Assembly: GCA_963677595.1 (NCBI GenBank)
Contig: OY782041.1
Span: 2,464,001-2,528,000, forward strand
Reading direction: 5' to 3'
Length of the DNA: 64,000 nucleotides
DNA from: Spirochaetia bacterium
Lineage (GTDB): Bacteria; Spirochaetota; Spirochaetia; CAKZLE01
The stretch's first letter is position 1; each line of letters starts with the position of its first letter. The position numbers and the translations under genes are program-made. Shown here one piece after another: positions 1 through 64,000 of this stretch. The notes beneath the pieces are model-generated. The model saw only the letters and a list, made by a program, of their open reading frames with translations, was not told where the DNA came from and did no database searches.

Positions 1-1230
1 CTCGATGAGTACATCAGCAAGGCCGGTATGTGGGACGTGGTAGACAGCCTCGGCTACGGCAACTCCGACACGCTGCGTTCCATGGTTCTCTACTACATTT
101 TGGAGAACCGGTCAAACCAGTTGGCACAGACCTGGCATGAGGGTTCGTATGCCAGTGTGCGGTACCCGAAAGCCAACCTGACGAGTCAGAGGATAAGCGA
201 CTTTCTCTCCGCGATCGGGGATGAGGAGAATCAGAGGGCGTACTTCGCCGAGTATTTCAAGCTGGTCGGGAATCGTCCTGGCGGAGAGAAGGTGATCATC
301 GACAGTACGGGACTGCCTAACAGCATCCACTTCCCACTTACGGCCATCAGCAACCACAATGGCAAGCTATCAAATGAGGTGAGACTGATCTATGTAGTCC
401 AGCAGGGCACCAATCTGCCCTTGTTCTTCCGTTATGTCCCCGGGAACGTCATAGACGTGTCCACCCTCATCCGGACGATAGCAGAACTGAAGGCGTACGG
501 CATCAACACCAAGTTCGCGATCCTCGATGCAGGGTACCTCACCCAGGACAACCTGAGAGCCTTGTACGAGCACAAGGTGTCATTCCTCTCCCGCCTTCAG
601 GAGAACCGTAAAGACTATCGCGAACTTAAGGCAGCACATCTGGGAAGCTTGGAGTCCAAAGAGCATCTTGTTGAGTACAACAGTCGTTATGTATATGTGA
701 AGAGGGTCAAGGCGACCATTATGGGACAGCCAGGCTATGCGTACATCTGCCGTGACATGGCCATGAAGAACATCGAGTCATCCAAACTGATGGACCGCGC
801 CAAGGCGCGGGGAATGACGACGGACGAGGTCTTTGAAGCCATGGAAGACCAGGGGGTGTTCATCCTCTACTCCTCACGGCCTATACGGACGGGGGATGTG
901 CTGGAGAAGTACTATATTCGCCAGCAGATCGAACAGGTGTTCGACATCTGCAAGAACAACACGAACCTGCTCCCGTTGAGAGTACATGCTGAAGACACCT
1001 TCAGGGGGCACCTGGTCCTGGCTTTCATAGCTTCGGTGATCGTCAAAATGCTTCAGGACAGTCTGAAGAAGTCTGGCTGCAGCGTGAACAGGGCACTCTA
1101 CAACCTGGGACAACAGCACTGCAAGGTCTTCGACGATGTCGTGCTCCCTTGTGAACCGGTGAAGAAGGTCAACGACATCCTCAAGACCCTGAAGATCAAA
1201 TGTCCTCTCGAGATACGCACCGATTCCTGA
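1..1230 (+). CDS. IS1634-family (IS4-like) DDE transposase, 5'-truncated by window edge
   Basis: Frame is open from base 1. Motifs IIDST, GN(V)IDVSTL, ILDAGY, Y-x-x-RQQIEQVF-x-x-CK and LPLRVH...RGHLVLAFIA match the IS1634 pattern. Confidence 0.85.
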   Translation, partial: LDEYISKAGMWDVVDSLGYGNSDTLRSMVLYYILENRSNQLAQTWHEGSYASVRYPKANLTSQRISDFLSAIGDEENQRAYFAEYFKLVGNRPGGEKVIIDSTGLPNSIHFPLTAISNHNGKLSNEVRLIYVVQQGTNLPLFFRYVPGNVIDVSTLIRTIAELKAYGINTKFAILDAGYLTQDNLRALYEHKVSFLSRLQENRKDYRELKAAHLGSLESKEHLVEYNSRYVYVKRVKATIMGQPGYAYICRDMAMKNIESSKLMDRAKARGMTTDEVFEAMEDQGVFILYSSRPIRTGDVLEKYYIRQQIEQVFDICKNNTNLLPLRVHAEDTFRGHLVLAFIASVIVKMLQDSLKKSGCSVNRALYNLGQQHCKVFDDVVLPCEPVKKVNDILKTLKIKCPLEIRTDS

Positions 1231-1270
1231 CTGGGTTGTTGTTAGAATATTCAGGCGGGAATTCTAGATC
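1..1270 (+). mobile_element. Right part of an IS1634-family insertion sequence
   Basis: Transposase stop at 1230, then a short tail (…GGCGGGAATTCTAGAT) before AT-rich host promoter DNA. The exact end cannot be fixed because the left end is outside the window. Confidence 0.6.
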
Positions 1271-1606
1271 ATAGAGGAAATCATACCTGCATGTAGCCAT
1301 TACCAGCTGCAGTCTCTTCTTTGATTACATAAAGGTAAAAACTTTTAGCCAAAAAATTAGGCATCAAAAAATATTAATAAAAAAATAAGAAATTGAAAAA
1401 TATGAAAACGCCAAAATATTTTTGCTGGTTCTTGGTGAAAAAAGCAGAAAATTCCACGAAATTGTGGTAAATAGCAATTATGACAGTATGAAATGATGCC
1501 AAAGACTGGTAAAGAAAAAGCGAAAAAGATTGACAACCACCATAATCTGTGGGATGCTGTCTTCAGGTTGCTTATGGATTCGTAAAGAAAATTTGGAGGA
1601 AAAGAG

Positions 1607-2989
1607 ATGAAGAAAGACAGATTCTTGTTGGTCTTGGTAGCTGTGTTCATGATGGTTACCTTGTCCCTCTTCGCTGGCGGCGCCCAGGAAGAGACCACGA
1701 CAACACAGGTTTCAACTGCTCCCAGAGAGTTGATGGAGTACAATCTGATTGCTGGAAAACCGTTTGCCGGCCAGACCGTGAAAGTCCTGTGTACTTCCGG
1801 ATCTATCCCGCAGTTCCTGGCTATCAAGCAGCAGGTCGATGAGTTCACCGAACTCACCGGTATTAACGTACAGTGGGATTACACCGTATGGGATGCTTGG
1901 CAGGAGAAATTCATCGCTGAAGCCACAACCGGCGGCGGTAACTACGATATCCTCACCTACATGGACTCCTATGTCGTTGGTGTTCGTAACTATCTCGAAC
2001 CACTTGATGACCTGATCGCACGAGACGGTATCAACATGGATGATTATGCTCCCGGCTTCATCGACATGGTTAAGATGGGCACCGATGAGGTACGTGGTAT
2101 CCCGTTCCGCGGACATGCGAACCTCCTGTATTACAACAAGACCGTATTCGACGAACTTGGCCTTACTCCTCCCAAGACCTGGGATGAACTGGTATCGACT
2201 GCGAAGATCATCGAGGAGAAGACCGGTATGAAGGGTCTAGCCCAGCCGTACGGCGGTTCTTCAGGCCAGAACCTCATGAACTGGCTCGGCATGCTCTGGA
2301 GCAACGGCTCAGTTATCTTCGACGCGAACAACAAGCCGATCTTCAACAATGCTGCAGGCCTCGAGGCTACCGAGAAATACGTAGGGTTCATCACGACCGA
2401 CAAGATCGTGGCTCCCGGTTCGATCACCTTCGGCGAGGGTGATGCGAACAATGAAGTGCTCCAGGGCCGTGCAGCGATGAACATCTGCTGGTCATGGGTC
2501 TACACGAAATACTTCAACCCTGCACAGGCAATCCCTGAAGTGCTCGGCAACGTGGCTCTTACCACCGTTCCGTCATTCCCCGGAAAGCCCTCCTACACCT
2601 TCTCCACCAGCCTTGGTGCCAGTATCTCAGTCGACTCAAAGCGCAAGGATGCAGCTTGGGAATACATGAAGTACTTCACCTCAAAGGAGAAAGAACGAGA
2701 GTACGTCATCGACAAGTCTGATCCAGCTACGGCTAACGTCATCACCATGCATTATGAGAACATGCTCGATCCTGAGGTGAACGCTGCGAACAACGGGCTC
2801 CAGAAGATGGTCTACGAAGGACTCAAGACCTCCAAGGGCCTCCCTGCGATCCCCGAATGGCTGCAGATCCAGTCGATCCTCGAGGTCGCCATGAACAAGA
2901 TGGCTTCAGGCGCAAATGTGAAATCGACACTCGACGCTGCTGCTGTTGATGTCGAGGCTGTCATGAAGCGAGCCGGCTACTATAAGTAG
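1607..2989 (+). CDS. Carbohydrate (CUT1) ABC transporter substrate-binding protein
   Basis: SD GGAGG, spirochaete-type signal ending FAGGAQE, and LYYNK, PKTWDEL and AAWEYMKY motifs. Confidence 0.9.
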   Translation: MKKDRFLLVLVAVFMMVTLSLFAGGAQEETTTTQVSTAPRELMEYNLIAGKPFAGQTVKVLCTSGSIPQFLAIKQQVDEFTELTGINVQWDYTVWDAWQEKFIAEATTGGGNYDILTYMDSYVVGVRNYLEPLDDLIARDGINMDDYAPGFIDMVKMGTDEVRGIPFRGHANLLYYNKTVFDELGLTPPKTWDELVSTAKIIEEKTGMKGLAQPYGGSSGQNLMNWLGMLWSNGSVIFDANNKPIFNNAAGLEATEKYVGFITTDKIVAPGSITFGEGDANNEVLQGRAAMNICWSWVYTKYFNPAQAIPEVLGNVALTTVPSFPGKPSYTFSTSLGASISVDSKRKDAAWEYMKYFTSKEKEREYVIDKSDPATANVITMHYENMLDPEVNAANNGLQKMVYEGLKTSKGLPAIPEWLQIQSILEVAMNKMASGANVKSTLDAAAVDVEAVMKRAGYYK

Positions 2990-2999
2990 GTCGAACGAC

Positions 3000-3096
3000 C
3001 GGGCAGCGATGAGTGCGACTTCAGCGCTGCCCGCTATGTGTGATACCATGTCTGAGTCACCTGCACCGGCAGGGAAACCTGCCGGTGGGCGACTCA
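3000..3096 (+). promoter_or_regulatory. Two intercistronic hairpins after the binding-protein gene (mRNA-stabilising or attenuating)
   Basis: CGGGCAGCG..CGCTGCCCG (3000-3033) and TGAGTCACCTGCACCGGCAGG-GAAA-CCTGCCGGTGGGCGACTCA (3053-3096). No U-tail. Confidence 0.6.
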
Positions 3097-3120
3097 ATAC
3101 AAGTCTTTAGGAGCTGAATC

Positions 3121-3999
3121 GTGAAAGGCGGACACAAAAAACGAAAACTGGTGCTGCTGATACCTGCACTTATCGTGATTGCTATTACATCAACCTATCC
3201 CCTGATCTATGCATTCTGGCTGGGATCTCACCAGTGGCTGATCTCCCAGTCGCCGGTCATGCAGGGGTTCGTAGGACTGGAGAACTTCATTCGGGCATTG
3301 ACGGATTCCAACTTCCTGATGGTTGCGAAGACCAGCTTTCTCTACACCCTTATATCGGTCGTCATGTCTGTCGTGATCGGCTTGGCGATCGCCATTGCCC
3401 TGCAGAAGCCGGGCGTCCTCACGACCCTGACGAAGACCCTGCTCATCTTCCCGTTCGCTATCAGCCCGGCACTGAAGGGATATACCTTCAGGTACATGCT
3501 GCACCCTGAGAGCGGGATCCTCGACCGGTTCTTCAATTTTCTCATCCCGGCCACTGACAACCTGATATGGCTGGGGCATACCGGCTGGGCACTCTTCTGG
3601 CTGGCGATGACCGAGGTCTGGGGCTGGGCCCCCCTGGTCGCACTCATGTTCGTGGGAGCCTTGGGCTCTATATCGACATCGATCTTCGAGGCAGCCAAGC
3701 TTGACGGTACGAACAACGTACAGCTGTTCATCCATGTCACGCTCCCGCTGTTGCTCCCGGTAGTCATGACCATCACCCTGCTGAGGACGATCTTCTCGCT
3801 GAAGATGTTCGACCAGGTAGTCACCATGACCAATGGCGGTCCTGGTGCATCGACGCAGACGTTCAACTACCTGATCTACCAGACCGGGTTCAGGTTCATG
3901 GATATGGGCTATGCAGCCGCGCTGGCTGCGATCCTGATCGTGATCATGGCTATCTTCGCGTCCTTCTATACAAAATCACTGATCAGGGAGGGCGTGTAG
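3121..3999 (+). CDS. Carbohydrate ABC transporter permease (MalF/UgpA-like)
   Basis: FVGLENF, EAA loop EAAKLDG and GYAAALA motifs, multiple TM segments. Confidence 0.92.
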   Translation: MKGGHKKRKLVLLIPALIVIAITSTYPLIYAFWLGSHQWLISQSPVMQGFVGLENFIRALTDSNFLMVAKTSFLYTLISVVMSVVIGLAIAIALQKPGVLTTLTKTLLIFPFAISPALKGYTFRYMLHPESGILDRFFNFLIPATDNLIWLGHTGWALFWLAMTEVWGWAPLVALMFVGALGSISTSIFEAAKLDGTNNVQLFIHVTLPLLLPVVMTITLLRTIFSLKMFDQVVTMTNGGPGASTQTFNYLIYQTGFRFMDMGYAAALAAILIVIMAIFASFYTKSLIREGV

Positions 4000-4000
4000 G

Positions 4001-4834
4001 ATGAAACAGCTCAGACCCGGGGCCGTCATCAATGAGGTCCTTCACAAGATCGTCATCTTCGCCATCATCATCTTCGTGCTGTTCCCGATCATCTGGATCG
4101 CGCTGACCGCGTTCAAGACGCCGGTAGAGGCGAAGACTGACCATATCCTGTTCACCCCCACACTGGAGAACTTCGAGATCATCAACAGCCCGACCATCAA
4201 TGTATGGGCACGATTCCTCAACAGCATGATCATCTCGCTGTCGACCTTAGCGATCGTGATCCCGCTGGCGTTGATGGCCGCCTATGTCTTCTCCCGTCAT
4301 AAGTTCAGGGGAAGCAAACCGCTGTTCGTCTATATCCTGACGACACAGTTCGTTCCGCCGGTAGTCATCGTGCTGCCCTTCTTCGCGATCTTCCTGCACC
4401 TGCACCTGATCGACTCGAAGATCTCGCTGATCACGGTGAATCTCTCGATCGGACTGCCGTATGCGATCTGGCTGATCAAGGGCTTCATCGACAGCCTGCC
4501 GGTGGAGATCGAGGAGGCAGCGGTCATCGACGGCTGTTCGCAGATGCAGACACTGTGGCACGTGCTGTTCCCGCTCACTGCACCCGGGGTCATCACGACA
4601 TCGATCTTCATCTTCATCAACTCCTGGAACGAGTTCCTCTATGCCCTCATCCTGACGAGGTCGGAACAGTCCAAGACGATCACCATCGCGTTGATGAGCA
4701 CGATCGGGCCGTACGGGGTCTTGTGGGAGCGGATGTCTGCTGTAGGCATCCTCGTCATCCTGCCGGTCCTCGTCCTCTCCTTCTTCATCAGGAAGCACTT
4801 CGTCCAGGGCCTGACCATGGGAGGGGTGAAATAA
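4001..4834 (+). CDS. Carbohydrate ABC transporter permease (MalG/UgpE-like)
   Basis: EEAAVIDG, WNEFLYAL and the C-terminal GLTMGGVK. Confidence 0.92.
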   Translation: MKQLRPGAVINEVLHKIVIFAIIIFVLFPIIWIALTAFKTPVEAKTDHILFTPTLENFEIINSPTINVWARFLNSMIISLSTLAIVIPLALMAAYVFSRHKFRGSKPLFVYILTTQFVPPVVIVLPFFAIFLHLHLIDSKISLITVNLSIGLPYAIWLIKGFIDSLPVEIEEAAVIDGCSQMQTLWHVLFPLTAPGVITTSIFIFINSWNEFLYALILTRSEQSKTITIALMSTIGPYGVLWERMSAVGILVILPVLVLSFFIRKHFVQGLTMGGVK

Positions 4835-4836
4835 TC

Positions 4837-5634
4837 ATGGGACGTGCCATCGAGCTGCTGACCATCCAGGCCCACTTCCCCTCTGGCGACACGGAAGGGA
4901 ACCTTGCCAGGATGGAGAGGCTCATCAGGAAGGGAGCTGCCCGGGTAGGGGATACCTCACTCGTGCTCTTCCCGGAACTGGCTCCCGGGGGCTATGATCC
5001 CGAGGATGCAGCGAAGAACTGCCCCGAGGAACCCGACGGCCCCTCCTTCAGGAGGATGAGTGCCGTTGCCGCGGAACTCGGGCTCTACATCGCCTACGGG
5101 TATGCGGAAGCCGGGGAGGGCGGAAGGGTCTACAACTCCCAGATGCTCATCGGGCCGGACGGTAAGGCCGCAGCCAACTACCGGAAACTCCACCTGACGA
5201 AAGGTGAGATGAAGGTGTTCACCGCAGGTAATGAGGCGGTCGTGGCAGATACCGAGATCGGAAAGATCGGCCTCATGATCTGCTGGGACTTAGCCTTCCC
5301 GGAGCTCTCGAGGATCCTGACTTTGAAGGGGGCCGAGATCATCCTGGTCCCGGCTGCCTGGGACACGCCCTGGGCTGACCCGTTTCGGGCCTTCTCGAAG
5401 TCCCGAGCCCTCGATAACACGGTGTTCCTCGCGACCTGCAACCATGTCGGGGTCAATGACGGCGTGGATTACCTCGGGGAGTCCTCCCTCTACGGGCCGG
5501 ACGGGCAGCAGCTCGGCTGCGCCGGACGGGATGGTGAGGCCCTGCTGCAGTGCCGGGTCGACCTGGACCGGGTCGAGGGTACGAGGAATGGGTATTACAC
5601 CATGCTCGAGGACCGGAGGACGGACCTGTATTGA
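4837..5634 (+). CDS. Carbon-nitrogen hydrolase (nitrilase superfamily amidase)
   Basis: Catalytic triad motifs LFPEL, YRKLHL and ICWDLAFPE. Start moved to the ATG at 4837, just after the permease stop. Confidence 0.88.
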   Translation: MGRAIELLTIQAHFPSGDTEGNLARMERLIRKGAARVGDTSLVLFPELAPGGYDPEDAAKNCPEEPDGPSFRRMSAVAAELGLYIAYGYAEAGEGGRVYNSQMLIGPDGKAAANYRKLHLTKGEMKVFTAGNEAVVADTEIGKIGLMICWDLAFPELSRILTLKGAEIILVPAAWDTPWADPFRAFSKSRALDNTVFLATCNHVGVNDGVDYLGESSLYGPDGQQLGCAGRDGEALLQCRVDLDRVEGTRNGYYTMLEDRRTDLY

Positions 5635-5707
5635 TTGATGCAGATAGCGTATCGGGCTGGATACGTTGACCATAAAATAATTTGTTGTGTGAGGAGAATG
5701 ACAAACG

Positions 5708-6985
5708 ATGAACAGGAAGTATCTAAAGACTGCGAAACCCGCGAAACCTGAGGATCTCTCCAAGGTGACTGAGATCGTGGCAGAAATGATCGACAATGTC
5801 CGGAAGAACGGGGATGGGGCAGTGATCGAATATACGAAGAAGCTCGATGGGATCGACAGGAAGAACCTGAAGATCACCAGGGAGGAGTTCGCACAGGCAA
5901 GGAAGATGCTCTCTCCCAGCCTGATCGAGGATATGCAGTTCGGCATCGCCCAGGTCCGCATGTTCGCACAGGCCCAGCGGGACGCGATCCGTGAGATCGA
6001 TGTGGAGATCTCACCCGGGATCCATCTCGGCCACCGGATCGTTCCCATCGCCAATGTCGGTGCCTACATCCCCGGGGGACGGTACCCGATCCTCTCAGCG
6101 GCACAGATGCTGATCATCCCGGCACGGGTTGCTGGGGTCACACGGGTCATCGGGTGTACTCCGCCGCGTAAGGACGGCCAGGTGCATCCGGCAGTGCTCT
6201 ACGCAGCTGAGGAGTCCGGGGTCGATGAGCTCTACTGCATCGGCGGTGTACAGGCGATCGCAGCTATGGCATACGGGACCGAGACCATCAAGCCGGTCGA
6301 CAAGATCGTCGGCCCCGGCAACAAGTGGGTGACCGAGGCGAAGCGCCAGGTCAACGGTACCGTCGGGCTCGATTTGCCGGCAGGACCGAGTGAGATCCTC
6401 ATCATCGCTGATGAGACTGCCCAGGCAGATATCCTCGCGGCAGACCTGCTCGGCCAGCTCGAGCATGACCCGAATGCCAGGGGTATGCTCATCACCACCT
6501 CACAGAAACTCGGTGAGGATACGGTCAAGGAGGTAGATAAGCAGCTTGACGTGCTCTCTACCGCCGATGTCGCACGTATCTCCTGGGAGAACCAGGGAGA
6601 GGTCGTCGTCGTGGACAGCCTCGAGGAGTGTGCCGCCCTTGCCAACGAGTGGGCACCTGAGCACCTTGAGGTCCATACCAAGTACCCGCATGTACTGCTC
6701 GGGCAGTTGACGAACTACGGTTCGCTCTTCCTCGGGGAGGCTGCAGCCGAAGTCTTCGCAGACAAGGTCGCAGGCACGAACCATGCACTGCCGACCGCGG
6801 GAGCAGCCCGCTATACCAGCGGCGTATCGGTGAATACCTTCATCAAGCTCCCTACCCACCAGTGGGTCTCGGAAGAAGCTATGGAACGTCTTGCGGGGAT
6901 CACGGTACGACAGTCAACCATCGAGGGAATGGCTGCCCATGCTGAGTCGGCAGCGATCCGCCTCAGGAAGCTGGCCGGCAACTAG
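5708..6985 (+). CDS. Histidinol dehydrogenase-family oxidoreductase (HisD/HpsN-like, probably catabolic)
   Basis: YIPGGRYP, KIVGPGN, AGPSE, QLEHD, APEHLE and DKVAGTNHALPT motifs. No his genes nearby. Confidence 0.85.
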   Translation: MNRKYLKTAKPAKPEDLSKVTEIVAEMIDNVRKNGDGAVIEYTKKLDGIDRKNLKITREEFAQARKMLSPSLIEDMQFGIAQVRMFAQAQRDAIREIDVEISPGIHLGHRIVPIANVGAYIPGGRYPILSAAQMLIIPARVAGVTRVIGCTPPRKDGQVHPAVLYAAEESGVDELYCIGGVQAIAAMAYGTETIKPVDKIVGPGNKWVTEAKRQVNGTVGLDLPAGPSEILIIADETAQADILAADLLGQLEHDPNARGMLITTSQKLGEDTVKEVDKQLDVLSTADVARISWENQGEVVVVDSLEECAALANEWAPEHLEVHTKYPHVLLGQLTNYGSLFLGEAAAEVFADKVAGTNHALPTAGAARYTSGVSVNTFIKLPTHQWVSEEAMERLAGITVRQSTIEGMAAHAESAAIRLRKLAGN

Positions 6986-7012
6986 TCAGGGTGAAAGGAA
7001 AGAGGTGATGTC

Positions 7013-7540
7013 ATGAAGCTGAGTGACAGAAACTACAGGGAAACAGAGTCCCAGACCTTGCGGAAGATCGTGGAGAACCCTGACTTCAGGGTTCCCGCCG
7101 ATGTTGAGGAGTATTACGTGGCCCTCACGAAATATATCTGGGACCATAAGAACATCGGGAGCATCTATGACTCCTACCTGGACGATACGATCCTGCATGG
7201 GGAGAACGGGCATGTGACTGATGATGTGCTCTCCGTGTTCCGGCACACCTCTGACCGGCTGGTCACGATCCCTGACCTGGAGACCACCTTCCTGGAGATC
7301 CATGCGAAGAAGGTGAATGAGGATGAGTTCCGGTTCGTGCAGGTCACGCATCTCGATGCGACCTTCACCGGGCCCTGTTCCTATGGTCCCGCTGGGGACC
7401 AGGTGATGAACTACGATAATAATATGAGCATCTGTGAATGCCAGGTGAAGAAAGTCGATGGGGAATGGAAGATCGTTGAGGAATGGGGCCTCGGCTTCGA
7501 TGATTTCTTCAAAGTGCGTTTCCCGCAAACCCAAGCCTGA
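7013..7540 (+). CDS. SnoaL/NTF2-like (ester cyclase-type) protein, paralogue 1
   Basis: TKYIWD..IG.IYD.Y.DD..LHG, IPDL, ATFTGP.SYGP and WKIVEEW pattern, shared with the next two ORFs. Confidence 0.65.
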   Translation: MKLSDRNYRETESQTLRKIVENPDFRVPADVEEYYVALTKYIWDHKNIGSIYDSYLDDTILHGENGHVTDDVLSVFRHTSDRLVTIPDLETTFLEIHAKKVNEDEFRFVQVTHLDATFTGPCSYGPAGDQVMNYDNNMSICECQVKKVDGEWKIVEEWGLGFDDFFKVRFPQTQA

Positions 7541-7564
7541 AGGTTCATGGAGAGGAGAACAGTA

Positions 7565-8086
7565 ATGGATTATTGCAAGCAGATGGTTGATGAGCGGAAG
7601 AAGCTTGAATCTGTCCTTGAGGGTGCCGTGCTGGAGACGACCGATGATGCGGTCGCGTTCGGGGACGCACTGACGAAAGTCATCTGGGACCACCAGATGC
7701 TGGGGTACATATACCAGTACTACGCTGATGATGCCGTGCTCAAGGGACCGACCGGGAGCAGGATCGTCGGTCAGGAGGGGATACAGGACGAGTTCCTCTC
7801 GATGATCGCCGCCTTCCCCGATATGAAGGTAACGCTCACAGAGACCTTCGCCACCGGTGATGCGGTCACCGGCTTCATGGTCTACCAGCGGTCATACTGC
7901 GATGCCACGAATACCGGCATGAGTATCTATGGGCCGCCGACCGGGGCTGTGCTCGATGAGAAGAACTCCATGGGGCAGACAGTCTATATCATCAGGCAGG
8001 TCGAAGGGGCCTGGAAGGTAGTCAAGGAATATTCGATCCGCAGCATGATGACGATCAAGAACCTGCTGAAGGGTGAGGCGCGCTAG
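7565..8086 (+). CDS. SnoaL/NTF2-like protein, paralogue 2
   Basis: TKVIWD, AAFPDMKV, ATNTG.SIYGPPTG and WKVVKEY. SD GAGGAG precedes ATG 7565. Confidence 0.68.
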   Translation: MDYCKQMVDERKKLESVLEGAVLETTDDAVAFGDALTKVIWDHQMLGYIYQYYADDAVLKGPTGSRIVGQEGIQDEFLSMIAAFPDMKVTLTETFATGDAVTGFMVYQRSYCDATNTGMSIYGPPTGAVLDEKNSMGQTVYIIRQVEGAWKVVKEYSIRSMMTIKNLLKGEAR

Positions 8087-8148
8087 CGTCCTGTTTCGAT
8101 CCCCGAATGACGCATGTTGAGACGAGGGAATTGAGAGGAGAGGGAAGC

Positions 8149-8664
8149 ATGGAACAAGAAGCAAGGAAGAAAGAGGTCATCGAGCTCGAGAAGATCGTGG
8201 GTGACGCTGATTTCAAGGACGCCCGACAGGTGGAACGATTCTTCGAGGCGTATACCAAGCTGATCTGGAACCACCGCCAGATCGGGCTGATCTATGACCA
8301 TTATACCGATACCACCATCATCCATGGTGAGAACGGGAAGGATATGCCCGGCATCGCGTTGGTCGTTGCCCATACCAGTGAACGGATCCAGTCGATGCCG
8401 GACATAAAGCTCAACTTTATCGGGATCTGGGCTCACCAGGTGAGCGAGACCGAGTACAAGTTCATCCAGATCACCTATCCTGAGGGGACCTTCACAGGAC
8501 CGAGCCTCTACGGCCCGCCGACGGACAAGGAACTGAACTATGACAACATCATGAACATGTGCGAGTGCCTGGTGCGGAAGATCGACGGGGTCTGGAAGAT
8601 CGTCGAGGAGTGGAACCTCCTCGGGTATGCCGACTTCTTCACCGCCGGCAATAATCAGGAGTGA
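8149..8664 (+). CDS. SnoaL/NTF2-like protein, paralogue 3
   Basis: TKLIWNH, IHGENG, GTFTGPSLYGPPT and WKIVEEW. Most similar to 7013-7540. Confidence 0.68.
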   Translation: MEQEARKKEVIELEKIVGDADFKDARQVERFFEAYTKLIWNHRQIGLIYDHYTDTTIIHGENGKDMPGIALVVAHTSERIQSMPDIKLNFIGIWAHQVSETEYKFIQITYPEGTFTGPSLYGPPTDKELNYDNIMNMCECLVRKIDGVWKIVEEWNLLGYADFFTAGNNQE

Positions 8665-8814
8665 TCCTGGCCAGGCACCAGAGATGGAGGCCTGTATCAG
8701 GGAGGGGAGGACCTTTTCGGATACAGGCTGTTTCGTCCCTGTCGGTTCCTGGGGTGCCGGGGAGCGGCGGAAGAGAACGCACACAGGGGGACTGTGTCCG
8801 GCGTGCCGGCTCAG

Positions 8815-8843
8815 TTGACTACCTTGGGCTGTTCAACTATACT
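8815..8843 (+). promoter_or_regulatory. Sigma70-type promoter of the LacI-family gene (leaderless)
   Basis: TTGACT-N17-TATACT, with the ATG 8 nt downstream and no SD. Confidence 0.65.
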
Positions 8844-8851
8844 TTTCCAAT

Positions 8852-9892
8852 ATGGCAAAGAAGGTAAGACTACAGGATATCGCGGCTGAAGTAGGGGTCT
8901 CCCCCACGACAGTGTCGCAGGCGCTCTCACGCAAGGGTCGGGTCTCGAACGAGACCATCGAGATGGTCCAGAAGACCGCCGAACGGCTCGGGTATACCCG
9001 GGGCCTCGAGAGTTCCGTGAAGACTGTAGGACTCCTGTTCAGCATCGAGCAGAACTGGGCGTACCTCTGGGTCTTCATCCAGGTCTTCATCGAGAAGCTG
9101 GGAAAGGCCCTCAACAGCTTCGGGATCAACCTCGTCATCGTGCCGATCCATTCGGAGAAGCCGGAGCAGGACCTGCTCAGGCAGCTCAAGGCGATCGGGG
9201 CGAAGGCACTGGTCACCCTGCACCTTGAGGATGAGCACCTCCTGGAATTCCTGTCAGAGAACGGGATCCCCATCCTGGTCGTCATGAACAACAAGTACCA
9301 GGACCGGTATCTCTCCGTCTGCAATGATGACTTCCAGGGTGCCTATGATGCCGTCAAGTACCTGATCGACTACGGGCATGCCCGGATAGCGTACCTCGGT
9401 ACCGAGCACCCCGCGACCGTGGGGATGGGGAATGACCGATTCATCGGGGCCAGGAAGGCTCTTGAGGATGCCGGGCTGGAACTTCCCGACGAGTTCGTCC
9501 TCTATTTCGAGAACTACTATGATATCCACACCTTGGAGAAGGGCCTGCATAAACTGCTTGACCGGGATGACCGCCCGACTGGACTCTACTGCCTGCATGA
9601 CTACCTCGCCGAGAAGGTCTATGCTGCCCTGATGAGACTTGGCTACTCCGTACCCGGTGACATCTCGATCATCACTGCCGGTGACTCCTTCGATTACTCC
9701 CAGTTCGAGGTGCTGCAGATCACGACCATGCGCTCACAGACCGACCAGATGGGGACCGTTGCCGCAGACATGCTCAACCGGCTGATCAACTACCATGACT
9801 CCTCGCAGATCAACATTGGGATCAAGATCCGCCAGCAGCTCATGGACCGGGGTTCCTGCCGGGACCTGCGTGATGCCGGGGCTTCCCTGTAG
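8852..9892 (+). CDS. LacI-family transcriptional regulator
   Basis: N-terminal HTH LQDIAAEVGVSPTTVSQAL followed by a periplasmic-binding-protein-like sensor domain. Confidence 0.92.
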   Translation: MAKKVRLQDIAAEVGVSPTTVSQALSRKGRVSNETIEMVQKTAERLGYTRGLESSVKTVGLLFSIEQNWAYLWVFIQVFIEKLGKALNSFGINLVIVPIHSEKPEQDLLRQLKAIGAKALVTLHLEDEHLLEFLSENGIPILVVMNNKYQDRYLSVCNDDFQGAYDAVKYLIDYGHARIAYLGTEHPATVGMGNDRFIGARKALEDAGLELPDEFVLYFENYYDIHTLEKGLHKLLDRDDRPTGLYCLHDYLAEKVYAALMRLGYSVPGDISIITAGDSFDYSQFEVLQITTMRSQTDQMGTVAADMLNRLINYHDSSQINIGIKIRQQLMDRGSCRDLRDAGASL

Positions 9893-10075
9893 GCGGATTA
9901 TTACGATCATACGTATTCTGTTAAAATAAATCTACTCAGTACCAGGTACGCAACTGCCTGAATCCACGTTGCATCTTGTTGCATGAACTGACAGGCAATC
10001 AAGATATCATGCATGGATACTCTGTAAATAAGTGTATAGACTAATAAAGAAGAAGTTTGTACAGAAACATTTGCA

Positions 10076-10104
10076 TTGACAATTCTGTGGTACTTACTTA
10101 TTAT
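10076..10104 (+). promoter_or_regulatory. Sigma70-type promoter of the rny operon
   Basis: TTGACA-N17-TATTAT. Confidence 0.7.
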
Positions 10105-10132
10105 GAAAGGAAAATAAAATTGGGGGAAGAAT

Positions 10133-11656
10133 ATGGTAAAATATATTATACTTCCTCTGGCTGGAGTAATTCTAGGTTGGTTAATCCGTTGGCTGTATGC
10201 CAAGTTTCAGCTTTCTTCGACCGAACAGAAGGCTGCAAGACTCAGCGAAGAAGCGGTAAAGGAAGCGGAAGCGAAGAGTCGTGAGATACAGCTTGAAACT
10301 AGAGATCAGCTGCTCAAGGAGCGGCATCAACAGGAACGAGAAAACAGGGAAAGAAGAAACGAACTGCAGAGGTACGAAAAACGGGTTCTGCAGAAAGAGG
10401 AAAATCTAGAAAGAAAACAGTCATCGCTGGATCAGATCAAGACCGCGTTGGCTGAGCGAGAGGAGAATCTAACAGGGCGAGAGAATTCAGTGGCCAACCA
10501 GGAAGAGCAGCTCAGGGCTGAGCTGGAACGAATTGCCGGGTTGAGTGCTGAAGAGGCAAAGAACATGATCATTGCAGGCATGGAGAACGAAGCCAGGCGT
10601 GATGCCCAGGTCTTGATCAACAAGATCGAGCAGGAGACGCAGCTGAAGTCAGAGAAGCTTGCAAGAGATGTCGTGGTCACGACGATCCAGAGGATCGCGA
10701 CCGAGGTGAGCTCAGAGCTCACGGTCAGTTCGGTGAACCTCCCGAGCGATGAGATGAAAGGTCGTATCATCGGGCGAGAGGGACGGAACATCAGGACTCT
10801 GGAGACACTCACCGGTGTCGATATCATCATCGATGATACCCCGGAAGCAGTCGTCATCTCCTGTTTTGACCCGGTCAGGAAGGAGATCGCACGCAAGTCC
10901 CTGGAGCGGCTGGTGCAGGATGGGAGGATCCACCCTGCAAGGATCGAGGAAGTCGTCCACAAGGTGACGCGTGAGGTATCACGGGTCATCAATGATGAGG
11001 GTGAGAAGGTCATGTTCGACCTTGGCATCCATAATGTCAGCCAGGAGCTCGTACGGGCGCTTGGAAGACTCTACTACCGTACCAGCTACGGTCAGAACGT
11101 ACTGTACCACTCGAAAGAGGTTGCAGTCCTTGCGGGGATGATCGCCGCAGAGGTCGGAGCTGATCGGGAGATCGCCATTCGGGGCGGGATCCTCCACGAT
11201 ATCGGGAAGGGGATCGAGTCCGAGGGCTCACAGAACCATGCCGAGATGGGTGCGGAACTCGCAAAGAAGCTCGGTGAGGATTCGAAGGTACTGAATGCGA
11301 TTCTCTCACACCACAATGATGTGGAACCGAACTGTATCGAGTCGATCATCGTGCAGATCGCGGACGCGATCTCGGCCTCACGGCCTGGTGCACGGCGGGA
11401 GACGCTGAACAACTACATCAAGCGGCTGGAGAACCTGGAAAAGATCTCCAACAGCTATGACGGTGTTGAGAAGTCCTACGCGGTGCAGGCCGGAAGGGAG
11501 CTGCGGGTCCTGGTCAACAATGAGTCGGTCGACGATGTCGAAGCCAAGGAACTGGCCAAGGATATCGCGAAGCGGATCGAGGCTGAGCTACGGTACCCAG
11601 GCCGTATCAAGGTGACCATCATTCGTGAGACCCGGGTGGTTGAGTACGCTAAATAG
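10133..11656 (+). CDS. rny: Ribonuclease Y
   Basis: N-terminal TM, coiled coil, KH domain (MKGRIIGREGRNIR), HD domain (LHDIGK) and ADAISASRPGAR. Confidence 0.97.
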   Translation: MVKYIILPLAGVILGWLIRWLYAKFQLSSTEQKAARLSEEAVKEAEAKSREIQLETRDQLLKERHQQERENRERRNELQRYEKRVLQKEENLERKQSSLDQIKTALAEREENLTGRENSVANQEEQLRAELERIAGLSAEEAKNMIIAGMENEARRDAQVLINKIEQETQLKSEKLARDVVVTTIQRIATEVSSELTVSSVNLPSDEMKGRIIGREGRNIRTLETLTGVDIIIDDTPEAVVISCFDPVRKEIARKSLERLVQDGRIHPARIEEVVHKVTREVSRVINDEGEKVMFDLGIHNVSQELVRALGRLYYRTSYGQNVLYHSKEVAVLAGMIAAEVGADREIAIRGGILHDIGKGIESEGSQNHAEMGAELAKKLGEDSKVLNAILSHHNDVEPNCIESIIVQIADAISASRPGARRETLNNYIKRLENLEKISNSYDGVEKSYAVQAGRELRVLVNNESVDDVEAKELAKDIAKRIEAELRYPGRIKVTIIRETRVVEYAK

Positions 11657-11664
11657 GTTAACGT

Positions 11665-12462
11665 ATGTCAAATAAGACAGTAGAGGCTCTGTTCCTTGGT
11701 GATATCTGCGGAAAACCAGGGGCCAGAGCTCTATTTATTGGATTACGTCAGGTGATCCGCAAGTATAACATCGATATCGTCGTGGCCAACGGCGAGAATG
11801 CAGCCGACGGGTTCGGTATCATGCCCGGCGATGCGGACCAGATCCTCTCTGCCGGGGTCGACGTGATCACCTCCGGGAACCATGTCTGGCAGAAGGATGA
11901 GATCCTCGGCAGGCTGGTCTCGGACCAGAGGCTGCTGAGGCCGGCCAACTATCCTGCACAGGTCCCGGGCCACGGGCTTACCGTCCTGGAGAAGGGCGGC
12001 ATCCCGTTTGCCGTGATCAACCTGCAGGGGAGGGTCAGTATGCCGAATACCGACTGTCCCTTCCGGACGGCTGACGAGCTCCTCAAGCAGGTCCCAGGGA
12101 AGGTGAAGGTCATCCTCATTGACTTCCATGCAGAATCAGCCGAGGAGAAAGAAGCACTAGCCCTTTACCTCGACGGCAGGGCCTCGGTGGTCGTCGGGAC
12201 CCATACCCACGTACAGACAGCTGATGAGCGGATCCTGCCCGGCGGTACCGGCTATATGACCGATCTCGGGATGACCGGGTCAGCCATGAGCGTGATCGGG
12301 AGTGATCCCGGGATCTCCATCCAGCGCCAGCTGACCCAGATCCCCATGAAGAGCGAGATCTGTGATACTGAGGAGATGATCAACGGCCTGATCGCCGGGA
12401 TAGACCCCGCGACCGGCAGGACGGTAAGGCTGAAGCGGCTCAACACCTACCTGGGAGTATGA
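11665..12462 (+). CDS. ymdB: YmdB-like metallophosphoesterase (TIGR00282)
   Basis: GDICG, NGEN, TSGNH, DFHAE and GTHTHVQTAD motifs. Lies directly after rny. Confidence 0.92.
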   Translation: MSNKTVEALFLGDICGKPGARALFIGLRQVIRKYNIDIVVANGENAADGFGIMPGDADQILSAGVDVITSGNHVWQKDEILGRLVSDQRLLRPANYPAQVPGHGLTVLEKGGIPFAVINLQGRVSMPNTDCPFRTADELLKQVPGKVKVILIDFHAESAEEKEALALYLDGRASVVVGTHTHVQTADERILPGGTGYMTDLGMTGSAMSVIGSDPGISIQRQLTQIPMKSEICDTEEMINGLIAGIDPATGRTVRLKRLNTYLGV

Positions 12463-12466
12463 CCCC

Positions 12467-13243
12467 GTGAAGAGGATCCCCCTGCTCGACCTGCTCTGCA
12501 GTCGGTACCCCGACCAGGAGCGGGAGCGCCTGATGGCCCGGATCATGTGCCGGGACGTCATGGTTGACGGCGGGCGGATCGCCAACCCGAAGGAGAAGGT
12601 CCGCCTTGATGCCGAAGTAGCCTTCCTTGATGAGGCCTTCGTCTCACGGGGCGGCAGGAAGCTCGAGCATGCGCTTGACGTGTTCGGTGTCGCGGTGGAC
12701 GGCAAGGTGTTCATCGATGCCGGAGCATCCACCGGGGGGTTCACCCACTGCCTGCTCTCCCGAGGGGCGGGGATGGTCTATGCGGTGGATGTCGGGTACA
12801 ACCAGCTCGCCTACCAGCTCCGTACCGACAGCCGGGTAGTGGTGATGGAGCAGACGAACATCATGCATGTCTCCGGCCTGGAACCGGTCCCAGACGCAGC
12901 GGTAGCAGACCTCTCGTTCCGGTCCATCTCCGGAGCTGCCTCCCACATACTCTCCCAGGTGACAGAACAGTGGATGATCGCACTGATCAAGCCCCAGTTC
13001 GAGCTGCAGCAGGAGATCCCCTCCTTTGACGGGGTCATTCGGGATACCTCAGTGGTCTCACGGGTGCTGCTGAAGACCTTCACCCAGCTCTCCGAAGAGG
13101 GGGTGGGGGTCGCGGGGATCACCGAGTCCCCGATCCTCGGCACGAAGGGGAACCGGGAGTACCTGGCCCTGCTCAAGCCGTCTGGAGCCCAGACCCTGTC
13201 AGCAGCGGGATTCTCCCAGCATATAACCTCATTGTTCCATTGA
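12467..13243 (+). CDS. tlyA: TlyA-family rRNA 2'-O-methyltransferase
   Basis: S4 domain, FVSRGGRKL, DAGASTGGFT, LIKPQFE and GNREYL. Confidence 0.93.
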   Translation: MKRIPLLDLLCSRYPDQERERLMARIMCRDVMVDGGRIANPKEKVRLDAEVAFLDEAFVSRGGRKLEHALDVFGVAVDGKVFIDAGASTGGFTHCLLSRGAGMVYAVDVGYNQLAYQLRTDSRVVVMEQTNIMHVSGLEPVPDAAVADLSFRSISGAASHILSQVTEQWMIALIKPQFELQQEIPSFDGVIRDTSVVSRVLLKTFTQLSEEGVGVAGITESPILGTKGNREYLALLKPSGAQTLSAAGFSQHITSLFH

Positions 13244-13288
13244 TACCATCAGTCGAAGAGTGATTGCGCCATTGTTCCAAAGGCGTTG

Positions 13289-13870
13289 TCATTGGTACAA
13301 TGATGCATTCTCATAATAGAAGGTCGCCCCGTCGATGAGGATGACGCACTCCTCGATGTAGGGCAGGGACCGTGCCGTGGCGGCGATCTGCCGGCAGGCA
13401 TACTCGGTACCCTCGTTCCCGAAGCTTCCGGGCACCTGCAGTTCCGCACCGAACTCTATATACGCGACATTGCGGATGATGCTGCTCCCTCGCAGGGTGG
13501 TGGCCTCCGGGATCAGGGTGATGGTCCCCTCCTGGAGCTCCTCGAGGCTCGGACCCTCCAGCAGTCCCTCGATGAGCAGGTCCAAACCGTTCGAATAGCC
13601 GATCTCGATGCTGCGCGGGCTGAGGATGAGCGTACCGTTCTCCTCTGGACTCAGGAAGAAGAGGTTGGCCTGGTAGTACATCATCTGGGTCTCGACCGTG
13701 TCTGACCGCTTCTCCAGATAGGTCCTGACCGTCTCCTCGAGCTCTGACCCCCGGTAGGTCCTCAAAGCGGCCGGGATGCTGTAGACCATGGCTGCGACTA
13801 CCACGGCAGCTAAGAGGATCCACATGCCGGGAGGGATCCTGTCATGCCGGCGGGGTTCTTGCTCCTTCAT
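13289..13870 (-). CDS. GerMN domain membrane-anchored protein
   Basis: One TM followed by LLEGPS..E...TLIP..T.L and QIAAT GerMN pattern. Start ATG 13870 lies 6 nt after TTGCCC-N17-TATGCT. Confidence 0.75.
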   Translation of the reverse strand: MKEQEPRRHDRIPPGMWILLAAVVVAAMVYSIPAALRTYRGSELEETVRTYLEKRSDTVETQMMYYQANLFFLSPEENGTLILSPRSIEIGYSNGLDLLIEGLLEGPSLEELQEGTITLIPEATTLRGSSIIRNVAYIEFGAELQVPGSFGNEGTEYACRQIAATARSLPYIEECVILIDGATFYYENASLYQ

Positions 13871-13948
13871 GGGAACAGCATACCGCAAACCGTAGTGCCG
13901 GGCAACCGTGAAGATGCCAAATCATGGAGGCAACCCGGCTATTATACT

Positions 13949-13977
13949 TTGACATCACAGGTAAAAGTACGTATAGT
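13949..13977 (+). promoter_or_regulatory. Sigma70-type promoter of ptsI-der
   Basis: TTGACA-N17-TATAGT. Confidence 0.65.
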
Positions 13978-13986
13978 AGGACTATC

Positions 13987-15735
13987 ATGAGAATTGTCAA
14001 AGGGATCCCGGCATCTACCGGTATTGTGATAGGAAAAGTCTTCCTCTATGCCACACAATCACTGAAAGCACCGCGGTACAGCATCGACCCCGAAGAGGTG
14101 GTCGAGGAGCACGTGCGCTTCAGGGATGCGCTCCTGCGTGCGAAGGACGACCTTGCCAGGCTCAAGGAGGAGTCAGCCAGGAAGACGGTCGCAAGCGAGC
14201 TCGACATCATCGATACCCATATCATGATGATCGAGGACCCGGACTTCGAGCATTCCATCCTCCAGGGGATCGAGAAGCAGCTCATGAATGCGGAGTGCAT
14301 CATCGAGGACACGATCCAGATCATGGTCCAGTCCCTCGAGGGGAGCACGGATGAGTACCTGAAGGAACGGACGATGGATCTCTTCGATATCCAGAGCAGG
14401 CTCATACACCAGCTCATGTATATCGAACGGGCCTCCCTCGTCGATATCTCCGAGGAGGTGGTGCTCGTTGCGAACAACCTGCTGCCCTCGGAAGTCCTGA
14501 CCATGAACCGCGAGTTCATCAAGGGGATCGTCCTCGACACGGGGAGCCGGACCTCCCATACGGCCATCCTGGCGCGGGCCTTCGAGATACCGGCCGTGGT
14601 AGGGCTCTCGTCGATCACGAAGAAGGTCAATAACGAGGACCGGATCATCATCGACGGGATCGAGGGGAAGGTCTTCGTGCGTCCCAACAGGATCACCGAA
14701 GCAGCCTACCAGCGGAAGCTTAAGAAGTGGGAGATGCATGAGGAGGAGATGCTCACCTTCCATGACCTCTCCGCCAGGACCACTGACGGCAGGGTCGTCA
14801 GGCTGAAGGCCAACATTGAGATCCCGGAAGAGGTGGAGAGCTGCCTTTCCCATGGGGCCGAGGGGATCGGTCTCTACCGGTCCGAGTTCCTCTTCATGCG
14901 GCCTGGTGAACACGCCTCCGAGGAGGAGCAGTTCTATGAGTACTCCCGGGTGATCAAGGGCATGAAGGACCATGGTCCCGTGACCATCAGGACTATTGAT
15001 GTCGGCGGCGACAAGGTCATCCCCGGCCTCGAGGAGTTCGATGAGGAGAATCCCATCCTCGGGTGGCGGGCTGTCAGGTTCTGCCTCTCGAGGCCGGAGA
15101 TCTTCAAGACCCAGCTGCGGGCGATGCTCAGGGCGTCAGTCTACGGGCAGATGCGGATCATGTTCCCCATGATCAGCGGGGTGGAGGAACTCAACAGCGT
15201 TCTCGAGATCGTCGAGGAGGTCAAGCGGGGGCTCGTCAGGGACGGGATACCGTTCGACCAGGCCATCGAGCTGGGGACGATGATCGAGGTGCCCTCAGCG
15301 GCATTGATCGCCGACATCCTGGCGAAGAAGGTCGATTTCCTCTCCATCGGGACGAACGACCTGATCCAGTACACGATCGCGGTCGACCGGGGCAATGAGA
15401 AGATCGCCTATCTCTATGAGCCGCTGCATCCCGGCGTGCTGAGGATGGTCAAGATGATCATCGACAAGGGGCATGAGATGGAGGTCCCCGTGGGGATGTG
15501 CGGCGAGATGGCCGCAGACCCGCTCTATGTCTGTGTGCTTTTAGGACTCGGCCTTGATGAGTTCAGTATGAGTCCGGCAGGGATACCGGAAGTCAAGCGT
15601 ATCATCCGTTCTGTCAGCATGGAAGATGCACGGTCGCTCGTTGATGCGATCATCAGGATGGAATCATACGAAGAAATCAATATGTATGTCAGGAACTGGA
15701 TGGATGAACGATTCAAGATCTTCAATTACGAATAG
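13987..15735 (+). CDS. ptsI: PTS enzyme I (phosphoenolpyruvate-protein phosphotransferase)
   Basis: TSHTAILAR phospho-His motif, GIGLYRSEF, SIGTNDLIQY and MCGEMA. Confidence 0.95.
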   Translation: MRIVKGIPASTGIVIGKVFLYATQSLKAPRYSIDPEEVVEEHVRFRDALLRAKDDLARLKEESARKTVASELDIIDTHIMMIEDPDFEHSILQGIEKQLMNAECIIEDTIQIMVQSLEGSTDEYLKERTMDLFDIQSRLIHQLMYIERASLVDISEEVVLVANNLLPSEVLTMNREFIKGIVLDTGSRTSHTAILARAFEIPAVVGLSSITKKVNNEDRIIIDGIEGKVFVRPNRITEAAYQRKLKKWEMHEEEMLTFHDLSARTTDGRVVRLKANIEIPEEVESCLSHGAEGIGLYRSEFLFMRPGEHASEEEQFYEYSRVIKGMKDHGPVTIRTIDVGGDKVIPGLEEFDEENPILGWRAVRFCLSRPEIFKTQLRAMLRASVYGQMRIMFPMISGVEELNSVLEIVEEVKRGLVRDGIPFDQAIELGTMIEVPSAALIADILAKKVDFLSIGTNDLIQYTIAVDRGNEKIAYLYEPLHPGVLRMVKMIIDKGHEMEVPVGMCGEMAADPLYVCVLLGLGLDEFSMSPAGIPEVKRIIRSVSMEDARSLVDAIIRMESYEEINMYVRNWMDERFKIFNYE

Positions 15736-15739
15736 AACC

Positions 15740-17065
15740 ATGCCGACGGTCGCCATCATAGGCCGGCCGAATGTCGGCAAGTCGACGCTCTTCAACCGCC
15801 TTATCAGGAAGAGGAAGGCGATCACCGATGCTATGCCTGGAGTGACCCGGGACCCGATCTTCGAACAGTGGGTCGTGGGGGACCGTATGGTGGAGCTGGT
15901 GGACACCGGCGGTGTCAAACTCGACCAGGAGGGACTCGACTCCCTCGTCACCGAGAAGAGCTATATGGTGCTCCGTGAGGCAGACGTGATCATACTCCTG
16001 CTGGATGTCACCGATGTGACCGGCGAGGACGAGACCCTCATGGAAGCCCTGAGGCCTTATTCAGGGAAGACCCTGCTGGCGATCAACAAGATCGACACGC
16101 CGAAGCGCGATGACCTCCTGTGGAACTTCTACCAGTACGGGTATGAGCGGGTCGTCGGTCTCTCTGCAGCCCATGGGTTGGGGATCGATGCCGTGGAGGA
16201 AGCGCTGGAGGAGATGATCGACTTCTCAGCCTATGAGGGGATGGAACCGTCTTTCGAGGAGGACCGTGCGATCAAGATCGCGATCATGGGTAAGCCGAAC
16301 ACCGGGAAGTCTACGCTGACGAACCTCCTGCTTGGAAAGGAGGCATCGATCGTGAGCGAGGTGCCCGGGACGACACGGGATGTGGTCTCCGGGGACTTCA
16401 CCTACAAGGGGGCTTCCTATACGGTCCTCGATACGGCGGGCATCCGGCGTAAGAACAAGGTCGATGTCGATGTGGAATACTACTCGGTCAACCGGGCGAT
16501 CAAGACGATCGACGAGGCCGATATCATCTTCCTGATGGTGGATGCCGCCGTGGGACTCGTGGAACAGGACAAGAAGATCGCGAACCTGATCGTGAAGAAG
16601 GGGAAGGGAGTCGTGATCGTCCTCAACAAGTGGGACCTGGTGAAGGAACTCCCGAACCAGATGGAAGCTATCAAGGAACGGACCCGGTTCGTCTTCCCGA
16701 TCCTCGGGTTCGCACCGCTGGTACCCCTCTCCTCGGCAACGGGCGAGGGAGTCGAGAAGCTCCTCAGTACCGGCTGGGGCGTCTACAAGCAGCTGAACAC
16801 CCGGGCTGAGACCTCCAGGGTGAATGCCGCCTTGCAGAGGTGGCTCGAGCATTATGAGCCTCCCCGGGGGAAGAAGACCTTCTATAAGATCTATTACGGG
16901 ACCCAGACGCATGCCGCGCCGGTAGAGTTCCTCTTCTTCGTGAACCGCTCGAAGGGGTTCCCCCAGGGCTACCTGCAGTACCTCACGAACTGCATCAGGA
17001 AGGATCTCGGGTTCACCTCGATCCCGATCAGGGTTGACCTGCGGGAGAGGGCTCGAAAGGATTGA
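15740..17065 (+). CDS. der: Ribosome biogenesis GTPase Der (EngA)
   Basis: Two G domains (GRPNVGKS/DTGG/NKID and GKPNTGKS/DTAG/NKWD). Start ATG 15740. Confidence 0.96.
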   Translation: MPTVAIIGRPNVGKSTLFNRLIRKRKAITDAMPGVTRDPIFEQWVVGDRMVELVDTGGVKLDQEGLDSLVTEKSYMVLREADVIILLLDVTDVTGEDETLMEALRPYSGKTLLAINKIDTPKRDDLLWNFYQYGYERVVGLSAAHGLGIDAVEEALEEMIDFSAYEGMEPSFEEDRAIKIAIMGKPNTGKSTLTNLLLGKEASIVSEVPGTTRDVVSGDFTYKGASYTVLDTAGIRRKNKVDVDVEYYSVNRAIKTIDEADIIFLMVDAAVGLVEQDKKIANLIVKKGKGVVIVLNKWDLVKELPNQMEAIKERTRFVFPILGFAPLVPLSSATGEGVEKLLSTGWGVYKQLNTRAETSRVNAALQRWLEHYEPPRGKKTFYKIYYGTQTHAAPVEFLFFVNRSKGFPQGYLQYLTNCIRKDLGFTSIPIRVDLRERARKD

Positions 17066-17766
17066 TGTTCGGGGGCATCGAGGCTGTCGGTTTCGATATC
17101 GACGGTACACTCTATCCCGAGACGGTGATGTACCTCTGCTCCATCCCGGCTTTCTGTCGGGCACCCTTCCTCATGGCCAGGTACGGCAGGATGCGGCGTG
17201 AGATCAGGGACCTTGAACCGGCTGCATCGCCTGGACTCTTCAGGGAACAGCAGGCTCGTATGGTGTTGGAGGCGATGCACCGGGAGGTGACGCCTGAACG
17301 GACGAGTGAGCTCCTTGAGCGGATCGATACCCGTATCTACCGGACCTGGGAACACAGCTTCTCCCCCATACGGCCGTTCGCGGGCGTCCTCGACCTCTTC
17401 AGGGCCCTCTCGGCGGCATCCATCAGGGTCGGGCTCCTCTCGGACCTCCCTCTGGGGATCAAGCCTGCAGCCCTCGGGGTCGAGCCCTACTGCGATGTGC
17501 TCTTCAGTGCGGAGGATACCGGGCAGCTGAAACCCCACGGCAGGCCGTTCGAGCGGCTTGCAAAAGAGTTCGGGGTCGATGACCCGGCCAAGGTCCTCTA
17601 TGTGGGGAACAGCTATTCGAAGGATATCATCGGGGCCAAGCGTGCCGGGATGCGGACAGCCCTCTACATCCACCCGGTGCACCGGAGACAGCTTGGGGGC
17701 AGCTACCCGGATGCTGACCTGGTGTTCAGCTCCTATCCTGTACTGAAAGGGATCCTGCTGAACTGA
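17065..17766 (+). CDS. HAD-superfamily hydrolase
   Basis: FDIDGTLY, LKP and YVGNSYSKDIIGA motifs. TGATG coupling to der. Confidence 0.85.
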   Translation: MFGGIEAVGFDIDGTLYPETVMYLCSIPAFCRAPFLMARYGRMRREIRDLEPAASPGLFREQQARMVLEAMHREVTPERTSELLERIDTRIYRTWEHSFSPIRPFAGVLDLFRALSAASIRVGLLSDLPLGIKPAALGVEPYCDVLFSAEDTGQLKPHGRPFERLAKEFGVDDPAKVLYVGNSYSKDIIGAKRAGMRTALYIHPVHRRQLGGSYPDADLVFSSYPVLKGILLN

Positions 17767-17898
17767 CTGCATTGACAATCAGGCCCACACAGTCCTAGAA
17801 TAGAACGATGGTAACGTGTGTTGTCCATGAACTTCATCTTCTGATATGCCTGGATACGAGTCCAGTTGCCCAATAACACTGACTATGGCGAGGTGAAT

Positions 17899-19317
17899 AT
17901 GTGGTATTATATAGTGGATTTGGTCCTGTTCCTGCTGACCCTTTTCGTGATCATCCTGTTTCGCTACCAGGACCGAAAGGATCGCCAGATCTATCTGGTC
18001 AAGACCTATATGGAACGGGTGAAGACTGAGATCGAGGAGCGGGACCGCGAGATGCAGGCCCGTTTCACGGAGATCAACAGCCAGGTCGAGCTTCATGAGG
18101 CATCGGTTCGCACCATGCTGAAGCGGGTCGACCAGTCACTTGAGGATCTCGAGACCCATGCTGCGGACCTCTCACAGCTGCAGACCTATATCTCCCATTA
18201 CCACAGGATCATGAAGGATCTTGCCGTCCTTACCGAGAAGGCAGAACTCCGGATGGGCAGGCTCAAGGATGATATAGACCAGCTGGAGGCTGTGAAGAAG
18301 CAGCTTGCGGCAGTGGAACAGGTGAAGGACGAGTTCGAGGGCACGGTCGCAGAGCTGGAGGAAGCTCTCATCCGGGTCAGGGAATCGAAGAGTGCCGAGA
18401 TCGGGGAGTCGATCAGGGAGCAGCTCTCCTCCGAGATGGAGCAGGTCATGCTCCTCGGCCAGAAGAAGATCTCCAAGTCAGAACAGGAATTCGACCAACT
18501 CTACAACAACGCCCTCGAGGCGTTCAACAAGCAGGTGGACCGTGCGATCGGAGATGCGCTCTCTTCCATCCAGTCTGAGCTGGAGCAGTCAGTGCAGTCC
18601 GCCTTCCATGCCATAGAAGAACGATTGGAGGCTATCCCGGAGCAGGTGGTCACGGTCACCGAACCTGAGCCGGAACCAGAGCCAGAGCCGGAACCAGAGC
18701 CAGAGCCGGAACCTGAGCCAGAACCGGAACCTGAACCTGAACCGGAACCTGAGCCAGAACCGGAACCTGAACCGGAACCGGAACCTGAACCGGAACCGGA
18801 ACCAGAGCCAGAACCTGACGATGAGGCTGTCCGGTCCTGGGAGCAGGAGCAGCTGTTCACTGATGAAGCAGAAGAGGCTGCGGAACCAGAACCCGAAGAA
18901 GTGGGTGGCGAGGACGAGGAAGAGGAAGAAGAGGAAGACGATGAGCTGGTCGATCTCCTCGATGAGGACATGGTCGAAGAGGCCGTGGCTGAGGTCGAGC
19001 AGTTCATAGCCGAACAGTCTGAAGAGATAGATGATGAGCCGGAGGAAGACGAGGAGACGGAGGAACCTGCTGAAGAGGAGGGTGAACCCGACGACGACAT
19101 AGATGAGATCTACTATGAGGATGATGAGGAGATCATCCTGGAGGATGATGAGCCTGACGAGGATGAGCCTGAGAGCTATGCTGTCTCCCCTGACAAGAGG
19201 AGCATCGTCGAGGAGCATCTGAAGGAGGGGTTCTCCGTATCCGAGATAGCTGAACTGACGAACATCCCCAAAGGGGAGATCGAATTGATCAAAGAGCTCT
19301 CTGATTACGCGAACTGA
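17899..19317 (+). CDS. Membrane-anchored coiled-coil protein with (EP)26 linker, acidic region and C-terminal HTH-like motif (short SpiroCoCo-like)
   Basis: N-terminal TM, heptad-rich region, EP repeat, D/E-rich tract and [21 protein letters not shown] end. Confidence 0.6.
18661..18816 (+). repeat. Coding hexanucleotide repeat GARCCN x26 (Glu-Pro)
   Basis: 26 consecutive units with synonymous variation at codon third positions. Confidence 0.97.
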
Positions 19318-19505
19318 CACATTTTCTTGTATGAAAGGGTAAAAAACGCTTGACTCAGATGAAACGGTCTTAGTATGTTAAGTTTGCAGTAGGAAATACT
19401 TACACACTCTTGCTTTGTAGTGATAACACATTGAGAATTGCGGGATAGGAAAAGAATGCTCAGGAAACGACCTGGGCTTATTATGTATTTTGCGTAGGAG
19501 AATGT

Positions 19506-20114
19506 ATGGCCAGGAAGAACGAGAAGAAGACAGCTCCGGTTGAGGAAGCGGCTGCTGAACAGGCGGCCGAAGCCATAACAGAGAAGGATGAAGCACCATG
19601 TGATGAGGTGTCAGAACTCGAAGCGCTGAAGCAGTCAGCCTCGGATCTGGAGAAGGAGCTTGAGGAGTACAAGGGAAAGTACCTCCGCAAGCACGCAGAT
19701 TTCGAGAATTTCAGAAAGAGGATGCTCCGGGAGAAGGAGGACTCGATCAAGTATGCGAATACCAGCCTCCTGAAGGACCTGGTCTCCGTCATCGATGATT
19801 TCGAGCGTGCGATCAACTCTGCCCAGGAGTCCAAGGACTACGAGAGTTTCCTCTCGGGGATCAAGCTCATCGAGAAGCAGTTCGCCACGATGCTGGAGAA
19901 CAACTGGGGCCTGAAGAGGATGGAGACCGTCGGCGCTGAGTTCGATCCTCAGATGCACGAAGCACTGATGATGGAAGAGAATGCCGAATGTGCGGTCGAG
20001 ACGGTCCTCGAGGATTACCAGAAAGGGTATGTCCTCCATGACCGGGTGATCAGGCATGCGAAAGTTAAAGTGGGGAAGCCTCCTGTAGAGGCTGCTGCAC
20101 CGGCCGGCGAATAG
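19506..20114 (+). CDS. grpE: Nucleotide exchange factor GrpE
   Basis: ADFENFRKR, FDPQMHEA and GY.LHDRVIRHAKVKV. Confidence 0.95.
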   Translation: MARKNEKKTAPVEEAAAEQAAEAITEKDEAPCDEVSELEALKQSASDLEKELEEYKGKYLRKHADFENFRKRMLREKEDSIKYANTSLLKDLVSVIDDFERAINSAQESKDYESFLSGIKLIEKQFATMLENNWGLKRMETVGAEFDPQMHEALMMEENAECAVETVLEDYQKGYVLHDRVIRHAKVKVGKPPVEAAAPAGE

Positions 20115-20171
20115 GCCGGGCTGGGATACTATCATAATAAAACTACCAGTAGTGTAAGGAGAAAGGATACT

Positions 20172-22091
20172 ATGGGAAGGATAATTGGAATTGACCTTGG
20201 AACAACGAACTCATGTGTTGCAGTGATGGAGGGGGGGGAACCTGTTGTCATCCAGAACTCAGAAGGACAGCGAACGACTCCATCGATCGTCGGTTTCACC
20301 GCCAAGGGTGAACGACTGGTCGGACAGCCCGCAAAGAACCAGATCGTGACGAACCCGGAGAACACCATCTTCTCTATCAAGAGATTCATGGGGCGAAGGT
20401 TCGGGGAAGTACCTTCCGAGATCTCAATGGTGCCCTATTCGGTCAAGTCAGGATCAGGGAATGAAGTGCGGGTAGAAGCCCAGGGTAAGGACTATTCTCC
20501 TCAGGAGATCTCTGCAGCCGTCCTGCAGAAGATGAAGCAGACCGCTGAGGATTATCTCGGCGAGACAGTGACCGAAGCGGTCATCACCGTCCCTGCCTAC
20601 TTCAACGATGCACAGCGACAGGCAACCAAGGATGCCGGAAAGATCGCAGGGCTCGAGGTCAAGAGGATCGTTAATGAGCCGACTGCCGCCTCACTGGCAT
20701 ACGGGTTCGGTAAGGATACCACCAAGGATGAGAAGATCGCGGTATACGACCTCGGCGGCGGTACCTTCGATATATCGATCCTCGAACTCGGTGACGGGGT
20801 GTTCGAAGTGAAGTCCACCAATGGTGATACCCACCTCGGCGGTGACAACTTCGACCATAAGATCATGGACTGGCTGATCGAGACCTTCAAGTCCGATACC
20901 GGTATCGACCTCTCAAAGGACCGTATGGCCCTCCAGAGGCTCAGGGAAGCAGCAGAGAAAGCAAAGATCGAGCTCTCAAGCCGACAGCAGACCGATATAA
21001 ACCTGCCGTTCATCACCGCTGATGCAAGCGGGCCGAAGCACCTCCAGGTCTCACTGACCAGGGCAAAGTTCGAGCAGATGGTCGGGGAACTGATCCAGCG
21101 GACGAAGAATCCCTGCCTCAAGGCGATCAAGGATGCCGGGCTCTCAGCAAGCGACATCGACGAGGTCATCCTCGTCGGCGGTTCGACCCGTATCCCGGCT
21201 GTCCAGGAACTGGTGAAGGAACTCTTCAAGAAGGCTCCCAACAAGAGCGTGAACCCTGATGAGGTCGTTGCCATGGGTGCCGCGATCCAGGGAGGTATCC
21301 TCGGTGGGGACGTCAAGGATGTCCTGCTCCTCGATGTTACCCCGCTCTCACTCGGGATCGAGACACTCGGCGGTGTGTTCACCAAGCTCATCGAGCGGAA
21401 CACGACCATCCCGACACGAAAGAGCCAGATCTTCTCGACGGCTGCCGACAGCCAGACTGCCGTTTCCATCCACGTACTCCAGGGTGAGCGCGAGATGGCG
21501 AACCAGAACAGGACACTCGGGAACTTCGACCTGATCGGCATCCCAGCGGCGCCGAGGGGCGTACCCCAGATCGAGGTCACCTTCGATATCGACGCGAACG
21601 GCATCGTCCACGTATCAGCGAAGGACCTGGGCACCGGCAAAGAGCAGAAGATCAGGATCGAGTCATCCTCGGGTCTCTCCGATGATGAGATCGACAAGAT
21701 GGTCAAGGATGCAGAACTGCATGCCGAAGAGGATAAGGCCGAGAGGGAGAAGATCGAGGTAACGAACCAGGCAGACAACCTGATCTACTCGACCGAGAAG
21801 TCACTCAAGGACTACGGGGACAAGATCTCCTCCGAAGAGCAGGATGCGATCAAGAGCGCCTCAGAGGAGCTCAAGGCGTCCTTGGCATCAGGTGATGTGG
21901 AACAGATCAAGGCGAAGATGGAGGCTTTACAGCAGGCATCCTACAAACTGGCCGAAGAGGTCTACAAACAGGCCGCACCTGACCAGGGCGGAGCCCCGGG
22001 AGCAGGTGCCTCTGCAGCACAGAACGACCAGCCGGCAAAAGACGACAATGTCGAAGATGCAGATTTCGAAGTCGTCGATGATGACAACTAG
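20172..22091 (+). CDS. dnaK: Chaperone DnaK
   Basis: [25 protein letters not shown] and [10 protein letters not shown]. Confidence 0.98.
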
Positions 22092-22114
22092 AGTATAAAG
22101 GAAGTTCGAGAACC

Positions 22115-23224
22115 TTGAGTAAACGAGATTATTATGAGGTGTTGGGAGTCCAGAAAGGGGCTGCCGACGATGAGATCAAGAAGGCCTATCGCAAGCTGGC
22201 GATCAAGTACCACCCGGATAAGAATCCTGGGGACCATAAGGCTGAGGAGGCTTTCAAGGAAGCTACCGAAGCCTATGAGGTCCTGAGCAACCAGCAGAAA
22301 CGTCAGGCATACGACCAGTTCGGGTTCGCCGGTGTCGACGGGATGAACGGGGGACAGCATGACTACTCGTCAGTCTTCCGGGACTTCAGCGACATCTTCG
22401 GCGATTTCGGCGGGATCTTCGACTCCTTCTTCGGCGGCGGGGGCAGGGCCTCTGCCGGCAGGGGGGGGCCGGCCCATGGGGCCAACCTGCGCTATAACCT
22501 GGACATCGACTTCAAGGATGCGGTCTTCGGCACCAAGGCTGAGATCTCGTACTCAAGGAACGTCTCCTGTTCGACCTGCGGTGGTTCAGGGGGCTCAGGG
22601 AAGAAGGTCTGCCCGACCTGCGGCGGTACCGGCCAGGTCAGGAGGAACTCCGGTTTCTTCTCGATCGCCTCTACCTGCCCGAGCTGCAACGGTGAGGGGT
22701 TCGTCATCGAGAACCCCTGTACCCAGTGCCATGGGAAGGGTGTCAACAAGAAGCAGCAGAAGATCAAGGTCACCATCCCCGCCGGGATCGATTCCGGGAA
22801 ACGGATCAGCATCCCCGGGCAGGGTGATGCCGGCCCCAACGGCGGCCCCGCGGGCGACCTCTATGTCTATGTCACCGTCAGGCCGCATAAGTACTTCGAG
22901 CGGGACGGGAATGACCTCTACTGCGTGATCCCGATCTCCCTGACCCAGGCGTCCTTAGGTGCCGAGATCGAAGTGAACACTATCGATGAGAAACGGGTGA
23001 AGATCAAGATACCGGCAGGTGTGCAGAACGGGAAGATCCTGAGGCTGAAGAATCGAGGGGTCCCGTTCCTCCACAACACTGATCGGCGAGGGGATATGTA
23101 CATCAAGCTGCATATCCAGATCCCGAAACGGGTTTCCTCAAAGGCTAAGGCCCTGCTCAGGGAGTTGGCTGATGTGATAGGTGAGGATGGCAAGCCGGAC
23201 CCCGTTCCTTTGTCAGAGTTATAA
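22115..23224 (+). CDS. dnaJ: Chaperone DnaJ
   Basis: J domain with HPD, G/F region and four CxxCxGxG repeats. Confidence 0.97.
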
Positions 23225-23227
23225 CAT

Positions 23228-23962
23228 ATGTCAGAATTGATCATTGGGTTCCATCCCATCGAAGAGGCCCTGAAGACAGCAGGGCCCTCGTCTGTCCTCT
23301 ATATCGAGCAGGGCGGGGAGAACAAGCGGAACAGCCTGCTCTCCAAGCTCGCCGGTTCCAACCAGGTCTCGGTAAAGCGTGTCCCGCTGGCTGAACTCAC
23401 CCGGATGGTGGGGAAACAGGCTAAGCACAAGGGTGCGATCCTCCTCTACAGCCCGAAACCGGTCGCTGCGAAGAAGCTGGATATCAAGGAGTACCTCGAG
23501 CAGCTCGGTGAGAAGAAGGATGCACTCGTCCTCTTCCTCGACGGGATCACCGATCCCCAGAACCTGGGGGCTATCCTCAGGAGCGCCGACCTCTTCGGGG
23601 TCGACCTGGTAGTCGTCCCGGAACGGAGGAGTGCGAGCCAGAACACCACCGTCATGAAGGTATCGGCAGGGGCTGCACGGTATGTCCCGGTCGTGACCGT
23701 CAAGAACCTGGTCCGTGAGATGCAGCAGATGCAGGAGCAGGGCTTCTGGTTCTATGGTGCCGATATGGGCGGGGAGGATGTCGCCTCTGTCAAGATGACC
23801 GGGCGGGTCGCACTGGTCCTCGGTTCCGAGGGTGACGGGCTCAGCAGGCTCGTCCGTGAGACCTGCGACCGTATCGTGGCGATCCCGATCTCGGGGCACA
23901 TAGACTCCCTGAACGTCTCAGTGGCGGCAGGTATCCTGCTCTACGAGGTCCGCAGGGCATAA
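23228..23962 (+). CDS. rlmB: 23S rRNA (guanosine-2'-O)-methyltransferase RlmB (SpoU family)
   Basis: DPQNLGAILRSA, LGSEG.GL and SLNVSVAAGILLYE. Confidence 0.88.
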   Translation: MSELIIGFHPIEEALKTAGPSSVLYIEQGGENKRNSLLSKLAGSNQVSVKRVPLAELTRMVGKQAKHKGAILLYSPKPVAAKKLDIKEYLEQLGEKKDALVLFLDGITDPQNLGAILRSADLFGVDLVVVPERRSASQNTTVMKVSAGAARYVPVVTVKNLVREMQQMQEQGFWFYGADMGGEDVASVKMTGRVALVLGSEGDGLSRLVRETCDRIVAIPISGHIDSLNVSVAAGILLYEVRRA

Positions 23963-23980
23963 CAGTCCCGCTCCAGCAAT

Positions 23981-24019
23981 AAAAAAGACGATGGCTCTTA
24001 TAGTCATCGTCTTTTTTTT
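23981..24019. terminator. Bidirectional intrinsic terminator between rlmB and the purD-like gene
   Basis: AAAAAAGACGATGGCT-cttat-AGTCATCGTCTTTTTTTT. Confidence 0.85.
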
Positions 24020-24032
24020 GGCGTTCGGTTCT

Positions 24033-25298
24033 CTAGTCGCTGAAGAACCTGTTCCCGATGTCAGGCCGGCACCATGCCCCCTCATAGGAAATATCGTCGA
24101 CGGCAGCATAGGCGGCGCTGTTCGCCTCGATGATATTGGTGCCGAGACCGACGACCGTGAAGCATCTTCCGCCGTTGGTGAGCAGCCGGTCATCAGCCTT
24201 CTCCACAGCCCCGTAGAAGACGATGGAACGGTCGATCACCAGGTTGCAGGAAGCCATCGGCGTGATGGACACTTCCTTGCCCACGGCAGGGTCTGCAGGG
24301 TACCCCTCGCTGGCGATGACGACTGCTACCGCTGACTGGTTGGAGACCTTCAGGTTGAATTCCGAGATCTTCCCGATCTGCAGGGCATCGAGCATGTCGA
24401 TGAAATCAGAGTTGATGAGCGGGATCATCGCCTGGGTGGCGGGGTCGTTGAACCGGACATGGTAGTCGACGAGTTTCGGGCCGTTGTCGGTCAGGATGAG
24501 GGAGAAGATCAGGACTCCCTGGTAGGCGAGGTCCTCCTCCTTCATCCCCTTCAGGGTCGGTTCCACGATATGGTCTATGATCTCCTGCCGGCTTCCCTGG
24601 TTGAGGACCGGGACCGGGCAGATGGATCCCATACCCCCGGTAGCCGCACCCTTGCCGAACTCCTCGGCTTTCGTGTACTCCGTACCGATGGGGAGCATGA
24701 GGTAGCTGTCACCGTCGGTGAGGATCGTCAGGGTGAGGGGCATGCCCTTGAGGTGCTCCTCGATGAGGACCTCATCCTGTTTGAGCAGTTCGTTCCCGAA
24801 GGCCTTCAGGTCATCGGGATCCGATGAGTCGAGCATCACCCGGCTCGGGGCGAGTCCGTTCTTCTTGATCACCAGCCGCTTCCCCGGGTTCTGGGCGATA
24901 TAGTCGGCAAGCTCCTGCGGGCTGCCTACCACCGCGTGGTCCGGGATGGGGATGTCATGCCTCGTGATGAAGTCCCTGGCAAATGACCGGTTGCTCTCGA
25001 GCCGTGCAGCCTTCTTGGTAGCCCCGAAGGTCATGATCCCCTCGTAGAGCAGGGCATCGACGACCCCGGTCATGATCGGTTCCTCGGTACCGACGAACAC
25101 GATATCGATCATATGGTCCTTGCAGGCCTTGATCACCGACTGCGGGTCGGACGGGTCTACCTCGGGGAGGTTCCTTCCCAGGGCCGCAGTCCCCGCATTA
25201 CCGGGAGCGATGAAGAGGCCTGATATACGTTTGCTCTTGGAGAATTTCCATGTGATGGCATGGTCCTTTGCGCCTGATCCTAATACTAGAACTTTCAA
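24033..25298 (-). CDS. purD: PurD-like ATP-grasp ligase (divergent phosphoribosylamine-glycine ligase homologue)
   Basis: Overall PurD architecture (APGNAG, TGGMG, VRFxDP, TNGGR, R.DIG), but many conserved motifs are altered. Confidence 0.75.
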   Translation of the reverse strand: MKVLVLGSGAKDHAITWKFSKSKRISGLFIAPGNAGTAALGRNLPEVDPSDPQSVIKACKDHMIDIVFVGTEEPIMTGVVDALLYEGIMTFGATKKAARLESNRSFARDFITRHDIPIPDHAVVGSPQELADYIAQNPGKRLVIKKNGLAPSRVMLDSSDPDDLKAFGNELLKQDEVLIEEHLKGMPLTLTILTDGDSYLMLPIGTEYTKAEEFGKGAATGGMGSICPVPVLNQGSRQEIIDHIVEPTLKGMKEEDLAYQGVLIFSLILTDNGPKLVDYHVRFNDPATQAMIPLINSDFIDMLDALQIGKISEFNLKVSNQSAVAVVIASEGYPADPAVGKEVSITPMASCNLVIDRSIVFYGAVEKADDRLLTNGGRCFTVVGLGTNIIEANSAAYAAVDDISYEGAWCRPDIGNRFFSD

Positions 25299-25386
25299 CT
25301 CAAATGCTCCTCATGGATGATGGGATACAAAGCTCTTGAAGCTGGCATGACTGAAGGGAACCTGCTTTGCAATTCACAAAACACTA

Positions 25387-26385
25387 TCATTCAAGAGGTT
25401 CTTGGTCAAGAGTGAGGATACGGTGGTAATCGGCTCTTGAGGCCGCATGGATGACTTCCGCACGCAGGGACGCAGCCCCCCCCGGCAGCCCCTTCGTATA
25501 GGCGCAGACCTGCTTTCGCATCTCCCTGCAGGCAGCGTCTTCGCCCTTGTCGAGGATCGTCGCCTCAAGCTGTTCGAGGATGCGGCGGTAGCGCAGTTCC
25601 CTCGGGGGAGCAGGGAGCTCCGTCCCAGTGGTCAGCAGTGCCTTCGTTCGTGAGAAGATGAAGGGGTTCCCGATAGCGCCCCGGGCGAACATGAGTCCGT
25701 CCACACCCGTCTCCAGGAGCATGGATCTCGCGGCTTCCGGTGTCATCAGGTCCCCTGAGCCGAAGACGGGGACCGGGACATGCTCCTTGAGCTTCTTTAG
25801 GTGCTCCCAGTCGGCGGTTCCCGCATACCCCTGGGCACGGGTCCGTGCATGCATGGTGATCAGGGAGGCACCCCCTTCGACCGCCATGTCTGCCATCTGC
25901 AGGTAATTGACCGTCCCCGCAGTCATCCCGAGCCGGATCTTCACCGTCACGGGGACCCCGGTCTCTCTCACGAGGACCGAGACGATATCCCGTACCTTCT
26001 CCGGGTACTGGTGCAGTGCCGAGCCGGCACCTGTCTTGATCACCTTCGGGACCGGGCATCCGCAGTTGATATCGATGATCGTCGGCTCATACCGCATCAC
26101 CCCTTCAGCTGCCCGGCGGGCGACCTCTGCCTCGGGCATGAAGAGCTGGATCGCAAAGAGCTTCTCGGAGGGGGATCGTTCCATCAGCCGTCCGGTCTTC
26201 TCGTTGCCCCGTGCCACAGCCTCGGCTGATACCATCTCGCTGTAGGTGAGGTCAGCACCTTCGCGGATGCAGACCTCCCTGAACCCCTTGTCGGTAAAAC
26301 CGGCAAGGGGAGCTAGGAAGAGGTTGCCTCCGATGGTGATGTCCCCGATCGTGACCGGGTGGTAGAGCGTGGTATCTGTTCCCAT
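25387..26385 (-). CDS. dusB: tRNA-dihydrouridine synthase B
   Basis: LAPLAG, DINCGCPVPKV, VTVKIRLG, MHART and ARGAIGNP. Confidence 0.92.
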   Translation of the reverse strand: MGTDTTLYHPVTIGDITIGGNLFLAPLAGFTDKGFREVCIREGADLTYSEMVSAEAVARGNEKTGRLMERSPSEKLFAIQLFMPEAEVARRAAEGVMRYEPTIIDINCGCPVPKVIKTGAGSALHQYPEKVRDIVSVLVRETGVPVTVKIRLGMTAGTVNYLQMADMAVEGGASLITMHARTRAQGYAGTADWEHLKKLKEHVPVPVFGSGDLMTPEAARSMLLETGVDGLMFARGAIGNPFIFSRTKALLTTGTELPAPPRELRYRRILEQLEATILDKGEDAACREMRKQVCAYTKGLPGGAASLRAEVIHAASRADYHRILTLDQEPLE

Positions 26386-26401
26386 GGCTCCCTGGGGACG
26401 C

Positions 26402-27181
26402 TTATGCGTCTGCGGGCAGGTTGAAGACGCGGAGACTGTTCTGGTAGAGTGCCTCGGTGACCTCTTCGATCGGCTCGTCCCTGATCTCTGCCACGGCTTC
26501 AGCGACTTCGTTGAGGTAGGCGGGCTTGTTCCTCTTGCCCTTGTACCGTGACGGCACCATGAAGGGGCTCTCGGTCTCGATCAGGATACGGTCCATGGGA
26601 AGCCTGGCGGCGGTCTCATGAAGGTTCTTCGCGTTCCTGTAGGTGATGTTCCCCGCGAAGGAGACGTAGAGGTTCATGTCTATGGCCTTCTTCGCATAGT
26701 TCCAGTCCTCAGAGTAGCAGTGGAGGATCCCTCCCTTGTTGACAGGACGGTCCCGCAGGATGCTCATGATATCCTGCCCGGCTTCCCGGTTATGGATGAT
26801 GATGGGCAGCCCGTAGCTGTTCGCCATGTCGATCTGCCGGAGGAAGAGCTCGATCTGTGACTTCTTGTCACCGAACTTGCGGTAATAGTCCAGGCCGATC
26901 TCGCCGATGGCGACGATGCGGTCGAGGGAGACCCCTTTACGGATCTTCTCCTCCCAGTCCAGCCCGGGGTTCGCTACCTCTGAGGGGGAGACCCCGATAG
27001 CATGGTATACGCTGGCAGCAGTCTTGAGATTCTCGTAGATCTGGAAGAAGTCCCCAAGGCTGTTGCAGATGCTGACGATATGCTTGACGCCAGCCCGCTT
27101 TGCCCGTTGAATAATTAATAACTGTTCTATCTGATCTTCATGGATCAGACCGATGTGTGCGTGAGTATCAAAATACTGCAT
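26402..27181 (-). CDS. tatD: TatD-family hydrolase
   Basis: DTHAH, IGEIGLDYY, IHNREA and LHCYS motifs. ETESP replaces the usual ETDAP. Confidence 0.9.
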   Translation of the reverse strand: MQYFDTHAHIGLIHEDQIEQLLIIQRAKRAGVKHIVSICNSLGDFFQIYENLKTAASVYHAIGVSPSEVANPGLDWEEKIRKGVSLDRIVAIGEIGLDYYRKFGDKKSQIELFLRQIDMANSYGLPIIIHNREAGQDIMSILRDRPVNKGGILHCYSEDWNYAKKAIDMNLYVSFAGNITYRNAKNLHETAARLPMDRILIETESPFMVPSRYKGKRNKPAYLNEVAEAVAEIRDEPIEEVTEALYQNSLRVFNLPADA

Positions 27182-27520
27182 GTTACCTAACCAATGATAA
27201 TGTAAGATTTGGTGCCTTTCACAGGCATATACATAAGATAGCATTAAGGGGTTGAATCGTCAATTATATTTGACAATAATTTCTCTGCCCTGCTTCCTTC
27301 GGCACCGGCTTGGAATATTCTCGGTAATCTGTTAATATAGAAAAAGATAGGCAATTATACGGGGTGTCGGTCGGTGTGGATTCCTTATAGCTATATAAGG
27401 TGAACACTCTGCTTGCCAATGTGTGGAGTGAAAAAAGAACCTTGACCATCGCATGAATGCATGCTATGAAGAAGTTCATTGTACAAATAGAATTAGAGTG
27501 GATGAGATTTAATATAGATT

Positions 27521-28720
27521 ATGAGTAAACGACGAAACAGAAAAAGACCGGCCTCCTCTCAGGAACCCGCTCAGGAAGCAGCTCCTGAGAAGAGGCAGAA
27601 CAACAACTCCCGCCCGAGGCGGGATTCCCGCCAGAACAGCAGGAAAGACAAGGGCGTGAAGTATGACCATGCCCCGACCTATGTCTACATGGTTAAGAAC
27701 CAGAAGACGAGCGAGACCTACCTGTGCGGCTTTGAGGAGAGACTCGAGGCGGGGACCGCGGTGATCACGCCGACTCGGTACGGCCTCGATATGGGGACGA
27801 ACCTCGGGTACCTGAGGTCGAAGATGCTCTCATCGACAGTCGCCGAACTGGAGGCTGCAGGGGAGGAGTCAACCTTCATCGAGGAAGGCCGCGGCTGCGA
27901 AGGATGCAGCAACTGTGACGGGCAGCCCGAAGGACAGCCGGAAGCGCCTCAGGAAGAAGATGCGATCGAGGAGGAGCGCAAGGCCCTCTTCGAGAAAGCC
28001 CTGGAGCAGGAGAAGGCGGACCGGGACAAGGCCCTCAAGTCGCTCGACCGGATCGAACGCGTTGCCGATGACCATGACCTGATGCGCCACGCGGAGAATA
28101 TGGAGAAATCCCGGCAGGCGATGACGATCTGCAAGGATAAGATCAGGCAGCACAACCTCGACATGAAGCTGGTCGATGCCCACTACCTCCTGTGCGAGTC
28201 GAAAGTACTCTTCTTCTTCACCGCCGAGAACCGTGTCGATTTCAGGGAACTGGTGAAGGACCTGGTCTCCGTGTTCAGGATGCGGATCGAGCTGCGGCAG
28301 ATCGGGGTCAGGGATGAGTCCCGCGTCCTCGGGGGCCTCGGGGTCTGCGGCAGGGACTACTGCTGCCATGGCGTATCGGACCACCTGAGACCGGTATCGA
28401 TCAAGATGGCCAAGGAGCAGAACCTCTCCTTGAACTCGATGAAGATATCGGGGCCGTGCGGACGGCTGCTCTGCTGCCTGGCCTATGAATATGACTTCTA
28501 TAAAGAGGTGAAGTCGAAGCTCCCGTCGGTCGGGAACCGGCTGAAGATACGGAACGAGCTCCTGAAGATCAGCGAGGTGAACATCCTCTCGAGGAACTAT
28601 CACCTGACAGCGATGGATGGCAGGATGCTGACGATCCCCTTCGAAAAAGTCACATATGACAAGGAGAGCGGACGTTGGGACGTCGATAAGGATTATATTG
28701 AAGAAGTTTTGTCTGTATAA
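27521..28720 (+). CDS. ricT: PSP1 domain protein (RicT/YaaT-like)
   Basis: RVDFRELVKDL, RIELRQIGVRDE, G.CGR..CC and ISGPCGRLLCCLAYE. Confidence 0.88.
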   Translation: MSKRRNRKRPASSQEPAQEAAPEKRQNNNSRPRRDSRQNSRKDKGVKYDHAPTYVYMVKNQKTSETYLCGFEERLEAGTAVITPTRYGLDMGTNLGYLRSKMLSSTVAELEAAGEESTFIEEGRGCEGCSNCDGQPEGQPEAPQEEDAIEEERKALFEKALEQEKADRDKALKSLDRIERVADDHDLMRHAENMEKSRQAMTICKDKIRQHNLDMKLVDAHYLLCESKVLFFFTAENRVDFRELVKDLVSVFRMRIELRQIGVRDESRVLGGLGVCGRDYCCHGVSDHLRPVSIKMAKEQNLSLNSMKISGPCGRLLCCLAYEYDFYKEVKSKLPSVGNRLKIRNELLKISEVNILSRNYHLTAMDGRMLTIPFEKVTYDKESGRWDVDKDYIEEVLSV

Positions 28721-28858
28721 TGAGATATCTTTATTGACAGGTTTTCAACTCTATGATATTTTTTCTAACCGGTAGACAGAAGGATACTTAGTTTGGGTTT
28801 TATATAAATCCAGCATCATAAAGAATATAAACTAAGAGTACGTATTGGAGGATAATCC

Positions 28859-29122
28859 GTGGCAAATAATAAGTCAGCAGAGAAACGAAATCGACAGAAC
28901 GCTGCACGAAGAGAGCAGAACAGAAGGGCAAAGAGTACCATCAGGACAGCTACGAAGAAATTCAAGCTCGCAGTCGAGCAGAAAGATGCGGAGACCGCAT
29001 CCACCGAGCTTCGACAGGTGGTGAAGCTGATCGATACCTATGCAGGGAAGGGGCTCTACCACAAGGCTACCGCAGCTAGGAAGAAATCACGGCTCGCGGC
29101 ACAGTTGAACGGTCTCGCTTAA
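28859..29122 (+). CDS. rpsT: 30S ribosomal protein S20
   Basis: ANNKSAEKR..Q and KG..HK..AARKKSRL. Confidence 0.95.
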   Translation: MANNKSAEKRNRQNAARREQNRRAKSTIRTATKKFKLAVEQKDAETASTELRQVVKLIDTYAGKGLYHKATAARKKSRLAAQLNGLA

Positions 29123-29247
29123 GTACGAGTAGGACAAATCAAGGTCTGTTTATCAGGCTGTATACATCCTGCCTCAGACTCCCCCTCTCAGGCAGGTTGG
29201 TACCCGGCAGAGAATGCCAGATATATAGATGTAGATAAGGAGGGATT

Positions 29248-29550
29248 ATGGCATCCCGAAAACTCACCAAAGCGGAGATCATTGAAAGTGTCCATGAGAA
29301 ACTGGGCTTGAGCAGGTCTGATGTTCATCAGGTTATAGATGAGTTCTTCGTAGAACTGAAAGAAGGACTGGAAGATGACAAGGTCATCGAGCTTCGAGGG
29401 TTCGGAACCTTTGAGATCAGGACCCGGAAGGGCCGGGAACGGGCACGAAACCCGAAGACCGGAGAGATCGTAGCAGTGAACACCCACGGGGTCGCAGTCT
29501 TCAGGCCTGGAAAGGAACTGAAGGACCTGGCCTGGGACCTGCGCAAATAG
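29248..29550 (+). CDS. HU/IHF-family DNA-binding protein (Hbb-like)
   Basis: IELRGFGTFE, ARNPKTGE and FRPGKELK. Confidence 0.93.
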   Translation: MASRKLTKAEIIESVHEKLGLSRSDVHQVIDEFFVELKEGLEDDKVIELRGFGTFEIRTRKGRERARNPKTGEIVAVNTHGVAVFRPGKELKDLAWDLRK

Positions 29551-29579
29551 TTCGAAACATCCACTAATTGAGAGTTATC

Positions 29580-31250
29580 ATGACAGCAGCAGCTACCAGG
29601 ACATTGACTCACAAGAGACGAAGCCTCAGGACCTATGGTTCTGAGGTTTTGTTTTTATCAGTCGGGGCCTTATTGTTCGCCCTGGGGTTCCCGAGCTTCA
29701 TCTCGACCGAAGGGTTGGGGATCTTCGGGTTCATCGCACTCATCCCCGTGTTCGCCGTGATACGGAACGCCCCCTGGAAGGTCACCTGGCTCTATGGCTG
29801 GTTCTACGGCCTGACGAGCTACCTGATCTTCAACTACTGGCTCTCCAGCTTCCACCCCCTCGCGATATTCATCTCCCCGCTGGTCTTCAGTTTCTACGGT
29901 ATATTCCTCTTCCCCATCCTGAAACTCGCCGTCAGCCTCTTCCCGACCTACGGGTACCTGCTGCAGACGGCAATCTGGATCGGGTATGAGCTGCTGAGCA
30001 CGAAGGGCTTCTTCGGCTACGCATACGGGATCATGGGGTATACGCAGTACCGCTTCCTCCCCTTCATCCAGGTCTCATCGGTCTTCGGGGTCTGGGGAGT
30101 CAGCCTCATGACCGTCTTCCCGTCGATCCTCGTGGGGAACCTCGTCGGGAACATGCTCAACGGGTCGTTCGTCCTGAGGCGGCAGAACTTCCTTGCTTGG
30201 TTCCGCAGGCACCGGATCTCGATCTATGCTTATATCCTGCTCTTCATCGCCGTGCTGGTGTTCGGCTTCGTCACCATCGCCCGGAACGAGAAGGAGGAAC
30301 CGGACAGGCTCTGGCGGGTCGCCCTGGTCCAGCACAATGCCAACTCCTGGCTCGGGGGATTCACCACCTATGAACGGAACTTCAACAACCTCAGGAGGCT
30401 GAGCCTTGAGGCTATGGCTCACGGGGACCCTGAGATCATCATCTGGTCTGAGACAGCCTTCATCCCGGGGATCTACTGGCACAGTACCTACCAGACCGAT
30501 GAACGCATGTACGGCCTGGTACAGGAGTTCAAGCAGTTCGCCGAGGAACTCTCGATCCCGCTGCTGACCGGCAATGATGACGGACGCATCAAGGATGAGA
30601 CGAAGCCCCTCATAAACGAGGACGGGACCTACAACAGGATCGACTACAACGCGGTCGTCCTCTATGAGGACAACGAACTCGAGACCTCCTACCGGAAGCA
30701 GCACCTGGTGCCGATGACCGAGCACTTCCCCTATGAGAACATCTTCCCGCGGATCTACCAGTTCCTCCGGGACCACGACTACCACTTCTGGGAGAAGGGG
30801 ACCGAACCGACCGTCTTCGACGCCAATGACGGGGTGAAGTTCTCTACCCCGATCTGCTTCGAGGATATCTTCGGCTACCTCTCTGCCGGGTTCGTGAAGG
30901 CGGGAGCCGATGTCATCGTGAACATGACGAACGATTCCTGGTCCGGGTCTGTCGCTGCCGAGATGCAGCACAGCGCGATGGCGGTCTTCCGGGCAGTCGA
31001 GAACCGCAGGTCGGTAGTCCGGGGGACCAACTCCGGGATGACCTGGGTGATCGACCCGACTGGGGAGGTCCTCGATGAGATGGACCCGTTCATCAAGGGC
31101 TACCTCAATACGGAAGTCCCGATCTATACCTATGCCGATACCATCTACACGAAGTATGTCGACTGGTTCGCCAAGCTCATGATCTATATCTCCATCGCCG
31201 GGATCGCTGCCGGGGCCTGGATCTGGCTGAGACGAAGGTATATCAGGTGA
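29580..31250 (+). CDS. lnt: Apolipoprotein N-acyltransferase
   Basis: TM region followed by the nitrilase triad WSET, YRKQHLVP and ICFED, plus NDSW and RAVENR. Confidence 0.92.
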   Translation: MTAAATRTLTHKRRSLRTYGSEVLFLSVGALLFALGFPSFISTEGLGIFGFIALIPVFAVIRNAPWKVTWLYGWFYGLTSYLIFNYWLSSFHPLAIFISPLVFSFYGIFLFPILKLAVSLFPTYGYLLQTAIWIGYELLSTKGFFGYAYGIMGYTQYRFLPFIQVSSVFGVWGVSLMTVFPSILVGNLVGNMLNGSFVLRRQNFLAWFRRHRISIYAYILLFIAVLVFGFVTIARNEKEEPDRLWRVALVQHNANSWLGGFTTYERNFNNLRRLSLEAMAHGDPEIIIWSETAFIPGIYWHSTYQTDERMYGLVQEFKQFAEELSIPLLTGNDDGRIKDETKPLINEDGTYNRIDYNAVVLYEDNELETSYRKQHLVPMTEHFPYENIFPRIYQFLRDHDYHFWEKGTEPTVFDANDGVKFSTPICFEDIFGYLSAGFVKAGADVIVNMTNDSWSGSVAAEMQHSAMAVFRAVENRRSVVRGTNSGMTWVIDPTGEVLDEMDPFIKGYLNTEVPIYTYADTIYTKYVDWFAKLMIYISIAGIAAGAWIWLRRRYIR

Positions 31251-32524
31251 ACCGGCGGGCAGCGATCTGCATCATCGGTTCGGAGCTGGTACGGGGTATC
31301 ATCACCGATGCCCATGGCAAGCTGATCGCCTCTGACCTGACCCGGCTCGGGTATGATGTCACGGAGATCCTCATCGTCCCGGATGACGGGTCGATCCGCC
31401 CCCAGCTCGAGCGGCTGGTCCACTCCACGGACCTCATCATCACGACCGGGGGGCTGGGGCCTACCTCTGACGACATCACCAGGGACGTGATCGCTGAGGT
31501 CTTCAAGGTCGCCCTCGTTGTCGATGAGCCGGCGAAAGTACACCTGATCTCCCAGGTCGGGGAGCACCTCAACCGATCGAACATGCGACAGGTCCTGATC
31601 CCCGAGGGGTTCACCGTCCTGCCGAACGACCATGGGACCGCCCCGGGCTTCTGCAGGCCGGGATGTTTCTATGCCCTGCCGGGTCCTCCCCGCGAGATGG
31701 CCCCGATGTGGGCGCAGCAGGTCATGCCAGCCCTCCGTGCCGGGCTCGGCCTGGTGGGGGAGGAACAGCGGCTCGAGGTATCAGCCCTGCTGGTCCCTGA
31801 GTCCCTGCTTGAGGAGGCCTGCTCGAGGGCAGTCTCGGAGATCGCTGCTGAGGGCGGGATCTCGCTTGAGGCGATGCCCCGATGGGGGACCCGTGTCCAG
31901 CTCTACCGGATCAGCCTCTACCTCCAGGGGAGCACCGAGGAGTTGCGCTCTACCGTGCTCGAGCGGCTCAGGAGCCTGATCGGTGCATGCAGGCTCCCTG
32001 AGGGGGACGTGGAGGCAGTCTCCCAGCTCTCAGGCCTGCTGAAGGAGCGGGGCTTGACCATCGCTGCGGCTGAATCCTGCACCGGCGGGCTCACCGGGAG
32101 CCTGCTCACTGAGGCGCCGGGATCCTCGGCGTATTTCTGGGGATCCTTCGTCACCTATGACAACCGCGCGAAGATGCGGATGCTCTCAGTCCCGGCATCG
32201 ACCCTCGAGGAGTACGGGGCTGTCTCCTCACAGACTGCCGCCGCCATGGCCGAAGGGGCCCTGGAGGCTGCCGGGACCGATGCCTCCTTCAGCATCACCG
32301 GGATCGCCGGCCCTGAAGGGGGGAGTGACGGGAAACCGGTGGGTACCGTATGGTTCGGCTTCTCCTCCCCCGGTCGTCCAACGCAGACTGTCTCCTGCTG
32401 GTTCAAGCCCTATTCACGCGCTTCCGTTCGGAGGAGGGCCGCAGTTTGTGCGCTTTTATTGCTTGAACAGTATATTAAGGGGTATAAGCTTCTTGACATT
32501 GTAGGGCAGTGGCAATATATTTAA
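31247..32524 (+). CDS. cinA: CinA-like protein (MoCF domain + NMN deamidase PncC)
   Basis: TGGLGPTSDDIT, LPGPPREM, AESCTGG, GAVS and SITGIAGP.GG. Confidence 0.9.
   Translation: MNRRAAICIIGSELVRGIITDAHGKLIASDLTRLGYDVTEILIVPDDGSIRPQLERLVHSTDLIITTGGLGPTSDDITRDVIAEVFKVALVVDEPAKVHLISQVGEHLNRSNMRQVLIPEGFTVLPNDHGTAPGFCRPGCFYALPGPPREMAPMWAQQVMPALRAGLGLVGEEQRLEVSALLVPESLLEEACSRAVSEIAAEGGISLEAMPRWGTRVQLYRISLYLQGSTEELRSTVLERLRSLIGACRLPEGDVEAVSQLSGLLKERGLTIAAAESCTGGLTGSLLTEAPGSSAYFWGSFVTYDNRAKMRMLSVPASTLEEYGAVSSQTAAAMAEGALEAAGTDASFSITGIAGPEGGSDGKPVGTVWFGFSSPGRPTQTVSCWFKPYSRASVRRRAAVCALLLLEQYIKGYKLLDIVGQWQYI
32493..32521 (+). promoter_or_regulatory. Sigma70-type promoter of rho (within the cinA 3' end)
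   Basis: TTGACA-N17-TATATT. Confidence 0.6.
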
Positions 32525-32663
32525 TGTACTGAATGGGCATAACCCCATGTAAGTTCGATTTATCTTAAATGCCGCAAGAGCGGCGACGTAAATCATAGTA
32601 CATTCATCATCATTTTTTTACATAACACATACAAATTTTTATGTATTTGGAGAATTAATTTTC

Positions 32664-34592
32664 ATGTCATCAGATGTACAAGGTGCAGATGTGACTGGTG
32701 AGGTCGTTGTATCGACCCCAGAATCTGCGAACACGACTCCCCCTGCGGATCAGGGTTCCCCTGAGGCTGCAAAACCAGAAGAGACCCCAAAGAAACGATT
32801 AGTGACCAAGCGGAAGACGACGACCAGGAAGAAGGTGGTCGTCGATAAGGCCGAACCGGCAGCGGAACAGACCGATGCTGCAGCCGAAGAGCAGCCGAAG
32901 AAGCGAGTCACCCGGAAGAAGAGTGCAGCAGCATCATCAGCGGATGGTGCGGCCATAGAGGCTGAGAAGGAGACCAAGCCGAAACGCGGCAGGAAGCCTG
33001 CAGCCAGTAAGGCTGCCGCCGAGTCCCAGCCTGCTGAAGCCCCGGCTGCCAAGGAGCCTGCTGTGCAGGTGCAGGAGTCACCTGCAGAGCCGAGCCTCTT
33101 CGATGACCAGGAGAAGGTACCGCGTGCTCCCAGGAATGATGCCAAGCGCAAGAACCAGGGCGGCACCAACAAGAAATACCAGAAACAGCAGCACAGGAAC
33201 AATAATTCCAATTACCAGAAGCGACGGAACAGCAATGGAGCGCCGGCTCCCGTCGATACACAGCTTCCCGCGGGAAACCCGGAACTCTTCGACATCCCCA
33301 ACAGGATGGATGTCGCGGGAGTGAAGCTGAGCATCAATGAGCTGTCCAACCGGAGCGTACCCGCTCTGAGGGAGTTCGCCGAGGAGCAGGGCCTCCCCCT
33401 AGAGCCCCTGCTGGTGATGAAGAAACAGGAGATCATCTTCGAGATCCTCAAGATGCACACGAAGGGCGGGGGGATCATCGTAGCCTACGGCTCGCTGGAG
33501 ATCCTCCCCGACGGGTACGGCTTCCTCCGGTCACCCCAGAACAGTTACCTGCCGGGCCAGGATGATATCTATATATCACCGTCGCAGATCAGGCTGTTCA
33601 ACCTCAAGACCGGTGATACGGTCAATGGCCAGATACGGCCGCCGAAGGACGCTGAGCGGTTCTTCGCCATGCTGCGGGTAGAGACCGTCAACCATGACGA
33701 CCCGAGTGTCGCCCAGTCACGGGTCAACTTCGACAGCATGACACCGCTCTTCCCAGAAGAACGGCTGAACCTCGAGACCCGCAACGGCGATGTCTCCACC
33801 CGGATCATCAACCTCTTCAGCCCCATCGGTAAGGGCCAGCGAGGGTTGATCGTATCCCCGCCGAGAACCGGTAAGACGGTCCTCCTCCAGAAGATCGCCA
33901 ACGCGATCACCGAGAACCACCCCGAGGTGGAACTCATCGTCCTCCTGATCGATGAGCGACCCGAGGAGGTCACCGACATGAGACGGAGCGTCAAGGGAGA
34001 GGTCATCGCCTCGACCTTCGATGAGCAGGCAACCAGGCACGTATCGGTCGCCGAGATGGTGATCGAGAAGGCGAAGCGGCTCGTGGAGCATAAGCGTGAT
34101 GTCGTGATCCTTCTCGACTCGATCACCAGGCTCGCCCGTGCATACAACCAGACGGTCCCGACCTCCGGGAAGATCCTCTCCGGTGGTGTCGACTCCAATG
34201 CGCTCCATAAACCGAAACGGTTCTTCGGTGCAGCGAGGAACATCGAGTTCGGCGGGTCCCTGACCATCGTGGCTACCGCACTCGTCGAGACCGGGTCCAG
34301 GATGGATGAGGTCATCTTCGAGGAGTTCAAGGGAACCGGTAACAACGAGATCGTCCTGGACAGGAGGATGTCAGACCGAAGGCTCTACCCGGCTATCAAT
34401 GTGAAGAAGTCAGGGACGAGGAGGGAGGACCTCCTGCTCGCTGAGACCGAGATCAGTAAGATGTGGATCCTGAGGAATGCATTAAATCCTCTCGAAGATA
34501 TAGAAATGACCGAATTGCTTATTGACAAAATGAGAAAAACCAAGAACAATGAGGCATTCTTGCGATCAATGAACACCACCGATATGAAGTAG
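32664..34592 (+). CDS. rho: Transcription termination factor Rho with long disordered N-terminal extension
   Basis: [24 protein letters not shown] and [13 protein letters not shown]. Confidence 0.97.
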
Positions 34593-34795
34593 GTGGTCTC
34601 GACCCGGCAGGTGTGGCCGTGAACACGGTCATGACTTGCCTAAAAGAGGTCGATTGATTATATTTCCCGTATCAGGGAGTATGGTCAGGTTCAGGTCGTC
34701 TATTTTTTTCTGAAGAGGACGGTGTGACCCTCTTCTTTGAATAGATACCTGGTCTTCTGTACGTTAGCAGAGGACTTCATATAGTGGAGGATAAC

Positions 34796-34999
<204 letters not shown>

Positions 35000-35022
35000 C
35001 CATACGGACAGGCGCTAAGATC

Positions 35023-35058
35023 AGGGACACTCTTTTTTAAGGGTGTTCCTTTTTTTTT
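35023..35058 (+). terminator. Intrinsic terminator after rpmE
   Basis: AGGGACACTCTT/AAGGGTGTTCCT stem followed by a T-run. Confidence 0.82.
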
Positions 35059-35226
35059 ACGGAGTCCATCACCCCTCGAACCTTGGGAGACTGATGAGAA
35101 GTTTTCCTCTCACACCCCGATTATTGGATGATACTATAGTGCAAACTCAGTCATGTATGGAAATGTGAATCAGATTTTAATTGCATAAACAAAGTAATTA
35201 CCATACAATTGATTAAGGGAGCATAC

Positions 35227-36369
35227 ATGGCGAGCATTCACGAGCTTCACAGCCGGGAGTATGGTGAGGCGCCCGAGGTTGCCGTATCGGTACCGGGGGT
35301 CATCACGCTAATGGGGGAATATTCTGATCTGTGTGACGGATATGCCCTGACCGGAGCTGTGGACTGTACAACTCAGATAGCGATATCTCGTAGGACGGAT
35401 AATTCTCTGCGTTTCTATTCAGCAGAACTGAATGAACGGAAGAGGACCACCATCCCCAACCTGAAGTACCGCAGGGAGGATCGCTGGGCGAACTACATCA
35501 AGGGAGTGCTCTATGAGACCTACCGCAGGAACTTCATCTTCAAGGGCCTGAACATCACGGTCAAGTCGAACATCCCGCAGCGGGTAGGCTTGCGGGCCTC
35601 CACGGCAGTCTGTACCTCGGCAGCCCTGGCCCTGAAAGAGCTCTTCAACTTCGATGTCGATGACAACCAGCTCATCCAGGCGATCTACTTCGCCGAGACC
35701 TCCTTCCTCCAGTCGAAGTCACGGCTGGTGGACATCATGACCATGCTGAATGCGAGGGAGGGGTCGGTGATGCTCTTCGACCTCCACTCCTTCGAGTTCT
35801 CCTATATCCCCATCGATATGGGGGCTGACCAGTTCCTCATCACGGAGAGTAACGTCCCTCCCTTCCCGGTACGGGATGAGATCGTCTACCGGGAGGAGCA
35901 GTGCCAGGAAGGACTCTCTGTGATGCGCTCCAAACTCCAGGGAGGCCTGATCAGGGAGTACTCGCTCGGTGCGATCAACGGTGCAGCCGCACCGCTTCCT
36001 GAGGAGCAGAAACGGTTCTGCGTCTATGTGCTCGAGGAGAGTTATCGGGTACAGGAGGCAGCCCATGCCCTTGAACAAAAAGACTCCCCGTCGTATGGTA
36101 GGTTCATGAACAGGTCACAGACCGGGCTGAGGGATCAGTTCGAGGTCTCCTGTCCGGAGATCGACTGGCTGACCAAGCGTGCGACAGAGATCAGCGGCTG
36201 TTTCGGGGCGAACATGATCGGCCCGGGCTTCGGGGGGAGCACCCTGTCCCTGATGACTCCTGCCGCACGGGAAGAATACATGCATCGATTAGAGGAGTAT
36301 GAGCACATTTTCGGATTTCATCCTGAATTGATCGAGTATCATCCGATGGGGAAAGCCCGCATAATGTGA
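35227..36369 (+). CDS. Galactokinase-like GHMP kinase (divergent)
   Basis: WANYIKGV, SQTGLRDQFEVSCPEID and GPGFGG. Catalytic and ATP motifs are altered. Confidence 0.75.
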   Translation: MASIHELHSREYGEAPEVAVSVPGVITLMGEYSDLCDGYALTGAVDCTTQIAISRRTDNSLRFYSAELNERKRTTIPNLKYRREDRWANYIKGVLYETYRRNFIFKGLNITVKSNIPQRVGLRASTAVCTSAALALKELFNFDVDDNQLIQAIYFAETSFLQSKSRLVDIMTMLNAREGSVMLFDLHSFEFSYIPIDMGADQFLITESNVPPFPVRDEIVYREEQCQEGLSVMRSKLQGGLIREYSLGAINGAAAPLPEEQKRFCVYVLEESYRVQEAAHALEQKDSPSYGRFMNRSQTGLRDQFEVSCPEIDWLTKRATEISGCFGANMIGPGFGGSTLSLMTPAAREEYMHRLEEYEHIFGFHPELIEYHPMGKARIM

Positions 36370-36383
36370 CCAGCAGGATCACC

Positions 36384-37142
36384 ATGAGAATTCTCATAAC
36401 CAATGACGACGGAATCCACAGTGAAGGCCTGCACAGCCTGAGAGAGACGCTTCTGCAGGCCGGCCATGAGGTATGGGTATGTGCCCCCGACACGGAGCGG
36501 AGCGCCCATTCCCACGCGATCACCCTGAAGGTCCCGGTGAAGTTCCACGAGATCGAACCGCGGGTATACAGCTGCAGCGGGACACCGGCAGACTGCATCT
36601 TCTACGGGCTCAAGGGAGCCTTGCCCATGGTCCCCGATGTCGTCGTCTCAGGGATCAACAAGGGATACAATGTCGGGACCGATATCATCTATTCCGGGAC
36701 GGTCGGAGCCGCACGGGAGGCTGTCCTCCACAAGATCCCCGCGATCGCCATCTCCGCCGAGGGCTTCGAGCCTCCCCATCCGTTCGCACAGGCAGCCCGG
36801 TTCCTCGCTGACCATATCGAGGGGTTCCTTCCGCTCTGGACGGATGATATCGTCATAAACATCAACGTCCCCTTCGAGCCGGACGGCAGCTGGCAGGCGG
36901 CGACCCCGCAGCAGCGGGACTACGATGACCGGATCCAGCCCTTCCAGGTTCGGGAGAACGAGATCTTCTATTTCCTCAAGGGAGGGAACTCCACGACGGG
37001 GAAGATACAGCTCGATCCCGGCTCCGATATGGATTTTCTCAAGAAAAATGTCATTACCGTCACCCCTCTTTATATCCATCCGACCGCTGATTCGATACAA
37101 TACGAAGCATTCAAGGAGCTGGCGAGGAACGGGGGACGATGA
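36384..37142 (+). CDS. surE: 5'/3'-nucleotidase SurE
   Basis: ILITNDDGI, GTPADC, SGINKG.N and YSGTVGAA. Confidence 0.95.
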   Translation: MRILITNDDGIHSEGLHSLRETLLQAGHEVWVCAPDTERSAHSHAITLKVPVKFHEIEPRVYSCSGTPADCIFYGLKGALPMVPDVVVSGINKGYNVGTDIIYSGTVGAAREAVLHKIPAIAISAEGFEPPHPFAQAARFLADHIEGFLPLWTDDIVININVPFEPDGSWQAATPQQRDYDDRIQPFQVRENEIFYFLKGGNSTTGKIQLDPGSDMDFLKKNVITVTPLYIHPTADSIQYEAFKELARNGGR

Positions 37143-37510
37143 TACGACCGGTACAGTGGTACAGGAACATGAAGCAGGAACGGACTCAGAAGTGGGATAG
37201 CCACTGCAGTCGGTGCGGACTCTGCTGCCATGAGAAGACCATCATTGGCAAAGAGGTCGTCTATGACCTCGACCAGTGGTGCGAACACTTCGACCCCGTC
37301 ACGCGAACCTGCCGGGTCTATGCGAAACGGCTCACCGAGCATGTGAGATGCAGGCCGGTGACCGTATTCCGTGCGATGTTCGCGACCTATCTCCCCCCCG
37401 AATGCGGGTATGTCCGATGGGCAGAACAGCATCATCTCCGTTTGGCCCCCTACCGCCGGATCCATTATGTCCGTGACGGTGAAGAAGACACAGCAGCCCT
37501 TCTCTCCTGA
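37139..37510 (+). CDS. YkgJ/YcgN-like cysteine cluster (CxxCxxCC) protein
   Basis: CSRCGLCC, C.HFD...TC.VY..R and LPPECGY. Confidence 0.75.
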   Translation: MIRPVQWYRNMKQERTQKWDSHCSRCGLCCHEKTIIGKEVVYDLDQWCEHFDPVTRTCRVYAKRLTEHVRCRPVTVFRAMFATYLPPECGYVRWAEQHHLRLAPYRRIHYVRDGEEDTAALLS

Positions 37511-37639
37511 CAATATCATCACAGAACTTGACGGTGCATCATACAATCAGTATGTTATTACCACATATGGAGTATCGAGAGATGTTCCATACCTCCGGAC
37601 AGGGGTACTGTCCGGACACGAGAGGAAAGAAAAGGGATT

Positions 37640-38800
37640 ATGGATAACAGAATAGTCTATCTTGATAATAACGCGACGACTCCCGTCGCACCCGAGGTCA
37701 AGGATATCATCCTTGAGACCCTCGATATCTTCGGCAATGCCTCGAGCATGCACGGCCCGGGAAGGCTCGCCCATGCTGCTGTGGCGCAGTCGAGGCAGCA
37801 TGTGTCAGACCTGATCGGGGCTGATGCAGACGAGATCATCTTCACCGGGGGCGGTTCGGAATCGAACAATACCGTCCTGAACCTCGTGTTCTCCGACATA
37901 TTCGGGAACACGGGCAGGAACAGGATCGTCACCACGAAGATCGAGCACCCGAGCATCTTCGAGACGGTACAGACGCTCGAGGCGAAAGGGGCCGCGATCA
38001 CCCTCATCGGTGTCGATGGGGGCGGGAACCTCGATTTCGAGGCACTTGAGGCTGCCATGGGCGACGATGTGGCGATCGTCTCCGTCATGATGGCCAACAA
38101 CGAGATCGGGACGATCCTCGATGTGAAGCGGGCTGCGAAGATCGCACATGCGTGCGGGGCACTCTTCCACACCGATGCGGTCCAGGCGGTCGGGAAGATC
38201 CCGATCGACGTGAAGGAGCTGGAAGTGGACTTCCTGAGCCTCTCGGGCCATAAGCTCTATGCCCCGAAGGGGATCGGAGCCCTCTACATCAAGAAGGGGA
38301 TCCCCTTCTGCCCCCTCATCCATGGCGGGCACCAGGAACACGGGAGAAGGGCAGGGACCTACAACAACACCGGCATCATCGCTCTCGGCCGGGCTGCTGC
38401 GCTGGCGCAGGAGCAGATGACCGGGGAGATCGACCGGGAGCGGGTCCTTCGTGACAGGCTCAAGGAGGGACTGCTTGCCGCGGTCCCGAACATCACGGTG
38501 AACGGGGACCAGGAACACATCCTCCCCGGGACGCTCAATGTCTCCTTCCCCGGTGCGGAGGGGGAGTCGATCCTCCTCTACCTCGACCTCGAGGGGATCG
38601 CGGTATCCACCGGGTCGGCCTGTGCGACCGGTTCCCTGGAACCCTCCTACGTCCTCATGGAGCTCGGGCTGGGGCCGGAACTCGCCCACAGCTCCATACG
38701 GTTCAGCATTGGTGCCTACAATACCGAGGCTGATGTCGCTTACGTCCTGGAGAAGCTGCCTCCAATCATCAAGAAGATCAGGGAGATGTCAACGTTATGA
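37640..38800 (+). CDS. nifS: Cysteine desulfurase (NifS/IscS)
   Basis: YLDNNATT, HTDAVQ, SGHKLYAPKG and STGSAC. Confidence 0.93.
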   Translation: MDNRIVYLDNNATTPVAPEVKDIILETLDIFGNASSMHGPGRLAHAAVAQSRQHVSDLIGADADEIIFTGGGSESNNTVLNLVFSDIFGNTGRNRIVTTKIEHPSIFETVQTLEAKGAAITLIGVDGGGNLDFEALEAAMGDDVAIVSVMMANNEIGTILDVKRAAKIAHACGALFHTDAVQAVGKIPIDVKELEVDFLSLSGHKLYAPKGIGALYIKKGIPFCPLIHGGHQEHGRRAGTYNNTGIIALGRAAALAQEQMTGEIDRERVLRDRLKEGLLAAVPNITVNGDQEHILPGTLNVSFPGAEGESILLYLDLEGIAVSTGSACATGSLEPSYVLMELGLGPELAHSSIRFSIGAYNTEADVAYVLEKLPPIIKKIREMSTL

Positions 38801-39399
38801 GTTTTATGAACGAATGGGTCTATACCGATACCGTGAAGGATCATTTCATGAATCCGAAGAATGTGCTGAACGATCCCGACTACAAGGAAGACGGGAAGGG
38901 CATGGTCGGCTCCATGGCGTGCGGGGACCAGATGCTCGTCGTCATCAAGGTCGCCGATGACGTGATCACCGACCTGAAGTGGAAGACCTACGGATGTGCC
39001 TCCGCGATCGCGAGCACCTCCATGATGTCCGAGATGGCCCTCGGCATGACCCTCGATGCGGCCTACCACCTGACGCCGGAGATGATCACCGACAAGCTTG
39101 GCGGGCTGCCGAACCATAAGTTCCACTGTTCGGTGCTCGGGGACAAGGCACTCCGTGCAGCCATCGATGACTACCTTGAGCGGCAGGGAAGGGAGAACCC
39201 CTTCAAGAAGAGCGTCGCCAGGATCATCTGTGAATGCAAGGGGGTGACCGACCAGCAGATCGAGGCCCTCGTGAAGGACGACACCTCACTGACCTTCGAA
39301 CAGCTTCAGGAGAAGACCGGCCTCGGGACCGTCTGCGGGAAGTGCCAGTCCAAGGCAAAGGACCTGCTCGATGAGCTGGTCCATATCTACAGCCATTAG
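38797..39399 (+). CDS. nifU: Fe-S scaffold NifU-like (IscU domain + BFD-like [2Fe-2S] domain)
   Basis: ACGD, YGCASAIAS, FHCS, and C-terminal CEC...CGKC. Confidence 0.9.
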   Translation: MSFMNEWVYTDTVKDHFMNPKNVLNDPDYKEDGKGMVGSMACGDQMLVVIKVADDVITDLKWKTYGCASAIASTSMMSEMALGMTLDAAYHLTPEMITDKLGGLPNHKFHCSVLGDKALRAAIDDYLERQGRENPFKKSVARIICECKGVTDQQIEALVKDDTSLTFEQLQEKTGLGTVCGKCQSKAKDLLDELVHIYSH

Positions 39400-39520
39400 G
39401 CCGTGAGCCCTTGGGAAGCGGCCGGCCGATCATTGCACCGAAGGTTCATCATCGTACTAGTGCATATGGCCGGCCGTTCTGGTATACTAAGGATAGACAG
39501 GAGGAGGGGAGAGATAGGAT

Positions 39521-39826
39521 ATGTCCGGGAAATATGAGATCAAGACCATCATCGAACAGGACGTGGAGATCGTTGAGCCCTCCCTGTACCATGTGGTCCT
39601 GCTCAATGATGATTATACCACGATGGAGTTCGTCGTCACCGTCATCACCGATGTCTTCCATGTGAGTGCCGCCGATGCGTCACGGATCATGATGGAGGTC
39701 CATACGAAGGGCCGCGGTGTTGCCGGTACCTACATCCGTGATATTGCCCAGACGAAAGCCAATACCGTCATGCATATGGCATTCAAGAGGAACTTCCCTC
39801 TTAAATGTATCCTTGAAGAGGCATAG
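39521..39826 (+). CDS. clpS: Clp protease adaptor ClpS
   Basis: VVLLNDDYTTMEFVV, VH..G.G.AG and FPL.C..E. Confidence 0.95.
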   Translation: MSGKYEIKTIIEQDVEIVEPSLYHVVLLNDDYTTMEFVVTVITDVFHVSAADASRIMMEVHTKGRGVAGTYIRDIAQTKANTVMHMAFKRNFPLKCILEEA

Positions 39827-39850
39827 CGCCGACTCGATGGGGAGTCCGAG

Positions 39851-42319
39851 ATGAAAGTATCAGAGATCGTACAGGAAGCATTGGGAACCGCCTATCTGAC
39901 AGCCAGGGAACACAGACACGAATACATCACCCCGGAGCATATGCTCTATGCGATGCTCTTCTACGAGGAGACGAGATTCATCCTCAGGGAGAGCGGCGTA
40001 GAGCTCAACCGCCTCAAGGAGAACCTCGAGGAGTATTTCGAGAAGCGGATCCCCGTCCTCGAGGTGGGCCGTGAGCGGGAACCCGAGCAGACCATGGGCT
40101 TCCAGGATATCATCGAACAGGCAGTTGCCCATACCGACTCGGCTGAGAAGGAGATGCTCGAACTCTCCGACCTCCTCGTCGCGATCTTCGATGAGCCGGA
40201 GACCTACGGCAACTACTACCTCGTCAAGAACGGGCTCACCCGGTACAACCTCACCGAGGTCATCAGCCACAAGCTGCCCTCCTTCCTGAAGCGGCAGGAG
40301 CATAAGAAACAGGAACAGTCCTCCCTCCATACCGGGGACGAAGGACAGTTGGCCGAAGGCGATACCGCAGAGACCCCTGCGGATACCAGTGCTCTCGGCC
40401 TCTATACCCGGAACCTCACGAAGGCTGCGGAGCGCGAGGAGCTCGATCCCCTGATCGGCCGTGAGCAGATCCTTGACCGGACGCTGCAGGTGCTCTGCCG
40501 GAGGGTCAAGAACAACCCGATCCTCGTCGGTGATCCCGGGGTGGGGAAGACTGCGATGGCCTCAGGTGTTGCCTTGAGGATCGTGGAGGGTACGGTACCC
40601 GGGAGACTGAAGCATGCTGAGATCTACGAGCTCGATATGGGAGCCCTCCTTGCCGGGACGAAATACCGCGGTGATTTCGAGGAACGGCTGAAGGCGATCA
40701 TCGATGAGCTCAAGGAGCGGCAGGCGATCCTCTTCATCGACGAGATCCACACGATCATCGGTGCCGGTTCGGTCTCGGGAGGCTCCGTGGACGGGGCTAA
40801 CCTCCTGAAGCCAGCATTGGCAGACGGCTCGATCAAGTGCATCGGCTCCACGACGGAGGACGAGTTCAAGAAGATCTTCAGCAAGGATGGGGCCCTCTCG
40901 AGGAGGTTCCAGAAGGTCGAGATACCGGAGACCACCCAGGAAGAGACCTTGAGGATCCTCAAGGGGCTGAGAAGCCGTTTCGAGAGTTACCATAATGTCC
41001 GTTATACCGAATCGGCACTGAAGGCAGCCGTGGAGCTCTCCGGGAAGTTCATCAACGACCGGGCGCTCCCCGACAAGGCCATCGACGTGATCGATGAGGC
41101 AGGGGCAGCCATGCAGCTGAAGGTCGCCGCCTCGAGGAGACCCGAGGAACCCGAGCAGACACCCCTGGCACGGAATGTGATCTACCTTGACGAGATGGGG
41201 GTAGGGCATACCGATGAGGATATCGAGGAAGAAGTCGTCATCGAGGATATCAGGCGGATCGATGTCCGTTATATCGAGAAGATCGTGGCTAATATAGCGA
41301 GGGTCCCGGTGAAGAGCGTCAGCCGCTCGGAGATCGACCGCCTCAAGCTCCTCGAGCCGGAACTGAAATCCCGTATCTTCGGCCAGGATTCAGCGGTCGA
41401 GAGCGTGGTTGGCGCGATCAAGCGGTCGAGGGCCGGCTTCACCAAGGAGACGAAACCCGTCGCCTCCTTCCTCTTCGTCGGGCCGACCGGCGTCGGGAAG
41501 ACCGAACTGTGTGTCCAGCTCTCAGACATCCTGGGCATCCCGCTGCTCCGCTTCGATATGAGCGAGTACCAGGAGAAGCATACCGTGAGCAGGCTCGTCG
41601 GTTCGCCTCCCGGGTATATCGGGTACGATGAGGGCGGGCTCCTTACCGATGCGATCCGCAGGCAGCCCCATGCCGTGCTCTTGCTCGACGAGATCGAGAA
41701 GGCCCATGCCGATATCTACAACATCCTGCTGCAGATCCTCGACTATGCGACCCTGACCGACACGATGGGCAGGAAGGCCGATTTCCGGAACGTGATCATC
41801 ATCATGACGAGTAATGCCGGTGCGAGAGACCTGGGGAAGCGGATGATCGGGTTCGTCGACAACCGGATCGACAACTCCTCGGTGGATACCGCCTTGGAGA
41901 AGATCTTCTCCCCCGAGTTCAGGAACCGGCTGGACAAGATCGTGAGCTTCAAGCGTCTCGGCCACGAGGAGATCCTCTCCATCGTCGATAACGAGATCAG
42001 GGAGTTCGCAGCCCAGCTGAAGCGGAAACGGGTGACCATCGAGGTGACCCCGGCTGCACGGGAGTGGTTCGTCGCACTGGGGTACTCCCATGAGTTCGGT
42101 GCCAGGAACATCGCTCGGGTCATCCAGGACCGGCTGAAGGACTACTTCGTCGACAACATCCTTTTCGGGGACCTCAAGCAGGGCGGGCTGATCACCGTCG
42201 ATGTCAAGGGGAAGGATGCCCGGCAGGCAGGTGAACGGAACCTCATCCCACGGGTCCAGACCGAACCGGAAGGGTTCGAGCTGGTCTTCCGTTCACAAGA
42301 GTCCGTGACCAATCCCTGA
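39851..42319 (+). CDS. clpA: ATP-dependent Clp protease ATPase ClpA
   Basis: N-domain plus two AAA+ modules (GDPGVGKT, GPTGVGKT). Lies between clpS and aat. Confidence 0.93.
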   Translation: MKVSEIVQEALGTAYLTAREHRHEYITPEHMLYAMLFYEETRFILRESGVELNRLKENLEEYFEKRIPVLEVGREREPEQTMGFQDIIEQAVAHTDSAEKEMLELSDLLVAIFDEPETYGNYYLVKNGLTRYNLTEVISHKLPSFLKRQEHKKQEQSSLHTGDEGQLAEGDTAETPADTSALGLYTRNLTKAAEREELDPLIGREQILDRTLQVLCRRVKNNPILVGDPGVGKTAMASGVALRIVEGTVPGRLKHAEIYELDMGALLAGTKYRGDFEERLKAIIDELKERQAILFIDEIHTIIGAGSVSGGSVDGANLLKPALADGSIKCIGSTTEDEFKKIFSKDGALSRRFQKVEIPETTQEETLRILKGLRSRFESYHNVRYTESALKAAVELSGKFINDRALPDKAIDVIDEAGAAMQLKVAASRRPEEPEQTPLARNVIYLDEMGVGHTDEDIEEEVVIEDIRRIDVRYIEKIVANIARVPVKSVSRSEIDRLKLLEPELKSRIFGQDSAVESVVGAIKRSRAGFTKETKPVASFLFVGPTGVGKTELCVQLSDILGIPLLRFDMSEYQEKHTVSRLVGSPPGYIGYDEGGLLTDAIRRQPHAVLLLDEIEKAHADIYNILLQILDYATLTDTMGRKADFRNVIIIMTSNAGARDLGKRMIGFVDNRIDNSSVDTALEKIFSPEFRNRLDKIVSFKRLGHEEILSIVDNEIREFAAQLKRKRVTIEVTPAAREWFVALGYSHEFGARNIARVIQDRLKDYFVDNILFGDLKQGGLITVDVKGKDARQAGERNLIPRVQTEPEGFELVFRSQESVTNP

Positions 42320-42322
42320 TCC

Positions 42323-42976
42323 ATGGAGTATCCAGAGATCCCCTATTTCGACGCCTCCGTGCGTGTGACCTTCCCCGACCCTGATCCCGATGATGAGTAC
42401 GGGATCGTCATGGTCGGGGGGAACCTCTCACCGGGGATGCTGCTCTCCGGCTATGAGCAGGGGGTCTTCCCCTGGTTCGAACCCCACCAGCCCATCCTCT
42501 GGTGGAACCCGCCGATGCGCTGCGTACTCTTCCCGGGGGAGCTCCATCTCTCCCGGTCCATGAGACGCTTCATACGAAACAATCCCTACACAGTGATGAA
42601 GGACACGGCCTTCGAGCAGGTGATCAGGGCCTGCAAGGAGATCCCCAGGGAGGGGCAGCGGGGTACCTGGATCACCGAGGACATGGTGGAAGCCTATATC
42701 GAGCTGCACCTGCTCGGCTATGCCCACTCCTATGAGGTCTGGGACGGGGAAGAGCTCGCAGGGGGACTCTACGGCATCGAGATGGAGCACTACTTCTGCG
42801 GGGAGTCCATGTTCTCGAGAAGGTCGAACACCTCGAAGCTCGCCCTTATGCATCTCTACGAGGAGACCATCGTGCAGCGGGGATTCTCCTTCATCGACTT
42901 CCAGGTCACCAACCCCCATTCAGAATCACTGGGGGCACGGGAGATCCCGAGAGAAGCGTACCTGGCCCTGCTCTAG
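42323..42976 (+). CDS. aat: Leucyl/phenylalanyl-tRNA-protein transferase
   Basis: GVFPW, TWI, AHSYEVW, GGLYG and FCGESMFS. Confidence 0.94.
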   Translation: MEYPEIPYFDASVRVTFPDPDPDDEYGIVMVGGNLSPGMLLSGYEQGVFPWFEPHQPILWWNPPMRCVLFPGELHLSRSMRRFIRNNPYTVMKDTAFEQVIRACKEIPREGQRGTWITEDMVEAYIELHLLGYAHSYEVWDGEELAGGLYGIEMEHYFCGESMFSRRSNTSKLALMHLYEETIVQRGFSFIDFQVTNPHSESLGAREIPREAYLALL

Positions 42977-42984
42977 TAGCTGAA
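42973..42984 (+). repeat. 12-bp direct repeat, left copy (CTAGTAGCTGAA)
   Basis: Identical to 45094-45105. Contains the aat stop codon. Confidence 0.8.
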
Positions 42985-43261
42985 AAACAGCACTGGTAAG
43001 GACTTGCCGCTTATCCTGACCCTGCTGAGGGGCAAGGGCAGTCGTTCCACAAAGCAAGCAGCCTCAATCTGGTAAGAAGGAAAACCCTAAAAAAGTCGAT
43101 CAGTATGATACAATAGCATGATGAGCTGTTGCATACCGGCAGAGAACATACGTAGATTTGGCATGCAGGACTAAAGATATCTGTTGGAATGGCAAGTATA
43201 TAGAGAATTGACGACGCTGTATAAATCATGTAGAGTTTAGAGTGTGAGATAAGGAGTTTTT

Positions 43262-44395
43262 ATGAGGCTTACAGCATATGAATATCATGGGAATGATGAT
43301 ATAGATTGGGATATCCCTCCCATTCCTTTGAAAAGGATAAATCTCATTGTAGGCGATTCTGGAGTTGGTAAAACCCGGTTCATCAACACTATCTCAAACT
43401 TATGCATACAAGTGATCACTGACAAATTACGATTCCCTGGAGAATGGGATATACACTTTGTTGTTCATCAAAAGACATATAATTGGAACTTGAAAGTCGT
43501 CTCAACAAATGACTCCTTTGAAGTTGAAAAGGACAATCTCTTTCAGATCACTCCTGAAGGTGAGAAGAAAGAGATAATCATACGAGACAGGAACAGATTC
43601 ATCTTTCTAGGAAAAGAGCTCCCAAAACTGGCTTACACAGGATCTAGTATCTCATTATTGAAAAATGAAGAGCTTATTGATGAGATCTTTATCGGTTTTC
43701 AAAAAGTACTCACCCGAAGGTTCTTCAATGCCGAATTGACTGAGAATTTCAATATAAGGCAGGTGCCAAAGAAGCAAATCGCAGAACTGAAGAAAAACAG
43801 GTCAGTCCAGGATCTGTTTGCATCAAATATTGGGTTCCATAGGAAAATAGCACTGTTAAAATCCTTTGATAACCAAAAATATGAACGACTCATCCAATTC
43901 TATACAGATAGTTTCCCTTTTATCAAACGATTCGAAGTCCTGAATATCACGCAGGCCTCTGGAGGTGATGTTGAAATACATATTGATAGTCCTGTGTTAT
44001 GTTTCTATGAGAACAATGTAGATAACCCGATCATTGTCAACGACATCTCCTCCGGGATGCAAAAACTGTTTCTATTGGGATTGGATATCATGCTCATGGA
44101 GGATGGGGGAATCCTGATCATAGATGAATATGAGAATTCACTGGGTATAAATGCCTTAGACAATCTACCGGATCTGATGCTGTTGTTGAATGAGAACAGT
44201 CAATTCATCCTGAGTAGTCATCACCCCTATATAATCAATACGATACCCATTGACAATTGGTTGGTATTTAACAGGTCTGGAACATCCTTGAAGATAAAAA
44301 CCGGAGATGAGATAAAAAAGAGGTACGGAAGGTCCAAACAAGAACAGTTCATCCAATTGATCAATGATCCTTTCTATAAAGAAGGTATTGAGTGA
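43262..44395 (+). CDS. ABC-type (AAA_21/OLD-like) ATPase
   Basis: Walker A GDSGVGKT, signature ISSGMQKL, Walker B ILIIDEYENSLG and H-loop SSHHPY. AT-rich coding sequence, with TTGACG-N17-TAGAGT at 43208-43236. Confidence 0.85.
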   Translation: MRLTAYEYHGNDDIDWDIPPIPLKRINLIVGDSGVGKTRFINTISNLCIQVITDKLRFPGEWDIHFVVHQKTYNWNLKVVSTNDSFEVEKDNLFQITPEGEKKEIIIRDRNRFIFLGKELPKLAYTGSSISLLKNEELIDEIFIGFQKVLTRRFFNAELTENFNIRQVPKKQIAELKKNRSVQDLFASNIGFHRKIALLKSFDNQKYERLIQFYTDSFPFIKRFEVLNITQASGGDVEIHIDSPVLCFYENNVDNPIIVNDISSGMQKLFLLGLDIMLMEDGGILIIDEYENSLGINALDNLPDLMLLLNENSQFILSSHHPYIINTIPIDNWLVFNRSGTSLKIKTGDEIKKRYGRSKQEQFIQLINDPFYKEGIE

Positions 44396-45060
44396 ATTAC
44401 CTGATCGTTGTTGAAGGAGCCAGTACAGAAACGAAGATATATCCGTATTGGATTAAGTTACTGAATCCAGAACTATCAGAAGTCGCGTATATCACCGATA
44501 TCACTGAGAACAACTTTTACATAGTTTCAGGACATGGATACCCCCAATATCTAGGAATAATCGATCATGCGATCGAAGATATGCAGAGTATGAGCCATAT
44601 TGACAAATTGGTGATCGCGGTCGATTCTGAAACTCTTTCTTACCAGGAAAAGTTTGATGAGATTGAGCGTTATATCAATGGCAGGGTGGCCCCTGCTCAT
44701 TATGCTATTATTATCCAGCATTGCTGCATTGAGTCGTGGACATTAGGGAATCGGCTCATAATCAAAAGGAATCCGCAAGACCGGGAACTGAGAGAGTTCA
44801 TCAGGTTTTATGATGTCACGGTGAATGACCCTGAGGAGATGGAATCCATTAATGAGGACGTATATAATAAGGCACAATTTGCATATGCGTACTTTAAGAA
44901 GTCATGTAATGATAGGTGGAAGAATCTCACATACACCAAAAGGAATCCACATGTTGTCCTGAATGAGAAGTTCTTCAAGCAGATGTGCAAGCGATTAGAA
45001 GAGACAGGACATATACAGAGTTTTAGGACCTTTCTTGATACATTCTCAGTTGCCTGTTGA
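44392..45060 (+). CDS. TOPRIM-like putative nuclease (RloB/DUF4276/AriB-like)
   Basis: IVVEG..TE, VDSE and IESW motifs. GTGA overlap with the ATPase. Confidence 0.6.
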   Translation: MNYLIVVEGASTETKIYPYWIKLLNPELSEVAYITDITENNFYIVSGHGYPQYLGIIDHAIEDMQSMSHIDKLVIAVDSETLSYQEKFDEIERYINGRVAPAHYAIIIQHCCIESWTLGNRLIIKRNPQDRELREFIRFYDVTVNDPEEMESINEDVYNKAQFAYAYFKKSCNDRWKNLTYTKRNPHVVLNEKFFKQMCKRLEETGHIQSFRTFLDTFSVAC

Positions 45061-45093
45061 GGCCACTGAATACCATGTAAAATCATAAAACAG

Positions 45094-45105
45094 CTAGTAG
45101 CTGAA
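45094..45105 (+). repeat. 12-bp direct repeat, right copy (CTAGTAGCTGAA)
   Basis: Equals the last four codons of the minus-strand nucleoside kinase gene. Confidence 0.8.
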
Positions 45106-46779
45106 CCTGCTCCCACCGATGAATTCCCTCAGTAGGGAGTTCTTCGGGACATGCTCCGGCGGGATCTGGTAGAAGTTCTCCAGGAAGGCCATCAGCCGCT
45201 GGGCCTCGGTATAGGCCGTGTCTGACGGCTTGATCGATTTCAGCAGCGGTTCTGCATAGATCTTCAGGACTGCCAGTTCATAGTCAAGGGCGGAGTTGAA
45301 CGCCTCGTCCGCGTTGTTCTGGTAGGGGAAGATGTAGTGCTTCTCCCCCCGGTGGACCGAGGGCCACATCCCGATGGTACTCCTGGCCGACATACCCCTG
45401 AACAGGTGGTCCCGGACGATGCGCCTGATCATCCGGTTGTCGGTGGTAGAGATCCTGTTGTGGTCATCAAGGTTGAGCTGGGTCAATGCCGAGATATAGA
45501 TCTGGTACTTGGCTTCACGGGGGATCGCCGGGGTGAGTCCCGGGTTCAGGCCGTGGATCCCCTCCATGATGATCAGGCTGTTCTCCTTGAGCTGCAGCTT
45601 CGTTCCCGTGGTACTGCGGGCATGGGAGATGAAGTCGAACTCGATGAGGTCGATGGCTTTCCCGGCGAAGAGGTCGAGCAGGTCCTCGTTGACCTTCTGG
45701 ACATCGATGGCCTCCAGCGCTTCCAGGTCAGGGTTCCCCTCTTCGTCCAGGGGAGCCTTCGATGGCGGGAGGTAGTAGTTGTCCAGCGAGATCTCGATCG
45801 GCTCGAACCCGAGGACCTTCAGCTGGATCCCGAGCTTCTTGGTGAAGGTCGTCTTCCCCGAGGACGAGGGCCCTGCGATCAGGACCGTCTTCACCGTCCC
45901 CTTCCGAGAAGCGATGTTCTCGGCGATCCTGGAGATCTTCTTGTTCTGGTATGCCTCGGAGATCTGGATGAACTCAGGGGCCTTCCGGTCATCGCAGAGC
46001 CTGTTGAGCTGCCCGACGCAGTTGACGTTCACGATCGAGCCCCACTTCTTGTGGTCCTGGTAGACCCGGAAGAGGACAGGGTTGTCATCGAAGTCGCTGA
46101 GCTTCCGGAAGTCCTTCTCCCTCGGGTACCGCAGCAGCAGGCCGCTGCCGCCGTAGGCATTCACCTCGAACCGGTCTGCAAGACGGGTGTTCGGGATGAG
46201 CGGTTCATAGGCGAGGTCGAGGAAGCCGTCACACTCATAGAGCTGGATCTTCGGGTCGTTCTGGTAGGAGAGCAGCAGCGCGGTATCGCTGATACCCTTG
46301 GACTCGAAGAATTCCAGAGCCTCCCCGTAGGAGAAGAGAAGGTGCTGCACCGGGTAGCGGGCATGCTGGATCCTCCGCATCTCAGCCTCGATCAGTCCGG
46401 CTGTCTCTGCAGTGACCGGGAGCTCATCATCGAAGTTGAAGTAGTAGCCGTCCCCAAGGGAGTGGCCGATGACGAGCCTGCGATCCGGGATCACCCGTGA
46501 TGCGGCCATGGCCATGAAATAGCAGATCGAGTGACGGTAGATCCGCTTCCCGTAGTGGCTGAAGAGTCGGACAGGGGTGATGACCGCCGGGGTCTCGACC
46601 GGGGAGGCGAGGGACTGGAGGGAGTTGTTCACCAGGACACCGACGACCGGGTCGTCGTCATACTCCATCCGTTCGAGGTTGGGGTCTACGTGCCGTTTCA
46701 GCAGCGTCGAGATCCTGGTCCCGAAGGCCGCGACCACCTCGGTCCCGTTCGGCAGCTTGACGGTGACATCTCGCATCAT
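45094..46779 (-). CDS. Uridine/nucleoside kinase fused to a ThrRS-like N-terminal (TGS/editing-like) region
   Basis: N-terminal IYRHS..., GHSLGDGYYF. C-terminal IAGPSSSGKTT, EGIHGLN and RRIVRD. SD GGGAGG before ATG 46779. Confidence 0.85.
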   Translation of the reverse strand: MMRDVTVKLPNGTEVVAAFGTRISTLLKRHVDPNLERMEYDDDPVVGVLVNNSLQSLASPVETPAVITPVRLFSHYGKRIYRHSICYFMAMAASRVIPDRRLVIGHSLGDGYYFNFDDELPVTAETAGLIEAEMRRIQHARYPVQHLLFSYGEALEFFESKGISDTALLLSYQNDPKIQLYECDGFLDLAYEPLIPNTRLADRFEVNAYGGSGLLLRYPREKDFRKLSDFDDNPVLFRVYQDHKKWGSIVNVNCVGQLNRLCDDRKAPEFIQISEAYQNKKISRIAENIASRKGTVKTVLIAGPSSSGKTTFTKKLGIQLKVLGFEPIEISLDNYYLPPSKAPLDEEGNPDLEALEAIDVQKVNEDLLDLFAGKAIDLIEFDFISHARSTTGTKLQLKENSLIIMEGIHGLNPGLTPAIPREAKYQIYISALTQLNLDDHNRISTTDNRMIRRIVRDHLFRGMSARSTIGMWPSVHRGEKHYIFPYQNNADEAFNSALDYELAVLKIYAEPLLKSIKPSDTAYTEAQRLMAFLENFYQIPPEHVPKNSLLREFIGGSRFSY

Positions 46780-47066
46780 AATCGTTCGTACCTCCCTGGT
46801 ACCATGCCTCGGTTTGACCTGCATGGTGTATCGTAAGTATACCAGATTTCTCCCGTATCGCGGGATGTTTTTAGCCTCGCACCAGCTCACTCAGGTTCCG
46901 CGGTGAGGCCTCAGGACGGGAGGCCCCCGTCAAACTGCGATGATTTCCGTAAAAAGGTTGGGAATAAACCTTTACTAGACAGGCATCTTCCTGTACTATA
47001 CCGGATACAGCCTTCTGTGTATGGCCATGAGCCATGGGCTGAATCTTGCAGTGGAGTGTGTACAGA

Positions 47067-47153
47067 ATGAAGAACATACTGATCCTAAACAATCTTATGG
47101 CAGTCGTCAGGGGAGCACAGGCCCTTTACGCAGCAGCGGCTTGCCGCTGTTAA
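47067..47153 (+). CDS. Putative leader peptide MKNILILNNLMAVVRGAQALYAAAACRC
   Basis: 28 codons, GGAG upstream, four consecutive Ala codons. Sits in the ~200-nt leader of the aminotransferase. Confidence 0.45.
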   Translation: MKNILILNNLMAVVRGAQALYAAAACRC

Positions 47154-47208
47154 CATCCTTTCAAACCACCAAACAAAAAAACCATAAGATCAGTACAGGA
47201 GGATTACT

Positions 47209-48411
47209 ATGCATCTGTCCAGACGTATAGAAGCTTTTGAGGCTTCACCAATAAGAAGATTACGCCCCTACGCCGACAAGGCAAAAGCTGAAGGCAAGAA
47301 AGTATACCATCTCAATATCGGGCAGCCCGATATCCTGACCCCGAGGGAACTCGTCGATGCAGTCAGGAACATCGACCTCGACGTGCTTGCCTACGGGCCG
47401 TCTGACGGGCTTGACGAGTACCGCGAGGCACTCCCCGCATATTACCGGCGCCACGGGATAGACCTGCAGCCTGAGAACATCATGGTCACCACGGGAGGGA
47501 GCGAGGCGATCCTCTTCACCTTCATGACCCTATGCGACCCCGGCGACGAGATCATCATCCCTGAACCCTTCTATACTAACTTCGGTGGGTTCGCACGGAT
47601 GGCCGGGATCACCCTGGTCCCGATCACTGCGGACCTGGAGAAGGGCTTCAAGCTCCCTTCGGTCTCCTCCTTTGCCGAGAAGGTCACCGACAGGACGCGG
47701 GCGGTCATGATCTGCAACCCAGGAAACCCTACCGGCCATGTCTATACCGAAGAAGACCTCTCACAGCTCGCTGACCTCGTCAGGGAGCATGATCTCTATC
47801 TCATAGCGGATGAGGTCTACCGTGAGTTCGTCTATGACGGTGCGAAGCATACGAGCGTCCTCTCGATCGAGGGGATCGAGGACCGGACCGTCATGGTCGA
47901 CAGTATCTCGAAACGCTACAGCGCCTGCGGGGCGAGGATCGGGTTCCTCATCTCACGCAACCTCGACATCCTGGCCTCAGCCCTCAAGCTCGGTCAGTCG
48001 CGGCTCTGCCCTCCCCATGTGGAGCAGGTAGCGGCCCTGGCGGCGATCAGGACCCCACAGTCCTATATGGATGAGGTCCTCAAGGAGTACCAGAAACGCC
48101 GTGATATCGTGTCGAACGCCTTGGAAGGGATTCCGGGTGTCCTGCACAGCCATCCCCATGGTGCCTTCTACATCATCGCGAGACTGCCGGTACCCAGCGC
48201 CGAGGATTTCGCCATCTTCCTCCTCGAGGAGTTCGACGTGAACGGGGAGACCGTCATGTTCGCCCCGGCATCAGGCTTCTATGCTACCGAGGGGCTGGGC
48301 CTCCAGGAGATCAGGATCGCCTATGTCCTCAACGAGCACGACCTGAAAGCCTCCATGAACATCCTCAAAGAGGGGTTGGCTGCATACCAGAAGAAGCTGG
48401 CCGGCCAGTAG
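47209..48411 (+). CDS. PLP-dependent class I/II aminotransferase (AspC/AlaA-like)
   Basis: LNIGQPD, NPGNPTG, ADEVY and PLP-lysine motif SISKRYSACGARIG. Confidence 0.92.
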   Translation: MHLSRRIEAFEASPIRRLRPYADKAKAEGKKVYHLNIGQPDILTPRELVDAVRNIDLDVLAYGPSDGLDEYREALPAYYRRHGIDLQPENIMVTTGGSEAILFTFMTLCDPGDEIIIPEPFYTNFGGFARMAGITLVPITADLEKGFKLPSVSSFAEKVTDRTRAVMICNPGNPTGHVYTEEDLSQLADLVREHDLYLIADEVYREFVYDGAKHTSVLSIEGIEDRTVMVDSISKRYSACGARIGFLISRNLDILASALKLGQSRLCPPHVEQVAALAAIRTPQSYMDEVLKEYQKRRDIVSNALEGIPGVLHSHPHGAFYIIARLPVPSAEDFAIFLLEEFDVNGETVMFAPASGFYATEGLGLQEIRIAYVLNEHDLKASMNILKEGLAAYQKKLAGQ

Positions 48412-48555
48412 TACCTCAACCACCGGCACCGCTGAGAGATCAGTGGTGCCCAAGTTCCCTCAGACATTCACCGCATGCCCATCTGCGGCATCTGGACCGT
48501 ACTCGGTTTTCGTGACATACTCTCCCGTAGTATAGCGAACAACAGAGAGGTATAT

Positions 48556-49866
48556 ATGAGACTGCGACCGGACCGACCCTTCAATCCTGCATCCTTCCCC
48601 GTCTACTACGGCTGGATCCTGCTGCCCATCGCGGTGATGGGGGTGTTGATGAGCATGCCCGGCCAGACTGCCGGGTTCAGTGCCTTCACCGAATCGATCC
48701 TGGCCTTCACCGGGTTCACCAGGACGCAGCTCTCCCTCTACTATATGATCGGGACCATCTCGAGCGGGTTCATCCTCCCCCTGATGGGGAAGCTGCTGGA
48801 CCGCTGGGGCAGCAGGAACATGATCATCTTCGCATCCGTCATGCTGGGGATCACGCTCTTCTGGCTCAGCTGGATGGACCGGATCGCCTCCCTCTTCCCC
48901 ATGGTCTCCTCCGGGGTCACCTACACGATCCTGATGGTCATCGGGATCTTCTGTCTCCGGTTCTTCGGGCAGGGACTGCTCCCGATGTCCTCGAACACCA
49001 TGGTCGGGAAATGGTTCGACCGCAAGAGGGGCAGGGCTGTGGCCATCATGGGGGTAGTCAACACCTTAGCCTTCTCAGCTACCCCTGCCGTGATGGCAGC
49101 CCTGGTCTCCGCTCTTGCCTGGAATGGGGCGTGGAGACTGCTTGCCGGCATCACGGGGATCGGGATGGCCCTGATCGGCTGGGCCTTCTTCCGGGATACT
49201 CCTGAGGCCTGTGGGCTGCAGGTCGATGGGGAGACCCTGGAACACCTGGATGGTGAGAACAAGAAGGCTGAGATCACCGGTGCGACCGTCTCTGATGCCA
49301 TACGCTTCAGGACCTTCTGGGCGATCATGCTCGTGCTTGGTACCGGTTCCCTGGTGATCACCGGCATCACCTTCCATATCCAGGCGATCGGGGTGCAGGC
49401 AGGGATGACGCTGCAGAAGGCTGTGGCTATCTTCATCCCGGTATCCTTCATCGCGATCCCGGTCAGTTTCATCTCAGCCATGCTTACCGAGCGGATCCAT
49501 GTGCGCATCCTGGTCTCCCTGATGGCCTTCAGCCAGCTGCTGGCATACCTCTCGATCTCCATGCTCCATACGAGCTACGGGTACATCCTGACGATCATCG
49601 GCTTAGGCTTCTCGAACGGTCTCACGGGAACGATACAGACGGCGGTGGTCGCCAAGATCTTCGGGAGGAAGTACCTCGGGAGCATCAACGGGGTAGTGAT
49701 CTCGGTCATGGTCATCGGGAGTGCGATCGGCCCGGTCTTCATCTCCGCTGTCAATGATATCGTGGGCTCCCTCCGTACCGGGGTGACCATCATGGGGATC
49801 CTCCCGGTGATCAGCCTGATCCTCTCCTACAAGATGCCCGAGCACATCGATCATGCATCCGCATGA
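48556..49866 (+). CDS. MFS transporter
   Basis: About 12 TM segments, motif A GKLLDRWGSR and WFDRKRGRA. Confidence 0.88.
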   Translation: MRLRPDRPFNPASFPVYYGWILLPIAVMGVLMSMPGQTAGFSAFTESILAFTGFTRTQLSLYYMIGTISSGFILPLMGKLLDRWGSRNMIIFASVMLGITLFWLSWMDRIASLFPMVSSGVTYTILMVIGIFCLRFFGQGLLPMSSNTMVGKWFDRKRGRAVAIMGVVNTLAFSATPAVMAALVSALAWNGAWRLLAGITGIGMALIGWAFFRDTPEACGLQVDGETLEHLDGENKKAEITGATVSDAIRFRTFWAIMLVLGTGSLVITGITFHIQAIGVQAGMTLQKAVAIFIPVSFIAIPVSFISAMLTERIHVRILVSLMAFSQLLAYLSISMLHTSYGYILTIIGLGFSNGLTGTIQTAVVAKIFGRKYLGSINGVVISVMVIGSAIGPVFISAVNDIVGSLRTGVTIMGILPVISLILSYKMPEHIDHASA

Positions 49867-50696
49867 TAACTGCTCCGGGTGAACGGGGAGGCCATGACCC
49901 AGTCGAACCCGAGCTCATGGGCCGTGCGGTCCCACCACTCGAACTTCTCCGGCGTCACATACTCCTGGACCTCCAGTGAGTCCTTGTCAGGCCTGAGGTA
50001 CTGCCCCATCGCGACCCTCGTGCAGCCTGAGGCACGCAGGTCCTTCAGCACCGCTATGACCTCTTCCTCGGTCTCCCCGAGACCGAGCATGATCGATGAC
50101 TTGACCGGGGTGCCCGGGAATCGTTCAGAAGCAAGCTTCAGCAGGTTCAGGGAACGCTCATAGACCCCTCCCGGCCTGGCAGTCCGGTAGAGGCTCGGGA
50201 CCGTCTCGATGTTATGGCTGAAGACGAAGGGCAGGGCAGGTGCGAGGAGTTCCAGTGACTCCGCCTGGGAATCCCTGAAGTCGGGGGTGAGGATCTCGAA
50301 CCGCATCCCGGGGTCCTGTTCCCTGCAGGCTGCCATGACGTCCCTGAACTGGGCAGCTCCCCCGTCGGGGAGGTCGTCCCGGTCCACACTGGTGATGACC
50401 AGGTAGGTGATGCCAAGCTCCTGCGTCATCTGTGCCACCCGTGACGGCTCGGTCGGGTCCGGCGGTTCCGGTCTCCCGTGCCCCACGGCGCAGAACGGGC
50501 AGTTCCGCGTGCAGATGTTCCCCAGGATGAGTACCGTAGCAGTCCCCCGCGACCAGCACTCCCCCTTGTTCGGGCATCTGGCATTGGTACAGATGGTCTG
50601 GATCCCATGTTCCTGGAGGATCTCGTCGGTGGTCATGAACGACCGGTTATACTGCATCTTCTTCCTGATCCATTCAGGCAGACGTTTGGATGCCAT
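49851..50696 (-). CDS. lipA: Lipoyl synthase
   Basis: CTNARCPNKGEC, CTRNCPFC, TSVDRDDL and RSSY. Confidence 0.95.
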   Translation of the reverse strand: MASKRLPEWIRKKMQYNRSFMTTDEILQEHGIQTICTNARCPNKGECWSRGTATVLILGNICTRNCPFCAVGHGRPEPPDPTEPSRVAQMTQELGITYLVITSVDRDDLPDGGAAQFRDVMAACREQDPGMRFEILTPDFRDSQAESLELLAPALPFVFSHNIETVPSLYRTARPGGVYERSLNLLKLASERFPGTPVKSSIMLGLGETEEEVIAVLKDLRASGCTRVAMGQYLRPDKDSLEVQEYVTPEKFEWWDRTAHELGFDWVMASPFTRSSYHADA

Positions 50697-50698
50697 AC

Positions 50699-51406
50699 TC
50701 AACTCCTTATAAGTGGGTTCTCTTCGAGGAACCGGATGCAGCACGCTTCGATGAACTGCTTGTTCTCGTCCATGGTGTCCCTTCGGGTACCCTGCTGCTC
50801 CATGCTGGTCATCTCGACCCCCTCGAGACCGCAGGGGACGATCGACCGGAAGAGACTCAGGTCGTTCGCGATGTTCATGGCGATGCCGTGCATCGTCACA
50901 CCCTTGACGATCTGCACCCCGACCGATGCGAGCTTGCGCTCCCCGACCCAGACCCCAGGGAGGCGGTTGCGCCGGTGAGCCTCGAACCCGTAGCGGTCAG
51001 CCAGCTGTATACAGAGGTCCTCGAGGAACCGTATATAGGGTACGACCCGGATCCTGCGGGATGGGATCTTCATGATCGGGTAGACCACCAGCTGCCCCGG
51101 GTTATGGGCGGTCACCCCGCCTCCCCGGTTGATCTGCACGATCTCGACACCCTGTGCCTTCAGGGTCTCCTCCTCGACGAGGAGACGGTTCTTCTCCTTC
51201 CGTATCCCCAGCGTCAGGACCGGGGGGTGCTCCAGAAGGAGGATCGTATCAGGGATACGATCCTCTATCCTGAGCTTCTGCAGTTCTGTTTGCAGTTCCA
51301 GTGCCGGTACATAGGGGATGAGGCCCAAGTCAACGCACACATAGTCCTGGCCCTTAGACTCCAGCAGGAGGTCTATCAGGCTCTCTGAATCTTGGTAGAT
51401 GATCAT
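50699..51406 (-). CDS. lipB: Octanoyltransferase LipB
   Basis: LEHPPV.TLG, RGGGVTAHNPGQ, KLASVG and IVPCG. Confidence 0.93.
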   Translation of the reverse strand: MIIYQDSESLIDLLLESKGQDYVCVDLGLIPYVPALELQTELQKLRIEDRIPDTILLLEHPPVLTLGIRKEKNRLLVEEETLKAQGVEIVQINRGGGVTAHNPGQLVVYPIMKIPSRRIRVVPYIRFLEDLCIQLADRYGFEAHRRNRLPGVWVGERKLASVGVQIVKGVTMHGIAMNIANDLSLFRSIVPCGLEGVEMTSMEQQGTRRDTMDENKQFIEACCIRFLEENPLIRS

Positions 51407-51539
51407 GCCCTATTCTGACACCGTTCTTGCCTGTTGTCAATTTAGAAAGTAAATACATAGATTAGCGAGTAAATACTAACTAAACTATTGTTTTTCAAGA
51501 CGACCGCACCTATACTGGTGGAGAGGGAAAGGAGTGAAG

Positions 51540-52127
51540 ATGCGAGAAGGAACAGCAGCGCTGCTGGTCATCGGCGTGATCGGGTTCTCGGTGACCTGCG
51601 GGGTCCTCGGGGGCTGCAGGCTCGGGAAGATCATTGTCGGGTTCACCGGGAGCGAGGAGCAGTTCATGACAGACCGGGTGGTCTGCCTGGTGAACGGGAT
51701 CTTCGAGTTGTCGCGTGAGATGATCCAGGGGGTGTATGGGACCGGGGAGCTTCAGTACCAGCTCCCGGAGGGGGCGAGCACGGCATGGGATGAGAGGACC
51801 GGCAGCTGTACCTGCACCTTCTCTCAGGTCCCCTTCGATGAGGGGAGGCAGGAGGTCAGCGGTTCCTACCTCCTCCAGGAGAAGCGCGATACCCTGGTGC
51901 ATGTGCTTCGGGCCGTCGTCTCCGGGAAGGACCTCGAACCGCTGGAGATCGAGCTGAACATGAGCGTGACCCGGCATCCGGGCCGGGCACCGGTATACAA
52001 GGTCACCCGGTGCAGGATCGATGGGGACCGCTTCCCGGGGAAGGTCCTCGAGGAGTGCCGGGCTGCCTATCACCCCTTCGAAGACCCGTTGATCCCGACA
52101 GCTGTCGGGAAGGAGGCAGATTCATGA
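51540..52127 (+). CDS. Hypothetical exported protein or lipoprotein
   Basis: SD AAGGAG and hydrophobic N-terminus with LGGC. No recognised domain. Confidence 0.5.
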   Translation: MREGTAALLVIGVIGFSVTCGVLGGCRLGKIIVGFTGSEEQFMTDRVVCLVNGIFELSREMIQGVYGTGELQYQLPEGASTAWDERTGSCTCTFSQVPFDEGRQEVSGSYLLQEKRDTLVHVLRAVVSGKDLEPLEIELNMSVTRHPGRAPVYKVTRCRIDGDRFPGKVLEECRAAYHPFEDPLIPTAVGKEADS

Positions 52128-52603
52128 GAGCCATAGCAGCGACACTGGTTGTGCTCCTCCTGTCCATCAGCTGTGTATCGACGGGAAGCGGCTGGGAACC
52201 TGGGCAGGGACCTCAGGTCTCCGAGGATGAGATACGGACCTGGGTCAGTGATGTCCTCAGCCTGCATGAAGCGGTACAGGAGGGCGGGAGTCCCGGCCTG
52301 AGCATGGATACGGCTGTCGGACCCGACGGGGAGCTCATCTGCACGGCAACTGCCTCAGGCTACCGCTCCCCCGACTCGGGGAACCTGCTTGACGGTACCC
52401 TGGTGACCGTCATGGCGGTGGATGACGCTACCAGCCTCCTTTCCCGGGTGGAGAGCTCGGTCAGCATGCTCATCAACGATGAGAGCAGCCTGGACCTGGA
52501 TTACGCGTATGACCTGGCAGCAGGCTGCTGCACCGTGACAGTCTGCTATGTGAACGGACAGCCCTATGACCCCGCTGTGGTCGAGGGACTGATTCTGCCC
52601 TGA
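52124..52603 (+). CDS. Hypothetical lipoprotein
   Basis: SD AGGAGG, ATGA overlap with the previous ORF, and lipobox LLLSISC. Confidence 0.55.
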   Translation: MRAIAATLVVLLLSISCVSTGSGWEPGQGPQVSEDEIRTWVSDVLSLHEAVQEGGSPGLSMDTAVGPDGELICTATASGYRSPDSGNLLDGTLVTVMAVDDATSLLSRVESSVSMLINDESSLDLDYAYDLAAGCCTVTVCYVNGQPYDPAVVEGLILP

Positions 52604-52642
52604 ACCCTGTACATCCGGCTGCTCTTTGTATAGAGTCAGGGT

Positions 52643-53062
52643 ATGGAGAGAGCCGGATCGTTCAGGAGATGCATCGCCTACCTCATTGACACCCTCGTGA
52701 CCATCCTGGTCCTCATCCCGTTCTGGGTCTGGTACATCACCGGGCTCCTCGGCCCCGAGAGCGGGATCTACCTGCTGGGCTACAGCCTCCTCATCCCCCT
52801 ATGCTGGGGTGCAGTGCAGCTGACCTGGTTCTCGCTCTGGTGGTCGGTCGCAGGAGGGACTCCGGGGATGCTGCTCCTCAGGCTCCGCCTGGTCGATGCT
52901 GCTGACGGCTCCCGAGCATCCCTGGCCCGGTCAATCCTGCGGTACCTGGCCCTTTCCCTCACCGCGCTCACCCTAGGCCTCGGGTTCCTCCCCTGTCTGT
53001 TCAGGGAAGACCACAAGGCACTGCATGACCTCGTCACTCATACATATATAATAAAGAACTAA
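52643..53062 (+). CDS. RDD family membrane protein
   Basis: RRCIAYLID, TPG..LL.LR and LHDLV..T. Confidence 0.85.
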   Translation: MERAGSFRRCIAYLIDTLVTILVLIPFWVWYITGLLGPESGIYLLGYSLLIPLCWGAVQLTWFSLWWSVAGGTPGMLLLRLRLVDAADGSRASLARSILRYLALSLTALTLGLGFLPCLFREDHKALHDLVTHTYIIKN

Positions 53063-53174
53063 GTAAAATATTTTATTTGCACTTTATCCTTATCTGTAAT
53101 ACTATATTACACAGAGTGAATAACCATGAATATGGTTGTTCACCGAAAAACCACATGTATAAGGAGCAATGTGT

Positions 53175-54056
53175 ATGAGAAACGTGAGACGAAACATGAT
53201 CCTGCCCTTGGCGGCTTTAGTGATCCTGCTGCTGGTCCTCAGCTGCCGGGAACCCGGGCTGCAGGATGAGTTGGACAGCCTTGCCGTGCAGGCCTCTGCG
53301 CTGCCGACAGCGGATCGAGGCTATGCGGAGTGTTTCCCGGCTGGGAACCTCTCCGCTGAACCGGTCAGGATCGAGCTTGCCCTCGACGGGGAGTCCGGTC
53401 TTTGGGGCGGGAGTGCAGGAGTGGCGGGGGGAGTCTACCGGGTCGTGACGACCATGGAGACTGCTGACGGGGAGACCGCGGCATACAGTGTCGACGAGGT
53501 CTCCGTGGACGGCACAGCCTCGCTGGCAGTCGAACTCGATGCCGGCTATACGGTAGGGGAGGAGACTGCCTCCGGCGGGTTCATCTTCCATGAGCAGGAT
53601 GCCCGCTCCACAGCGATGACCGGCTGGCGGTATCTCTGCTGTGCCCCGGGGGACTGGCATGAGTCAGGGACGGACCCTGTCTGCGGGTGGAGCTATTCCG
53701 GGAGGGACACCGGTCTCACCCGTCCCGTGGTAGGGGCAGGCCTCGTGAACTGCACGGCACTGGACACGATCGAGGAGATCCCCGCTTCCGCGGTCGGGAT
53801 CTGCATGGATCACAGCTGCGCAGACTGTACCGACTGGTTCCTCCCGTCGGCAGAGGAACTGCAGCTGCTGTATGAACGCATCTACCTCGACGGGGAGACG
53901 GATGCCGGCTTCGTCGAAGACGGGTTCTACTGGTCCTCCACCGAGGCTGATGAGATGAAAGCCTACTGCTGGGAATTCAGCGAGACGGGGAAGCTGATCG
54001 CCGGTCCGAAACTGCTGGACAACGTGATACGCGTCCGGCCGGTCCGTACCCTCTAA
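53175..54056 (+). CDS. Lipoprotein with C-terminal DUF1566/Lcl-like domain
   Basis: Lipobox LVLSC, SGGFIF, DWFLPS.EEL, YWSSTE and VRPVR. Confidence 0.7.
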   Translation: MRNVRRNMILPLAALVILLLVLSCREPGLQDELDSLAVQASALPTADRGYAECFPAGNLSAEPVRIELALDGESGLWGGSAGVAGGVYRVVTTMETADGETAAYSVDEVSVDGTASLAVELDAGYTVGEETASGGFIFHEQDARSTAMTGWRYLCCAPGDWHESGTDPVCGWSYSGRDTGLTRPVVGAGLVNCTALDTIEEIPASAVGICMDHSCADCTDWFLPSAEELQLLYERIYLDGETDAGFVEDGFYWSSTEADEMKAYCWEFSETGKLIAGPKLLDNVIRVRPVRTL

Positions 54057-55213
54057 TCCGAGAGCTGCTTGAGGACCTCGCCCCAGCTGCAGGCGAGGTC
54101 CGCTGCCGGGTCCCCGACATGCGGCATGGCATAGAGCTGGTGGAGGATGCTCATCCCCGCTCCCAGGGCGATGCTGCAGATATGGTTGGGATCCTGCCGC
54201 ACCCGTGCGGCATGGTCTGCCTCATCATACCAGCTGTGCTTAAGGGAGCTTCCAAGCAGCTCTTCGACCAGGCTGAACCGCTCTGAGAGCAGGCCGCTCA
54301 GGATGATCATGTCAGGGTCGAGCATACGTGCCGATGGGATGAGCCGGGTCAGGGTCGTCTCGATGAACACCGCTAACATCGCATCATCTTCAGTGACCTT
54401 GAGCAGGTCCTCCCGGGTGAACGGGACAGACTCCACCTGTGATTCGAACCAGGAGTTGATGGAGAACTCCCCAGTGATATACCGGGAGCCGTGCCAGATC
54501 TCCCCGTTCACGATGACCGCCCCGCCGAGTTCTACCGAGTTCACCCGTCCTGCGCTGTCGGTCATGATCCTGGGGAGGATGAACAGCCCGTTACGGAAGG
54601 ACTCTCCTTCCGGGGCAAGGAAGATGGCATTGGCGGCACCGCAGTTGGCATCGTTCTCCAGGAAGACCGGTACGGGCAGTCGGTGGAAGAGCGGCCTGAG
54701 ATCAGCATCATGCAGGTCGAAGAGACGGGAATGGATGATCGTGGACTGCCGTGAGTCGACGGTCCCCGAGATGCCGATACCGGCAGCGATGATCGTGGCG
54801 TAATGCCGGATCCCGAGGAGGCTGTATGCCTTCCTGACGATATCGGCGATGAACTGCCCCGAGCGGTCAGGCTTGTATGGGATCCGTTCGGTGTCGATGA
54901 CCAATCCTGCGAGGTTGATCAGCAGGACCTCAGCGTTCTCAGGTTCTAAGTTGATCCCGATGATGCAGGCTGCACCGGCGCATAGCTCGAGCATGACCGG
55001 CTTCCTGCCCCCGGCAGGGGTGGAGAAGCCTGACTCGACTTCCCTGATGAGGCCGGCACCAAGCAGTTCGGTGATGATGTTCGTGACCGTCGACCGCTTG
55101 AGTGACGTGATCCTGGAGAGTTCAGCCCGGCTGACCTTCCCCCGCTTCCTGATCTCATCCATCAGGAGGGAGCGGTGGGCCTCCTTCTGGTACTGCTGGC
55201 TCACGGTGATCAT
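54053..55213 (-). CDS. ROK-family transcriptional regulator (NagC/XylR-like)
   Basis: HTH SRAELS..T.L..STV, GGRKP and ENDANC. Lacks the Cys-rich Zn motif. Confidence 0.85.
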   Translation of the reverse strand: MITVSQQYQKEAHRSLLMDEIRKRGKVSRAELSRITSLKRSTVTNIITELLGAGLIREVESGFSTPAGGRKPVMLELCAGAACIIGINLEPENAEVLLINLAGLVIDTERIPYKPDRSGQFIADIVRKAYSLLGIRHYATIIAAGIGISGTVDSRQSTIIHSRLFDLHDADLRPLFHRLPVPVFLENDANCGAANAIFLAPEGESFRNGLFILPRIMTDSAGRVNSVELGGAVIVNGEIWHGSRYITGEFSINSWFESQVESVPFTREDLLKVTEDDAMLAVFIETTLTRLIPSARMLDPDMIILSGLLSERFSLVEELLGSSLKHSWYDEADHAARVRQDPNHICSIALGAGMSILHQLYAMPHVGDPAADLACSWGEVLKQLSD

Positions 55214-56430
55214 GCGCGGGACTCACGGTCAAAGACGAACTTCCCGCCGATCATGGTCCTGCTGACCTCGATCTCCCTGCTGCAGATGACCAGATCCGCA
55301 CTCCTCCCCGGCAGGAGGGACCCGATGAGGTCATCGGCCTCATAGATCCTCGCCGGATTGAGACAGGCCATCGGGATCACCTCGCTCCTGCTCATGCCGT
55401 AGCTGAGCATCTGCCTGATTCCCCTGTCCATCGTCAGGGCTGATCCCGCGATCGTCCCGTCCTCGACCCGGCAGAAGACGCCGTTCTCGAGCTGCACATT
55501 GTCCCCCTTCACGTCATAGACCCCGTGGGGGTCGAGCCCGGTGGGCTTGAGGGAGTCCGTGACCAGGACGATCTTCCCTGCAGGCTTCTCCTTGACGAGG
55601 AACTCCACCAGGGAGGGGTGGACATGGATACCGTCAGAGATCAGCTCGCAGGAGATCTCCGGGTGGATCAGGATCGCCCCGACGACCCCCGGGTCCCGGT
55701 GGTGCATCGACCGCATGGCATTGAAGAAGTGGGTCGCGTGGAGGATCCCGGCCTCGATCCCCTCGACCATCTGTTCATAGGAGGCGTTCGAATGGCCGGC
55801 GAGGAGCACGATCCCGTATTTCTGCGCCTCTGAGGCGAACTCACGCATCCCCTTGAGTTCCGGGGCTACCGTCATGGCCCGTATGGAACCACCGGAAGCC
55901 TGCCAGTACTCCTTGAGCAGGGCTGTGTCGACATCCCTGATGAAGGAGGGGTCATGGATCCCCTTCTTCTTCTCCGAGATGAACGGCCCCTCCATATGGA
56001 TGCCCGCGATCCGTGCGCCCTGTACACCCTCTTCCTCCTGGATTGCTATCGCTTCCCGGATAGCTTCCAGTGCACGCAGGCTGTGTTCCTTCCCCAGGGT
56101 CGCGAGGGTGGGGATGAACGAGGTGACCCCGTAGGCCGGGAGGTGGGCGGCCATCTCGAGGATGGCCGCAGGATCCGCGTCCTCGGTCCCGAACCCATGG
56201 ATCCCGTGGATATGGGTATCGAAGAAGCCGGGTGCGATCATGGCTCCGCCGCAGTCGATCATGCGGTAGTCAGAATCCTTCGTGTATCGATCGAGCCGTG
56301 CGGTCGAATAGACGTTCTCGATGAAGCCGTCCCGTATGAGGACGAACCCGTCCGTGATATGGGTGAACCCCGTATAGATGTCGGCATTATAGAGACAGAT
56401 CGCCGATTCTGATTGACCGTTCTCTGTCAT
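55210..56430 (-). CDS. nagA: N-acetylglucosamine-6-phosphate deacetylase
   Basis: DTHIHG, HMEGPFI, GHSNA, THFFNAM, DGIHVHP and IAGS.LTM. Confidence 0.93.
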   Translation of the reverse strand: MTENGQSESAICLYNADIYTGFTHITDGFVLIRDGFIENVYSTARLDRYTKDSDYRMIDCGGAMIAPGFFDTHIHGIHGFGTEDADPAAILEMAAHLPAYGVTSFIPTLATLGKEHSLRALEAIREAIAIQEEEGVQGARIAGIHMEGPFISEKKKGIHDPSFIRDVDTALLKEYWQASGGSIRAMTVAPELKGMREFASEAQKYGIVLLAGHSNASYEQMVEGIEAGILHATHFFNAMRSMHHRDPGVVGAILIHPEISCELISDGIHVHPSLVEFLVKEKPAGKIVLVTDSLKPTGLDPHGVYDVKGDNVQLENGVFCRVEDGTIAGSALTMDRGIRQMLSYGMSRSEVIPMACLNPARIYEADDLIGSLLPGRSADLVICSREIEVSRTMIGGKFVFDRESRA

Positions 56431-56445
56431 GATGGTATACTCCTT

Positions 56446-56474
56446 TTAGTTTGTTCAAGCTGTTAACATACTAA
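56446..56474. promoter_or_regulatory. Candidate ROK operator (inverted repeat)
   Basis: TTAGTTTGTT-N9-AACATACTAA in the nagA/DUF4954 divergent region. Half-sites resemble XylR-type ROK operators. Confidence 0.55.
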
Positions 56475-56609
56475 GCATACTGGTAAACGGCCGGACAGGC
56501 AAGTGTATTCATGATTAATTAGCTAAGGTGATCTTTATGTGCTTGTTCATTGCATACATGTTCTCTCTATTGTACTCTAGAGTGAACAGGGTAACTCCAG
56601 GGGGATGGT

Positions 56610-58601
56610 ATGTATAGAGCTTTGACAGTAGAGGAGATCGAACAGCTGGAGCACAACCGATGCTCCGCTGAGACTTGGGATACCGTCCTGGTGTCCGACG
56701 GGTTCGACCCCGGGCGGGTACGCCATACGGAGTTCTCCGGGGAGATACGCCTCGGGACCTTCCGGGAGACGGTGACCATGGCAGGGGGCATCAGTTTCCC
56801 GACCGGCATCGCGGATGCGGTCCTCCACAACGTGACCGTGGGCGACGAGGCCATGATCCGGAAGGTCGACCAGTACATCGCGAACTATGACATAGCCGAC
56901 CATGCGGTCCTCTATGAGATCACCTCCCTGATCGTCGACGGTGAATCCACCTTCGGCAACGGGGTCGAGGTCCCGGTGATCAATGAGGGAGGGGGCAGGG
57001 AGGTCATCATCTATGATGGGTTATCGGGGCATATCGCATATTTACAGTCCCTCTACCGGTACCGGACCAGCCTGATCGATTCCCTCCGGGAGGTGATCGG
57101 CAGGTATGTGGAGACGAAGCGTTCCTCACGGGGGCGGATCGGTTCCCATGCAGAACTGCACGGCTGCGGTCCCATCCAGGATGTGACTGTCGGTCCCTGG
57201 GCAGTGATCCGCGGGGTGGCAAAGCTCACGAACGGGACAGTCAACAGCTGTGAGGAGGACCGGACCGTGATCGGCCATGAGGTGACTGCCGAGGATTTCA
57301 TCTTCGCCGAGGGGGCGAAGGTCACCGAGGGGGCGATCGTCGAGTCCTGTTATGTCGGGCAGTCGGCTGAGCTTTCACGGCAGTTCTCCGCGGAGAACTC
57401 CGTCTTCTTCGCGAACTGCGCCTGCTTCCACGGGGAGGCCTGCTCGATCTTCGCCGGGCCCAACACCGTCAGCCACCACAAGTCGACCCTGCTCATCGCG
57501 GCGCAGGTCTCCTTCCTCAATGCAGGGAGCGGGTCAAACCAGAGCAACCATATGTACAAGCTCGGTCCGAACCACCAGGGGATCCTCGAGCGGGGTTCTA
57601 AGACCGCCTCTGACTCCTACATGCTCTTCCCGATGCATGTGGGGGCCTTCTCGGTCATCATGGGGAGGCACTACAACAACTCGGATACCTCCGACCTGCC
57701 GTTCTCCTACCTGATCGAGCATGACGGGGAGAGCCTCCTGATCCCGGGGGTGAACCTGCGTTCCGTGGGGACGGTCCGGGATTCCAGGAAGTGGCCCAAC
57801 CGTGACAAGCGAAAGACCGGGAACCGGCATGACCTGATCATCTACAACCTGCTGACCCCCTATACCGTGCAGCGGGTACTCAGCGGCTATGAGACCCTGA
57901 AGGCTATCCAGTCACGGTCTGGCCACTCCTCGGTCGTCTACTTCCATAACGGCGTCCAGATCTCGAAATCGGCCCTCGAGAAGGGGCTTCATTTCTATGA
58001 ACTGGCATTCCGGAGGTACCTGGGGAATACCGTCGTGAACCAGCTGAGGGGCTGTACCGAGCTGAGCCGTGAGGCGGTATTCTCGGTCCTGCAGCCGACC
58101 GGTACGACAGGTGAGGGCACCTGGCTCGACATAGCGGGGCTGGTCGCCCCGAAAGAGGCGATAGACACCATGATCGAGGAGATCGAGGGTGGGACCCTCG
58201 ATTCGATCAACAGTATCGATGAGCGGTTCAGGCAGGTCTATGACTCCTTCGGGGAGTATGAGCTTAGCTGGGTCATGAGGAAGGTCTGTGACCAGCTCTC
58301 GAAGAGCTTTGACGAGCTCACCCTGGAAGATATCAGGGAGGTCGTCAGCCAGTGGATAGCTAACGTCACCGAACTCGACAGGCTGAGGATACAGGATGCC
58401 AAGAAAGAGTTCGCCCCGACGGCGAAGGTGGGGTACGCCCTAAACGGGGACCCTGCCGAACGGGATGCCGAGTACCGTGTCATCCACGGGGACCCGGATG
58501 GGAACAGCTTCATCCGGGACCTTCAGAAGCGGTTGGCAGTGAAGCAGGAGACAGCGAAAGGGCTGCTGGCAGCCCTGGACAGACTGATACAACAGGAATG
58601 A
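56610..58601 (+). CDS. DUF4954-family protein (beta-helix-like repeats)
   Basis: YR.LT.EEI..L, V.VINEGGGREV, GEACSIFAGP.TVSHHKSTLLIA and NAGSGSNQSNHMYKLGP motifs. Confidence 0.78.
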   Translation: MYRALTVEEIEQLEHNRCSAETWDTVLVSDGFDPGRVRHTEFSGEIRLGTFRETVTMAGGISFPTGIADAVLHNVTVGDEAMIRKVDQYIANYDIADHAVLYEITSLIVDGESTFGNGVEVPVINEGGGREVIIYDGLSGHIAYLQSLYRYRTSLIDSLREVIGRYVETKRSSRGRIGSHAELHGCGPIQDVTVGPWAVIRGVAKLTNGTVNSCEEDRTVIGHEVTAEDFIFAEGAKVTEGAIVESCYVGQSAELSRQFSAENSVFFANCACFHGEACSIFAGPNTVSHHKSTLLIAAQVSFLNAGSGSNQSNHMYKLGPNHQGILERGSKTASDSYMLFPMHVGAFSVIMGRHYNNSDTSDLPFSYLIEHDGESLLIPGVNLRSVGTVRDSRKWPNRDKRKTGNRHDLIIYNLLTPYTVQRVLSGYETLKAIQSRSGHSSVVYFHNGVQISKSALEKGLHFYELAFRRYLGNTVVNQLRGCTELSREAVFSVLQPTGTTGEGTWLDIAGLVAPKEAIDTMIEEIEGGTLDSINSIDERFRQVYDSFGEYELSWVMRKVCDQLSKSFDELTLEDIREVVSQWIANVTELDRLRIQDAKKEFAPTAKVGYALNGDPAERDAEYRVIHGDPDGNSFIRDLQKRLAVKQETAKGLLAALDRLIQQE

Positions 58602-58614
58602 TGAGGAGTAAGAG

Positions 58615-59406
58615 ATGAGACTGATCATACAGAAGGATTACCGGGGATTATCTGAGTGGGCTGCAGCCTATATCGTCGACGCGATCAAGAACAGCAGGCC
58701 TTCCGCCGAGCGGCCGTTCGTGCTGGGGCTTCCCACCGGGTCTACCCCGCTGGGGACCTACAGGAGGCTGATACAGCTCTATAACCAGGGAGCTGTATCC
58801 TTCGAGCACGTCGTGACCTTCAACATGGATGAGTATATCGGGATACCCGAGGACCATCCTGAGAGCTACCATACCTTCATGTGGGAGAACTTCTTCTCCA
58901 TGATCGACATCAAGCGGGAGCACGTGAACATCCTCGACGGGAATGCCGCCGACCTCCAGGCAGAGTGCGCCTCCTACGAGGAGCGGATCCGCTCCTACGG
59001 CGGGATCGACCTCTTCCTCGGCGGGATCGGGGCAGACGGCCATATCGCCTTCAATGAGCCCGGCTCATCCCTGAGGTCGAGGACCCGTATCAAGAGCCTC
59101 ACCTACGACACGATCGTCGCGAACTCGAGGTTCTTCGATGGTGACCTCGATAAGGTCCCGAAGCAGGCATTGACGGTCGGGGTGCAGACGGTCATGGATG
59201 CCCGCGAGCTGGTCATCCTGGCAAGCGGATTGAACAAGGCGACTGCCCTGCAGAAGACGATCGAGGAGGGAGTCAACCATATGTGGACCTGCAGCGTCAT
59301 CCAGATGCATGAGAAGTCGCTCATCGTCTGTGACGAGAAGGCGACCCAGGAGCTGAAGGTGAAGACCGTCTCCTACTTCAAGGATATAGAAGCGCAGAAT
59401 ATATAG
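58615..59406 (+). CDS. nagB: Glucosamine-6-phosphate deaminase
   Basis: [15 protein letters not shown] and [15 protein letters not shown]. Confidence 0.96.
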
Positions 59407-59466
59407 GGATTAGATAGGGTTCCCATCTGGTACAAGCGTCCCGTTACCGCTATGATACACAGTATC

Positions 59467-60642
59467 ATGAATGCGAGCCAGAAAGAACACTACCGTTATT
59501 TCCTCCTTACCGTCCTCCTCTTCGGGGTCGCCACGGCGCTCTTCAGGGGAGTGTTCGACAACTACCTGGCAGAGATCCTGGAGGTCTCGAAGGCTGACCG
59601 GGGCGTGGTGGAGTTCTTCCGCGAGATGCCGGGGCTCTTCCTCGTGGTGATCCTCGCGCTCTTCTACCGGTTACCTGAGAACAGGATCCTGCAGGCAGGC
59701 TATGCCATCGCCCTGGTAGGGATCACCGGCTTCATGCTGGCGGGCCCCAAGATGGTCCCCGCTATCGCCCTGCTGATGGTCTGGAGTGCCGGCATCCATA
59801 TCGTGATGCCGGTGAGGCAGTCCTATGCAGTCCACTCTGTCGAGCCGGGACAGGAGGGCAAGGCCCTCGGGAACATGCGGGGGGTACTGAATATCGGCTG
59901 GGTAGCCGGGTACTTCCTGGTGCCGGTGATCTTCCTCTTCGTCTCGGGTGAGGCAGGATTTCGCACCACCTTCATCGCCGTCATCATCCTGATCATCATA
60001 TCGATCGGTATCTCCTTCAAGCTGAAGAGCGATACCGGGAGGATCAAGAGGCAGCGTCTCTACTTCGCGAAGAAGTACAGCAAGTATTATGTGCTCCAGA
60101 GTTTCTACGGTGCGAGGAAGCAGGTCTTCCTCACCTTCGGGCCCTATGTCCTGATCCTCATGTACGGGGCGGATGCCTCGGTCATAGCCACGCTCTTCGC
60201 CGTCAGTTCAGCCCTGAACATCTTCGTCTCCCCGCTGATCGGGAAGATCATAGACAAGGCCGGGTACAAGGCGGTCATGGTGGGGGATACGGTCATCCTC
60301 TTCTTCGTCTGCCTCGTCTACGGCTTCGCCCACCATATATTCTCACAGCATGCCGCCTATATAGCGGTGATCACCGTGTTCATCCTGGACAACCTCCTCT
60401 CCAATGCGAGCATGGCGGGGAGCGTCTATGTGAAGGAGTTGAGCAGCGGGAGGGAGGAGATGACCGCCACCCTCACGACCGGCTTGTCGATCGACCACCT
60501 GATCAGCATCTTCATAGCGCTTGCTGGCGGGTTCATCTGGCAGAACCTCGGGATCGAGCTGCTCTTCATCCTGGCAGGGGTCATGGCGCTCGCGAACTCC
60601 GCGGTCGCCCTTACGGTGCGAGTCGTTGAGAGGGGGCAGTGA
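59467..60642 (+). CDS. MFS transporter
   Basis: About 12 TM segments, REMPG and GKIIDKAG motif-A-like loop. Confidence 0.8.
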   Translation: MNASQKEHYRYFLLTVLLFGVATALFRGVFDNYLAEILEVSKADRGVVEFFREMPGLFLVVILALFYRLPENRILQAGYAIALVGITGFMLAGPKMVPAIALLMVWSAGIHIVMPVRQSYAVHSVEPGQEGKALGNMRGVLNIGWVAGYFLVPVIFLFVSGEAGFRTTFIAVIILIIISIGISFKLKSDTGRIKRQRLYFAKKYSKYYVLQSFYGARKQVFLTFGPYVLILMYGADASVIATLFAVSSALNIFVSPLIGKIIDKAGYKAVMVGDTVILFFVCLVYGFAHHIFSQHAAYIAVITVFILDNLLSNASMAGSVYVKELSSGREEMTATLTTGLSIDHLISIFIALAGGFIWQNLGIELLFILAGVMALANSAVALTVRVVERGQ

Positions 60643-60895
60643 GCTCGATCCTCCTGTTCCTGATGTAGAACCCCAGGTCTACGGAGACCATGACGAGGTT
60701 GACCACATAGAGGAAGATCACGAAATCATAGGCGTAGAAGAGCTTGTGGAGGATCCCGCTGAGGTAGCCGGTGAGGATGATGATGAGGAACAGCAGGCTC
60801 TTCCCCTTGTTCGACCGTGCCTTGTATGACTTATAGATGGATGTCGGCCAGGCAAAGCCGAAGCAGACCAGCATGATGATCTCGAATACACTCAT
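60611..60895 (-). CDS. Small 3-TM PQ-loop/SemiSWEET-like membrane protein
   Basis: AWP.SI.KS.K.RS.KGKS pattern, three hydrophobic helices and SD AGGAGG. Confidence 0.65.
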   Translation of the reverse strand: MSVFEIIMLVCFGFAWPTSIYKSYKARSNKGKSLLFLIIILTGYLSGILHKLFYAYDFVIFLYVVNLVMVSVDLGFYIRNRRIELTAPSQRLAP

Positions 60896-61030
60896 ATGTC
60901 GTACGCCTCCTTGCTGCGTTCTTCCTAAGGGATACCAGTTTTCCTGGAGTGTATCAATGTTCCTGGTACGTATTGGACTGTTTTATGGTCCAAATCTGTT
61001 GTGCTGCGGAACATGGTGGTAGAATAGGGT

Positions 61031-62005
61031 ATGAGAGCTGAACGGATCGTCATGATTACCGGATTCTCCATCCTGATCGCGACTGTGTCGCAGCTCTATA
61101 TCTTCAGCGGTATAGAATCCTTTCGCCATCATTGGCTCTTTTCCCTGGTGAAGCTCCTCATGTTCGCCGCATTCGCCTATGAAGTAGTCCTCGATGCAGC
61201 AAGCGAATACCATACCGTACTCTCCCCACGATACTTCTGGAACCAGGAGGCACTCCTCGAAGGCGCGGCCGTGGTCCTCGGGGCTGTCGTCACCTTCTTC
61301 GTCAGCATAGAGATCGGGCATGGCGGGGTGATCGCATCGGCGATCGTGGGGCTGACAACAGCTGTCCTCTTCCCGCAGCTCGCTGCCGCTGCCTACTGCG
61401 GCTCCTTCGTGGGCATGGCTTCGACGGTGGTCTTCCCCACCTATGAGGAACTCCTGCTGGCAGGGGTCCTCTCTGCGGTGTTCTTCGTCATCACGAAACC
61501 CGCCTGCAAGGGCTTCGGGGGGAAGCTCGGGACCATAGCCTTCGCAGGCACGATCCTGTCGATCACGATCCTGGGTTCGGAGGTCACCGGCGGGATCGTA
61601 CCGGACCTGGAGCTGGGTATCTCCCTGGTGTTCCTCTCCATGGCAGGAGCCTATCTCACTTATCTGGTGAACGTGATCCTCGGCCATGGGCCGGTCATCG
61701 CATCAGCGCTCATAGGCCTGCTCGCAGGACTCGTGCTGCCGGCCATCTATGGTCCTGACACCGGCACGACACTTGCCCTCATGGTCTTCTGCGCTTCGTT
61801 CGCCGGCATGAGCAGCCGGGAGCGAATACGTTCCTGGTATTACATCCTCGCTGCAGGAGCGCTGTCAGCACTCATCTTCATCTTCTCGATGCCCTACATG
61901 GGCGGGGCAGGGGGTAAGATGGGTACGACAGCGTTCGGTGCAGTCATCTCCATCGTCGGCATTGAGAGATTGGCGATGAAGTTCACTTCCTCAACCGCTC
62001 GATGA
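61031..62005 (+). CDS. Polytopic membrane protein with internal two-fold repeat
   Basis: GHGxVIASAxxGL...C.SF.GM.S...GGK.GT.AF occurs twice. Confidence 0.7.
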   Translation: MRAERIVMITGFSILIATVSQLYIFSGIESFRHHWLFSLVKLLMFAAFAYEVVLDAASEYHTVLSPRYFWNQEALLEGAAVVLGAVVTFFVSIEIGHGGVIASAIVGLTTAVLFPQLAAAAYCGSFVGMASTVVFPTYEELLLAGVLSAVFFVITKPACKGFGGKLGTIAFAGTILSITILGSEVTGGIVPDLELGISLVFLSMAGAYLTYLVNVILGHGPVIASALIGLLAGLVLPAIYGPDTGTTLALMVFCASFAGMSSRERIRSWYYILAAGALSALIFIFSMPYMGGAGGKMGTTAFGAVISIVGIERLAMKFTSSTAR

Positions 62006-62176
62006 ACTCCATGTAGGGTTCATGCAGAACGTCCACGACATGCATCCTCTTCCTCTGTCTAAGCTGAAATATCCTACATATTTGTAGGGTATCCTTGGTT
62101 CTGAGAAAATAAATCGTGCTTTTACGCCTTTCCGGGGCGGTATTTCAAAAAATATAGAAAAAAGAAACTATTTCCC

Positions 62177-62205
62177 TTGCTTTATTCGTGATCGCGTACT
62201 AGTAT
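62177..62205 (+). promoter_or_regulatory. Sigma70-type promoter of the split McbB-like array
   Basis: TTGCTT-N17-TAGTAT after an A/T-rich UP-like tract. Confidence 0.5.
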
Positions 62206-62268
62206 CATGTCAACAAGACAACAGGTTATCAAGTTATCATACCAGTTGTAATTTGAATGGAGGATCAC

Positions 62269-62712
62269 GTGGCAGAAGAGATGTTTCTTATGAAATGGCC
62301 GGAACTGGGTAAGCAGGTCAGATTGAGAAAGATTGAACACAATACGGAAGTATTTGATTGGTTCATGGATAATTTACCCACTAGTGGGATTCAGAGTCAT
62401 ACGGTAGTTGCGGGGTATGCCCTTACCTGTATGAGCCTTCCCGTCAAGAAACCATTCACCTACCGGTTTGCCGACCTGAAACAGGAGAACCTCGTTCCCC
62501 TGAAGAAGGGCCGATTCATCCTGAACATGACAATCGGTAATGTCATCAACTATGCGGTGAAATGGGGCGAGATGACAGAGCCTATGGCGTATCCTTCTTG
62601 GGCGGAAGTCGTCGATGAGGATATGGATACGCTGATCGAAGTAGGGAAGATCATCTGGCATAACATCGTGAATGAGAAGAAGATCATTCATGTTGAATAC
62701 GAGAAGGCGTGA
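62269..62712 (+). CDS. McbB/cucumopine synthase N-terminal-domain-like protein, copy 1
   Basis: KWPELG..V, LP...IQSHTVVAG and AVKWGEMTE..Y...AEVVDEDM..L.EVG..IW align with the McbB N-domain as I recall it. GTG start after GGAGGA. Confidence 0.7.
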   Translation: MAEEMFLMKWPELGKQVRLRKIEHNTEVFDWFMDNLPTSGIQSHTVVAGYALTCMSLPVKKPFTYRFADLKQENLVPLKKGRFILNMTIGNVINYAVKWGEMTEPMAYPSWAEVVDEDMDTLIEVGKIIWHNIVNEKKIIHVEYEKA

Positions 62713-62721
62713 GGTGTGACT

Positions 62722-63225
62722 ATGTGGAAAGATGTAAAAGCCGAGATAGATGCTGAGAACGAGAGACTGAGGTTCGAGGCTCCGGAAGATGTTGTGAAGG
62801 TAGTCCACCTTCGAGTGATCGATAGTGAATCGGGAACGGAGAAGATCCCCATGGGGAATTGGTTCTTCTCATTCTCCGATATCAGGTACGTAGGGGCTTA
62901 CCTCTACCAGATCATGAACCTGACCATGGATGATTCGTACTCCGTCGATCAGGCGAAGGAACTGGTATTCAAGATGATCTCACAGACCTCCGATTTTGCC
63001 GGATACTGCGGGTTCGTGACGCTCAGGACGTTTGTATTCAAGGCACTGGACGTGCTTGATGAGATAGACAACAAGGAAGACCTGTTCAGCCTGCTGAACT
63101 CAGTCTTCCTCTATGCCTCACACCTGCATACATGGATCAATAACTACTTCCCATGGAGTTATAACTACGCATTCCCGATCAGGACACCTGAAGATGTCGC
63201 TGATATGCAGAAATACGTGGACTAG
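62722..63225 (+). CDS. McbB/cucumopine synthase C-terminal helical-bundle-like protein, copy 1
   Basis: EI..E.ER....P, DFAGYCG..TL and LYAS.L.TW...YFPW match the C-terminal bundle motif. Confidence 0.72.
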   Translation: MWKDVKAEIDAENERLRFEAPEDVVKVVHLRVIDSESGTEKIPMGNWFFSFSDIRYVGAYLYQIMNLTMDDSYSVDQAKELVFKMISQTSDFAGYCGFVTLRTFVFKALDVLDEIDNKEDLFSLLNSVFLYASHLHTWINNYFPWSYNYAFPIRTPEDVADMQKYVD

Positions 63226-63239
63226 AAGGAGATAAGAGA

Positions 63240-63686
63240 ATGGCAGATTATTTCAAGATCAAATGGGAAAGTTTAGGGAAAGAGGTCCGCTGCAAAAAGA
63301 TAGAGCACAACCAGTTTATGTTCGACTGGTTCGAGGAGCAGCTTCCTGTCAAATCGATGCAGGGACATACCCTGGCCGCAGGCTGGGCGATCATGCACGT
63401 ATCAGTGCCGCTGAACAAGCCTGTCAACTGGGAGATGCGTACCGAAGTGACCGAGGTCATCGGGGAGCAGAACGAAGGTCGTGTGACCATGTTCATGGGT
63501 AACGGCACCTCCGCAGGCCTTGTCATCAAGTACGGCAGAATCACAGAGGATATGAGCTACCCGACCTTCGCGGAAGTCGTAGAAGAGGACCTGGGTATCC
63601 TGAAGGAAGTGGGTGCAGCCCAGTGGGAAGCGATACTCTATACAAAAGAGATCATTATTGCAGAGTTCTGCAAGGTAGAGGATTAA
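63240..63686 (+). CDS. McbB/cucumopine synthase N-terminal-domain-like protein, copy 2
   Basis: Paralogue of 62269-62712, with LPVKSMQGHTLAAG, VIKYGRITE and VVEEDL..LKEVG...W.A...TK. Confidence 0.72.
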   Translation: MADYFKIKWESLGKEVRCKKIEHNQFMFDWFEEQLPVKSMQGHTLAAGWAIMHVSVPLNKPVNWEMRTEVTEVIGEQNEGRVTMFMGNGTSAGLVIKYGRITEDMSYPTFAEVVEEDLGILKEVGAAQWEAILYTKEIIIAEFCKVED

Positions 63687-63690
63687 GCAT

Positions 63691-64000
63691 ATGGCAGATT
63701 GGAAAGTTGTTGCAGATAAGCTGACGGTTGCCGCTGAGAAGATACGGCTCGAACCGGATCATGATGTGGTCAAGACCATCAAATATGGACTGATTAATAC
63801 AGGAGCAGGGAACGGCGGTGCATTCAATGCCTGGGTGTTCGCATGCGGGGACGTCCGCCATGTAGGGGCATATTGCTATTACATCCTGTGGTTCGCAAAC
63901 CACTCCGAGGATTTCACCCTCGACCAGCTCAAGGACATGACCAGGCTCTGGCCAAGACAGCCTGCTGAGTTCGCTGCGTACTGCGGGTTCGATGAGCTCT
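63691..64000 (+). CDS. McbB/cucumopine synthase C-terminal-domain-like protein, copy 2 (3'-truncated by window)
   Basis: Own translation MADWKVVADKL...GAG...GDVRHVGAY...PAEFAAYCGFDEL. Paralogue of 62722-63225, open to the window end and absent from the ORF track. Confidence 0.7.
   Translation, partial: MADWKVVADKLTVAAEKIRLEPDHDVVKTIKYGLINTGAGNGGAFNAWVFACGDVRHVGAYCYYILWFANHSEDFTLDQLKDMTRLWPRQPAEFAAYCGFDEL

Follow-up and report, generated by a model that had tools for sequence, protein, structure and literature searches.

All characterised members of the fold represented by McbB, KslB and cucumopine synthase are one-chain synthases that combine a β-barrel with a helical bundle. McbB from Marinactinospora thermotolerans (PDB: 3X27), a β-carboline Pictet-Spenglerase, is a biosynthetic, single-chain homodimer with barrel-then-bundle order; it carries no Arg/Lys clamp for a keto acid (PMC12012969) and, like its fungal homologs, uses Trp and methylglyoxal (PMC12536604; here and below, statements referenced by PMC number follow the accessible portions of these papers). 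KslB and AsKslB (PDB: 9NS6, 9K0A and 9UWA) are also single chains, but with the domains swapped relative to McbB, i.e., bundle-then-barrel (PMC12012969), and their active site is closed by aromatic residues from the bundle of the partner monomer (PMC12547825, PMC12012969). The same order holds, by implication, for cucumopine synthase (PMC12536604), so that a fixed N-terminal barrel and C-terminal bundle, as assumed in an earlier, sequence-only reading of the locus described here, is not a property of the family. Cucumopine and mikimopine synthases are histidine-linked members that condense His with 2-oxoglutarate. The barrel also occurs as a free protein in the DUF3830 (PF12903)/cyclophilin-like proteins (PDB: 3KOP, TM1367), which have no known function.

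The sequence-only reading knew of no system resembling the present one, and none was found in the literature searched (main texts without supplements): split, heteromeric or degradative members are not described there, with the proviso that subscription papers on Mis, pRi1724 and pAtAg67, and supplements, may note plasmid homologs. The same literature yielded neither a natural His-triose adduct nor an enzymatic retro-Pictet-Spengler reaction, and the accessible portions of PMC8087989, PMC8554961, PMC11351324 and bioRxiv 2023.06.20.545721 leave the enzymes of cucumopine catabolism unnamed.

Four genes, their fold and the gene split

The window, i.e., the whole stretch of DNA analysed (64,000 nucleotides, positions 2,464,001-2,528,000 of the 4.33 Mb single-contig genome of a bacterium assigned to Spirochaetia), ends in four co-oriented genes. 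A search for FlaA as a marker of the host taxon gave no match anywhere and so carried no information on this assignment. Its edge at 64000 cuts the last of them, which was completed from the genome; extended coordinates are genome positions minus 2,464,000.

62269-62712, + strand: A1, stand-alone β-barrel half, cyclophilin-like, DUF3830-like, 147 amino acids
62722-63225, + strand: B1, stand-alone helical-bundle half (PF18631), 167 amino acids
63240-63686, + strand: A2, second β-barrel half, 148 amino acids, Glu103 present
63691-64203 (extended), + strand: B2, second helical-bundle half (PF18631), 170 amino acids

The open reading frames, their starts and the motifs on which the sequence-only reading relied are all in place: QSHTVVAG, QGHTLAAG, KWGEMTE and KYGRITE in the A chains, SDFAGYCG, AEFAAYCG and YFPW in the B chains; the full-length B2 carries YIPW. 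All four starts are preceded by Shine-Dalgarno-like sequences, and the gaps between genes are 4-14 nt. A1 begins with GTG, 6 nt downstream of GGAGG, and an in-frame ATG at 62257 overlaps this site. A scan of the locus for promoters and terminators gave a signal no higher than in shuffled sequence. The proposed duplication holds: A1 and A2 share 60 identical residues of 147, B1 and B2 share 51 of 167, and the latter two form sister clades in the bundle tree (see below).

A1 and A2 are the barrel halves, and B1 and B2 the bundle halves, of the McbB/KslB/cucumopine synthase fold, in line with the originally suggested homology to the McbB domains. B1 and B2 score 54.7 and 72.6 bits against PF18631 (cut-off 27) and are the only matches to this family in the genome, and none of 14 control genomes has any. 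The A1 sequence matches the β domains of AsKslB, KslB and McbB with E-values from 1.2e-8 to 4.8e-4, and a 77-row barrel profile matches McbB with an E-value of 6e-37. KslB and AsKslB are the best fold matches (TM 0.81-0.82): the A1 model, built from a deep alignment (pLDDT 97.3), superimposes on KslB with a TM-score of 0.81 (E 2.9e-9) and on McbB with 0.81, and reaches 0.75 with the DUF3830/cyclophilin-like structures. The initial model of A2 was poor (pLDDT 63). Neither A1 nor A2 matches any Pfam family at E-values up to 1, and the cut-off of PF12903 is not reached, even though language-model look-alikes of A1 in the Atlas (0.94-0.97) carry DUF3830 on 21-78% of their members; A1 and A2 further differ from DUF3830 proteins in being paired with bundle genes.

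The split is genuine and under selection, since contigs from four public sequencing runs show no indels at the locus, contigs from runs X2 and X3, a single sample of a related strain with about 95-99% similarity, span all three gene junctions, and 17 of 18 substitutions in B2 relative to that strain fall at third codon positions (among the 40 of 102 differences listed). An assembly frameshift, which the sequence-only reading had considered unlikely, is thereby ruled out. Frameshifts do exist in A2 and B2 of one relative (L007, Chloroflexia), and would be expected of a decaying or artefactually split fused gene, but the break points are identical in all arrays bar one A1-B1 fusion and the starts in the present array are Shine-Dalgarno-like, and together with the strain data they reduce the probability of such an origin almost to nil.

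Occurrence of the array and domain order in the family

Records from Spirochaetota, Bacillota and Chloroflexota contain the same A1-B1-A2-B2 array, with three loci found in a genome scan and 12 in a metagenome scan. The clade as defined here has 14 locus sets, including the present genome (G000) and a further array in G402. They comprise, besides G000, L005 from Spirochaetaceae and the frameshifted L007; the Oscillospiraceae-type L006, L018 (99.9% identical to L006), L023, L015, L016 and L017; and L011, L013, L014, L022 and the set L012/L020/L021, which comes from one organism. L019, a single pair, lies outside the clade. Gene order is held wherever the contig permits; the block is doubled in L006, L016 and L017, and A1 is fused to B1 in L014. 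In the bundle tree, B1 (13 rows) and B2 (14 rows) are sister branches with supports of 92 and 95 (98 for their union), so the arrays appear to descend from one old duplication, retained ever since.

The array is absent from 60 relatives, two of them of the same genus, and from a further 400 genomes sampled from the phylum; in the family of G402 it occurs in only four of 401 genomes, counting G402 itself. A lineage-wide trait is thus ruled out, and the sparse occurrence, together with a GC content of 0.43-0.51 in the array against 0.55 in the genome, suggests a patchy cassette.

Among 1.84 billion representatives, a profile search picked out 134 matches, of which 78 are of stand-alone length (130-190 amino acids), 18 are fused barrel-bundle and 10 fused bundle-barrel proteins, 26 are fragments and two are of other types; some stand-alone rows nested among fused ones are probably truncated gene calls. 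A search for longer fused relatives gave one match, weak and among crowded candidates. The stand-alone form is therefore the commonest among representatives, plasmid pRi1724 has a split pair as well, and splitting is not peculiar to this locus, contrary to the sequence-only reading. What is new is the duplicated, Glu-intact clade with its DhaKL-linked catabolic context.

A quick, unrooted barrel tree (151 rows, fragments shorter than 105 aligned residues left out) places A1 and A2 in a 56-row branch with support of 100, in which there is one fusion and all other rows are stand-alone; A2 falls into two groups. Bundle-barrel proteins form one branch (99), and mikimopine synthase groups with the split barrel of its own plasmid (96). 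In the bundle tree, B1 and B2 lie nearer to the fused barrel-bundle group than to the Cus/KslB group, with weak support of 84. The unrooted tree is compatible with free halves having fused repeatedly, in one order or the other, and the domain swap between McbB and KslB would find a simple origin in the split form.

The cucumopine and mikimopine synthases and their plasmid homologs are distant from the array in both trees and have no DhaKL. Outside the T-DNA, pRi1724 has its split barrel and bundle pair beside hut genes, and pRi2659 has two fused paralogs that keep the Arg/Lys clamp; on both plasmids these Cus/Mis homologs sit with hut, ABC transporter and hydantoinase/oxoprolinase genes, a context that suggests a catabolic role.

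Active-site residues and the predicted complex

Residues were mapped onto KslB, the A1/A2 comparison comprising 26 rows (13 of each). Both barrels retain the catalytic Glu, as the sequence-only reading had claimed: A1 E104 and A2 E103 align with KslB Glu274 and are equivalent to Glu97 of McbB. The carboxylate loop is also retained in A1 and A2, and B1 and B2 keep the equivalents of KslB F46, R52, F89 and Y92. Departures from KslB include Ala in place of Ser225, a replacement that AsKslB tolerates (PMC12547825), Thr or Met in place of Tyr230, and Asp in place of the indole-contacting Ile50 in all 12 B2 rows compared. Arg256 and Lys264, which clamp 2-oxoglutarate in KslB and are present in eight of eight bundle-barrel representatives, are missing from all 26 A1/A2 rows, as they are from McbB; the present locus has Ile/Asn at these sites in A1 and Thr/Gly in A2. 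For want of this clamp, 2-oxoglutarate or another keto acid is an unlikely partner. By these comparisons, the array looks like a variant of bacterial Pictet-Spenglerases with the fold and catalytic residues kept and with the single-chain homodimer and the 2-oxoglutarate clamp absent; from McbB it differs in having four chains in two paralogous pairs, a separate clade and an importer/kinase operon.

In seven of the 12 complete arrays, all of Oscillospiraceae type and close kin, there is a concerted change: A2 has Asp instead of Glu and B1 is without F46, F89 and Y92, while A1 retains Glu and B2 retains aromatic residues at all three sites. The other five, including the present one, keep all residues. 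AsKslB loses its activity with the F55A and F98A replacements (F46 and F89 in KslB, contributed by the adjacent monomer; PMC12547825), and E100 of Fcs1 tolerates no substitution (PMC10372676), so only the pairing of A1 with B2 would leave an intact site in these seven arrays; F89A in KslB lowers activity only slightly (PMC12012969). Oscillospiraceae A1 is also without the His of the Q-x-H motif. The second site in Oscillospiraceae may have been re-purposed rather than inactivated, because their A2 has gained a conserved Arg and Glu.

A heterotetramer had been raised as a possibility in the sequence-only reading, and multi-chain modelling is in agreement with it. The four-chain model of A1B1A2B2 scored 0.84, the best control 0.25; the mark for this score is reached by 116 of 157 solved pairs and two of 215 mismatched pairs, a calibration from which a four-chain job differs. 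Contact agreement in the model runs was at least 76%, and partner pLDDT at least 83. In the model, B2 contacts not only A1, at residues 45-50 (the carboxylate loop) and 103-106 (the Glu loop), but also A2 and B1. The score may be driven by likeness to the solved McbB/KslB dimers. On balance, we consider it likely that the four chains form one complex, for which the concerted change and the modelled A1-B2 contact provide support short of proof; an arrangement of (A1)2(B2)2 plus (A2)2(B1)2 would also fit the concerted change.

Gene neighbourhood and possible reaction

The genes downstream of B2, where the sequence-only reading had recommended a look for transporters, a regulator and partner enzymes, turned out to include an ABC importer, DhaKL, HisC and a GntR/FCD regulator (extended coordinates):

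64218-65249, + strand: NMT1/THI5-type binding protein, next after B2
65335-66180, + strand: ABC ATPase
66201-66965, + strand: permease
67012-68010, + strand: DhaK-like protein (Dak1)
68025-68645, + strand: DhaL-like protein (Dak2)
68655-69773, + strand: HisC-family aminotransferase, additional to the his-operon copy
69789-71039, + strand: hydantoinase/carbamoylase-family amidase
71073-72467, + strand: dihydropyrimidinase/D-hydantoinase
72498-73319, + strand: ADC/MppR-like enzyme
73538-74263, + strand: GntR/FCD regulator

Just beyond the regulator, a DUF917/hydantoinase-A cluster starts on the opposite strand.

Dak1 adjoins 10 of the 14 locus sets, with L018 included on account of its identity to L006, in about five independent lineages; the four misses, L011, L013, L014 and L022, are contigs of 1.3-2.4 kb. 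The four whole genomes have only two, two, three and two Dak1 genes, and every array locus lies within about 9 kb of one of them, the chance of finding one within 10 kb being about 1% per genome. G402 has six other bundle genes, all on contigs without Dak1. Two DhaK subtypes have been recruited, a canonical one in L006, over the dhaK equivalog cut-off, and a non-canonical one here, below it (356.6 against 406.25), so that a tetrose rather than a triose is possible as the substrate. The DhaK of L020 is 72% identical to the other, unlinked DhaK of the present genome and may be part of a neighbouring sugar operon.

HisC is found beside the array also in L028 and L021, in both cases with IorA/IorB-like and acyl-CoA ligase genes, and in G403 the array-linked HisC is the only one over the cut-off. 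HisC-type transaminases and IOR accept Trp, Phe and Tyr too. The sole aromatic-lyase gene of G401 adjoins its array (hutH score of 528.5 against a cut-off of 524 in one model, and 527.6 against 539.15 in another). No histidine ammonia-lyase or urocanase was found in the present genome, and no His genes were seen in the DNA examined around Oscillospiraceae arrays. The sequence-only reading had left it undecided whether the complex makes or degrades its product; the importer, kinase and deaminating enzymes favor degradation over synthesis, and a catabolic role of the array is probable.

The reading that we prefer, at a probability of roughly 0.45, is a heterotetrameric retro-Pictet-Spengler lyase, which would cleave a cyclic adduct of an amino acid and a carbonyl compound, taken up by the cell, to an aromatic amino acid, likely His, and a neutral triose; its chemistry, direction and substrate are what we infer. 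The ABC importer would take up the adduct, and the A1B1A2B2 assembly would resemble the McbB/KslB homodimer, with each site closed in trans by the bundle of the other pair (A1 by B2, A2 by B1). By analogy with KslB and AsKslB, the backbone loop after Q-x-H would bind the amino acid carboxylate; the conserved Glu would protonate the ring carbon, the C-C bond would break to give an iminium, and water would hydrolyse the latter. The released sugar, likely dihydroxyacetone or glyceraldehyde, would be trapped as triose phosphate by the DhaKL-like kinase, pulling the reaction, and the amino acid would be consumed by HisC here (with IOR and acyl-CoA ligase in two relatives) or by histidine ammonia-lyase in L005. 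Retro-Pictet-Spengler chemistry as such, judged by analogy, is somewhat favored; His and triose as the exact products are a tentative assignment.

The same complex and operon could serve another chemistry, that of a Glu-dependent imine hydrolase, a retro-Mannich lyase or a deglycating lyase that strips a glycated amino acid, or a pyrimidine/imidazole heterocycle, of a polyol chain, the ring then passing to the hydantoinase and carbamoylase. Several features point in that direction: the present locus shares an NMT1/THI5-type binding protein, a hydantoinase and a carbamoylase with L005, and an ADC/MppR-like enzyme with L028; L005 has UbiD/UbiX; and Asp is invariant at the Ile50 position of B2. 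His and triose alone leave the ADC-like enzyme, hydantoinase, carbamoylase and UbiD/UbiX without an explanation, and a non-Pictet-Spengler lyase therefore stays viable. However, the hydantoinase and carbamoylase share no more than 31-33% identity between the present locus and L005 and did not turn up in the DNA examined near the remaining arrays, the Pictet-Spenglerase Glu, carboxylate loop and ring-caging aromatic residues are all retained, and His-degrading genes recur next to family members, so we regard such chemistry as unlikely, if far from negligible.

Less probable still are two separate enzymes, (A1B1)2 with (A2B2)2 or (A1B2)2 with (A2B1)2, that differ in substrate or have opposite diastereomer preferences. 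In this genome and in four other arrays, no tested active-site residue is missing from either pair, and lone split pairs exist in L019, L024 and pRi1724; yet (A1B1)2 and (A2B2)2 would each miss essential residues in the seven Oscillospiraceae-type arrays, the pairs stay together and in order across three phyla, even being duplicated as a block, and the four-chain model is confident. Finally, every characterised family member is a synthase, and a biosynthetic Pictet-Spenglerase might condense an amino acid with a triose-derived carbonyl, such as the methylglyoxal used by McbB and its fungal homologs (PMC12536604), to give an opine- or carboline-like compound. The weakly supported affinity of B1/B2 to the fused barrel-bundle group agrees with this option, as does a Paraburkholderia plasmid on which near-identical copies occur among his-biosynthetic and hut genes. 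Set against it, the transporters have substrate-binding proteins, as importers do, the conserved neighbours are a kinase consuming free triose and deaminating enzymes, the regulator is of FadR type, and no tailoring or export genes were seen; biosynthesis is accordingly given little credence.

The system is conserved; as a split enzyme it is less unique than first thought, and as a catabolic system it is more informative. A split, duplicated and Glu-intact version of the fold in a conserved import/breakdown operon provides a concrete test case for retro-Pictet-Spengler cleavage, a two-site heterotetramer would be a new biocatalyst scaffold, and with the Ri-plasmid homologs, the first step of cucumopine/mikimopine catabolism becomes accessible to a direct test. 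More speculatively, the array clade may consist of heterotetrameric retro-Pictet-Spenglerases of anaerobes that eat spontaneous histidine-triose (spinacine-type) glycation adducts, as one branch of a large superfamily whose members would be mostly split and mostly catabolic, the known synthases having arisen from it by separate fusions in both orders. If so, this would name the missing first enzymes of cucumopine/mikimopine breakdown on Ri plasmids, and the Oscillospiraceae genome with 12 bundle genes would belong to a specialist scavenger of Pictet-Spengler adducts, which bears on the microbial recycling of spontaneous amino acid-sugar adducts in foods, guts and sediments.

Flanking sequences and neighbours of the arrays

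Three features of the window accompany the array, in which stand-alone β-barrel (A) and helical-bundle (B) genes follow one another in the order A1-B1-A2-B2:

54053-60642, N-acetylglucosamine-type gene set, assigned by eye (scan for the MFS transporter only)
61031-62005, hydrophobic protein of 324 aa in which one segment is repeated
62223-62243, repeats of a GTTAT motif 5' of A1

The first comprises a ROK-like regulator, a NagA-like deacetylase, a 663-aa protein, a NagB-like deaminase and an MFS transporter; a Pfam search with the 324-aa protein gave zero matches. Similar GGTTAT sites precede the arrays at L014 and L023, and these motifs may represent a putative GntR/FadR operator. In the organism that carries arrays L012, L020 and L021, 3' fragments of B2 (~280-300 bp, 96-98% identical) are duplicated, so that one copy lies upstream of A1 and another after B2, bracketing the array; this resembles what recombination or amplification might leave behind.

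Enzyme genes beyond the window and in other genomes

Lyase, hydroxylase and hydantoinase-like genes were found at these loci:

L036 (genome G521) 1495-3464, split pair (separate barrel and bundle genes) directly 3' of a histidine-ammonia-lyase-like ORF, the latter assigned by eye
L028 15502-18717, molybdenum-hydroxylase-like subunit genes near an array, by eye
L017 687-1514, molybdenum-hydroxylase-like subunit genes near an array, by Pfam
L001 18680 to L002 6833, divergent operon pair outside the window

The Oscillospiraceae genome G402 has 12 bundle genes in split pairs on contigs C9, C19, C20 and C47 (L006, L023-L027), which span at least three clades and differ in their transporters and LysR/GntR regulators; one of its four aromatic-lyase matches is immediately 3' of a split pair. 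The molybdenum-hydroxylase-like subunits could be involved in a putative oxidation of an imidazole ring in the direction of a hydantoin. Each of the divergent operons contains a DUF917 (S-Me-THD-like) gene with a hydantoinase-A-like or unassigned partner, and together they surround a permease of the cytosine/purine type along with a sigma-54 activator.

Plasmid-borne family members

L010 (NC_018696, symbiotic plasmid of Paraburkholderia phenoliruptrix), a bundle-barrel gene in two almost identical copies at 12227-13198 and 36236-37222
L009 (NC_002575, pRi1724) 27055-28022, split barrel and bundle pair immediately beyond a mikimopine-synthase-like gene
L008 (NC_010841, pRi2659) 16264-18549, two divergent fused paralogues with opposite domain orders

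One Paraburkholderia copy is found within a hut/ABC/hydantoinase cluster and the other with hisG, hisZ, hisC and an MFS transporter, an arrangement reminiscent of rhizopine-type systems for both synthesis and consumption, here of a cucumopine-like compound. The pRi1724 pair adjoins ABC, hydantoinase/oxoprolinase and hut genes, and in a quick, unrooted barrel tree its barrel clusters with the mikimopine-synthase-like gene product of the same plasmid. The pair is a candidate for the first step of mikimopine catabolism and, possibly, the source of the mikimopine-synthase-like gene. Both pRi2659 paralogues, which adjoin hutH/hutC and ABC genes, retain the catalytic Glu and the 2-oxoglutarate-clamping Arg and Lys; they are candidate cucumopine-cleaving enzymes, perhaps forming a heterodimer, and either could be the T-DNA cus gene itself.
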